Positions 1-64,000 of a stretch of DNA of 64,000 nucleotides are shown in pieces. Below the pieces are notes generated by a model, which worked only from the letters and a program-made list of their open reading frames with translations, searched no databases and had not been told where the DNA came from. The DNA comes from Balanoglossus misakiensis (Eukaryota; Animalia; Hemichordata): positions 8,439,573 through 8,503,572 of the forward strand of contig CM082594.2 of the NCBI GenBank assembly GCA_040954595.2. Reading direction: 5' to 3'. Numbering within the stretch: position 1 is the stretch's first letter; every line of letters begins with the position of its first letter. A program made the translations under genes and the position numbers.

Positions 1-791
1 CATGACCGTGGTTTACAATTGCACGGAGCCGGTCACGAGTTGCGTTTTGTAAGGGACTGTTATTCGATCGGTTCTGCCTGGCGAAGAGCTACAGTGGGAA
101 CAAGACACGGCTAACTGGCGAACATAAATACCAGTGGTCTTCCCTTGCTATGAGGCTGGCCACACAAAACCACAGTCCTGTGAGTCGCATGTAAGAAATA
201 CATTTATTTAGGTTTGAATTTATACATAGCTTTGTTAGAATGTTCAATGCAGAGGATATGTTACAGAAATACACCTGTTTACCTTATTTTTCGACTTCAA
301 AAACAATCGGAGAGTCTTTTGAAGGGAAAGAGAAGAAACGCCGACTGCAGGGGTAGAACCACAGCCATTTTGGCATGGAAGTTGACATAAACAATGTACA
401 AACTTGTAGGATATTTTCGGTGGTGTTGTGTGTTTGGAGGGGAAACTAGAAGGAGGTAACTCCAAAAGAGACCTTTTGGACCACAATAGTAAAAGTTCCT
501 ATTACAATTTTTGCAGAAACGACAAATCAGAGATCAGAAATAGTCAGCGACTCGAACATTTCGAGAAATTGTCTGCCTGCACTTGGTTTATTTTCTATCA
601 AAAATAATTTTTTAAGTAGACAAAATCGAAAAACAAGATTATTCAAAAGATTTTTTTAAATAACACTTCTACAATAAGCTTTTTAATTTACAGCATCGGA
701 GTACGGTGACGTCACAGTGGCAGAATTTGCCCCGTAATATCTGAGTCAAAATGTTGTCTTTCATACGAGGGACGGATGCCATTGCATTTAC

Positions 792-834
792 TCAAGTATA
801 CATACACACAATGGCATTTTCCTCAAAAGAGTTC
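792..834 (-). CDS. Possible terminal Irx coding exon (R-NSFEENAIVCMYT*)
   Basis: Strong minus-strand acceptor tatttggtttctacag ending at 835; fits phase 2 from the donor after 2639. Minus-strand AATAAA downstream at 592-587 and 208-203. No recognisable motif, and other acceptors (about 741 and 345) are also possible. Confidence 0.3.
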
Positions 835-2634
835 CTGTAGAAACCAAATACATACAAGGCATCTATCGCCCATCAAATTTATGAAAATGAAACACTGGCT
901 TGCTATTGATTCTCTCCGCTATCGTTTTCAAAGATTTTTTGGCAACTCGAATAAAAATTGGTCGTTGTTCTGCGTGAGTAGACAGATAGAGATTCTTTCC
1001 ACTACGGAAGGCATTTGATGAGTTCGGCAAGGTGGGTTGATTCTGTTCGCACGACGTGTCCTTCATCTTACGCCCCTATCGTCGACAGACACACAGTACT
1101 TTTTTCCCCGCGTTGTGAAACGTGAACAGGTTCAGTCGTTTTTTTTTTCGGTGGTCGCAAGGTGTTCACGCGCACGTGTAGTTCACATTTTGCATCTCGC
1201 AATGGCGTTCCATGCATCTCTTGAAAATTCAAACTAGCCTTAGTTTGTAAAAATGTACAAATATCGTTTGAAAAGCAGACACGGCAATCTCACTGAAGTT
1301 TGGCTTGGAAGTTCTTTGAAAGAAAAGTCTCTCTGAGTTTTGTTGTGTCAAATAATTGTAACAATAAACCTCGAATGCTTACTGAGCTAGATGTCTTTTG
1401 TAGTGAACGTTCCAACTGCGAATGTCTGCTTTAAATGCATCGGTGGACAAGGTCGTGGAATTTTTGGGCAGTCTACAGTGCATACATCGGTCACCGCGAC
1501 GATAGATTGGTGAGCGCCATAGCTGCATCATACTCCCTGTGTACAGGTAGTCCATTTACCGCCATATTTACTCCTAACCTATACCGAATAAAAAGAAACA
1601 GAAATGCAAAATAAATGACTAAATCAAAGGTCAAATTTCGTGCGGTGACTTCTCTTCCGAGGGCGTGAATAAGCGGGGATAACTGTCGACCGTCGTTTAA
1701 CGGAAGTGCGAAGTTATATTTCTCAAGCTTTTTGCAATTATCGCCCCCTAGTAGTTAAAATTTCAATAACCGTATAGTCAATTTTCGAATGATTGGGAGT
1801 AACGACGATTTATCGAGTCCGCCATGACGTGCATACAGACGCATCTACACGTCAAATCATAGGGACGTTTATACGGCTAGTGATATGACCGGTTTACTGG
1901 CGGCGGCCGCGGCAGTTTTCCGCACCGGTACCCGACTATGGTGTCGTGAAATAACACGGTGTGTGTGGGTAATCTCAGGGATGATAGACAAGCGGATTGC
2001 ACTCCGAGCAAATTGAATGGAAGACCAGCCACACACACACCAAAAATATTACTCCATTGTGTTTTTTTTTTCAGATGACGCTAACACTGAAGCGTAACTT
2101 AAACTGTGTCTTTTCTTAGCCTCAGAATTCCAATCAATAAGGTCCTCTATGTAATATCAATTAAAATTTAACATAAAAATTCTCAACGTATGCATGTCAA
2201 TTATTGAAGGATAATAGAATCTAAATGCTGGTCTAATCTATCAAATACGTTATTAGTAAAGGGGTATAATTGAACGCTTTTATAACTTCAACTGTGCAAA
2301 TTTCATGATTCGATCGGATGACAGGAATTTTCGCCGGGAACTCGGAAATATAAAGTGATTGAGGCTGATAATAACTCGACGTGACTTTAGACCGTTAGCT
2401 TTGACACGGAGAGGGTGGCAAGTCATGTGTGGCCATTGGCTTGGCAGACCCAAAGCAAATCGTCCCCCAAACCAAGTCGGTTGACACTACCGGAGACAAG
2501 GAGCGGGCTTAGCCAAGCGTTAAATGATTTACTACCGATGGAAATTGGGTCTGATCTCAAACAGATATGGAAAAAATAATAATAATAATAAACGAGAAAG
2601 GTAGAATAGGAAGATAGAAATAAGGGCTTACCTC

Positions 2635-2723
2635 TTACCTCTTTGCTACCGGTTTAAAAGCTGTTCGGATCGGATGATCGCTCGTCTCGTGGATCTGCGA
2701 CGATTTCTCGCCACGTAGCTCGT
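2635..2723 (-). CDS. Irx: Irx coding exon 6 (DELRGEKSSQIHETSDHPIRTAFKPVAKR, then stop or splice)
   Basis: Acceptor tttttgatttcag fits phase 1. Ends in an AFKPV.KR motif resembling the Irx C-terminal AFQPVPRR motif. In-frame TAA at 2637-2635 overlaps a donor AG|gtaaga. Confidence 0.82.
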
Positions 2724-3046
2724 CTGAAATCAAAAAGAAAACCACAATAAGAACCTAAAAAATTTAACTTGTGTCCGACTCCTTTGGATGTTTTCAGTTT
2801 TGTAGTACTTGAACCGGAAGAACTCTCTTGGTCGAGTATTTACAACGAAACAAAGATAGTTTGAAAGTTTGTGGGTCGGTTGAGCGGCTTCAAGGTTGAC
2901 ACGACATGACTTTAACCCTTCAGCCGATTGTCATGAATCTTAAGTTGTTGAAATTGTCATAGCTCTATAACGAAGAGAAAAGGCAACAAGTTGTTTGCTC
3001 GATATTGTCCGATAAAAGGGTGTGACTGTTATTGAATTTCACTCAC

Positions 3047-3676
3047 CGTCCCGGTGAAACGCCGCAGCCGCTATGCTGTATTTAGTGGCCTGGGCGCTGT
3101 TGTGGGCTATCATGGCCAGATCACGGCTTGGTCCCGTGTGTAACTCGCCACCGGCGGGTCTCATCAGCGCATTGTCCGTTCCCAACATGGGATTGTGCGC
3201 CGAGTGCGATAATACTGACGAGGCCGAGCTCCGACTGGCCGCACTGTACGCAATTCGCGACGCCTGGTGGGGGTGAAACACCCCGTCCACCCAGTGCTGC
3301 AGAGTGTTCACGTTAGCTTCCGAGCTGAGGTTGAGATGTGTTTGGAATGAGCTTGCGGAGAGAGTTTGCTGACATAGCGGTGACCTCTGTGGCAATTCCG
3401 GGCTGCTCGGGTTTGATGTCCGTGCCAGCGAAGCCAGTGACCAGATTTTCGGTTTGGGCGCCGGCTGCGGTTGCTGTTGACTTGGAGTTGAGGTAGCAGG
3501 CGTTATTCGACTTGTGCTAGAATTCTGCGAAAGTATCGGCGGGTCAGATAGACTCAGTGAATCGGCGTTACTCGAAGAATGCCTACAACTGTCTTCGTCT
3601 TTCACTCTCCCCTCACTGTCGTCGTCACTGTCATCTTTGGGATTATCTTCAATTTCATCGTTTTCTTTATCTGTGT
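3047..3676 (-). CDS. Irx: Irx coding exon 5 with IRO box (PKPKIWSLASLA)
   Basis: Acceptor ttctttttcag, donor G|gtgagt, 630 nt, phase 1-1. Lies inside ORF 3039..3836; contains the IRO box and LQHWVDGVFH. A second in-frame AG 6 nt downstream (3672-3671) is possible. Confidence 0.95.
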
Positions 3677-4333
3677 CTGAAAAAGAATAGGGGGGAAAAT
3701 CAGGTCGTAGTCTAAATGTGAGTTTAATACACAACTGTGCGCCAAGCGACAACCGCATTAAAAATTTACAAGACCCTTCCAAAACGGTGTTGAAGTATGT
3801 TGTTGAATACCACATAATTGTCATAATAATATTCATGTTCCGTTTATAAAAAACTTCAAACGACGAAGCAGCTGTTTGCTAAAACGTCGCTAAAGTACTG
3901 CCAAGTTTCTGTGAAAAGCCACCGATCAAAATTAAATCAACATGAGGCCACCGCTATCCTTGTCTTCGATACGATACAACACTTGAGCAGAAAATCCATT
4001 TTTTACAACCAATGAATGAAAACAGGGGTTGAATTAAGTTTCAGCTGACGGGACCGTTAGCTGCATTGAGCGCCGTTTGAAAGATTTCAAACCACTTCTC
4101 ACTGAGTGAATGAATTTTATTTCGGACATTGTTGAAGCCAGATAAAAACACAGATATTTGCCCGAGATATCCCTCGCCAATGTGTACGTGGTTTATGGAA
4201 TCTCTAGATCGATTTATTTGAAGTACTTTTTTCCCAGTGAAAAGTCCCCGAGTATAATATCGCAACGGGAAGTTAATAGGAGATGTGATACGATAATGAG
4301 TGAAGTAATTCGATTCATAAACCTATAACTCAC

Positions 4334-4680
4334 CTAGACTATCCAATCTTTCCGAGTGCTGGTCGTCATCGTCTTTCGTTTCATCCTTATCGTCGTCGTC
4401 GTTGTCCGGGTCGTCCGAATCATATTTTCTGTCGTCTCCGCACCTATTCCTCGGCGACCATGTCATTTTATTTTCCTTTTTAAGTCTGCGGCGAGCGTTT
4501 GCGAACCATGTGGAGACTTGGGTTAGGGTCATTTTAGTTATAATCGCCAGCATTATTTTCTCCCCTTTCGTTGGGTACGGGTTTTTGCGGTGTTCGTACA
4601 GCCAAGCTTTGAGCGTGCTTGTTGTTTCTCGCGTTGCATTTTTCCTCCTGGCGGCACCGTTAATATCGACTCCTCCATAT
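4334..4680 (-). CDS. Irx: Irx coding exon 4: TALE homeodomain plus acidic tract
   Basis: Translates as [78 protein letters not shown] followed by a D/E-rich stretch. Acceptor tttacag, donor G|gtgagt, 347 nt, phase 2-1. Confidence 0.98.
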
Positions 4681-4940
4681 CTGTAAACGGACGGAAAAGG
4701 TTGGTCAATTCATTGCTGTTGACACTCAACAACCCGCGCGCTATACCTCCCCCCATTTTAGCATTGCAAACCCCGACTGAACCACTTCTATTCAATTCCA
4801 CAGCACTAAACGTGTCTTCAAAACTACACATTTTAGACCATTTGAATTGTGCAAGGCTCTCCACGTGGACAATACCAAGTGAGAAATTTGAGTAGGAAAG
4901 ATTGTTTGTTGACTACACTTGTGTACATGGCAGTACATAC

Positions 4941-5047
4941 CTATCTCCGTAATATTGGTAAGTAGGGTCGTACGGGTAGCAGGCAGTTGGCTGATACGGC
5001 GAACTCCAGGTTCCATCAGCGCTAGATTTTAAATCATATGTCGTGTT
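4941..5047 (-). CDS. Irx: Irx coding exon 3 (NTTYDLKSSADGTWSSPYQPTACYPYDPTYQYYGDR)
   Basis: Acceptor ctattccag, donor AG|gtatgt, 107 nt, phase 0-2. YDLK and YPYDP motifs are typical of the Irx region upstream of the homeodomain. Confidence 0.9.
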
Positions 5048-5463
5048 CTGGAATAGAATCAAACCAGAAGATTAAGTAAGTTTTAAGCGAAAGGCGTCCT
5101 GTGTGTCGAAATCCCGAAGTTTAGCGTTTTCAGCCAGGACTTGGTCAGTGCAAACTGTTCGGTTGCATGTTGTGTGCCGGCGGATTCAGCTCTCGTCATA
5201 AACATGGAAATATCCACTTTACGATAATTAAAAGTATACACTTAAGAATCGTAACCGTGTTCGCTCTCATAGTTTGAAGCTGGTTGTCTTTCTCTGCCAC
5301 CTATTCTGCGTAATTATATCTAATAAAACTAAGACAAGTGGAACCTTATGTTAGCATTAGGGTATTGTGCGGTGCAAGATCGCCTTTATCCCGAAACAGA
5401 GCTGGGACGGGAATAGGGATCAACTTAACGGGGGTGTAAAAATTAGAAAACTTTGAGACGTAC

Positions 5464-5703
5464 CAGAGGTGAGTAGAAAGCCGAGGCATCTGTTCCGAAT
5501 GTCGGGACGTATCCTTGCTCGCTGGGATAGCTCGAGCCGTAGACAAAAGGCAGCCCTGCAACCCGTGAGTGCATGAGGGTTGCCGCACGGCTGGCGTCGT
5601 ATTGACACGAGCACACCGTCTGGCCCGTGTGCGGGTCTGTCATGATTGGGCGACCACCTTCACAACATGATGTGGAACTGTGGCTTACACTTGACATAAG
5701 TAA
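5464..5703 (-). CDS. Irx: Irx coding exon 2 (LLMSSVSHSSTSCCEGGRPIMTDPHTGQTVCSCQY...SAFYSPL)
   Basis: Acceptor ttgcag, donor CTG|gtacgt, 240 nt, phase 0-0. Contains the conserved Irx N-terminal Cys motif and AFYSP. Lies within ORF 5443..5721. Confidence 0.93.
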
Positions 5704-5968
5704 CTGCAACAGACCAAACAAAAAACAGTACGGTTAAACTCCGTGATTGGCTTTTTCCACCAATGTGAAATTTATAGCGCGAAAGCTGCAAGTTTTGTAG
5801 CTGGGGATTGCAATATGGTTTGCAGCGTGTTACGCCGGGCGGCCCGCTCAGCTGTGTGCATGGGCGGACTTCCCCCGGCGCGCTAAGAATACACGCATAT
5901 ATAAGAACTTCGTAATATCACCACGGTTTGTGAAATGCATGAGAAATTTAAGAGTGTCGGTGAATTAC

Positions 5969-6016
5969 CTGGGAAGACGTTGGGTATGGGTAACCAAGAG
6001 GGTAAGCTGCGGACAT
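5969..6016 (-). CDS. Irx: Iroquois homeobox gene, coding exon 1 (MSAAYPLGYPYPTSSQ)
   Basis: ATG at 6016-6014; 48 nt ending CAG|gtaatt in phase 0. The MS..YP.GYPY..sQ start is typical of Irx proteins. Too short for the ORF track. Confidence 0.88.
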
Positions 6017-6449
6017 GTCAGCTCTCTGGATTGCAAGTCCCGAATCGACTTGAAACAGTGATGGTAGCCGCGGTATTCAGTTCAAACTTAGTACTTTAAC
6101 TAAAACCGGTGTACATAAGTAGAATATGAAAAAACTCCTCGCGTGCCCAGTACGGCTTGGGGTTGGAAGACACCGTGTACTCTCCCGGACTCTCCTTTTT
6201 TTATCAAGGACGGGGGAAGGAACAGCGCTCTAAGTCCGATGATCTAAAAAGCTCCTGCTCTTTTGCCTGCCTTGGCAGACAGGTCACGGTAGCGGTGGTG
6301 GTGAGGAGGGTGCTCTGCACTGGTAGTCCGATCGGCCGTGTCTAACTGTATGTGGCTTACAACGCGATGTGGGCCTTGGTTCCTATGAAAAGCAAAGAAT
6401 GGGGTTGGTAACTACTATCTTATCAACCATGCATGTATGTACTCCCGAA

Positions 6450-6570
6450 ACATGCCTACGTCACATTGACATTTACTTGATGTGACAGTTCCGCTGAGAT
6501 TCACCAATCAAATTAATTTATGACCAAGCGAATACATTGGTCGAATGCGCCAAAATGATTGACAGCCGAT
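6450..6570. promoter_or_regulatory. Candidate Irx proximal promoter module
   Basis: Within 120 bp, about 450-550 bp upstream of the ATG: TGATTGACAG Pbx-Meis/Prep decamer (6556-6565), CCAAT (6504-6508), ATTGG (6536-6540), TTTATGA (6517-6523), TGACAG (6483-6488), CRE-like TACGTCA (6457-6463). Confidence 0.5.
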
Positions 6571-7947
6571 GAGTTGTTAACGTTCATTTAGCAGGCGAGA
6601 CAAGGATACAACAGACGGCGATTACAATGAAGCTCCGCCCACTGGGGGTGGACTGCATTTGAATGCCGGCCCATTTGGGTGTAGTTTTCGCGTGGAGAAC
6701 CAAAGCACGCCAGTATAATGAACGATAAGCAGTGTTTTGGCAGCGAAGCTGTGACCCCTTTGTAAGAACTCACTCAGAAAAAAATACAACACACAAATGT
6801 AAGCTAAATTTGATTGTAAATTAGTCGTTGTACTCGGCTCGGGGTGACGGCTTCTGCGCCCCGACCTTCAGGCCATGCGCGCGTAGCATGCGATCGTTGA
6901 CATGTTGCTGTCGTCCTCTCCTGGTTTCTTATTTTTCTCTCCCCATTTTATGCACTCTGTGTGTGGAGTGAATCCAAACCTTTGTACTTAGTAATCTCGT
7001 ACACGTATCGAACCAGTCCCTTCGTTGTTGTTATCAACACCATGCCATGTTTACAGCGTGTACAAGCTACTGCCACCGGCAAAATAACTCAATAACGTTT
7101 TTTCATTGCTCAGCTTTCGTTGAAACTAATGTATACTTTTCAATCACGCTAACAGTAGTGCTGCTTGTGTTGGGGGGAAAATCTCTTTAAATATTCAAAT
7201 CGTGTATGGACAGGCTGCAGTGTGTGTAATTTGAAATGCTTTGTTTTATGTTTTTTGACTTTGCTTTTGTTTGGAGTTTGTAAGTTGACTTATTGTATTA
7301 TAAACCTCTATGCTAATGACTGTGGAGGGGTATACTAGACCAACCCACCACCGACCTACATAGCCTATTCACACTCCCTCATTCTCACCCGGATTAAAAC
7401 GAAAACAAACTCGGATGGGAGGCGTTTTAGTCCGCTAAATCTCATTAAAACTTTTGTCTTGGGTCAAGTTAGCGTGCTCTATCAGCATCTGACGGCGCAA
7501 CTGATCACGAAGCCGGCTGCTCTCACAGTAGTATGCCGCAAACTTACAGAACCGCTAATCTTCGACAAAAAGTGCCGATGTTAGCCGGTTTACTATAGCC
7601 ATGCAACTTCCCATCGCCCGTCTATTCATCACTTTCACTCCCAAAACTTCAAATTCTTTTGAAAGTACAAGGAGATTTAGGCGCCTTTTATTCCACCGAA
7701 GCTTATCCTATAAATTAACAAAATAATTAACAAGTCGACATTGTTAGATTCTGACAACCGACCGGTTTTGTTTTTACAAAACTGTAGTGTCATGGTTTTC
7801 AAAACAATCTTGTTTGCAGATCATTAACTGATTTTTATGATTTTTGACTTTGTCATCGTGATCATCCCGAGCATATAAGGTCATGGCAGATCAAATGATT
7901 TATAAAGTCCAGGTTTTCATGCGAAGGCAAAATTCTTTTTGGAACTG

Positions 7948-8040
7948 TTGTCTGTCTGTCTGTCTGCCTGTCTGTCTGTCTACCTGTCTGTCTGTCTCTC
8001 TGCCTGCCTGCCCGTTTGCATGTCTGTATGCACGCATGCA
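7948..8040. repeat. Degenerate (GTCT)n microsatellite
   Basis: tgtctgtctgtctgtctgcctgtctg..., seen directly. Confidence 0.85.
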
Positions 8041-11000
8041 TGCACGTATTACTGTATTTGTGTAAGTATGTGTGCTTCTGTGAGTGTGTGTGTGTGGATG
8101 GATGGATGGAAAGCCTTTATCGACCTATCTTAATAACTTTATAGCCTCGCTGTGTTTTCAAATAAATATAGGTATTAGCACGTACCCGGGTTGCTGACGT
8201 CTAGCGAAATATACGCATCTAATTAGCTGTGAGGCAGGAAGCATAAAAGCAAGACCGAGTAGGGAAATCGAATACCTGGTGCGGTAGGTAAAAAATACAC
8301 AAGAGGTCTTGAGATTAGCTTTCGGTAGGTCTCCTCGCATGTATCGTGTCGTAGATAAGGTAAACACATAATAAACAATGAGAAAACAGTGTTGGCTCAC
8401 TTGCAGTCCATTTGGCCCGCAGCTCAGTTACTTTCGACAAACATGATACTGATCGCTGGCTGGACTTGGTAACATTCTCTTTCGTCTGTGGACAGAGAAA
8501 ACACCGCCCCTGCAAGCGATAATACCCGCGTGTACACGCTATACTCTGAATGCAGAATGTGCCGAATATCTTTCTGTTAGTAATATCAGATGAGAAGGAG
8601 GGAAGGCTTTAATCTGCCCGTTTGAGTTGAGAGGGCGACACCAGCCACGGAGAGAAACGGCGCTGGGCCCGGATTCGAATTTCGGTGACGCTCCATTAAG
8701 TTGATGTGGGATAATAAGTTGAGGAGCCCAAGGCTCGGATATATCTTTCATTTTTCATGGAAAGTTGCTGGAAGGATTACGAAACAAATTAAAACCATAG
8801 TTCGCTGGCAATGAAGAAAACTAATTATGATATGTAGCCGCTTGCTTCCAGCAATGTCTTTCCAACTTTCTCTTGGCAGCTGGCTCGTCTTTTCCTTCCT
8901 CTATTCGTTTTTTTTCTCCCCCTCAGAGCCGCTGACATTTGTATTCAGTCGGCATTTATGGTTTTTGGCGTGGATTTAAGCCTGGCGTGGTATGCGCATT
9001 TGGTTAATGCGAAACGACGGTGAGAGAGTCCCAATTAGCGATGTTGTCTATTTGGACAGCGTTGGGACTACAGCGTTGTGGTGCCAAGCAAATCCGGAGC
9101 TAATTCTCTGTTTACCCGCTCAGTTACAGCCGTGTAAGTGGCGCGCTAGGCAGGGCTTTGTATTTGGCGTGTAAATGCATATCATTGCCGTTCACATTCA
9201 ACATTCAAGATGGTATCTTTTATGAATAGCTCTAATGCTCAATTTCATGCTAATATCGCGTTGTGCCACACTTTGTGATAGCTGCCGACTCCATCCCAGC
9301 TTAGAGAGAGAAAGAGAGAAAAAGTAGTACTATATACAACAATGGGGGGTTTTGCTTTACACGTTTCTTTTGTCTGAATTCAAGATACTGTATGCTGAAA
9401 CAGTGAAATTAAAGATATTTTTGAGCCATCAAACATATCTTTTGTTCATCCAGCGGTGTGTTGTACAAGCAGTCCCCGGCGAACGGGTAAACCATGCATA
9501 CCCCGAACACGTTCACACGGACGATGACAATGCCGTGTTGTATAAGTTTACACGTTGCCTTTCTAAATGCGCGTCTCCAAACCTACCTAGACACATTAAC
9601 AACGTTAGTTATCGTTGGAAATGCGTTAAAACGATTTAATAATAACCTTGGAGGCATGCGCCTGTCACACATCCCGTTTTAACGTATCGCAGACGCGACT
9701 AAGCGGTGTGACTAGGGTCGTTCACGACCACCGTCTACCGTCGTTTCCATGTGGCCCGCCCGGTGCCCCAGTCATGATCGATTTACAACGTATTACGTCA
9801 CCGGTTTCTGTGAAGGTCTACTGAACTGAAGCCGTGTAATGCGAGTAGTCAGCGTCTGCACGTGGTCCGCCTTGTCCTCACGTCACTTCCACTCATAATT
9901 TATGATGCTCAATCAATGTGTTTCACACACAGCGTCGCTGGCGCAAATTTGTTCCCATTTACAACCAGTTACTAATGAGCGCGCATCAATTTGATGTATT
10001 TACACGATGATGACTTTGTTTACCCTGGCAATTTTCTAAAACACATAACTGGCGACGTAAAATTTGGTGATTATGATTACTGATTAGGTGTGGTCGTCCC
10101 CGTGTGGTGGGATACCATAACATTGCCTGGGCGTCCCTAAAAAGCAAACAGTACGCACAAGCGACCCCCTCACCGTGTTGAAATACCAAACTTGATAAAC
10201 TAATTTCCAAGCAAACAGTCCCGGACTCTTAATTACTTGGAACAGTTTACGTCTTGTTCAGAACATGTTAATGGCCGTTTTTTTCCTAACGGCGCGCCCG
10301 TCCATAGAATTTGACAAAAGCCATTAGACCAGTTGCGATGAGAATGTATCTTTCTTACACGGAGTCTTTTTTGGTGATTACAATAGCGATTCTGATCGTC
10401 GAAATTGCGATACCTCATGGGAGACTAGTATGCGTGTATCTAAGTTCGTACACCAGTTGTCTTGTTTGTTTGTTGCGTTGTAACAACATTCTCCGCATCC
10501 TCGTGCCATAGATACGCTGTTACTCATCAGCGGTTTATTTCTCTAGGGCCGCGGATGTCGCTGGCTATTGTTGTTGACATTTGAACGGGATGAGGCTGTC
10601 ATTTTTTTAGTTCAAAACATTTTTTCTTGTCTGAGCACGATTTCTGAAGATGCTTTCCATGCCCGCTTGACAACTCACGACGAGGCATTTTGTGAATGAA
10701 TGAAGGCACGCGGAGTTGATTTATTTACGTTGGCGACAAGCAAACAAACAGTCTTGTTTTCGCACGTTGGAAATTGGAAAGTAAAGAAGACGTAAACTCG
10801 TCAGGGCGATAGACAGCAGAAAGAGACTAGAGGGTGATTTTTTTTTACTTCCCTGCTGTGTACTTGTGTGGTTTAGCTCATCGTAGTAGTCTGAGGTTTA
10901 TCAGCGACCCTCATCCATGGCATCAACTTTCAAACCAGCCACTCTTAGAAAATGCAGATTGGGCGAAGTGGAGATGAGATGGCGACCTTTAAGGACACCC

Positions 11001-14000
11001 GTTATCGGGGAGAGCAAACGACCACACATGGAATTAGTTGCCTTCTACGGGCAGGTATAAGTTAATGCTGAGTGTGATGGGGGCTAGATATACGATAAAA
11101 ATTTAACCCGGAGCTTACTTAATAGACATGAGGTTGTACCGGTGGGAATTTCATGTTTTGTTACGGAGTTGACACATCTCTGTCTACGATCTAAAGTCTT
11201 GCCCATGTTGGTGTAATTAGCTGAGGGATTGAAAAGTCGTATCCATTACTAATTAGTATTCCAAGCCAAAACACCGGCTCATTCCTAATTGGATTTCCAG
11301 TATTGTAAACCAAATAACAGTTGTTGCAAAGTATCAAAGACATGTATGCCGCCATTGTCCCCGCCTTGTTTGAAGCCGTGTAGATACATTTTGGGAGGAA
11401 AAATAAACACGATCAAAATGACCTGGCGGGGAGATTCACAGTTATTGATCGCGATCCCAGAAAAGCCGTCTTTCTTTCTATTATCATATCACAGGACTTT
11501 TCAGTAAGACAAAAAACCCGGACGCGCACGCAGGAAGACATAGACGCGCCATCAAAGGTACGCAACCGGCACAACACGGATTATCGATCTGTTGGTACTA
11601 CACTGACATTCCGACGTATTTTTTCAAAGCGTAACTATCACTAATTACCAGGGTTCAAACAGAAAGCCCGTTCAGGGGTCGAACAAAAGAAGACACAAGA
11701 AATCTTAACGTAGTCTTTCATATTCCCTTGCCTTTTTGGCGGCAGGCCCTTTGCCTTTGAAAAAAAAGGTGTCGCTGACAACTAAATCATGCATAATAAT
11801 GTCGGACAAGTTTCCAGAAGCGGTGCCGGGTTGTCTCCACGATACCGAATTTGCAAACGCGAGGATCCCAAAATTCGATAAATGACGTCTCCCTGTCCGT
11901 CTTCAATCATGATGACGTAGGTTGTGCGACAGAAAAACGCGAATAATGCAATCTTGAATATCGCAACAATCTTGTCTGAAACAGACCCTGTACATTTTTT
12001 ATCAGTTGCTCGGAATGTGATAAGGATCCAACGAATACTATTTATAAACTATAAAAGGACAAGGAAAATGGTTTCGTCTTGGTATGAGAAAGAAAATTGC
12101 ACTGTTCGAATATCTCCAGTTTTCGTATGAATGTCAGACGTGTTAATGTTTTGTTGAAGAATGTCTTCGAATCTCGCCCGCTGGACGTCGGTGAAAAGAG
12201 ACGCGCATAGAGTGTCTCCCCGGCTACAATAGAATTACAGGATGGCACATATCAAGTGTCAGTCGTAACAATAACCGAAGCGTTTATCATCAATTCACAC
12301 GAAGCCTAAAATGATGGCACCGGTGACGTAGCCGATGACGTCACGGCGAGGGCGAGACGAGTCTGGCGTGACGGATAGCACTGTCATTTCCAAAGTGACA
12401 CCAGTTAGGGGGGAGTTCGCGTTGATACCAATATAGCCGGGACGATTTGGAACGCGGGTAGCGGTGTCACACTCGTCAAGAAGTTTGAACTCCGTGTCGG
12501 CCCCCGGGTCACCGTGATTGGAAGTGGCACTAGTCGCTTTACGGTATCTTTGACTCGGATCTGGGATCACCGAGAGAGCTAGCCAAGCATGCAACGATAA
12601 ATTTTCGGGCAAAATCTCCGTGAAAGCAATATTAGATGAGTGCTAATGGGATTCACCCGAGCGAATCATCTACTGGCTTAGTGTAAGACGAAGACGAGTC
12701 GTGCCTGGGATTGCCCGTCTTGGTGTACTCGCCATTAACACAGACTACATCAATTACCCAGGGATAAATGAACATCCGATTCGCAAACTCCACATCCTTA
12801 AAAACACATTTGAAAGTAATCCCAAGTTATTTAGCTGTATTTTACTGCGATAATCCAGATTCCATTTTGTGTCATTTTGTAGTAAACGTTTTTACCGCAT
12901 TTGACTACAATCATCACGGAGATAAGTGGAGTCGGCAAAGATGGCTTTATAATAAGACATTTTACAATTGAATCTCATTACCCGCCGCCGAAACTTTCCA
13001 TTCTTCTCGTTTTGGGCTTTTGGAAGCGAGACGCCATCTTTGTTGTTTGTTTCAATGCAAGTTTCAATTGTGGTCCCGTGATTTACACTCAATTGTAATT
13101 CTTTTATTTTGTACAGATGTAGTGGTGCAGGTGTTAGTCGGCCATTCCCACACACATTCGGGGTCTCCTGTCATCTGCCCAATCATTTGTCCCTTCCACC
13201 GAAGCTTTTACGCTAAATGGAACTTGTAATTAGCCATTATACGCTGTGATTTCTCCCCCCTACACGATGACCCTAATTAGCTGAACCTAAGAATTGCTTC
13301 ACTACTTTTCGTCTCAATGGTGTGTCTCAGACACGCTAGCCCCTCGATTTCCTTCTGCTTCCTTCTATTTGCGCTAAACGTCCGCTCCACTCATTCCCCA
13401 GTAAAGTCACAGTGTTATTTGGCGTTCCGGTTAAAAACTGTCTCAGACAGCTATCAACACGTCAGCGCAATGCTGACGGTGTACTGGTGTCTCGCGCCGG
13501 CCATGATTGCCCCATTTGCGCGTGCATACCATAGATAAATATATAATAACTTCTGGTATGGCCCATTTTCCACGTTTCGAGCGTAAAAGATACGCTGTCT
13601 TGATAAACATCAAAGATGCATTCTCCATTGTTCAGGGAAGGGCTGCATCACTCTACACACAGAGCTGATCCTGCAACCTGGAACATGATACAACGGATTT
13701 CTCCACTAACCGGGAAACAACGGGGATTTCGAAGAGTGATAAAATAGAAAGAAGGAAAAAGCATACATAGGCTAAGTTACTGGCTAGATAATTTATTTTC
13801 AGATCGCGAGATCCTTGCGATATACAAGAGTACTTCCAAAGAATATATTTGTATCTTTGCATTGCTTCAAATTGTTCTAATTACCCCAGACCAATATGAA
13901 CAGCCCCATCGCTATATTCCACAGAACTGCACAACTTTTTGTTACCAGTAAAATAACTTGGTGCCTGCGCAAATGAAAAAAGTTTGCGATGGCAAAAAAA

Positions 14001-17000
14001 ACCGGCATAGAAAGTTCGGGCACCATGCGGGCGCGTCATCATTATGATGCATGAGCCGGGATGGCCAATGGGTCAGAGATCTGGAAGCATTGTTCTGTGT
14101 TTATTTACAATCACAGTAATTACATACTTAAAATTTACACATGCCCTTTCTATTCTTTGTTCTAATTTACTGCGTTAGTCCTAACGTATTCGCACCTTTG
14201 TTTTTTTTTTCCCGCCCGAGAAGAGATTATTCGAACCGTACCATAAAAATATATCGGGGGGGGGGGGGGGTATGACTCTTCACTCATCCGGGACATCTAC
14301 AGAACCACTGGAAGACACATGAGACAGTGACAACGAACATCTTAACTGTTTAGCCACTATCAAAGAGCCGGTGATTTTCAACTTGACAAAATGGCCAATT
14401 CAACGAGGAATTGCCCGTGGCCAATACTGGAATATGAAGCTATCTCGGTTTTTAATTTTGTGGTTTTGTGCAGATTGAATGTGCAATTTTTTGCCGATGG
14501 CCTTAAGAGCAATTGAAATCTAATTCAAATGGTAATTCTATTTTTCGAATTAAGTTCATGAAAAGCAGTTAGGGCTGTATGTCGTTTATTTTTCAAAGCG
14601 GGCACAGTTGGCATAAACCCACAAAAATCGGGCGTTGGCCGATTTCAAGTGGTATCGTCTTCTTGTATCTATATCATCTACAGCCAGAAAAGGCACTCAG
14701 ATGATTTCGTGAACAGAAAACACTTTCATTTATCCCAAAACCAAACCAAGCAAAGAAAACCCATCCCTAGGGCCTAAATGCGCAGACCCATCGCATCGGG
14801 CTACCGCGGATGGCTTTATTCTGCTTATTCCAGTATCAATTATTCAGCACTGCATTTGTGGATGCGCGGGAAAAGTACATGCACCCAGCAAAGCCTGGTC
14901 GCGTCTCTATGGTGACTCTGGGATCCAGAGCAAGCAGTTGATCCAGAGTCTATACCAGGTCGTATATTTCGGATTGAGGGGATGACTGCTCAATATCCCC
15001 GCCCACGCACGTTACGCAGTCCAGCATATTTCTCGTAATAGTTTTATAATCATTTGGATGCCAACATTCGAATGATTATATTTAGTCACCAACCAGAGAG
15101 ACATGATGTCAGATTATTGCACTTACAGGATAATGGTCTACATTTGGCGCCAAAATTGCTTCATGTCCGGATCGGCGGATCCTGGTTGGCTTACACGGGG
15201 TAATCGTGGCATAGTGTCTACATTCTGATTGGCTAAGACGTGTTCGTCATAGAAAGTATCTATCATCTTGACTGGCTTGAGAGCATCGATTGCTGTAAAC
15301 GTGATTCGCCAGAATCGTTTCGACTTGACCGGACTTAGTAGAGTGTGTCATTGCTTGATTCAATCTCAGCCGTGAGATTAACGTTCATTCTCCATTGTCG
15401 ATAAATATATTGTATACTTCAACGAATGAAAGTGAAGTTCAAGTTGGTCCTTGTATCTGCCTCCTTTTGTGAAGAAGTGCGTACACCAAATTCGTGTCAG
15501 CACGTGAATTGTTCGTTGGTGTGAAATCTTTTCGTGTTGCATCTCATTTAAATGTCGTCTTTCTTTCTAATGTTCCAGCCTCCATTTCTCAAATCCGCAC
15601 GAGGTGAATTTTCCTCCGTCTTGCCACCATGACAACGACTGCGCGCTTCTCCGGGGTTTCGTCTTCTAACGATGCCTAAACCTTACAGTGGCATTTCATG
15701 CCGAATAAAATAATTACATGCTGTACTGTCTTGAAATAACGGCCGCTATTATTGCGTTGTATCGCTTTAACAATCATAATTTGATTAGGTTAGCTTCGGA
15801 AGCTGTGTGCATTCATCGGCGTTATCACTAGAGTAGAACTTGGGTTCCCGGTCGGGACGCTAAGGATTGAATCTCGGTAGAGATAACACAATTTTCTTGT
15901 CTGGTCAGTTTTTTTACACATATCGAGGAAAGTCTCCACTCATTTGTACGTTAACGCATTCACGGAGAATTTATTGGATTAGGCCCTATAAGTTTGTCTT
16001 GGTCGATACTAGAAAATCCCATATTCTCCTACCTCTTGCTTATGTCACCGCTTAGATACTTGGCAGCTTTTACGGCACATGGTTTACGACGTCTGCTATC
16101 GAGCTATCTGCTGGTTACAAATCCATGGTAGAAGCTCTCGTATTTTAAAAACAATCCTGGAGGGGGAGGGAAGTCCATGGACGTTACAGCAGGGTGGGGA
16201 AGTCTTTAATTGCGTCTTAGCGTCATTAGCTCTTGGGGGTAGGTGGTAGACTATACCTACGCGTTAATTTATTAACTCTGTTGCGTATTAGTGAACTGGG
16301 GCGAATTCCTGCCGAGCCAGACACACGTTACGTTACGCGAATCAACTGACAACAAATGAACATATATCATTCCTGTCTTCCGTCATCCACCCTGGGGAAG
16401 GTCACGTGACAGCCCCTTCGTTTGTACCCGAGCGTCGTCTCAGTGTTGGCTCCATTTTTTTCTCTCTCGTTCACCCTGTGTTGTTTTCTGACGTTTTTAC
16501 GGCTAGTAAACACTGCGGAGAAGCACTTGAGGTCTTGTTGGTATCTTTACGGTTAAATGTCCTGCCTTATCGTGCTCTCACAGCCGAGTAGATTTGAAAG
16601 TCTCCATTGGAGCATACAGAATTACAGCTTAAAGCTTTTAACGGCTAGCCTGGCTATGAGTCCGAGTGCTTTTCAATCGCTCCCTGACTATGCTAGACGT
16701 CATGCATAATTATGCCGACTAAATGGAAATTACCAATATTTCAGAAGCCCGAAATGGATTCAGTAACCCCCCTTGTACGGGCACTGCCCACGTTCTATTT
16801 ACTAGCTTATTGACATTTATGCTGTAATGTTCCTAACAACCGCATATATCCGGCATTTCAAATGATATGCATACAATTTTAGTCCCGTCCTGTGTCTGTC
16901 AATCTTGCAGGAAGTCGGGAGTGCTTCTGACATACTGTAAAGTCTGTATATTTTATTAGTGCGCCGTCTTTATTCTGATCCATGTTTTCGCATTCCCGTC

Positions 17001-20000
17001 TGACTTCCCACTCATCCACAGCATCCATCTACGAGAGTTAGTTTCCTAGCAACAAATTACCGAAACGTAAATTATCAAAACTGTTGAAGCCGGCGCGTCG
17101 CATCATACAGTCACGTTCCGTTCCCTCTGTATTGACTATCAAAAGAAGTCGCGGTTGAAATGAAACTTTGGATTAAAAAAAATCACGAGCGTGAATGGCA
17201 AAGATTTGGCCGCAAACTTATTTTCTTGGGTGATGAATTGAAAAACCAGAACATAAATCTTGATATTATGAGGCCAAAATCAGAGATTAGACTTTCCATT
17301 CGTCGGACAGGCATTAAATTTTAAATTGTTATTTGCACGAGGGTGAATGACTACAGATAACGGACAAAGTGGCAACGATAAAAAAATTGTGAATCGGCAG
17401 TGTAATTAGCTCAACACTATTATACAGAGACATGACTTCTGGATTCGAGCTGAATGAGACGGACATAGGTAAATCAGATTTCAGACTCAATGAAAGCTAT
17501 CCTAACATGGGCGAACAATAGAGAGAGAAGTTGGAGCTAATTTTGTAACTACCATTTACTAATCCATGTAAATAGCATTGGGGACTTGATGGTAAGGAGA
17601 TCTTACGATCAATGGGTTGATAATATTCCTCTCAATCAGGCCTGTGTGTCTGAATTCCATCCCATTATCAAATGATATGAAAACGGGGGGTTTGCAGCTC
17701 TTGTATAATCGGCAACAAATAAATATTGCATGGGTTTGCATATTAAAACGTTCGGCTTTAGCGAGCCTGGAGCAGAATTAGTGCTCCGTAAAATTGTCTT
17801 CGGTGTTGTTGACGACAGTGGAGGCTTAGAGCTGACAAAACTCTTATGCATCGGCTTGGAAACTAAGGGATAATATCTCTCACAGCTATAGAAATAACGC
17901 GCAGCAAGATAAGCATAATATGCTAAATGCATAGTCAATGAAGACGCGTAGTCCCTTAATCCGACAGAGATTGACCCGGAAAACGGCAGATGATGACTAA
18001 TCGAGCTGAAAATATCAGAATAGCATCGCAGATTTACCTGTCATGATTCAGTGCCTAAATCTCCTGATTTGGTTTCCAAAATGGCGCGTATCTCAAAGCA
18101 AGAATAGAATTATCTACAAATCGCCTCCACAATAGAACACTTTATGACTTCCTCGTGGATTTTTATACAACTCGGGGAAAAAAATGAACTTCGTGCGCGT
18201 TAAATCGTAAGCCGTTCTGTAAAGCACATTGTGGAGTCGTAGTCTGACTGTTCATCTGTAGGATCATCGCTCGCCGCACGCTATAGACGATTCGTTTTAA
18301 TTGAAAGTATCACTGCCCATCGCTTAACTGAAATAACGATTAATTTGGGGGCCAAAACGAGCCTCTTCGATGTTTTTTAGTCACGACGGGGAAAATTTGA
18401 TGTTGGATCACCGATGCTACAATCATGTCGAGCTTTTTGTTAAACATTCGTTCCTTTGATAATGTATCATTTGGTAATTACAAACCATGGAAACTTCGCT
18501 CATTTGGAAAAGAATGGCGTTATTGAAAAAGAAGCGATGTATTCGTGGTCGTTATATTGCTGGAAACAATCTTGACAAGTTCAGACGAGAAATCTTCCCT
18601 GGAATCGCGTTTTAATTGACATCGTAGTTGTATGAAATTGGCAAAATAACTCACTTTGCGGCAACTACAACAACGGGGAAATGATGATGTTAGTATAGTC
18701 TATCGGGCTCATCTCAAGCTAATTACCTCTGCCGTGAGTCAACCTGAACCGGTCTCCAAGACAGTGGAATTTTAATTTGCACCGACGAAACATGTTTTAG
18801 TAGTCCGAAAATGTTTTGTTTGAGACTTCGGATGGATGTATTCAACGTCGTGCTATGGCTAATTGCCGGTGTATTTCTACTGGGAAGAGTCATCGATGCT
18901 TGGAAGGACGGGCGAGGAACGACGGAACCGAAAATGAGCTGGCAACAGTTATCTATACTGTTACAGTTGACATTGAGGCCGTGTGTATAGTGCCCCACCC
19001 ACCGCACAGATAAGATGCCCGCCTATAGATCATTGATGAATTAACCCAACAAAAACAATGTGCAACAACACAGTGATTTGGCACCCATCTCCAGCGATAA
19101 GGACCTCGCCTGTTTATTTGCACTCCACTCAAATAAGCTAGTTTAGACATGGATGTTGAGTGTCTTCTATCAGTTGCTAACATACTAGTCTTCATCGCGT
19201 GACCACTCGGGACACGGGACTTGTCGATTGTACTGTTTGGCTGTAAACTACATGTACATACAGGTGTGCCTGTGAATGCAGTAATGATACAATCCCAAGT
19301 CTGTATCGACAATTCTTTTCTATCGACCATTAAAAGGTCGCTAAATCTGATTGTCATTTACCCCTATTCACCGTCTTTGGCCACTTGAAACTGCCGCTTT
19401 CAAGGCGATTACACGCTATAGAATGGACCACGCATAAAACAAATCATTTGTCTAAATACATGTACACACATTCGCTGAACACACGTTTTGTAATGTCATC
19501 ATCATAACATTTTAGTGCGTGATTCAGGGTTTTTTTGGTCAGATTTCGGGCGGGCGGGCTCTCTGAAAGTAGATTGAATTCCCAGTAATGGAGGCGTTTG
19601 CACGTGTAGTGCTAAGTCTTGCCTGAAGATCTTGCCATTAATGCAAATCTGCGGCGTTCTTTTTTTTGGGATCCCACACTTGAAGATGATTAAAACCCCG
19701 TGGGTGTGGATTGGAACTTGCCTATTTTCTGTTATCACCTAACAATTCAGCCCCGGCACTGGTCTCCATATCAATGCGCGTCTTGTTGGCCCTTTCTTGT
19801 TCTAATTGACCTCCATTGTCGATTTCACAGTTTCACATTGATGACGGTGCGGATGGCCCTATGCAATCTCCATGTCTTCCCTTGTAGGCGCTGTCAATGA
19901 AGACAATGCGGGCTTTCACTTCTCTGTTTAGCCGCCTTTCATCCTACCAGTCATTCATTTCTTATAGCATTCGCTCCCTATTATCGACAAAGTTTATTGA

Positions 20001-23000
20001 TTATGTGATTGTGGGGGGAAAACAACTTTTGTCAACCTTGAAAGGATGGAATTTAAACATGTTAAATGCTCCTAATAACACATTGTACTGTCACAGTTGC
20101 GGGTAAACATTTGTGTGGGTTTCCACATCGTCCAATAGTGGTGCATTAAGTTAATACCACAACACGGACAATGACTTAGGGTCCACCTTCCCTTCGATTG
20201 GCGCTTAGTCTTGGAGAGATTGACGATTTCGATTGCAATCGTTGAAATTCCAACGAAGAAAAGGTGCATAGATTTTCTGTCAAGAAGAGAAGGGAAGGAA
20301 TTCGAGGGAAATTGAAGCTGTCGCTGACTGTTAGCTTATTTGTTGCAGCCCGTGGTACATTGCATTCCTGTGACCTGTGTACACTGGTAAAAATACTGCG
20401 CACGTATGTCGTGATAAACTAACAAACACGAATAACTTGTTATGTGAGAAGGTAAACCCGTAGACAGTAGAGGGGGGACTATAAGGACTGGCTTGTCGTG
20501 ACTCAGCGAACTACGCCATCTTCACGCACGCGATACCGGTATTGTAAAAAAGTCAATAAGTCTGAAACAACACGAAAATAGAACGGTTTCAACCGCAGCC
20601 GCAACAACAAAAACATGTTTATGTCAAAGGTGATATTAAATAAGCTTGGACATTGATCGTTTGGACCAATTGGCGAGAATTCCTATATCTTGTCGCGTCT
20701 CCATTTGATTCAACGTGTTTTGATAGCTTCAAGGAAGCTATTCACAATAGCTGTAGCAAAGGTGTTTTAAAATAACTATGTTCAAGAAATCTACTTTATC
20801 CGATATTGAGTTCGGTATTGGCGCTATTATCGACAATATCGTCTGGCGTATATGTTAGAAGGAGGGGGGTAGCAGAGATGGGTATGTCTCCGAAAAGTTA
20901 TTCGACGCACTCCAGTTCTAATGAGTACGCATGCGTGCCATCTGCAGGTATATCGGCAACAGGTCGCCGCAAAAAATTATCCTAATTGGTAATAAAATAG
21001 GGCCGATATAAAAGGGCCATAAACGATAATGCATGTGTAGATTATACCCCCTAACGTGGAAACATTTTATCAGTTTATCGCGACGGGAGGAAAAAATCGC
21101 CGAGGTTCTGTTAGTTTAGGGGCGAGTATTATACCAGCAGTAGGCCGCAATAAGTTCTCTAATTAAGTTGTGAACATTGAGCTAGGCGTGGAATATTCCT
21201 TTATAGTGTACGTTTTATCGTTGTCAAGTCATGCTCTGTCTTGTACGAGTCAATATAACTCGAGCATCTAATCTAGCCCTCTCACTTGTCACATCATAGT
21301 CCCTGTGACACCCTTCATCACTTTCTTAGAAAAAAAACTCAAGATGCTTGGAAAACTACAATGCACGTCTTTTATCTTCTGGCTGTCACTCGTTGTTTGA
21401 TTAATACTATTGTGTTGGACCACAAAGATGAACATGGACCATACTGTTTTAACATTATTTAAACAATTCAAACTAGGCTGTGTTTTCCTCAGTCGATAAA
21501 TATTCAATGAGAAGACACGGGCTCACAAGCCCCCCATCCTGTTTCTTATTCACGCAGACACTTGAGGAGAAAATGGCAAGAGAATGAAGATCCTGACTCC
21601 CACGGATCGACTTTTAGAAATCCGTCAAAGCTCCGCGCGCTTCTCTCTAAGTTCGCTTAACGTGGCGTGATCACTTGAAAGCACCTCTTGGGAGGAGTGA
21701 TGATAAATTTTTCAAGGAAAGTGGAACTTGTTGGTTTTAAGCTCTGATTGGCGCAGCAACCCAGAGGGGACAATGGTTTGTGTTCCTTTGCCACGTTCAG
21801 CGCGCATTTTCTCGGGCGAAATTAATCCACATTTACCATCGATTTCGTTCATGATAATACTACCTTGGCGACAACGGATTGTTTTGCGCTCCAATCCATC
21901 ATGGCCGACTAAAATTTGTATTGTTTTGCTATATTTATATTTCTATATTCCTATCAAATTTGCCTGATACACTTACCAAGTAGTGGATTAAGAAAATATG
22001 CTTCAAGTACTCCGGAAGCAATTTATTCCAAGTCGATATATCTGATGATGAACACGCAAAGGAACCTTGACATACGCTTGTTTCAAGATAATATCTCTAA
22101 ATTGCTTCTTTCGAATTACAATTTAAATTATTAACGTCTAGTCTTGCATCTCTTTGCCTGTACACATTTTCTTGAAGTTGGTCGTAAAAACATGAAAACA
22201 TGAATATTTATATAGACTTCGCCTTTTCTAATTTTGTCCGCCTCCTGCAATTTTGAAATACAGGAGTGGGCCTAGTCAATTAGCAGAACATGTTTGTTCT
22301 CCTCAGAGAAAGAAATAATGATATTTGGGGAAACCACGCGTTTGTCGTTTCCGCAAATTAATGCTTGACCTCAGCTGGGGACATTAGTTTTGACAAACAC
22401 ACATGTAGTATTACAGAAGAGGTACATAGTAGTATTCCAGTCAACATCCGGGTATGTTGACAGGCATGATTTAGGTTCCCAAAAAATTGGTGATGCTTAG
22501 GCGCCACAGAAAATAGAACAAACTGAAGTGGTTATCGGAATTCCACAGTTGTTTTGTACCAACATGTGTTTCAACAATCCTAATTATATCATATTGTCGA
22601 CCCCACTAAATGATTTATTTTTTGTTTCCTAACTAAATCGCCAGGTCGTTATGATGTTTTTGCACTCCAAAAGTTCTCTTAGTGCGTCCGACCAGGATAC
22701 CTGTTAACTAGAGATCGTGGCCTGGACTTTAGATTGCCAAATACAACGACAGTTATGAAAAATGGGCCTGGGGTTTAGTTCGTACGCCAAATGTCACTGG
22801 GGTCTCGTGAGTATTAGAAAGAAACTTCGTAGTAAGAAACGTGTGTTGTAAAAATGCAAACGTACTTTCTTATTACATTATTACACGTACACATGGAAGA
22901 AAGTGAGAATATAATTTATTTTGGAGGCTGTCTTTCCGGGTTGTTTTAAGCGCACGCATTCAAGAAGGCTCATTTAAAAAAACAATCCGCCACCCGTTGA

Positions 23001-23125
23001 AAATATTAAATGAAAAGACAATCTTTTATCGACGAAATATCAGCGGGTTACAGGTCCCCCGTGGTCACAAGTTGGGTCATTTTTGCAAACAACGAGCATG
23101 CGCACTAGCGTTTGTTGTGTCCAAT

Positions 23126-23258
23126 ATGGCGGAAGATGGCCAGTTGGAGTTCAGCGAGCGTGCCATTAGGGATTTTCTAGTAAAAAACGGGGGAAAAGTA
23201 AAAAACGAAGAGCTGGTGAAGACGTTTAAACCGTATTTGAGTGATCCTGATAATAAAG
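23126..23258 (+). CDS. Sowah: Sowah (sosondowah ankyrin-repeat protein) coding exon 1 (MAEDGQLEFSERAIRDFLVKNGGKVKNEELVKTFKPYLSDPDNK)
   Basis: ATG in context aatATGG; matches the Sowah N-terminal pattern FS..AI..FL...GGKV.N..L...FK..L. Donor G|gtaaac, 133 nt, phase 1. Position next to Irx supports the call. Confidence 0.9.
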
Positions 23259-24174
23259 GTAAACGCATTATCCGTGAATTGCAACGTATCACGTCGTGCA
23301 TTGCACTGACACGACCTCGACAGGACTACCCAGTACAGTACATGTAAATGCATGTAAGTTTACATGGATGTACATTTCAGTGTACAGCAGAATTTAAATG
23401 GAAGGGTGGACAGCAGTGGGCGCCTTTGTTAGTTTTTGAGTCGTGGTTCTAGTATATTTAAGAGTTAACATTTTCCCGTTGGTTGAATGATAATAATATC
23501 TAGTGTAGTGTGATACTCGAGTTCAATAGCTTCACAACAGGGACGCCTGTACCATGCCTGTACATAGTGAAATGCTATCATTATGGAACCCTATTACGTT
23601 ACAATGACGTTTTGATAATAATGGAATATACGACACGGGGTGTGTCTAAATTATGTTGTTGTTGCTGAGTACGTTTGATTGTAGGATAATATATGTACAA
23701 CTAAAAACAATACTATATACAAGAGGAACGAATTTGTTTGGATAATACCAGCTTCATCAGTCATTGATTGATTTCAGTGATGTTTATTCATAATGAGACT
23801 GACCAATTCATAAATGAAACTCTACTTGCTGAAGAAACTATACTCATATAAAAGCAATCCATCTATTCACTCTAAAGCAATTACAAGATTTTTTATCTGA
23901 CATACTCCATCAGTGAGTAGTTATTAACTGTCTGTGACCATTAAGTCTCTGTAAATGTACAGATGTTTATGAAATATGATCTGGAATGACTTTATAATTT
24001 ACATAGAATTCTGTTGTACATTTATAATGTAATAATAAAACAGACTACAAAATACACACAATACAATGTACATACACATGCAACTCTTGTGAACAGGATA
24101 GGTTCATCACAGTTTCCTCAATTCATAATGCAGTTCATAAAATTAAAGGTCGGGAAAAAGTTTCCCCTCCATCA

Positions 24175-24281
24175 AAAAAAATAGAAAAAAATAGTGGGAG
24201 ACTCCTTGAACTTGACCAGGACTTGAACCTGGAACCCCAAGTGTCAGGGTTCTCCCCTCTCACCATTACTCTACAAGATTT
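24175..24281 (-). mobile_element. tRNA-derived SINE head or degenerate tRNA pseudogene
   Basis: Minus strand has A-box-like TAGAGTAATGG (24273-24263) and B box GGTTCAAGTCC (24229-24219), 44 nt apart as in tRNAs, followed by T-runs. Cloverleaf stems pair poorly. Confidence 0.55.
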
Positions 24282-24376
24282 CTTGTAAGAAAAGTTGCAT
24301 ATCTCATTTGAATATCAACAATAATTTTGAAGCGACACAATGTGCATACTCACAGAAATACATGTATATGTTTATG

Positions 24377-24469
24377 TACATACATACATACATACATACA
24401 TACATACATACATACATACATACACACATACATACATACATACATACATACATACATACATACATACAT

Positions 24470-24502
<33 letters not shown>
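24377..24502. repeat. (TACA)n then (CA)n microsatellite
   Basis: Seen directly; explains the YIHT/MYVC ORFs. Confidence 0.97.
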
Positions 24503-25025
24503 GAGCACCTGGTAACAGTTACGCCGGTTGAATTGCATTGTTGTTAAGTTGTCTTAAACTTTGTAAGCCCAAGACAGACTGTGAGATTGGATTTAATATG
24601 TCTAAGAGTCACATGAGTGTGTTGATGCAGTACAGTTGTCGTAAATGTCAAGCAATAAGAATATTAATATGAGCAGGGTCAGCCTTTATGAATTATCAGA
24701 ACATTTTAAAATTCCAGTGAGACGTCAACTTACAGTGTTCAACATGTTATTTAGTTTTGCTAGTCCCAAGGTGGCAATTTGTATTCTGTGTGAAATTATT
24801 GTATACTTTGTAGTGTACGGTATATTTTTATGTTCATGTACTGTATTACAGCAATGTACATCTGGAGCACATAGCACAATATAACTGTTTGTTGAACTGA
24901 ATAAATTGTTAAAAATTATGTAAAATGATTTTGGCACCTTGTGAAAAATATCAGAAGGCCTCAGTTGCTCAGTATATACAGTGTCTGTTATTTACCTGTT
25001 TCATATTTTTGTTTCCTTCATTCAG

Positions 25026-25087
25026 CGAGAAATCGAGAAAAATTCAAGGAGTATGTGAACAGAGTTGCTACTATAAAGACAGAGGAG
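25026..25087 (+). CDS. Sowah: Sowah coding exon 2 (ARNREKFKEYVNRVATIKTEE)
   Basis: Acceptor tttccttcattcag, donor GAG|gtaagt, 62 nt, phase 1-0. R..FK..VN.VA is a conserved Sowah N-terminal motif. Confidence 0.9.
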
Positions 25088-26509
25088 GTAAGTCCATGAG
25101 GTTCTTTGCTTGCAAGTTTTGTACAGTGAAAGCAAAACTTGCTTAAAAGTCTCTCTGTGAAAAAAACTTACTCCCGGAATACGTGGAAATCAGACCTGCC
25201 CACCCCACAATATGGTAGATATTAAGAGCAACAGTGATGTGTTGTTGTGAGCAGTTACTGTGTGTATATACATTGCCACCCATCAGACGTGTGCCACCAG
25301 AACCTGCTGTTCATGTTTCATGTAGAAAGAAACAAGTGTTTTAGTAATTTCCCATCGAGGTCTGAATATGGCTAAATTGCTGTCTGGATTTGACCACCAA
25401 ATACTAGCTTATGATTGAAGGGTTGCAGAGCAAGGAGGAGTGATGCATTGTGGGAACAGGGGTCGTGGTGTACATTAGGATGGCTCGAGAGCAAAGTTTA
25501 ATTTGCAAGCAAGGGCAAGATCACCGTTGTTAGGTGACTTTTGAATAAAGCCAGAGTTCTTAAACCACAAAGCAGTCAATTGAGCACAAAGCTAGCAAAA
25601 CATTGTGATGAGCTTAAAAGTCAAGAGCCTTCATGTGTTGCTCATTAAAGTTTAGACACTCTGCATTGATTGACAAGGTGACAGCTGTTACCGACCTCTT
25701 TGTGTCACAATGTTTTATGATTTCAGGGTTGCTAGGCTTGTCATTGTGGGATGGGACCCGTGTTCTTACCAAGCTTCCAACATAGCTGCCATTGTCTTAT
25801 GCATGTAGGGCCTGGCTAGAAACATTGCGTTTTGATTGATTAAAGTGTCAGTCTGTTTGTGTGTACTAGAGGAACAACAACAATGGCAGATCTGGGGGTG
25901 AAGTTTGTAATGGGTACAAAGTTTTAATAGTTGTTTTCTGAAGTTTGTAAGGGTTTTCAAGTGTATGGTTCAGTATCAGTATCAGCATTGAGGGTTTATT
26001 TGCTGTTTATTCTTTCACTGTTAAAAATCCCCTGAATTAGCAATGATTATGGAAAGTTAAGGAAAGTCTTACAGGATTTTTCCTTTCATATCTGCCATTA
26101 AGTAATGAATGACAGTGAAGTCATCATACAAAACACTTCAAAATTTTATGCTAAATCACTCTTCAAAAATCTTTTATTACGATCACATTAAAGTGTCAGT
26201 CACTTTCCTTTAGTCTCAGTGTTTGTGAAATTTCAAAAAAGGTTCTGATCGTCCTTTTCACTTCTTTTAATGGATTGACGTGCTAGAAGAAGTGGCAGAC
26301 ATATTTCCTATTTTTTATCGCGGTAAAAGTGCTATTTTTATGAGTAGAAAATTTTAATGTGTGATATTTTCCTGCTGTGGAAGTGTTATTGTGCATTTAT
26401 GCAAGTCATAATAGCCATAATTCATGTTTGATATTCCGTTTTTGACGTTTCCTGAAAAGTGTTTTGACACTTTCTGACACATGGTTTTTATGTATGCTGT
26501 AAATTTCAG

Positions 26510-26617
26510 GGTGACAAGTATTTAGTTTTGAAAAAGAAATACCGGGAGCCTGCACAGAGGGAGTTGACGGAACCTGATGGCGGCCACGATAAAGAAAACC
26601 AAAATCAAGAAATTACA
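26510..26617 (+). CDS. Sowah: Sowah coding exon 3 (GDKYLVLKKKYREPAQRELTEPDGGHDKENQNQEIT)
   Basis: Acceptor tttcag, donor ACA|gtaagt, 108 nt, phase 0-0. G.KYLVLKK completes the N-terminal domain. Confidence 0.88.
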
Positions 26618-29600
26618 GTAAGTATGTGTGTATGAGGAATAAAATAGTGCTTTAAAGAGGATGTCTGGTTGTGGTGTTGTGGTATAGACTGCATTTCAGG
26701 GAGAGATCAATATCTTATGTCACAACGAGAATCAGTTGTCACTAACAGTAGCTGTAACTTTTGGTGTATTTTTTCGAAGTTACATGCTGTTCAGACACTT
26801 ATTCTCATGAACTTCAGTGTTCAAAGTCAAATGACATTAAAGGGGTAGTTTTGATCATAATGAGCGAGGTGCTGGTATTTGTGCAGATGTTCCTGCTCAT
26901 AAAGACACTGATAAATGTTGTGTCAATAAAAATCCATTTAGTTTTACTCCCTGTGACATATGATACACTGAAGTTTTCTCTCTCTCACTTGGTTGTGACT
27001 GTGTTTTTTACAGATGGTTTTTCCATCATAATAGTTTGGCGCGTTCTCACATCTGGTTATGTGCCAGTTCGGTCGTGGTGTTGACATGTATTTTGTCCAG
27101 TCAGACTCATTGTAGCAGTTGGTTTTGTCCCAATTCTGCTGTGAGAAGTACAAGGTGATTGCTTTTCGCTGGTCTCATTGAGGGGGTTCAGACTGGACAG
27201 TTTACGCCGATAAGACAGTGTGTAAAATGGTGGTTTGTGGGTAACTTGAGTACGGTGGAGTCTGTCCAAATTCAAGTACCACTACAGTGCGGACATGGCC
27301 CATATCTATTCCCCAAAGGACAGTCTGTTACTTTGTGTCGCCCTAAATTTCAGTCGGATTAATGAATGTGAAGAACGTTATTGTCAGAACCTGCGACTAT
27401 CTTTTCACACTGGGGTTTTGTCGAGAGGGTGTCCTCACAATAGCCAGGATGTTCGCCTGTGTCACAGGTCAGAGGTTAAGTGTAGCTTGTCAATTATCCG
27501 AGGAGCTATTTCGGAAGAAAAAACACAAACACATGGTGTTAAGGTGTCACTGATGACTTTTTTTATGACCATTTACATCAGGTCAAGGTCTTTAAGTAGC
27601 CCATCGCTGCTGTAAATTATTGGGATGCTTAGAACAGAAGGCACAAATGAGACAACGCGTTTCTAATAAGTTCATCGAGAGTTTCCGCGAGAGGGGGGGG
27701 AGTTGTATAGGGGTCAGATGCTTTTCCTGTATTGTTTGCATTATATTTGTTACTCGTATTACAACAATTTCTCTTACACTTTGACTTGATATTTCTTAAC
27801 TCTTTTTTATGATTGGTGAAGTGTGTGTAATTTTGAACTCGGAGAAGTGCATGTAACTTGTTTAGGTTAGAATACATCTCGTAACAGTTAGGAGCGACAG
27901 CGTCTATGGTAACAGTAACACCAGAAAACGGAACAAGTTGTGTGTGCCAACGCTTTTAAAGAAACATATTTAATAAAAAACCTGATATCACATCAGTGGT
28001 TGTAATTGATACATTCAGTTACTCCTGTTTTCATGGCAACCAAGTTTTCACCTGTCTAACTTATTTCCCGAAGTGTTCTCGTTTCTCGACGACATGTCAT
28101 GGCGTACCGATCAGGTTACATGTACATGTGAATACGAACAAATTTTTGACAGTTTCCTGTGTTTGCGTATCAATATTATCACAAGTGAGTAGCTGTGGAT
28201 GTAAATATGTCTAAGCTCAATTTGAGTCGGATGAAAACTGGGAGAAAAATGCCCTGATGCACTTGAAGTGAGCGTGGAATGATGGATGGGTGTACGAACA
28301 CATTAGCTTCTGTTTGTATATATGCATGGATTCTAATAGTAGCCCACTGTGACTTCTCGTTTCATAAATTGTAGAAATATACAGCGTACAAAATAAATTA
28401 TACAAAGAAAATAACATGAATGAAACACTGCATGTGAAAATTGAAGAAATGTTGCTTTTTTGTCGCGAAAAGGGGTAATCAAAACATGCATGTGTTATGA
28501 TTACAACTAAATACAAGCACTGAAACAGCCACTGTTTTCAGTTGGCTTAGAGGAGCGTGAATTTTTTCTCACACAAGCATCAGCAAACTGATGTCAAAAG
28601 AAAAGTATTTTCCCTTTAAGTTTTAAGAATATCACAGTTGCTAATATTTTGTGGTACATCAGGTACTTGTCCTTCAGGTCAACTCAAGAATCTTTTTGTG
28701 TGCCAAAACGTGATTCCCTGCATGTTTACGCTAACAGTGATTCGAATATTGTCACACTGGATTGCGGGTCACATGAGTTCTGACAACAAGAAAGAAATCA
28801 GTGTATGTTGTACAACCAGTCCACTCAAAGGTGTTAACATCTACATCAAATACTCCGCACCTAACATGTTTTTCCACGTCCACCGCCTGTCTGCCTCAAG
28901 TGACAGCTGACATGTAACCCCCACACAAACCTTTATGTTGACAAGTTTGCTTATTACTAATTCTGTGCTCCTGCCCTTCTTCTGCCACTTAGCATATTTC
29001 AGCTGTTAAACTCTGCGCTGCTGCGTGTCAGCGGTGTTCGGCAAACATGTCACACCGCGATTACAAGTACCTGCTACTCCAAACAGCATGTGAAATCATC
29101 ATGTCTGCTTCAACCTCAGAACAAATGCATTTACAAGTTGCACGCAGAAACACTCACTGACTCAAAAAGTTTGCAATATTCATGAATGTGAAAGAATATG
29201 TGCGATCGCCCAGTTGCCCTCTGAAGTACATGTACATGTATGTACAAACAAATATAACAAGAATGACATGATACTGTTATGCTATGATCCTATACTGTAT
29301 GCTTTTGTATGACTGTGTACTGTTACGCCATAATCCTTTACTGTTCTTTTGGCCCCATAAATTCTCTCAGGATAGAGAGATTTGTTCTATTCATGTATTA
29401 TCCCTGTGAATTCAGAAAGTTAACGTCAGATCAAGCGATCTTGCCTTTTAACAAGCTTGTGCTCAGTGTTTTCTTTCTGTAGATGATATTTGAAATTCAT
29501 TAGTCTTATCAGAACTTGGCATACTCTGCTTGGCCTTTCACTTTCTGCCCAGGGATAGTCATTTGAATTTATATGACACTCAGTTGTGATTACATCTGTC

Positions 29601-32600
29601 TTCGAAGTTTAACATTTAAAAGATATTTAAACACAAAATATACGACTGTCAATGTGCTTTCTGCCTTCAGCGGTACATTTCTATTTTAAAACGGCATCTT
29701 GTCTCCGTAATGACATTACTGACCACATCTTTGAGGGGCTGCATGGTGATTCTTGCGTGAATGGAAAATGGGGTTTCTGACTGAAATTGTGAAATAAATT
29801 CTAAAAACATATAGTCATATACATGAGGAATTTGAAGATGTATGGTTGATTTCTTACCCTGATAATTCTGATTCTAGAGGAACTGTTCATTGATTGTATA
29901 CTATAGGCTTTACCCTCTAAACGGGAGCAACATGGCCGCTTGGTGCTATTTTTTCCTAGACTGATCCAGGTACATGTGATGTGGATGAGTTGGCAGGCAC
30001 TGTTATAGTCCGTCCTTTTATCTTATTTATTACTAATCAACACTCCGATGTCACATGTAGAAAGTAGGTGTCAATACGATTCATCCACATGTATTTTAAG
30101 TAATAAAACTCAGTTAGATTTCCCTAACTGTGGGCATTCACTTTTGAAATACAAATGCCAGGCTCATGTCTTCCCCTGTAGAATTTAATCCGTTCAACAC
30201 CATAGTCAACTTGTCATTTTTCACTAAAATTAACCTTATAGCTTTGACTTTCTGTGATAGTAATAGTGGTAAAAAAGAAATAGCCAGAAGATACAGCTAG
30301 TGTAGCTCGAAGTGAATTTCTATTTAAGTATCAGTTTCTTATTCTGAGTCACCAACTTATCTTTGTGTAATCAAATTACTGGGCATTTGTCTTTATTTTA
30401 TACCTCTCACAAGAAGTGACTTTTAAAGACTTTATCTTGTATACACACATACGTACGTCGTTTAACCCAGCAATCCATTGTGTGACTGAAAGACAAGCTG
30501 TGGGTTTGACTTGTCAATTTGCTGCTTACGTTACCAATTATTTAAGAGATTGTGTGGAAATAAATGTGGCCTTGTTTGTGTGATTTTAATTGCTGAATGG
30601 GTTTATGGAATCATGGTCAAATAATAGTTGATTGTCATCAAACTTTATCTGGTTACGAGAGCCATCGTCTAAATTTCTTTATTATATTATGTTAGATATG
30701 TGCAGTGCTCTTGAAAAACCACTTTCACATTGTCAAGTGCGTACACTATGTCCCAATTGTCATCGTCATAGCGATGAAACCAAACTCGACTTGGAATCTT
30801 GTCGGTCTTGGTGCATTGTCCTTTCACTCGCACATTTGCCTGATACTGGTTTAGCTTGTTGAAACACTTGTCTATTCACTGGACTGATCAGGAATCGTGT
30901 AGTTAGCATGGTTCACTCACTGTATCGTTTTATTTCAACTGGTTGAATACATGCATACAAGTATGTAAATCTTATTTGTTCCCAGTCAGAGAAACCATCT
31001 CTAAGTTTGCTTGGGTTGTAGTGCCTCGTATCCGTATGATCTATGAATTTTCATCCGTCGCTCCTAAGTAAACCGTACCCAGACTGCCTGGTAATTAAAT
31101 GAGAATTTTGAGATTTCCATGTATGTAAAGGCAAACTGGTTTCCCCCAAATTTAAATTACAATGTCGACGAATGTTGCTAAAGCCAGCTTTGCATTCCTA
31201 TAGCGAATCACAGAGACAAGCGAAAAAAGAAACTGTAATCAATGGACTAAGTGCTGTATTTCTTTTTTTCTCCCTGACGTAAATGTCTGTTTGTGTAGCG
31301 TGTATCTCGCTTGATTCCTTCATTAAGAGTCAGTTGCCAAACTCCAGTGTGGCGTTATGTAGATGGAGACACAATTCAAGGAAAGCTTTTCATCAGCTTA
31401 TCATACCCTTTATGAGGGTGGCTTGCATGTCTGTGTTACATCAAATTAAACATGTTCGGTCCATTCACGAACAAGACTATCCAAGTCCGGAAACCAAGGC
31501 CAGCCAGTTCTTTTTTTTCCGGCTTTTGTGTTGCCGGGTCCAGGCGCAGGTTTTCAAGTCTACCCACACAGTAAAACACTAACATTTCAATGTGGGAACA
31601 AATGCCCAGTCTCCAAAAGACTGTTGGGAGACATGTAGTCTTCTCTATTGTCTTACAGGGGAGACAAATAGCACAGATAATGCCCCTGTTAGTCTTTTCT
31701 TTGTTTCTTGTTTGGAGTCCCCCCTATTTTGTCTGTGATTAACAGCAATTAACTGTAATTAAGTAAATGATTTGAGGCAGTTTGGGAGACAGGATGGTGT
31801 GAGGGGTAATGATAAACAGATATGTAGACCTGCATCTACACGTAATTGCTTAGAGATAAATATTTATCCTAAGTTGGTGATGGTAATTAGCAACCCCCCT
31901 AGACATTGCCTTGTACAGTAATAGGATTCTTGGTCAGACAAAGGCCTCTATTGCCGCCTTGGCTACTGCGAAATGATGGAGAGTGTATGAACGACTCCTT
32001 GACTGGGGGGGACTTGCTAATTGTGTGAAAAATAGAAGGCTAATTGACACGTACTTTAGAAGAAAACTCAGAGTCACTCAAACTACCATATTCCCATGTC
32101 ATCTTTACAGTTCCAACACAGACTGATAATTATGGAGTCTGTTTTTCAAAGGACAATAAAAGGCCACGGAACAAAGAGAATCTTTTTCAGTATGTCGTGA
32201 TTACATGTAATTTTAAAGTAAAACAAGTATGATGGATCGTGTGTGACGTCTATCGGCGTAGTTGGTCTGAAATTATATTCATGGCATAAACTGAGCCTCC
32301 TATTCCTACCGGAAAACGTGATTATTTAGAAATCTGTTTAAATTCACACGAAAGATTAACCAGTTTAGGATATGTTTTAATGCAGGGCTTTCTTCACTTG
32401 TTAATCTCTAAAGCCATCCTAGCTGTAATTCAGTTTCCCACTTTGAAGAATTTTGATTTGCCACTGTGAAATTGTGGTTATTTCACGATATTCAAAAATG
32501 ACACAACAATGGTAACTGGCAGATGAACTCTCTTTCTCTGTTTGAGTTGATAAAATTACCATCTATAGACAGATTATATCTGATGAGATTGTACAATATT

Positions 32601-32822
32601 AGACATGAAAAAATATTCTGTTAATGTTTTATCTATTCCCAAGGGGTAGGATTAGCCTGTGTGTGACCATTAGGGGGGTTATTATTAGCGTTTAGTTCGG
32701 AAAATGTTTGCGGAAGGACTTATGGTTGGGAGAGGGGGGAAGGGACATGGTACATTTGTTCATGTACATGGATGTATTGTGGAAATAAAGTGTAGAAATT
32801 GTAAATGGTTTTGTTTTTGTAG

Positions 32823-32981
32823 ACCGGGGATGTTATGGAGGAAGAGATGCAGCCAGAGAACGAACCTGAGCAGAGTGATGTGAAGAAAAGAGTTTTAGAT
32901 GTAGCTCAGTCATTTGAGAAGAAGGCAGAAGAGGAGAAAGCACAGGCAGAAGCAGCTTGGGTTTCACCTACAAAGATTCAG
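32823..32981 (+). CDS. Sowah: Sowah coding exon 4, acidic linker ([53 protein letters not shown])
   Basis: Acceptor ttttgtttttgtag, donor CAG|gtatgt, 159 nt, open, purine-rich, phase 0-0. Confidence 0.82.
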
Positions 32982-32995
32982 GTATGTTCTGGATA

Positions 32996-33394
<399 letters not shown>

Positions 33395-33599
33395 AGGAGA
33401 GAGTGTTAATATAATTGCAATAATCAATGTCAGACAGAACAGGAGGTTCTTCAGAAAACATAATTAAAACCCACAGTAGTACTGTTTAATGACTAATCTC
33501 TGGGTAACTGTTTTTTCCCCTCACATTTTATTGGCTTCAGTATGGTTCAATGAAACCTTTATGAAGTACCTCAGTAATGATAATATAATTTTGTTTCAG

Positions 33600-33656
33600 C
33601 GTGAAGAGGATGGCAACGATGATGAGTCGGTATCTTCAACAGTAACCGTGGTTACG
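33600..33656 (+). CDS. Sowah: Sowah coding exon 5 (REEDGNDDESVSSTVTVVT)
   Basis: Acceptor ttttgtttcag, donor ACG|gtaagt, 57 nt, phase 0-0. Confidence 0.8.
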
Positions 33657-35958
33657 GTAAGTGTTAGAAACCTTTAATGTACACTTTAGGTGTCAGAGTG
33701 GTATTGCATACGGTTGTATAATGTAAATAGCTGGTGTGTTAGTTGTTGTATCGAGTTCTGCCATGACATGTGTTTATATACAATTTGACTCGACTGTGTT
33801 TAGTGAATTGGGTGACAAGTACTGGTATATTGAAGACACCTGCCCAACATGACACATATACATGCTGGGATCTAGAGTCAATTCTGGACGTGGAAAGAAC
33901 GAAAAAAAAACCCACAAAAGTGATCACTTGGCCATTCAGGACATCTCAAGTTGTGATTGAGAGGCAAGCATGCCCTACACTTCTGAATAATGGAACTGTG
34001 TTGAGTGTTACCCCAAAGCTGTAATTGTCCGAGAAATTTTCCTGCGCACACAATGGCTACTTCACCAAGTTTGTGTTTGTGTTCAACACGCAAGCGTAAA
34101 TTCGGGCTGGGGTTCATTTTGCATTTGACAGCAAGAAATGTGTTGTCATGGTTACTGTAATCTCCCGTGAAATATGGAGATGTGCATCTGTACTGTTTTT
34201 TCTTTTCATCCCCTTTCCCCCCCCCCCCCCCCCCCCCCCAAAAAAATAAAAAATAAAAATCCAGCTTTCAGGGATGGTTAGTCAGTGTCAATGTAGACAC
34301 AGTGTACCTACATATACATGTGTTTAATCATGCAAAGAGGGTAAAATTTCTAAAATTGCCCTTTGATAAAAACCATCATGAATATGTGTATGATAGCCAA
34401 GTGCTTGTCATACCCGAATGTTTACAAATTATCTGCGCTGTGACATTGTCAGAATAATGGAAAACAAGCTTCTTCACAAACAGAACCCGTGTTTGTATAT
34501 TCAACACACAATTAGATGACGAGAACATGTACTGCATTATGGGCCGTTGCCACTGATAACAAATTTATCATTATTATTAATATGGGGAAACATCAGTCTT
34601 GATTGGAGAAAGGATCGACTTGTAATCAATGTCATGATATATTAATTAAGGATGTAAAAGTGTTGATTAGGGACAAGACGGTTGAAGTCTCGGGGGACAT
34701 TTGCAGGTTATAGACTTAACTTTTCTCATTCAGCTTGAGATGTCTAATTCTGCTGGGCAAGTTTAATGATGTAGTTAAAGTCCTGTCTTATATTTTGAAT
34801 TGATCCCAATATGTTGTGCTCCAGTAAAACGTCTGTAGCACAGGTTTTTGGGGCGAATAATAAAAAAAAGAGACAATGTGTTGATCGCTATTAAAAGTTT
34901 TGAATGAAAAACCAGTTTAGGGGAAAATTTTGCATGGATATCTAGGTCATATTGGCTGTTTTAGAAAAAGCGAGTTGTCTTTATGTTCGCAATGACCATA
35001 TGCCATGAGTGTAATTATTCTTGTTTTATGCTTTTTTTCTTTGTGATCGGTTTGTGTTTGTTGAGAGAGGGGAAAAATAATTGCCAGGAGTCGTGCGAAG
35101 ATTAATAAATCTGCGGGACTTTCATCGGGTTTCGATCAGCGTGTGAGGGAGCTTGTCTGTGTGGGAGGTTTTTTAGGAAACAGGCAGCGACTGCCTCGTG
35201 GAGGATGTGGGTCTGTATGTGTCTTTGTGTTGCGGATTGGGGTCAGGGCATGTGAGACTACCACAGTCGGTCGTTGGATCTCTAACCTTGTGTGTGTGAC
35301 ATTTTCCCCCCGCGATCGAGGGATAGAATTGCCATTCCAGTCATACTAACCTATGTATCAATATCCGCTGCCACTGTCTCTAAAAAGATTAATTAGCACA
35401 GACGTTGGTGTTAGTGACATCAAAAGCCCGGCAAATAATGTCGCCAAAATTACTGGACTTAAATCATCGTGTATGACAGAAGTGTTATTGGTGCAACTGA
35501 TGAAAGGGGGATTTGGCGGCAAAGCCATGTGGCTCCAGTTTGAAATGAATACTCTAAGACGTCGGCAGTTTGCAAAGGCCAATGTGAAGTCAGCTAATCC
35601 CCATAACTCTAATCCTATAAATAGACAAGAGTGGTAGAATTTGTTAGTCTCTGCTTAAGACTATTCCCTCTATCATAACAAATCCGTCATTTTCATGCAT
35701 CAACATCAGAAAATAAATAGTACTTTGAGTTTGACCGATGAGTCTTGAAAGAGGAAAAAAGTCTCTGACATTTGCCTCCCAAGATCTTTGCCGGCCAGAC
35801 TAGAATTACATTTATATGGTCAGCCATGGGAATTGTGAGATCGGCTGCAAGAAAACCAATCTGTATGGCATGTTAAGTATCTGTGTTTTATGTATGTGAT
35901 ATATGTACATGTATATACATAGTGTGTTTGTATGTGCATGTGTGTATACATGTGTATA

Positions 35959-36164
35959 ATGTATGTATGTATGTATGTATGTATGTATGTATGTATGTAT
36001 GTATGTATGTATGTATGTATGTATGTATGTATGTATGTATGTATGTATGTATGTATGTATGTATGTATGTATGTATGTATGTATGTATGTATGTATGTAT
36101 GTATGTATGTATGTATGTATGTATGTATGTATGTATGTATGTATGTATGTATGTATGTATGTAT
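35959..36164. repeat. (ATGT)n microsatellite, about 200 bp
   Basis: Near-perfect tetranucleotide array, seen directly. Confidence 0.98.
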
Positions 36165-38160
36165 AAACATTAACCAAATTAGGTGGGAAATGGTGAAAAT
36201 AATTGTAACACCTACAAGTAATTTCCTTAAAGTTGTGACAGTTAGGTGAAGATATATCACTTTCCTCAAAGACAAAAGTTGTTAAAGGAAATTGATTGAA
36301 GGAATAATGTAGAGTGTAAGTCAGTGCAACTTCAAGGATTAAGAGATTTTCACTGAATTACGCTTGCTAGAAATTGATTGAGATGGGAGCCTTCCTTGTC
36401 AGCATTCAGGAGATGTAAATATTTATAATGGCGCGACATGTACAAATCTTGGTGAACTTGATTTTTTAGACTCGTTTTAAAGCTTGTTTGACACACACTC
36501 ACACACTCACACATGCACACACACACACACACACATGCACGCAGTCTGTATAACAAACTATCATTAACCTGAATGGCTGTTTATACAGGCACTATATTTT
36601 GTCTCATATTAATACAATTTTGATAGCAAAGCAGGTTGAGATCACTAGCTATTATGCTTATGCTGATTAATTTTCCAATTTGCTGACTCTAACTACTGCC
36701 CTGCTTCTACTGCCGTCTCAAATTTTTAATTTCCTTTTTCTGACTCAACCTTAATAGTCTGGCTGTTTTGCCATGACATTGGGCATGGCGTGTTTCCATT
36801 GTTGATATGCAGTAATAAAAGCTAACTATTGTACACAGCTCTGCTGACTTCTAATTTTTTTCAGATGCAGAGTTTTATTCAGTAGTGTAATGATACTGTC
36901 AAAACAACCTGTTGTTTCCTCTTTGAACTTGTCATTGCAGAAGTTGACAATGAACTAACAGATTTTGCAAAAAATCAAACCCTTTTCTGTGTTTCTCTAT
37001 ATGAGAAATAAACAAGGCACTGACTAACTGTTGGTTGATCTCAAAATGTCAATGTTTATTCTAATGTTGATGTTATACCATGATGAATTTGGGTCTCTGA
37101 CCTCTCTACATGTCCAAATGGAGAAACATGATATAATTACTTTCGTATTAGTGATCTGGCAAAGTGATGATTGTTGCAAACCATTCCTTTTGCACTAACA
37201 GAGGCAGTAATGCTAATGTTTTCTTTAATTTTCATAATTTTTTATTCCGTATACGTATCATAAAGTTCCTTTCTTTGCTTCATAAATCATGTTTAACACG
37301 GTGTGTGATTTGTTTAACACAGCCAGTGTGTATTTAGCCAGTATTGTTATTGTTGACAGTTGAATTGATGTTCAGACATAAATTCACTTGTCAACAATCA
37401 TTGTGCTCATTCAGCTGCTTAAAAAAAACTAAACCAAAAAACCTGGGTTATGTAAATATTTCAGTTACAGCTATTTTCCTATTTTGTAACCTTGAATTTC
37501 TCTGAAACGGTGGCCTTGCAATATGACCCGTCAATTGAATGAATGAAAGAAGAATTAATTGTATTATTTGGGATATAATGAAATTTGAATGGAAAATCAG
37601 GTTATGAAAACATGTGTTTCACAAATATGGCAATTAATATGCAGGTTTTTGATTAAAAAATCTGGTTTGTACTATTAAGAAAGAAAATCAATGGCTAGCT
37701 GCATTGACATACTTGTACATGTGTAACACAGGTGCCGAGAATTGTTGGTAGAAGTTTACATGGTGATTTTAAAACTAATAAAACATTTAGCGGAAACATA
37801 ACATGTTTTAGAACAAATAAAAGCGTAGCATTGACCAACTGCTGTGAGTGAGTTTGGACTACTGTGTGAGGCCAAATTATAACAGGGGGTAGTCTGTAAA
37901 TAGATTGTGTATTACAATTTTCATGTTTTAATGCTTTCAGTGAGAACTCTCAGATTTAAAATGCAGTCGGGGACTTTGATAAAAAGTTAACATAGTAGTG
38001 AAAGCCTGAAAGTGGTTGAAGAGTTAGTGATGCACAATTTGACCCCTACCCCAGGGTCTCATTGTCCTCACATGTGGTAGAGTGTGTATCTGGGAGTTTG
38101 TCGTTACCCAAGGGCTGTTTTAACAGTGTCATATTACTGAGCCAGATGCTAAATATGTAT

Positions 38161-38330
38161 GTGTTATGTGCATGTGTGTGTGTCTGCCTGTCTGTCTGTT
38201 TGTTTGTATGTCTGTTTGTTTGTATGTCTGTCTGTCTCGTGTGTGTGTATGTATCTCTCTGTCTGTGTATGTGTGTGAGTGTGTGCGTGTCTGCCCATGT
38301 CAGTATATGTGTATTTGTGCCTGTGTGTAA
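38161..38330. repeat. Degenerate TG/TGTC low-complexity tract
   Basis: Seen directly. Confidence 0.8.
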
Positions 38331-39186
38331 TGTGCCAAGATTTAAGGTTTATCTGTGTGTTTGACACTGACCATAAATGTTTGGTGTACATGTATTATTG
38401 CAATATTCAGCAAACTATGTATCCACTGGGATTTTCCAAAGAAAGCGGATATCTTTATGTATAATTTTATTGACTTCATAAAAAGAACTAACGCCAAAAA
38501 TACAAGAAGTTGATATGTGATAGAATTTTATGTTTTATCGAGTTGTTATATTGTGTATAAAAGTTTGATAGGATGAATGATTTATGAAAGGGTCAGAAAT
38601 ATGTCATCTTTGTGACATAATTTGGATTATTGTTAAGATTATTTTTGTTTTCTTTGATAGTGTACTGTGCAGACTCATAGCATAGGATTGATACACTTTG
38701 AAAGACTCATTTGAGAAAAGGGTCATAAAGGTGTGTGCTTCTTTCAATAAACGTGGCTTTGATTAAAAATCATGAACTCTCTAATTAGTAAACTGGAGTG
38801 CTGACAAGCTATTGGATTAATTACATGATAACTGGATTGAAAGTTGAGCTCATGAATTTGATTCAGTGATTATTGCCCTGATTTGATTATCTGTGTTTCA
38901 TTAATTATAACGCTGTGTTTCACTCCACATTATACAAGTAAGTCTTCAAGAATTGTGAAGGGGACGGGTCGGGTTGGAGGGGAAGGGGGGGGGGGGGGGT
39001 ACATTGGCCTTGACATGACCTGTACTTGAAGAGTTGATCGGGTCAAAAAATCTCACAAACTCAATCCGCTACTCAGACTTGAACTTGAAGATAGCAACCC
39101 AGGTCTCCATTCTAAGTGATACTGATCACAAAACTCCAAAAGTTGCTTGTAACTCAAAATTTTGTGGGCGTGCAACACTCAGTTGT

Positions 39187-39279
39187 TTAACCCTTTCACC
39201 CCCTGTCTCCTCTTTAGTGGTCCAACCTTACCATAGAAAATGATGAGTTTGGGCTGAACCATGGTAGTGAGAAGGTTAA
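39187..39279. mobile_element. Short TTAA-flanked MITE-like element
   Basis: Left end TTAACCCTTTCAC and right end GTGAGAAGGTTAA are inverted repeats (11/13 match). TTAA-CCC termini resemble piggyBac-type elements. Confidence 0.5.
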
Positions 39280-42200
39280 GCAAGAGTCGCATTGCTCGAC
39301 ACGCTATTTTAGGATAATTTTTATAAGACAGCAATAAACACTCGATGTAACCATCAAATCAACCCAGTGCCAGTAAAAACGGAATGATCTTGTTTATGGT
39401 GTATTTAACAGTTCCTTCATTTCCCCCAAATTGTCGACTCCCAGTCACTGAAGTGGCTCGCCTTACACTTTATGACGGCCTGTTTGGGGTTAATACGGCA
39501 TATTAGAGGCTTCTCAAGAATGTAGCCATGTTTTCCCCATCAAGTGCTTCCCATATACATGATTGGAATTTATCTAACATGCCTAAGGGTGATTTGATAC
39601 TGCGCTTTTAAAAATATCATTTTTTTTTTGCTTACATTGGAACGTCAGTGCGATACCACATACCCGGGTAACCCCCTCCCCCACCTCTTCCTCCCCAGTT
39701 CCCCCAACTACCGATACATGCCACCCTCCGCTCCAACCTGGCTCCTAAATCTGATTTTGAAATTACCAATATCGTCTTGTGTTTTCTTTCCCTGTTTGAC
39801 CCGACAGAGTGAGTCAACAATTATTGCATGCGTTTGTTGTTCGACAAGAAACGGTGGTATAAAGGCCATATTTGTTAATAATCAGCTGATGTGCAGGGGT
39901 CGCGAGGGGTCACTCTCTTCAACGTGTTAACCAATGATCGGGAGCACCAAGTGTTGCCCTACAATAGTCGGCGGTAACAGAACACATTGGCAAGCTGGCG
40001 TCTGACGAGGCGCCACAGCCACGCACAAAAGCTGACGGTCATTCATATAGTTGTTTAGATCAACAGCATAGACGAGAGGAAGCGAGCGTGCTAATCAATA
40101 ATTAATCCTTACGACGAGATCTGCTCTTCATTGTTGTCTTATGTCAGATCATATTAAGCATGTCTTCATTGAACAGAGAAGCCAGCCTGTTGTTGTGCCT
40201 GGCTTTAAAGAAGAGAGTGTGTGGGAAAAAATTCTTGGATAACTGGTGTAGCCATTGAAAGTAACAGTTCGGACTTTGATAGTGGAATTCTATCAATACC
40301 AAATATTGATGACATAGTTTGCGCTTTGATATAGCTAGGAACGCTCTCTGGGCTATTGTCGAAGTTTGATATTTAGTCAGGCCTGAGCCCATTGTTCGCC
40401 GACTAAGATGGAATTTTTAGCCGGAATAGTATTAGACAAAATGAATTTTTATCCCTGATTGCAAAAAGAAAAATCTAATCAGATGAGCGGGGTTTGGGTT
40501 GCAGCTGAAATTGATTTCATTTAACTCTTACTACACAACAAATAATGATACATTATTGTATGACGGAGTACTTGAGTGTGTTGTGTGTTGTATCTGGGCC
40601 TGCTAATCCTATCTCGCTCGAATCAGTCATAATGGTGGTTGCCAGCACCAGTTTTCACAACGCCAGATTCGCGCTCTAATCATCCCTTTATTGTGTACAC
40701 ATACAATGTTTTAGTTATCAACCTTACAAGGGTATACATCACTAGCTGTATTAAGTGCATACATTTCTTGTCAGTGCTTTTATTTCTGTGTTAATTACAC
40801 TTATTATGATGGACCATGTACATGCTTATTTCTTACCCACCCTTCCTCCCCGAATGCTTTCCCTATTTATCTGTGTAAAGTGAATTAGATTTTCCATCAG
40901 GCCTCTCCGGAATACTCCCCTCGGTTTGTTGCCGTTGAAATCCCGGATATTCAATGCCTGTGTTATTTTCCATGCATTACTTTGACACAAGGAATTCATG
41001 ATACTCGGGGTTGACATGTGTGTTTGCACGGGTCCCATTGACAGTTTTATACTCAATTCCCTGACTCTCAATCCATTCTACTCCCTAGTGTTGGTTCATC
41101 TAAGCTACTGAAATTGGAAAACATTCTTTGATATGTGTTTTATGAATATATTTCACCGTTACCACCTGCCTGATTGAATTTATACTGGCCACGATTTACA
41201 TCGCAGTATATTTCCCCTCGCTTGCTCGTACAGTATTGCCAGCTACAAGTCAACTGCACATTCTCTGGATGATAATTGATATCTTGGTGTTTCGAGGCAC
41301 CATTTCGTGAATGTTCATTTGAGATACCATGCACAGTATAAATGATCTTTTGAATCAAAATACAACATGTGGTCAGCATACAACGTAATACTGTGTCACC
41401 AAATCCAATATGACACACCACTGATGTTAACAAAAAAACTTGATACAATTAATTTTTCTCATGTTGAGCTGATGCATAGAAACTTTCTTTAATTTTGTTT
41501 CAAGTTTCTAAAAAGTCATATCACAAGATCACACAGACTTTATTTTCCAAATCAGGTTCATGTCATGAATCGCTGAGTGTATTTCATTTTGTCCTCGCCT
41601 GACCTCTGGCAAACTAAGTTCCATTTTTTGACCCTCCTCTCTCTTTGGTGTCCGCTGTTGTAGTCCCAGTGGTTTTATATTAATTTGCATCTTTTTTTTA
41701 AGTCCCGTTGTATATTTTGCCGCTTGATTGCAGCTCGAGTGACTCCCAATACTTGCATATGTGCCACCGTCAATGAGAACACACAAAGCGTCTAGTCTTT
41801 GTAATTTACCTTTCTTCCACGCATTGTTCAGACTGAGATCACATTTCGTTTTATTAGATTCTCCTTTCTCCCTCTCCTGTTTTCTACCAATGTAAAGTGT
41901 TATTTGCTCTTTTGTATCCGGAGGTCGAGGGTCGGGAGTCAAACCAGGCAGACATAAAAGAATGTGGAAATGAAGACCAGCTGCAGGTTTCAGTTCTAAT
42001 TTACAACTCCCTTCACTTCTCTCCCTCTACTCTTCCTATCATTTGTTATCTTTGTGTTTCCTTTCCCACTTTGTCCCTAATACAGCTTTCCTCTCGTCTC
42101 CCACTAAATAAAAACCGGCCATTGATACGAGGAATGTCCCGCATCTCTGCTCTCAATGCCGACGACTAATTTCTCCTCTCTGACTTTTACAGCATGCCTT

Positions 42201-42653
42201 CCTCTTGCCTGCCACGGACTCAAAATATTTTTATTTTCAGATTAATTTTTGTGTCGTCATGGTGACGATGGATGGGTAGAATAAAGCCAATATCTTAACA
42301 CCCATAATCCCCGTTAACAAATAATTTTTCTTTTTTTATATATATTTCAACGCATGTTTAGCATGGTGACTTTGAGGGCACAGAATGTTTGGATGTGATA
42401 ACCATGTGTTTTGGTTTACTGGTGGTGTGTTGCATGTAACACGGTCTGTTTTGGCATGTAATTACAATGTAAATCAACCCCAGTATTAATTAATGGTCTG
42501 TAAAGATATTTTTTTCAGTTTTAATAGCTCGCCTTATTTTTTATCCCACTGTCTTTAATTGGAATGAAGAAAGGATGGCTTTGGGTCAGTTTTGGGGGTT
42601 TAGGTATAGGAACTCATTGCAAATGATATTAAATATATTACTTTGTATAATAG

Positions 42654-42764
42654 GATGATATTGACCGAATCAGTGATGTTGTTGGAGACAACAGCGAGAG
42701 TTCTCAACCTGCAGTTTCATCTGGTGCCGTCGATGAGAAAGCTCATCATTTTGCAAATATTGAG
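42654..42764 (+). CDS. Sowah: Sowah coding exon 6 (DDIDRISDVVGDNSESSQPAVSSGAVDEKAHHFANIE)
   Basis: Acceptor ctttgtataatag, donor GAG|gtaaca, 111 nt, open, phase 0-0, 145 bp upstream of the next exon. Splice sites are weaker, so it may be alternative. Confidence 0.62.
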
Positions 42765-42909
42765 GTAACACGATGTGTAGTCAAAGTTGGTGTATCTTCC
42801 TAACTCATCTAACTGCATGACTTCACAAAAAAAAGAATTAACAGAGAAAATTGGAGGATTTGGTGGAATTTTAATTTTTTCCTCTTTTTTTTATTTCTGG
42901 AATTTCCAG

Positions 42910-43011
42910 TTAAACGAGACGGAAAAGAAATGGATGTTTGAATCAGCGGAGGGCAATACCACTATGCTAGCGTCGCTCTTGGTCAATGAACCAAACCTCT
43001 ACAAACAAAAG
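42910..43011 (+). CDS. Sowah: Sowah coding exon 7, start of ankyrin region (LNETEKKWMFESAEGNTTMLASLLVNEPNLYKQK)
   Basis: Long pyrimidine tract and tttccag acceptor, donor AAG|gtaagt, 102 nt, phase 0-0. L...E..W...A.G......LL...P.L...K is the segment that precedes DF..G.TALHW in Sowah proteins. Confidence 0.9.
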
Positions 43012-44720
43012 GTAAGTGTAATTTGCCGAGATTGCCAAGAGGCCGGTAATTCTACCATCAAACCGCCCCGCAGTCAATCCGAACGGTGCCATCAAGAAAA
43101 GAGGGATTTTTTTTCTTCTCTTTCTCCGACTCTGGTCGTATTCGGAATCAAGAGAAAATTGAATGCTGTATGGTGCTTTTGGGAGTGATTTCGGGCAAAT
43201 CTTAGTGTGGAAAGTGATTTTTTGTCAAGATGTATTGACATGCTTATCCATTTTAGTGGCAGTGCAGCCTGGGGGTAGTGTGGAGGTTAATTCGCATTAT
43301 ACCGGGCAGATGCTTTCTTTTGGAGATCTCAAATGAGAAAACAATGATTACAGAGATTAATTGCTTTCCTCTAGAAGTACCTTAGGCGGCCGGTAGATAA
43401 TGATTGCAAAGTACTCCACTATTTCTCCCTGGTGATCTGCCGTAATTTGTTCTGTCATCAGAAAACAAGTGCTAAGTATTCCAGCGTTTTTTTTCTCTCT
43501 CTCTCTCTTTCCCAGTCATGCTCAAAGTTGAGCATATGTGGCGGTGACTTCAGTTCGCCAGCTGTTCACCGTTCCCCCTCCGAGTGACTCCTGGGTAAAA
43601 AAAAAGAGAGAGAGAGACTCTCCTAATTTTAGTGTACCCCTAAGCGTAGTTTTCCTTGGCAGGTGTCCAAATGTTTGTGGTTTAGGTGTCTACCAACATA
43701 GTTAACAACTCCTAATTTGACTTTCCAAGGAGGAGCCCATCAAAAGGCCACTGGCCAAAGCCCCATGCATACGAAATGAGCCTAAGCCGTTTAATAAAGA
43801 TCTGTAATTAGGCAAGGGTGATGGCTAATTATCTGGGGCCACTTTGAGGGGAACCTACTGGTAAACAGATAATTCTCTGTAGCCACCTGTGTGCGAACAA
43901 TTAAAAATACAAACTGTTCCTGTCAGTGGACAGGCAACTGATCAATCGGGCTTAAAGACAAATGAAACTGATCCCCCCTCTCAGCCAGCAGGGGATAAGC
44001 AACGTTAATTAGAGTGACATCACAAGAACTTGGAGCCTCCTAATGATGTAATCACTCTGGAATGCAACTATGAAATTATTGATGAAGTTAGTGTCCCCGA
44101 TAATCTGGTAATTTTGATTCACAATCCCGCTGCATGTTTTACTTCAAAAGGCCCGAATGCGCAGACAAAGCGAAGGAAAGGAATGTCACTATTGATTACG
44201 GCCGAAGCCCCCGTGTCTCTCGCATTTGTGACAGACTTTTCACCGACTTTGTTTTGTGGTAGTCTTGCTTGAAGCAGCCCCGATATTGTCGGTTTTGGAG
44301 ACAAGGAGGGGGAGGGTGTTAAGTCGAAAGTCGGTTCAATTTTGAGAAAAAAAAGGAACGCTGAAGCTAATTGAAAGTTGAAGTAATACCCAATAATGAG
44401 AGTGCTGGGCCTGCATCAGAAATACAGACTAGCATGTAATTTGCCCAATTCCCCAGATACGCCGCCAATAATAAACCTGGTGATAGCCACTTCACATGGG
44501 ACCATCGTTAGATACCCTACCAAACTTGTTTATGCATTTGTAATTGATTGTCAGTATATTCAAAGTTTGCTTTTCACAAGGGTTAGCTCAAGCGGAAGTT
44601 TTTCTACCCTCGTCTCTCGCAAGTGGTGTGGTTGGAGTTGGGTGTGGGGGATGTGTTTGTTTACGCTTGAAATGTCATCTGTCAAAACCGTATACTCAGA
44701 AATATCCCCTGATATTGATC

Positions 44721-45000
44721 TGTTGGTGGTTTGGAACAAAAACGTAGCGAGGCTAGGAAAACATGGCAGACAAAAGTGGACTATTTGCTGGTGCTTTTAC
44801 GTGTATTTTTATTAATGAAATTTAAAAATAAAAAATAGGTAAAATGGTTGTACTTGGAAGAGATGTTGGTGTTCTGAAACAAAAACATAGCAAGGTTTTG
44901 AAAACGTGACAGACAAAGTGGGCCATTTATCAGTGTGTTTTTGTGTATTTTTATTAATAAAATTTAAAAATAAAAGTAAGTATGGTTGTACTTTGAAGAG
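44721..45000. repeat. Diverged tandem duplication, two copies of about 140 bp
   Basis: aacaaaaac(g/a)tagc at 44735 and 44878 (period 143). Both copies share cagacaaa, gtgtatttttattaat, atttaaaaataaaa and atggttgtactt. Confidence 0.9.
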
Positions 45001-48000
45001 GTATTTTGCTTATTATTGGAAAATTGGGTTAGGCGTCATTAATAAGTTGAGTGAGTTGGAGGAGAGTGTGTAAACTGTTCACATCGCTAATGAGGAAGAC
45101 TGTCAACGAGGGGACACCGAAAACTATGAAATATGGTTATGCATAAATGTCATCCTCTTTAATGAGACAAAGTGGGATTGGTTTTAGGGAGATAATATAG
45201 CGATAATATAAATTTAGTGGAATCGTATTGAGTCATGTAACCGTAGGTGAGATATGGAATTAACGCTTTGACCAGATGACAAATATTTTGACCCGAGCTT
45301 GTGATCTCTTGCAAGTGAAATGATAATGCGAGAAAAGGAAATACTAGTACCTCCCCATCAAAAAAAAAAAATGTTTGAAATGGTGTAAGCAGAGAAAAAG
45401 TCAGGTTAATATGGGAATTGTGTTCAAATTGAACTGGATGATGTAATAGAAATGTAGGGGAGTTCACGGAGCAAGATTTATTGGTCTCCAGTATTTGAAT
45501 ACGCGATGACCTTTTGTCTATTCCTCACGTGTGTTGGGTAGAAATCACCTGGGCCAAGTACTGTGTTAGCACTTCAGTTCAACAAAAAAAAATATCAGTG
45601 TGGGTACATGTGGGACTGGTGTGGTCAAAACACTGAAGAATTTTCAGTGTGCGTTTCATGTTTATCTTGTATTTTTCGATACGTGCCACTTCTGGCTTGA
45701 AGTTTTCCGGGGGAAAAAACTGGAATGACTGTGATATCACAGTGGGAATAAAAAAGAGAGAGAATCAACGCTGTTTTGTATCACGACTGTCAGTCAACAA
45801 TAAGTGAACTTTTTCTGTAACTCGTGAAGATTAACGGTGTAGAAGTAATTTTGGTTCACTGAACACATTTTTAGATTGCTATTGTTGCCACCGAGCGGGT
45901 GTGATAACCGTGAAACTTGTGTTGAACCTGCCTCGCAATAATGTGTTTCATTGTCGGAGAATTTTTCTTAATTTACTGTACAATGCAGCAGATATTGCCA
46001 TGGTGACTCAGTAAAATAAAATAAAAAAATACACAAAAAAAGGCATGAGATTAGAAGCACACAGTAGCAGTGGTTTATGTCGTGTTTGAGTGCGTATGAA
46101 TATGGCAATAATTTATACCGATACTTTATTGTACTGTGTAGTTGAAATCATGTGGAATCAGTTATCTGAACAAAGAATAGTCCCCCACAATAGTGCAGTC
46201 TGGTCAGGTTGTAATGATGAAAAATATCAAATTATGATGTGAAGGACACTGTAAAGCTATATCTGGGTACTGTACGCGGTAAGATATTAAGTTAGTGAAT
46301 TCAGAATTTGGTTTATCCAATTGTTAGAGCACGTTCCAGTCAGAGTTGTGTAATTTGCTCATTATCTTCATCGTGTTCTTGTTATGACATCATTTTATGT
46401 CAGAAAATGATATTGCTTTCCCAGAAAAGAAATGTTGGTTCAATAAAAACACAATAAGAATGCAACAAGGGAGGTGTGTGTGTGTGTGCGATCGCTATGC
46501 AAGGTTAGTGCTATGATATTCAATAACAATTTTATGGAACTCTAAATTTGATTGTTTATGACGCCAGATGTGGGGTAATAATTTTCAGTGTACTTATGTG
46601 GTTTTTTGAATGGTTTGGTTACAGTGCACTTGTCATGCGTTCGTGTTGTCTTTTTGTATGATTTCAATATGTTGCATGTATTTTGAATCAAACATGAGAA
46701 TGTTTTAGTTATGCACATGATCAGGAAGAAAAGTGAATCAGTCATGATTACGACTATTAAACAGACTTGGATACCAGATATGCTGCTATCAGGGGAAAAA
46801 AGCCTTCATCGTCTCGCAACCAGTTGAAATGATCATTTTACACAAAGATGATGGTAGGATATCCAAAGAAAAAAAAATTGATGAGGTTAGATCATATCAT
46901 TTTATGGGACTCGGCTGATAAATGTTGATAGCTCTCTGGGAAAAAATGTAGAATGATGCCTCCCTGATGCCGTTAGGAATTACAAAAACTCCATAAAAAA
47001 ATTTGTCCAAGTGTGGTCGTGGTTTTTTAACTAATACTACACGTAATTTCCTTGTAGTTGTAGTAGTTCAGCAGTAGCAATGCTCATTTCATGTTTATGT
47101 AGTGTAAACGATTCTTCTTTAAGTTTTCAAAAGTTTGCCCAGGCTGTGTACGCTGGGATTTTTCTGACTGTCACAGTATATTATTGAAGTGATGATTGTT
47201 AATATTTATTGTGACCCTCCCAGTGATGTGCCTATTCTTGTACACATTCACTTTTTCTCTGGAAACCCGAAATTCTGCTGTTGAATGAAAGAGAAAAAAA
47301 CTTGAAGTCATCTGGTGCTGTTAACAGCTGTGTGCTCATGTTGATGGGTTTACATGTGACTTGAGATAGACAGAGATTTGTCATTTTATTGACTTTCGCT
47401 ATTGTTCAAGTGGTTTCACATTTGTAAGCATTGTGGCTGGCGAGGGAGGGGTGTGTATGACTCTATTTTGCCCGTCCAGGGTTAGTGTCCCAATGAAACT
47501 CATAAAATCCTGGCATACAAACAGACAAAACAAGCAGAACACTGGTACAAGTATTCTCTCTCTCTTTTTTGTTTTGTGTGTCCGTCGGTGCCTGGTGGGA
47601 TTTGTTCGGTGTAACTGGGGTTGCTGCAGGGTGGCTGGCTGGCTGGCTGTTGGACCAGCGGGCGGGCCAGCTCACAAGTGGTCTTTACATTAGCATTAGA
47701 CTCGGAAAGATATTAACTGCCCCTATGTGGGTGCGATCATGTAACAGGGCCGAAGTACTTACAATGCTACTTGTAGCATGTGTAGTATGCAGGCTACTTT
47801 TGTTGGGTCATAACTCACAGATATAGCCGTAGTTTATCACTTACTACACAAAACAGAACAGGCCCATTTGACATAAACTGTTAGTTGGTAAGATGAAACT
47901 ATGTGATTATAGTTTGCAAGACAACTTTATGGAGCAGTTGTGTTATTAGTTCAAGTATAAAACCACTCCAAATGACATCAATAGGGACTTGATGCAACAA

Positions 48001-51000
48001 ATAAATAGTTAACAAGTAGTAAATGAGAGGGCTCTGGTTTTCTCCTTTATTTTTAATGAGGTGACCAAGCGGCAGATATAGTTTCAGTGGTACTCTCATA
48101 CTCTGAACTCAGACAAGCAATACTTCCATTGGTGGTTAGGATTTTTTTTTTTTTTTTGGGGGGGGGGGGTGATTTTTTTTTATAACTTTTCCTAGAAAAA
48201 ACCTTCAAACCAGCATAAAACAAAGTTCTCCAAAAGAAGAAGGGTTTCAAAACTGTTTGCATTTGTGACTGATGATATTTTTTGTAAGACTGGGAAAATG
48301 TTTATTAGAGGTATAAAAGCACATTTTATGGATTATTATGAAAAAATATTAAATTTGAGCCGTAGTTAGCTTTTTGACATTTGAACTCAGTTGCGACAAT
48401 TAAAACAAGCGTTATTTTACTGAAATCTGCTACAATTACAAGTCTGCCGAATTTCCCAGACTTGGTTCAAGTCAGTAAGACATCTTAGATTAATAATCAT
48501 GGGAAAATCCCACCACCTTTTGTTCGGAGAAATGTAGTCGTCCTTTGTTCTTGTTTTGGGATTGTATGCAACAGGGAAAAGTTCGACAAATATGTGCATT
48601 TATCAGTCAGATTTGTTTCCCCCTTTTGAACTATTGATCGAGCTTAATGCATGGAAATCACTTAAAACTCTTTTGAATCCAGAAAAGGACGCTAAACAAA
48701 AGCCGTCAAGGATAAACTTTCTTTCTCTTTACTCTTTCTGTTTTTCGATTACAGTTTTGACATGGTGGTGTGATAATGCTTCGTGTACCATGCATATGAA
48801 ACGAAAGTTACACGCAATTAATCTCCTTGACTTGCAAAGTGACCATTGTGGCGAGTTGGTCAATTCTGGGTTGCCATGGTAATGCGGAAAGATGGTGGTC
48901 CCCTGTAACTGACACAGTTTCCTCCGAATGTTCAGTGGTGTTACCTCGGTAACAGCATAGTGATTTGCGAAGAAGCGAACGTATGTGTCCCATTGTTTGG
49001 GTAAATAGTTTTGTTCTGTTGTGAAGTGTGCGGAACACATTTCAGACACTTGCTAGTGGGCATTGCTGTCCCAGTCACTGAAATTTGATTTGTTGGTGAT
49101 TATAGAACCAGTGAGAACTTCAAGCATTCAATATCAAAGTCAGCCATTAGTTTGAATATCTACACTAAAAACCATGCCAATGAGAAGACAAGCATATTCT
49201 GCTAAGCTATGAATTCAGCCAATAAGCTATAAGGTCCTTTTAATTCAGCCAATCAGACATCAGGCTCATGAACTCAGTTCTTCAGTAATTCAACCAATGA
49301 GAAATGTTTCACTTTAATTAGTATGACAATCAAAAAATTTCAATAGGTGTAACAGCCAATTCTAAACAAAGCTTATGAGAAAGTCTCATTGTTACCAGTC
49401 ATGAAAAACTCATTAAAAACCACATAAAAAAACTGAAACCATATAAAGATTGTCTGCAAGGATCGCCTAAATAACAACAAGGATGTTGGAGGGGGAACAC
49501 AATGTGAATTATTCGGCAAATCAGTCATTGACAATAACACAGTGATAAACTCTCCCTGTGATTTTCAATATTAGCCTCTGCACACACACACACACACACA
49601 CCGCCCAGATTCATTCATCTCTGCCCATGTAATGACGGCTAATTTTATGCTACACAGCGTGGGGATTGACAACAATTTATGGAAACAAGGACTTATTACT
49701 TTGAAATCACGCATTAGGCACGAGAAAGGGGGGTGATTGTGTTGTTGAAATGCACCTTGAACTTGAGTAATGTATAATCCCGTCGATGATATGATAGTGT
49801 AATAACACTTTTCATTATATTGCTCCATGGAGTAAATTGCTAATACTGCACACAGTGGGTAACTTTTACTAATATTGCAATATCTTTTAGAGCTAGCCAG
49901 ACAAATCTGCTGGTACTATTTACTGATTAGAGTCTGTAATGTAATGGAACCGTCCTGCTGTTAGCAGTGAATGGACGGCCACTCTTAGCGTCGTTTCACT
50001 TTGTTTTCAATATTCCCCGAAAGATATGAACCTGTATGTCCGTGAAAAGACACTGAAATCAACAAAGGGGAGGAATGGGTTCGCCCAGATTGCCGCCATG
50101 GTGAGTCTGTTCATCTCAAGCCTGATCAAGAAAGAAAAAAAATCCCATTTGTTTAACAGATATCATTAGCGCATACGCAGGTAGGCTCTGAAATATGTAA
50201 TAAGTTTAATACGCAACCATCAAGGAGGGTAATTTGTCAAAGCAGGAAATGGTAGTCGTGTTGTCATTGTAATAAATATAAAGTGTAAGTAGTATTGCAT
50301 GGTTAGGTTGGGATATCATTGATGGTGGAAGGACCTTTGCCCGGAGTTGGGAGAGAGTGGCCTATATAGACTGATCTATTAGACTCCAGAGAATTACCAT
50401 CTCTTTGCATTGACAACACACAACATCCATGTTATATATCTTAAATAAGTTGCCTTTCACAAAAGAACTAAGTGTCTGCTATTGTGTTCAGAAACTGATT
50501 ACAAGACCCCATCGCAGAGAATAAAAAATGGATTTAATGCTGTGGGGATGTTTAAGGCATGCTGATTTTGATATGAATTTTTCTCATTCGCACCCGACTG
50601 TCTGTTTGCCTTATCTGGTGATGGTAGAAGGGCGACAGATCAGGGTGGATGTGGATGGGTGAACTTGCGCTATCAGCCGGACTTGTGGCGCGTAGCCTGT
50701 CTTGAAATGCCGAGCAGATTTCCCCCCCGAAAAAGTGAAACATATTGACAGCTGTTTTGTGTGGAGATCAAAAGGGAAGACGAGAGAGAGAGAGAGAGAG
50801 AGAGTGACTTCACATCACAGCAACATCATGAATAATATGGAGCAAATTAGCGCGCGTGTGCACACAATAGAATTGGCTTTATGATCGCCAAGCTACTGTA
50901 ACAAATTAATAGATATCAATAGATGTCCCAGTTGAACGACCCGCACAAGTTTTCATTAATTTGAAAAACAATAACTAGCTGGCCATAAAGAATTGATGAT

Positions 51001-54000
51001 AGCGTTCGCTGAATGATGGCGAATCTTATGAAGCATGGCTTGACTGAGTTTGCCCCTATATTTACCACTGACTAATATAATTGATTCTCTCAGAGTTCAG
51101 TCAAGATTAAACAAAAATAAATGTAATAATGTTAGTGTAGGAATCAGGCACGGAAATTTATTTGTGGAGCTTATCTGTGTACGGTAGTGTTGCAGCGAAT
51201 TTACTGACACTCGTATTTACATAGGAAAATAAACTGTACATGTGTTCGCCATAAATTTCCAATTGTCGGTACACGTTGACTCAGATACGTACAGAATGAC
51301 GACTGGCTTTTACGTTTCTGATAAGATTAAGACAAAAAGTCGGCTATTTCTTGACTAGGGGCTGATAATATTTGCCTCATCCCATCAATTATCAATCCAC
51401 TTAGGAATTAGGTTGAATTTTTTTTTTTTATATTTTGTACATATGATAGTAAGAACTGTCAATAAAATACTGTTGACTGTACTCCACATATTGATTACCC
51501 TATAAACTTTATCTTTCAAGTTTCTGTTTGAGCGATGAACTCGGCCGATAAGGACATCGTAATAGGTGCAAATGCTGAAGCCAATAGGCGTGCAGGGGGA
51601 TCTCACGACCAATGTGACTGAGTGGTGTGAGCGTTTTCCTGTATCAGATGGCACTGTCTCTTTCCGTGTCTGATGCTGCGCTGCTCGTGAAATCATTGGA
51701 GCAGAAATGAAATATACGCAGCCAGCCCAAATGTGAAATATTAGTCAACCCCGGCTAAGGTAACTCCTGAATGAAGTTTAGAAGGCAGAGAGAGAGAAAG
51801 ATGCGAGCTGATGATAGGCGTGTATGATGGATGGCTATGTCAACTGCAATTGGTGTGGAAATGTCCCGCCAATTCATAGCGCGGATTTACATACAATAAT
51901 GAACAAATGTAGGCTGCCATAGACGCGAATCCCTTCCCAAGCCGTGTGATTTCACTAAAATACACAAAGCAAAAGCCTGCTTTAAATGGATTCCATGTTG
52001 GCTAAATCACTTAGAAGTGAATGAATCAATCTGTAAATAGGATTTTCTAGTGGCATATTAAACCTTCACTGTCCTCCTGACTATATATACTTGCATCTCA
52101 GTCCAGATTACTTAATGTCATTAACATAAGTGTACATGTACTCTCTCTCTCTGTATCCATCATTTTATTGTCTTTCTGACATCTATTTTTCTATCCTTAT
52201 TCCCTACTTCAAACAAACTTGACAGATGATTGCCCCTCACCTCCCCTTACAAGCTCCGTTCCTTAACCCGATTCATTGAAAAAGAAATTCAACATTAGAG
52301 CATGTACAACTGAATTAAAAATATGTACAAATTAATAATTCAGATTTATATCCATGTTCTGAAAGTGTATTTGCTAATTCTGTAACTCTGATGTAATTTT
52401 TAATTGAATGATTTCTGCATTTGGCAGATGGCAAGTTTACAAGTTACAGTACGCTGTCGTTCAGGCTTTTAGCAATCTCTGAAATTTTCTTGCTTGAATT
52501 GTATTTTATTTTGAATATGGATTTTCAGTTACATTTAAGGATACACGTGTTTAAAAGATTCTGACTGTCGTCTCAAGTAGAATAGTGAACAGAAGAGTTA
52601 TAAACGCAGAAGCCCCTCTAAAACATTCCTGAAAAAAATGTGACAAATTTGGTGAGAGTTTGCACCATTTGATGCATGAAGCTTGTCGGCAGGCATGTCT
52701 TATTCATTCACACGTCAGATGTGGGAGCGTTTGAAGTGAAAGTTTTCCCAACAGATCTTCTCTGCAGTATCTTGACATTTCGGAAAAAGAAACCCCAAGG
52801 TACTAAACAGAACCGCGACTTGCTCTGGTTAGCTTCATCCTTTCCCTCGGTGTATTATCGATGTCGGTTATGGTAGCTTGGACTTGAAATCCATACACTC
52901 TTTGTGAATAGAAAGTATTTTCAGTTGTGTGAATGTTTAAAACGTATGCCGTGGGATTTTGTTTGTGGAGGCAGAGTGACCTATTTTTGTCTTTCTTGAA
53001 TTTCTGTGTTTGCTTTTATCATCATAATTAAGACCATAAGTGAAAAACACTTTTGGTAGCTTTATCATATTTATCTTAAATTTTGATTTAAATGAAATAT
53101 GTATTAATGTTGTATAGCAGTGTTTTATTTAAAATTAAGTTCTGGTAAATTGACAAAGTTGTGTGTAAATTGTCAAGCTGGTTTTCACTACAGCGTAATC
53201 CTGATCTGCATCTTTTAATCGCAATATTAAAAGCCATATCGCGTCTATAAAATTGGTACTAAAGTTAGCTCAGTCCGTTTTCAGATTGACAAGTTTTTAT
53301 GCACGGTTATATACGTTGATAACTGCTTTTAGAAGTGTTGTGAATGAAGTTTGAATGGACGAGTGCAGCGGTGTCAGTCGTCCCACTAAACCCCGGGAAA
53401 AACCAACAATGCCCTGCAGACAAACTGCCGCACGGATCTTTTATACGTCAACCGCCGGAGCTGAAATGGGGGGTAACATTTATATTTGCATTGCTTTGGA
53501 CTGATTTGCATTAATTAATGACGGCGCACATGTGACCCGACCTTGCCAGTCAAAAGGAGGGGGGAAGTGTCACTTTGGTTCCCACCACATTTAATAGCAA
53601 TACTGATGTGAGAAATATTTCGGAAAGACAGGATTTAGACCTCAGATGCTCATGTTGGCGGACTGGTACATTAAAAAATACATAAGCGCGCGGCAAGAAT
53701 CAAATGAGTGGGCCTGATTGCATAGAAAAGGTAAATTATTCTGGTTATGTATGAATTAATGTGTTGAGTGTAGAAAGCCATGCCCTTGAAAATAAACCAA
53801 ATTAGAGAAATTGAAACAAGAAATGATGTAATTATTATGTATTAAATGTCCAGAGCAGACTTTTACTGTGAAATGTAATAAAAACAATATTGCGTACCAA
53901 TTTATTAGCATGCTAATAATATTAAGGTTTTTGATACGTTGTGTGTCCCATAGATAAGGTCGACTGGAGGAAAGACAAATTATGCAAAATGGCATATCCA

Positions 54001-57000
54001 TTTTTCTAAATTGTGAATAATACTGGGTGAATTATTATGTCCGGGTTTTTTTTTCTTCTTCTTTGCTGCCTCCGCTGAGAGCCATGGCAACAGTAGCCTT
54101 ACATCGACATTTTTTAATCACACTAGTGTATTGAATGACTTCAAAGCAGAGTTTAATTCCTGGTCATAAATGATGGAGTGGTCTTACTTTAAGGTGGTAC
54201 GTGCCTCATGAGAGATTTTCAGAAAAACGATAGCTCTCCAAACTGTTCAATAGGTGCCTTTGATTTTGAAACAACTGTGGTACTCTTAGAAATAATGAAT
54301 ACAACAGGCCAGTATGCTCAGTGAATACTTATGCCTTTGACTTCTAACTTACGCACTTTCTGAGAGAGAGAGAGACAGAGAGAGAGGAAGAGAGAATGGG
54401 TGAGGTAGAGGATGGAGAAGGGAGAGGGGGATAGAGTCTTGGGAGGGGGAGATTTTAGTGAAGCAGCAAGCAAATTTGCCAAGACAACATCGTAGCCACT
54501 GACTTATAAAATGTAACATGTATTGGAAAACACAAGTCTTGAATTGGCTCAGTGGTGTGAGAAAAAGCCTGTGTCGTTTTCCGACAGAAAAAACAGCCAT
54601 GCCTTTTTTGTCCAATTTCAAAGGGAAGTTAATATTTCTTTGTAAGTGGAAAGAGCTACATAAGAATTAATTAATTGTAGCATTTATATGCTGAAGTAGT
54701 GGGGAAAGTGGCTGGCAGGGTAGCGGTAGCAATATAATCTAATTTTCTAGTGAGTGGTCTTCTGAATGGTAGTTTTAATAACGTCCTATTATGCTTGACA
54801 AGTGCCTTTTGTGTCCGTCCACAGCACTGTGCGCCAAACTCCAATCACATGTATTCATTTACATATCAGATATTTCCGTCCGAGTACATACGACAAGCGA
54901 AGCGCTCCATGTACGTGTGTAGTCGCCACCTGATTCGAGAGCTTGTAACATTGTTTCGAATACACGGTGGAAAACGCCAGTCATTTTTATCTCCGTTTGT
55001 ATTCTGAACACTTGCCAATACAAGGATGTTTAGCCAGCGGCTAGTGATCAAAGCCCTTTTCTATTATCTTGCCAGAGTTCATTCGACTCTATTATTACTT
55101 TTTGTCTCCGATAATGCATGGAATAATATTTGCAGTTTAGTCGGTTGTAGTGGCAGGCCCTACTGGATGAGATTACGTATCTGAGTAGGCTTGACATATA
55201 GACGATTTGAGACCGCTCCTCCTCGTATTGACTCTGATAGTTTGATCGCAGATAAGCACTTCCCTTTTTGTGTCAAGTTCCAATCGTAATGATGCGATCA
55301 GTATACATAATGCTGAAGTGAAGTTGATGTACTGTTTCAGGAGAGAGAGAGAGAGAGAGAAAAAAAGTGTATTTCGGCTAAGTAGATGGGGCTTGCGTGA
55401 AAGCGAGATAAAAACCTGTACCTAACCCGAGCAGAAGTAGATCCCACCGTTGAAGGATAGCCTCCTACGGTCTCAAGTGAAAATTATTTTAGCCTGTGCC
55501 CTCTGGAAAAGTTAACGTGCGGCCACATCAAAGAGAGAGGACGGCGCATTGTTATTCCGCAGTCAGTACATGGGAGTTTAAGAGATTGGCCGTTTCGCGT
55601 GTGTCGAAGTCAGTTATTTCGTGGGGAACTAACCATTGCAATGCAACTCATCTGTGTGAATGATTGGACAAAGAGACAAAAAAAACGGATTATCATGGAT
55701 AAGTCATGAAAACTGTGGTCAGACTTTATCAAGATATGTAACATTATCAAAGACTGACCCAGGAACAAATTAAATTGTAATTGATAGGTGTGATTGAGTG
55801 ACTAGACTTCACTGAGTTACCCTTCCGTCGCTGTTTCCTTTGTCAACTTGACTAGCTGTTGCCGACTGGTGATTTCTGCACCAACGTTTTGTTGATTGAC
55901 CATTTCTTGATATCTCATGATGTGTGTCGTGACCAAAATGTCTGGTGGTTCTCATCCGGTGGTTTTATCTGGTGATTCCGTGAGTGAGTGTGATGGTTGT
56001 TGCAGCTGATGCCTAACTTTTCTACCTTTTATTCCTAATTTTCCTCTCATCTTTGACTCTGAATTGTAGCTGGTGGTGTTCAGTGTTGTACCCGCCATTT
56101 TGTCTGGTGGTTGTCTGTTCTAACACAGTTTTATGTCGTTCTGGTGATTCAGATTATCTTATTTAGATCTCAGAAACTTTGATATCTGTCTTTGGTCTTC
56201 AGATAACAGATACAGGCTGTTTTACTACGCATTTTTTTGTTTGTGTTTGTGTTTGTATTTGTTTTATATTTGCATTTATGAATTGTCGTTTGTAGTGGTT
56301 CCTGCGTTGGTCTTTGCACGTGCCTATGAAGTCACAATGTGAGATGTACATGTATGTTTGGCCAAGATCCACATTATTTCACTTTCACCTTCTGTTTGTG
56401 TTCAGATTGATCCCATCTATGTCTTCATGTCAGATGAATTGAGTCGGAAAGCATTAGGATTCCAGTCAGGTTTACCCGTACTAATAAACTAGGTGATATA
56501 TTCGCTTAATTTTAGCAAATACATTGAATTAAATGAGTCAATTACTGAGTATCACCCTGCGCCTATGAACGCATGCATAAAGTGTATAAATTTAACACCT
56601 ACTTTCAAGTTTATTTTAGACACTTTGCTGTTTATTTTGTCGCCTAACAGTACAAACCCTGATTGGCCGGCAACATTTTAGACACATTGACTCAAATTAA
56701 CGGCAGGGTGGTAATGGGGTGTCTACATTTCTGCGCTGTTAAAAAGAACTCCTTGTTACATCTGAGTGGTTAGTACAGCCGACATTATGAAATGTCACCT
56801 CTGTGCGTATACATTTGTTCCTCATTCTTAACCAGCAGTTTAGTGCACTTTATAAAATGAAACGTAAAATTTATCCCAGCGGTTGCTAATGCAGCTTTTT
56901 ATTCAGCGAGAGCTGTAAGGGTATGTATTAACGACATGCTGTTTTTTTCATCCGAGTGGACCCTGACTGGGCCACTCTGTGGTTGATTGTGCTATTCATG

Positions 57001-60000
57001 GCTACATGTGGAAATATTTACTAATCATCATCAGCACGGTCAATGGTACGTTTATTTCATACACGTCTCTGTTCGGTAAATTAACAGAGAAAAGTATGAA
57101 GAACTAAATAAAACAACCAGAAATAAAAAATTACCGGTAATGGTAGTTTTGATACTAATTTTGTTCTGGAAACATGCATTCTGTAAAGGAATTGACAGTT
57201 GATAAGAAAAACACATCGTTGTATACCTTAGATGTGAGAGAAACCATGTTATGTACTAAACTAAGTCAAACATGCTTTTAAGAAAACCCACCACACCTAA
57301 ACGCCTCTGAATAACGCTAGAAAAAACAAGACCATCTAAGTTCTCTTGTGTGACTGAGAAATGTAGCACAGCGGAACCAAAACATCGAATAGAGAAGAAG
57401 AATGTGTGCATGCCGTAACTCAAATACACCGTTGAAGAATGCCACTAACTCAAACTGCGGAGAAAGAAAACTGCATTTACTCTGACTGGAAAATCCACAA
57501 AAGGAAAAATTAAACCTTGCATGGTATGACTGCACGGCTTTCAACAAACAAAACAGTGATGTCATTGCTTGTAAAGACCGTGTTAGTCACCTGGTGTTGA
57601 GGCTCACGTAAACCAAACTGTTCTAAATGTGTCTTTTCCGTTGCGAAACCTCGACTGTGTGACAGGAAAAAGCCATCGGGTTTTGCCGGTGTTTGCACGG
57701 GACGGAACAAGAGACCGGAGTTGAATGGGTCTGGTTACTGTCCTTGTTTGTTACAGACGAACCGCTTCTGGTGTAAATATGGCTTTTTAAGTGTAATATT
57801 GACATCCAGAGATGGTACAGTGGTGAACAAACACAGTCATTGATTGAATCTTTTGAATGATATAATTGAGTCATTATCACTTTTAATAGTGATATTATTT
57901 TCATAATAGTTATTACGAGAAGGGTCCTCTTGAAAACGAGAACAGGCATGAAATGTTAAAATAATACCGGTAGCTGATGTTTGTAATGGGAAATTTAGAT
58001 TCAAAAGGGTTTTTGTTTCAGTCTTTTGCACTGCATTGTCTCAGTCACTCACAGCCTTGCTTTAGTTAAGAATTCAGAGCTGAAGATGCGCTCGCGCTGC
58101 TTGGCTGGGTTCTGAGCGTTATTTATTGGTGAAAACCAATACAAGTAATGAGAGGTGTTAGCAGCAGATGGTAAGAGAGAAACAGCGTTCTCATCAATGT
58201 GATGAAAACTAACGTCAAAGTCAATAATCTTCTCGGCATTTATACTCCACACTCTGCATATGCATAATGTACTCTTTTTTTTTCTCCCAGCAATTGTAAT
58301 CCGTATAAGTTGATTAAGCAGGTAGTTTTCTGATCAACTCTTCCTACCTTGATTACACAGTGGTTTAATAACATCTATAGTAGCAACAAAAACATGATTA
58401 TACTGGTGCAGTAAATTTATTAGAAGAATTTCAATTGAGCGGGCATCAGAATTAAGTAGTAGTTAGAATTGGAATGTCAATTTGTCTGTAGTGTTATTCC
58501 CCACTGGAGTTGAATGGAGTGGGCAAGTTATTCATTAAGACCCCTTCAATATGCTACATAGGATTATGAGTGTGACTCCGTGTCGTAGGATGTAGTTGAC
58601 AGATGTGTGATGGATTATCCAAAGCTGTAATTTGTTGCAGCTTGGTGTGTGGAGATGTTATTACATGATTTTGGGACGTTATAATGCTACCACAATTCTA
58701 TTACCCACCACTGCATTACTGCCCATCTCAATAAAAAAAAAAATCCCCAACCTCCTGTTATGACGTACACCCCCTCCCCCCCCCTCCCAGTAGCACCCAT
58801 GCACCTCTCCCAAAGTCACCTCCTCCTCTGATGAGATGCCCGCTCATTAGAGGAAACGTGCTGCAAACGTGCACGTCTTCGTACATCGCTAAGAATACAC
58901 CACACCTGCTGTAGCGTATCCATGGCAGTATACGTAACCCCCGACATTTCCCCGATCATTACAAATCTTGTAAAAACTGGACTTCAGATTTCATCAGAAC
59001 TTTGACATCGATGCATCATACAAATATTGCAATCCTAGCGTCTCCAGTGTTTTGTCGCATGTATTAGTTTAGTGTTATGTTGAGTTTATTGGTGCATTTA
59101 ATCCCAGTTGATGCAAAAGTATCTTTCTGCTTACAATCAAGAATTTGCACATTCATATCACCTTTCGTCAGTGCAAAATTCCGTTGAAAAATTTTGATGT
59201 CAAATATCCTTGGAAAACCGCAGGGAAAACTCCCGGAAGTTCTGGAATTTTAGTGGCTGGGAGCTTGTGAACTCTGCAATAAACAGACTTAAGGACAAGG
59301 CATTATTTTGTTGTCATGACATCTATACATCCGGCGTGAGAATGATTGATATTCTGATGACATTCTTTTCAATCAAAGACAACACTTATTACTCTCGCTT
59401 CTGAATTCATGAATGTCCACTCATAAAGATACCACCCTGATCGCCAATAGTTCAAAAACTTCAGCAGGGATTTCCAAATTTCATATGTCCAAACTTCAAA
59501 CCTTTTAGTGGCTCAGTGAAAGTCCAACTGCCTGAAGTTTTTCAAATTTCCATTTCCAGAAGTTCTTGCAGTTGCCATGGTGATTCATTTTTCTCAAATT
59601 TTCAGTGGAATCTTCAGTACCCATCTCATCAAAGGCTGTATTCAGTGATATTTCTGCAAAATACTTACCTTTAAAACGTGTCATGTCTTTATAACGTCCA
59701 TCCTTACCAAGTTCTAATCACATTATTATTTTGCACGCAGTTTACAGCTCTCAACCCATTTACCTCATCAATCACTCATTCGTGGGGATTTTTGTCACCT
59801 GTATCTACCAAAATATTCATTACAATGCCTTGTACCATCCGCACAGGCCCAAATCTGTGCAAATTTGAGCGAAAACTACACACCCCTGCCCCCCAATTCA
59901 TTATAAGTCTGGTGACATTTGCACCGCCATATATGTTGTAATTTTCGTAACACCCTTAATTTCCAAAAACATTGCCGTTTTCATTATGTCTTCAATCCTC

Positions 60001-60470
60001 CAAGTTATTGCAGTGCAATATCTAGCAGCCACAATTCCCCAATCATTGTAATTTTGTAACACCCACACGCTGCAAATTCATTATAGCTCTCATAACAACT
60101 GCACTCATGAAAGGCATTCAACTTCTTATAGCATTTACACTTCAAAGTCATGTAATTTTCATATCACTTAATTCATTCGTGGGACACAACCCCCATCCCC
60201 CCTCTCTCTGTCTCTCTCTCTCTCTCTCCCAAACACCTGTACTCTCTGTGAAATTGATCATGATTGTAATTCTGCCGACACCCACGCTCAACAAGCTCAC
60301 CGCAATTTTCCCAATACCCAAAAGTTGTCTCCTCTCCTGTGGGACTTTTACACCTGCTGGCTCCTCAGAACACATTTCACTTAACCCTTTCAAGTTCGTA
60401 TTTTAATCAAGTTTCCATATCTTTCTTCTCTTTTCTTTTTCATGTGATCTGCCAATCTGCCGGAAAACAG

Positions 60471-60482
60471 GACTTCACAAAT
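60471..60482 (+). CDS. Sowah: Sowah 12-nt microexon (GAC TTC ACA AAT = DFTN)
   Basis: cag|GACTTCACAAAT|gtaagt, phase 0-0. Supplies exactly the DFxx expected after ...LYKQK and before GxTALHW. The following exon was not found and is presumably beyond the window. Confidence 0.82.
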
Positions 60483-63094
60483 GTAAGTTTTCTTTCATAT
60501 ATATATTTTGTTGAAAAGTAAGTACATGTAACTGCATTGTGTCACTGAAATAAATAAGTCTCCGTCTATTAAACATCGTCCAGCATTGAACCCCGGCTTT
60601 TTAACCGTGCTTTAACCATTGCAACAAAAGCCAAACTACCATTAGACGCTTAACTTTAATAACCCAAACAGTTCCGGAGGTCTTAACTCAAATTTGCATG
60701 ATAGAAATATCTGCCTTTTGTACGATACGTGTAGTTTTGCTCCGAATACAAGCGACGATGTGTTCAAAAGGAAGCCAGGGAATCGGTAGTAGAACTTTTA
60801 TTTTTACTTCTTGTTTTGTCGTCGCTCTGTTCCTTCGCTGTGAAGAGGTTTCTATACGTGGTGGGAATGTTATGTGGGAGGGTTGATGTGTTACACTGTT
60901 AAAATCGAATCACTGTGTGTGGAAGAGACACAGCCCAAGACTAATCTCGTTTGTGCTCCTGTGATTAAGAAATTTGCATTCAAGCGAATAGGATACGGGA
61001 GCCTAAGTCTGTAAACTGGTTAAATTCACTGAAAAGGGAGGTGGGGGAACTTTTTGTGAAAGGCTAAAGAAAAGCGAGTGGACAAAGTTGAGCCGGACAG
61101 CTTTGTAGTGCCGACAAGAGAAAGTGATGCATGGTCTACACCAAATGAGGGGTGGATAGTACAGCCTGCAATTTACATGTACTCATTAGAAAAACAAGAA
61201 CATTTACACAGTCCGACTAGTGCAGAATAAAAACCGGCAGCTGTTTCACAAATTGCTCGTATTGACAAGTTCCTAAGCCGCTCTCTCATAAATCAGTCCG
61301 ATCCTACACATTTTCCACTTTCAAATCGGACCAGAACGGTAGTTTAAATACTCCTAGTAAAAAAAAAGTTCGCCCCGACATTTATTGTTGGTGTCTGTCT
61401 TATTATGTGCGGGAGACCAGCTGTCACTTCATTGCGTTTTCTTTTTTCTCTGACACCATCCAAGCTAAACAGGACGACATCAGTTATTCTTGGCCATTGG
61501 CAAGGAATCAGTCAATCACAAAGGTGTGACTGCTCTAACAGCTTTTCTATCTCCAAACATAAACAAACTGGCACAAAGAAACCGGTACAGTCGACAATAA
61601 CCTGCATGGCCCACAGCTTTTTGCCGCTGTGGCTATTAGTACACACCCTTCAAAAAAAGTAACCACTGGCACAGTGACTCGCAATCTACTTCAGCGCTGA
61701 CTTTTCCATTTTCTTTTGATTTGCTTTTATTCTTCCCGGCTTTGTCCGTCGGGCTGCGCCTTTCACCGCCATGGTGCCGTGGACATATATACCTACATGC
61801 CTGACTGAATCTGTTTGAAAACCCACTACCGACTCAACCACTCGGCGCACAGGGGGTAAGTACGAGCAATTGACAACACAGACAGGCCTTTCAATCATCC
61901 TGACTGCAGCCAAAGAAAGGGTATCTTTCTTGAATACTCCTGAGAGAGCCCGAGAGATAATAATATTATGAATCCACTGATAGGATGCCAATGAGTTGTT
62001 ATACATGCTTATTTAGCCGAGGAGGAAACGGTGATGAGATAGTGGGAGAGAGTGAAGGCCAACTTATGCTGTAGTCATTAGGAATAATGAGCAAGTTAGT
62101 TAAAACTGGCATTTCATTACACATGATTATTACCACGGCGTCAAGTCATCATTCTTATCGGGCTCATCTCGTCTCTATCATTAGAGATGTGTAGGACATC
62201 CATCATTACCTGGAGGAGAGGAACAGGCAGCGTCTGTGTATGCTGCTGTGACTCAAAATTTTTTTTCTTCTTCGAATATCCCTTGCAAGTCGGCATTATT
62301 GACAAAACAGTCTGTCTGGCAAAATCGTGTCAGATCTTGTCTTACACCGGTCACATCATTGTAGTTATTCATGTCATACATTCAATTCAATCAGCACTGT
62401 TTATCCCTCATCTCAGCTGTGTGTACACTTCAACAACCCTTCTCCCTTTCAACTCAGTTGTGACATCATCATTTCCCTTCATCAATGTCAGCATATTTAA
62501 AAGTCACCATCAGAAAAGATTTCCAGCGTACTAAACAAAGATGTTCATTTTCCAATGTAATTTGGCCGACTTCCTTAAGTCAATATTGTATTCCACTTTA
62601 ATTGAGTCCAAATTGATCCCAAATTTCGTATTAATACAGAAAATGTGGCAACTGGAACATTCAATTCCTACAGGAGGATAGTGTATAATTAAAACCATAC
62701 AATTTATTGGCACTTAAACAGTTTTGCTTTATACGACTCGAAATCGCTAATGTGATTTTCATCTTCACTTGTAGGAGTTGAGATTAGATTGAGGAAGTGG
62801 GAACAGATGAGGTCACAGTTGATGATTATTTATTTGGTGCCCTTTCGTAGACTTTGCCAACAAAAAAGTATGACATGGCTGCTACAGGATGTCACCACAA
62901 AAAGATGGATAATTTCTAGGCATCTACGTTGGTTCATTAAGTTTTACAAAATGTTAACATTGAAAATTACAAAAAATAAATGTGAATAGCAATAGTACAG
63001 GTGTTTTCGCAGCTGAGCTAGGTGCCATACATCTATGATTGTATAATACAAATATTAAGAATTATCTAAATATTTGTATTAACACAATTAGGAG

Positions 63095-63095
<1 letters not shown>

Positions 63096-63134
<39 letters not shown>

Positions 63135-63184
63135 ATTTATGTATGTATGTATGTATGTGTGTATGTGCATGTATGTATGCATGT
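63096..63184. repeat. (TG)n + degenerate (TATG)n microsatellite
   Basis: Seen directly. Confidence 0.92.
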
Positions 63185-64000
63185 AAGTTCCAACAGGATC
63201 TGTTAAATCACTATTCAAAGCTTACAAATACTCAAAAATTTAATTTGTCAAAAGAGACCCTTTAAGATGTTCAATTCACTATACAGAATAATTGGATATC
63301 ATTGCTTTGAATTGGTAAACACAGCACCACTATGCTCTACTGACTCGTAACACAGTGTTACAGAGACAAACATGACCTGTACATACAAACTGTATTACTT
63401 CCTACAAGTGTGGTCAAATTTGCAAATGAAAATCCTTGTGAAGTTTCACAGTTAGATTAAAAGTAGAAGTCGGGACATCAATTTCTGTTGGTCGATAAAT
63501 TACAGGAGATCGCGAGTTAATACAAGAGACAAAACAAAGGAGAGAAAGGGATAGTATCTGATTTGAAGTGGAGCATATAAAATGTAGACATGGGGTCATG
63601 AATGCAAGTTGTGAACTGACAAGTTTGCAGATTAAACTGGGCTTGTAAATAAATGAAGAGTTGATGAAATAGCCGGCGTAATCAGCTGTAACTTGCGCTG
63701 ATCAGGCGGTAATTGGAACTGTGCTCCGTGAAGAGGCCCCGAGTAATTTGCCATTGGAAATTTAATTGTACCACTGTTCATGTTGGAAAAGTTAAATAGT
63801 GGTGTGCGGCGATGAGGGGAATGAAATCACCCAGACGCGCTCGTTAATCTCCGCGCGAAGAGCAATCGCTGGCAAATCAAATTGACTTCTGTTTGGATAT
63901 TCCTGTTATATATTTGACGACATTTCCACTCTCTTGCCGTCGGGGTCAGATAAATTGTCAATACACTTTTTATGACGTGGCAGCTTTTTTTTTCCTCGAC

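What the first reader, a model, noticed from the sequence alone, without database searches (positions are those of the whole stretch)
60380..60488. 12-nt microexon (DFTN) in Sowah, 17.5 kb from the previous exon, with SRRM3/4 (eMIC)-type upstream architecture
Seen: cag|GACTTCACAAAT|gtaagt with a perfect donor. Upstream are branch-like CTTAAC (60380-60385) and TTTAAT, a pyrimidine tract displaced away from the AG (60412-60441), no AG between 60412 and 60468, and two TGC trinucleotides at 60450-60452 and 60458-60460. A TGCATG (RBFOX motif) lies downstream at 60695-60700. Established: Sowah proteins read ...K-DFxx-GxTALHW at this point, and neural microexons activated by SRRM3/4 eMIC domains have UGC near the 3' splice site with an extended upstream pyrimidine tract. 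Inference: skipping keeps the frame but deletes four residues of the loop leading into an ankyrin repeat, so this could be a cell-type-specific switch. Automated annotation usually misses such exons. I cannot tell whether it is constitutive or already described in orthologs.
Basis: partly seen in the sequence, partly recalled or inferred. Interest (0 to 1): 0.8.

Follow-up and report, generated by a model that had tools for sequence, protein, structure and literature searches.

The report
Ancient microexon chain in acorn-worm Sowah
A 12-base stretch with strong splice signals in an acorn worm's Sowah gene is very likely a real exon, the first of a predicted chain of three tiny exons (12, 3 and 3 bases) that fruit flies also have and that is likely always kept to build one protein loop, rather than acting as a nerve-cell switch.

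Summary
The gene is Sowah of a hemichordate close to Ptychodera flava (82% identity), head-to-head with an Iroquois-type homeobox gene. The 12-nt exon (60471-60482) ranks first of 67 short-exon candidates by pyrimidine tract. Fly sowah has the same 12+3(Gly)+3(Tyr) chain, FlyBase-annotated, in the 128-row list matching the paper's constitutive class (PMC8042270), and absent from fly eMIC target lists. The eMIC-like layout is real, but UGC and TGCATG are common by chance. No RNA data were available, so inclusion here is untested. All six P. flava RefSeq models lack the chain: probably annotation failure, possibly skipping of the whole block. This scan found the same layout earlier in octopus and cartilaginous-fish DNA. 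Verdict: a real exon, a new member of a known ancient layout; neural regulation unsupported but not excluded.

The parts
60471..60482 (+). 12-nt phase-0 coding microexon (D-F-T-N), first of the chain
   Evidence: CAG/GTAAGT flanks; rank 1 of 67 candidates; same size and order as fly ME119. Splicing inferred, not shown by reads.
60402..60470 (+). 3' splice-site region of the 12-nt exon: TTAAT branch candidate (A at 60406, -65), pyrimidine tract 60412-60441, TGC at 60450 and 60458, pyrimidine-poor last 20 nt, acceptor CAG
   Evidence: best tract 20/20 ending at -29; proximal pyrimidine fraction 0.41
60380..60385 (+). CTTAAC, alternative branch candidate (A at -87), upstream of two AGs
60483..60488 (+). 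consensus donor GTAAGT of the 12-nt exon
61853..61855 (+).
   Evidence: cag|GGG|gtaagt; YAG-GGN-GTRAG in 4 of 200 simulations; matches fly ME3, GGC. Splicing inferred.
61695..61852 (+). 156-nt AG-free zone and acceptor of the Gly exon, with CTGAC branch candidates at -153 and -49 and a distal pyrimidine tract; no TGC in the last 40 nt
   Evidence: longest AG gap among the 1,230 AGs in 43012-64000; folds less stably than 196 of 200 shuffles
42910..43011 (+). preceding Sowah exon (34 codons, helices of the first ankyrin-like repeat), phase-0 donor
   Evidence: 82% identity to P. flava SOWAH-like residues 183-216
23126..43011 (+). 5' part of the Sowah gene: coding exons starting near 23126, 25026, 26510, 32823, 33600, 41924 (alternative), 42654 (alternative) and 42910
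   Evidence: tblastn with P. flava isoforms
60695..60700 (+). TGCATG, probably incidental
   Evidence: 13 copies in 21 kb; present in 12% of 220-nt windows

Best explanation
The 12-base stretch is very likely a real coding exon of an acorn-worm Sowah gene and the first of an ancient chain of three tiny exons (12, 3 and a predicted 3 bases) that are likely spliced in together in most cells to spell the hairpin loop between the first two ankyrin repeats. Shown: the splice signals, the reading frame, the Gly codon with its own splice signals 1.37 kb downstream, and the gene's identity. Inferred mechanism: an exon of 3-12 nt is too short for U1 and U2AF/U2 to sit side by side, so both exons pair a perfect donor with a branch point and pyrimidine tract moved 30-150 nt upstream across an AG-free spacer. 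That spacing would serve any microexon, regulated or not, and it produces the eMIC look. The Tyr codon exon and the TALHW exon are predicted to lie beyond position 64000. The long introns are likely retained because Sowah introns house Iroquois enhancers (published for flies).
For: Gene identity and phase. Candidate ranking. Gly exon with the longest AG-free zone and no proximal UGC, so the displaced layout occurs here without the eMIC motif. Fly sowah carries 12-nt, GGC and TAT exons in this order, FlyBase-annotated (PMC8042270 Table S4). They are in the unlabelled 128-row sheet of Table S5, which equals the paper's count of constitutive microexons, PSI = 1 in head, body, gonad and stage samples. 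FBgn0036302 occurs in no other supplementary file. None of five coordinates of these exons is among the 3,291 fly rows of PMC8797185 Table S2, whose only sowah row is a different 46-nt exon. The P. flava model lacking the chain aligns to a designed ankyrin with a 4-residue gap exactly at the hairpin and enters the Pfam Ank profile only at position 3. Fly eMIC programmes overlap little with other lineages. Recalled, untested: vertebrate intronless SOWAH retrogenes, which must derive from germline mRNA, keep the DFxxGY-type loop.
Against: No RNA evidence for this species (one search listed none). The 12-nt exon's acceptor fits the eMIC description on most points and is the only one of 8 Sowah exons or exon candidates examined with two proximal TGC; PMC8797185 states this layout is largely unique to eMIC targets and not general to short exons. 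Four of six P. flava RefSeq isoforms join the preceding exon straight to TALHW and two end in another terminal exon, which could be real skipping. The fly 'constitutive' call uses an exon-microexon-exon model and may miss skipping of the whole block (inference). Absence from fly Table S2 may reflect non-quantification, since these exons are in no group at all. The fly 12-nt exon reads C-P-A-T, so orthology rests on size, order and the Gly/Tyr codons, not on a protein alignment. The Tyr exon was not seen.
Confidence: 0.65

Rival explanations
1. The 12+3+3 chain is a regulated 18-nt block: Srrm234-eMIC acts at the UGC-bearing acceptor of the 12-nt exon, and outside neurons all three exons are skipped together, giving an in-frame Sowah without the ankyrin hairpin.
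For: eMIC-like acceptor on the first exon only. Four of six P. flava RefSeq isoforms show exactly the block-skip junction. An earlier scan note reports some skipping in a fish gene (e1-8669125, unchecked). Fly sowah has one eMIC-sensitive exon elsewhere, so the gene is within reach of the regulator.
Against: No P. flava model includes the block and none is full length: four run into apparent intron sequence right after the next ankyrin exon, where fly has another microexon (ME19), which looks like aligner failure at microexons. Fly exons are classed constitutive. Two TGC arise in 6.6% of comparable windows.
Confidence: 0.2
2. One reading: the 12-nt exon alone is a neural eMIC cassette, and skipping removes four residues while the Gly and Tyr exons stay.
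For: Same acceptor features. Removing four residues would leave a loop only two residues shorter than in designed ankyrins (arithmetic from the gap).
Against: No annotated isoform shows this pattern (0 of 6). This is the skipping event the fly analysis would detect, and ME119 is classed constitutive.
Confidence: 0.1
3. The site is a chance match inside a long intron and is not spliced.
For: About one YAG-N12-GTRAG is expected by chance in 21 kb. No transcript evidence, and the relative's annotation lacks it.
Against: Top rank of 67, the expected codons and phase, a Gly-codon partner in the right order (any 12-nt site followed by a Gly 3-nt site in 1 of 200 simulations), and the same layout in fly.
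Confidence: 0.04

Closest known systems
Drosophila melanogaster sowah (FBgn0036302) microexons ME119 (12 nt), ME3 (GGC), ME2 (TAT), ME19 (6 nt); FlyBase-annotated, PMC8042270 Tables S4 and S5
   Same: Same gene family; a 12-nt exon followed by a single Gly-codon exon, 1-3 kb apart; gene linked to Iroquois.
   Different: Fly 12-nt exon encodes C-P-A-T, here D-F-T-N. The Tyr exon and later exons are outside this window.
SRRM3/4 (eMIC)-dependent neural microexons (PMC8797185; bioRxiv 10.1101/2024.09.17.613571)
   Same: Length 3-27 nt, frame-preserving, strong donor, displaced pyrimidine tract and branch point, UGC between tract and AG.
   Different: Neural-specific inclusion and eMIC dependence, which define the class, are untested here and not seen for the fly counterparts. 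It sits in a chain of microexons rather than alone.
Ptychodera flava SOWAHB/C-like RefSeq models XP_070536602-XP_070536607
   Same: Closest annotated protein, 55-90% identity over six matched exons.
   Different: 0 of 6 models contain the 12-nt or Gly exon residues, and none extends beyond the next ankyrin exon into further repeats.
Iroquois-Sowah genomic regulatory block (Maeso et al. 2012; seen only through PMC12311624, PMC5803294, PMC5010895, PMC3342872)
   Same: Intron-rich Sowah next to a TALE homeobox gene (Homeobox_KN), with very long introns.
   Different: Enhancer function of these introns was not tested here.

Membership tests
Sowah (intron-containing, Irx-linked) | Sequence similarity to SOWAH proteins over the N-terminal domain and ankyrin region | tested here: met
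   only P. flava relatives were retrieved
Sowah (intron-containing, Irx-linked) | Neighbouring Iroquois gene | tested here: met
   Homeobox_KN E=1.8e-19 at 4709-4326 on the minus strand; the name Iroquois is my recall from the motif, not a tool label
Sowah 12+3+3 microexon chain | 12-nt phase-0 exon after the first ankyrin-helix exon | tested here: met
Sowah 12+3+3 microexon chain | Single Gly-codon exon next | tested here: met
   61853-61855
Sowah 12+3+3 microexon chain | Single Tyr/Phe-codon exon next | tested here: inconclusive
   no credible site in the 2,145 nt left in the window (one AG|TTT|GC at 63624 without a tract or donor consensus); no genome held
eMIC/SRRM3/4-dependent neural microexons | Length 3-27 nt and strong 5' splice site | tested here: met
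eMIC/SRRM3/4-dependent neural microexons | Pyrimidine tract and branch point displaced from a weak AG region | tested here: met
   tract ends at -29, proximal pyrimidine fraction 0.41 against 0.53-0.88 for the other Sowah exons
eMIC/SRRM3/4-dependent neural microexons | UGC between tract and AG | tested here: met
   -21 and -13; weakly specific and not strictly required even in true targets
eMIC/SRRM3/4-dependent neural microexons | Long AG exclusion zone | tested here: inconclusive
   57 nt: top 2.8% of AG gaps but close to ordinary Sowah exons, 42-51 nt
eMIC/SRRM3/4-dependent neural microexons | Neural-enriched inclusion | not testable with these tools
   no RNA run listed; fly counterparts classed constitutive
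eMIC/SRRM3/4-dependent neural microexons | Loss of inclusion without eMIC | not testable with these tools
   needs an experiment; fly counterparts not among listed targets

The most novel reading that the evidence does not exclude
In hemichordates the ancient three-microexon chain of Sowah has become a single neural on/off block: eMIC recognition of the UGC-bearing first exon licenses inclusion of two downstream one-codon exons spread over kilobases, and other cells make an in-frame Sowah lacking the ankyrin binding hairpin, the junction seen in the P. flava RefSeq models.
Probability: 0.2. Interest if true: 0.65.

Novelty: new member of a known kind. Interest (0 to 1): 0.3.

Why it matters
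It extends a layout annotated in flies to hemichordates, which suggests the one-codon exons of Sowah date from the bilaterian ancestor, and it explains why the RefSeq models of a close relative are broken. It is also a natural test of whether the 'eMIC code' can be read from sequence alone: here an acceptor with the full look belongs to an exon whose fly counterpart appears constitutive. If the block is instead skipped as a unit outside neurons, it would be a rare case of coordinated control over serial 3-nt exons. As it stands it is mainly an annotation correction.

Tried and rejected
No genome is held for the window, so the Tyr and TALHW exons could not be sought. No RNA holder was listed for 42600-43100. 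Three homologue searches and one HMMER search returned only P. flava Sowah proteins plus two unrelated hits, so no cross-phylum protein alignment was possible. The ESM Atlas gave only generic ankyrin clusters; no solved SOWAH structure was among 60 PDB hits. A degenerate exon-plus-splice-site pattern hit 2 metagenome loci (L001, L002); neither showed Sowah protein similarity, shared flanks or a 3-nt partner, so they were set aside as probable chance, though L002 is too short to exclude. My first idea of a single 6-nt Gly-Tyr exon found no site in the gene. Rfam found nothing in 43000-64000. No stabilised RNA structure at either acceptor (z = +0.80 and +1.73). A candidate aag|TTC|gtattt at 60395 was rejected (weak donor, wrong order). 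Full-text searches for sowah+microexon and sosondowah+microexons gave 0 papers. Maeso et al. 2012 and Torres-Mendez et al. 2019 were not held and may describe these exons. No structure prediction was run, because only the form lacking the loop was available as a protein.

Full report
Observation. All motifs are present at the stated coordinates. The preceding exon is 42910-43011 and ends in phase 0, so the 12-nt exon adds D-F-T-N in frame after a 17,459-nt intron. In 43012-64000 a generic 12-nt exon-like site is expected about once by chance, but one starting with an Asp codon appeared in 3 of 200 simulations and one starting Asp-Phe in 0 of 200 (patterns chosen after seeing the site). Ranked without regard to codons, it is first of 67 short-exon candidates by pyrimidine tract.

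The gene. The preceding exon is 82% identical to Ptychodera flava SOWAH-like proteins, and tblastn recovers the 5' exons from 23126 onward. The window is therefore from a hemichordate related to, but distinct from, P. flava. A TALE-class homeobox lies on the minus strand at 4709-4326, head-to-head with Sowah; I recognise it as Iroquois from recall. This fits the published Iroquois-Sowah block, in which Sowah introns house Iroquois enhancers (passages of PMC12311624 and PMC5803294).

All six P. flava RefSeq isoforms lack the loop: four join QK to TALHW, and two leave QK for another terminal exon. The recalled Sowah motif has six residues there, not four, so more exons were expected. A 6-nt exon was not found. 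Earlier scan notes suggested 12+3+3 and pointed to PMC8042270, and I tested both. A scan found cag|GGG|gtaagt at 61853-61855. Its acceptor has a 156-nt AG-free zone, the longest among 1,230 AGs in the stretch, and such a Gly site arose in 4 of 200 simulations. No credible Tyr-codon exon lies in the remaining 2,145 nt, so it is predicted beyond the window.

Fly comparison. Table S4 of PMC8042270 lists FlyBase-annotated sowah microexons in gene order: ME119 (12 nt), ME3 (GGC), ME2 (TAT), ME19 (6 nt), ME615 (27 nt). All five are in the unlabelled sheet of Table S5 that has 128 rows, the paper's number of constitutive microexons; the label is my inference from that count. The gene id appears in no other supplementary file. 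In the fly eMIC-knockout study PMC8797185, the only sowah row among 3,291 is a different, 46-nt eMIC-sensitive exon, and five coordinates of the microexons gave no hit. Caveats: the exons are in no group of that table, so they may not have been quantified; the constitutive call compares each exon with its immediate neighbours and could miss block skipping; orthology rests on size, order and codons, because no fly protein was retrieved.

Is the eMIC architecture meaningful? The description in the literature is a strong donor, a displaced tract and branch point, a long AG-free zone and UGC near the AG. The 12-nt exon fits: tract ending at -29, proximal pyrimidine fraction 0.41, TGC at -21 and -13. 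Against it, single TGCs sit within 40 nt of 3 of the 7 other exons or candidates examined, two TGCs occur in 6.6% of comparable windows, TGCATG is within chance, the AG-free zone is close to that of ordinary exons, and the Gly exon shows an even more displaced layout with no proximal UGC. UGC is found in about three quarters of true targets and is not strictly required, so it is a weak classifier. Both acceptor regions are no more structured than shuffles, in line with the accessible branch-to-AG regions reported for neural microexons (PMC12871342, abstract only), but this does not separate regulated from constitutive exons.

Protein role. The P. flava model lacking the chain aligns to a designed ankyrin protein with a four-residue gap at the inter-repeat hairpin and matches the Pfam Ank profile from position 3. 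The chain would supply the Asp and Gly that ankyrin hairpins normally carry before the TPLH-like motif (established knowledge of the fold). Skipping would remove part of the usual binding surface; whether the result folds was not tested.

Mechanism and odds. Most likely (0.65) the three exons are included together in most cells, with the displaced 3' elements giving the spliceosome room on very short exons. A neural eMIC-gated block (0.2) or single-exon switch (0.1) remains open, mainly because of the acceptor's layout and the P. flava skip junction. That junction more probably reflects annotation failure: no model includes the exons, and four run into apparent intron sequence just where fly has its next microexon. 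Chance is 0.04.

Novelty. The layout is annotated in FlyBase and tabulated in PMC8042270, and this scan has reported it in octopus and cartilaginous-fish DNA (AI notes, unchecked beyond the fly tables). Searches for sowah with microexon in main texts found nothing, but Maeso et al. 2012 and Torres-Mendez et al. 2019 could not be read, nor could bioRxiv supplements. The hemichordate instance is a new member of a known kind.

What I saw of each paper. PMC8042270: abstract, methods, first part of results, Table S4 rows, part 2 of 4 of Table S5. PMC8797185: passages, section 10, supplement index and searches. 10.1101/2024.09.17.613571: abstract, introduction, UGC section. PMC12871342: abstract. 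PMC12311624, PMC5803294, PMC5010895, PMC3342872: passages. Vertebrate SOWAH retrogene sequence: recalled only.

Noticed in passing
   Followed up: yes
window 41924-41986 (+): 63-nt Sowah exon whose P. flava counterpart is present in 4 of 6 isoforms. It has a weak GAG acceptor, a 20/20 pyrimidine tract ending at -45 and a TGC at -19, so it may be a better candidate for regulated splicing than the 12-nt exon.
   Followed up: partly
window about 42654-42780 (+): Second alternative Sowah exon with weak similarity to P. flava isoforms X1, X2 and X5; donor position not settled.
   Followed up: partly
window 4709-3042 (-): TALE homeobox gene (Iroquois by recall), head-to-head with Sowah; its first exon was not located.
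   Followed up: partly
P0002-P0007 (P. flava XP_070536602-7): All six RefSeq isoforms end at or just after the microexon positions, so the gene is probably mis-modelled or split in that annotation.
   Followed up: partly
window 32990-33400, 35820-36280, 63090-63185: Simple repeats (GT, CT and TATG/CATA types) inside Sowah introns.
   Followed up: no
L002:1204-1215: Metagenome contig with a matching 12-nt exon-like site and a pyrimidine-rich upstream region; too short to tell a Sowah exon from chance.
   Followed up: partly
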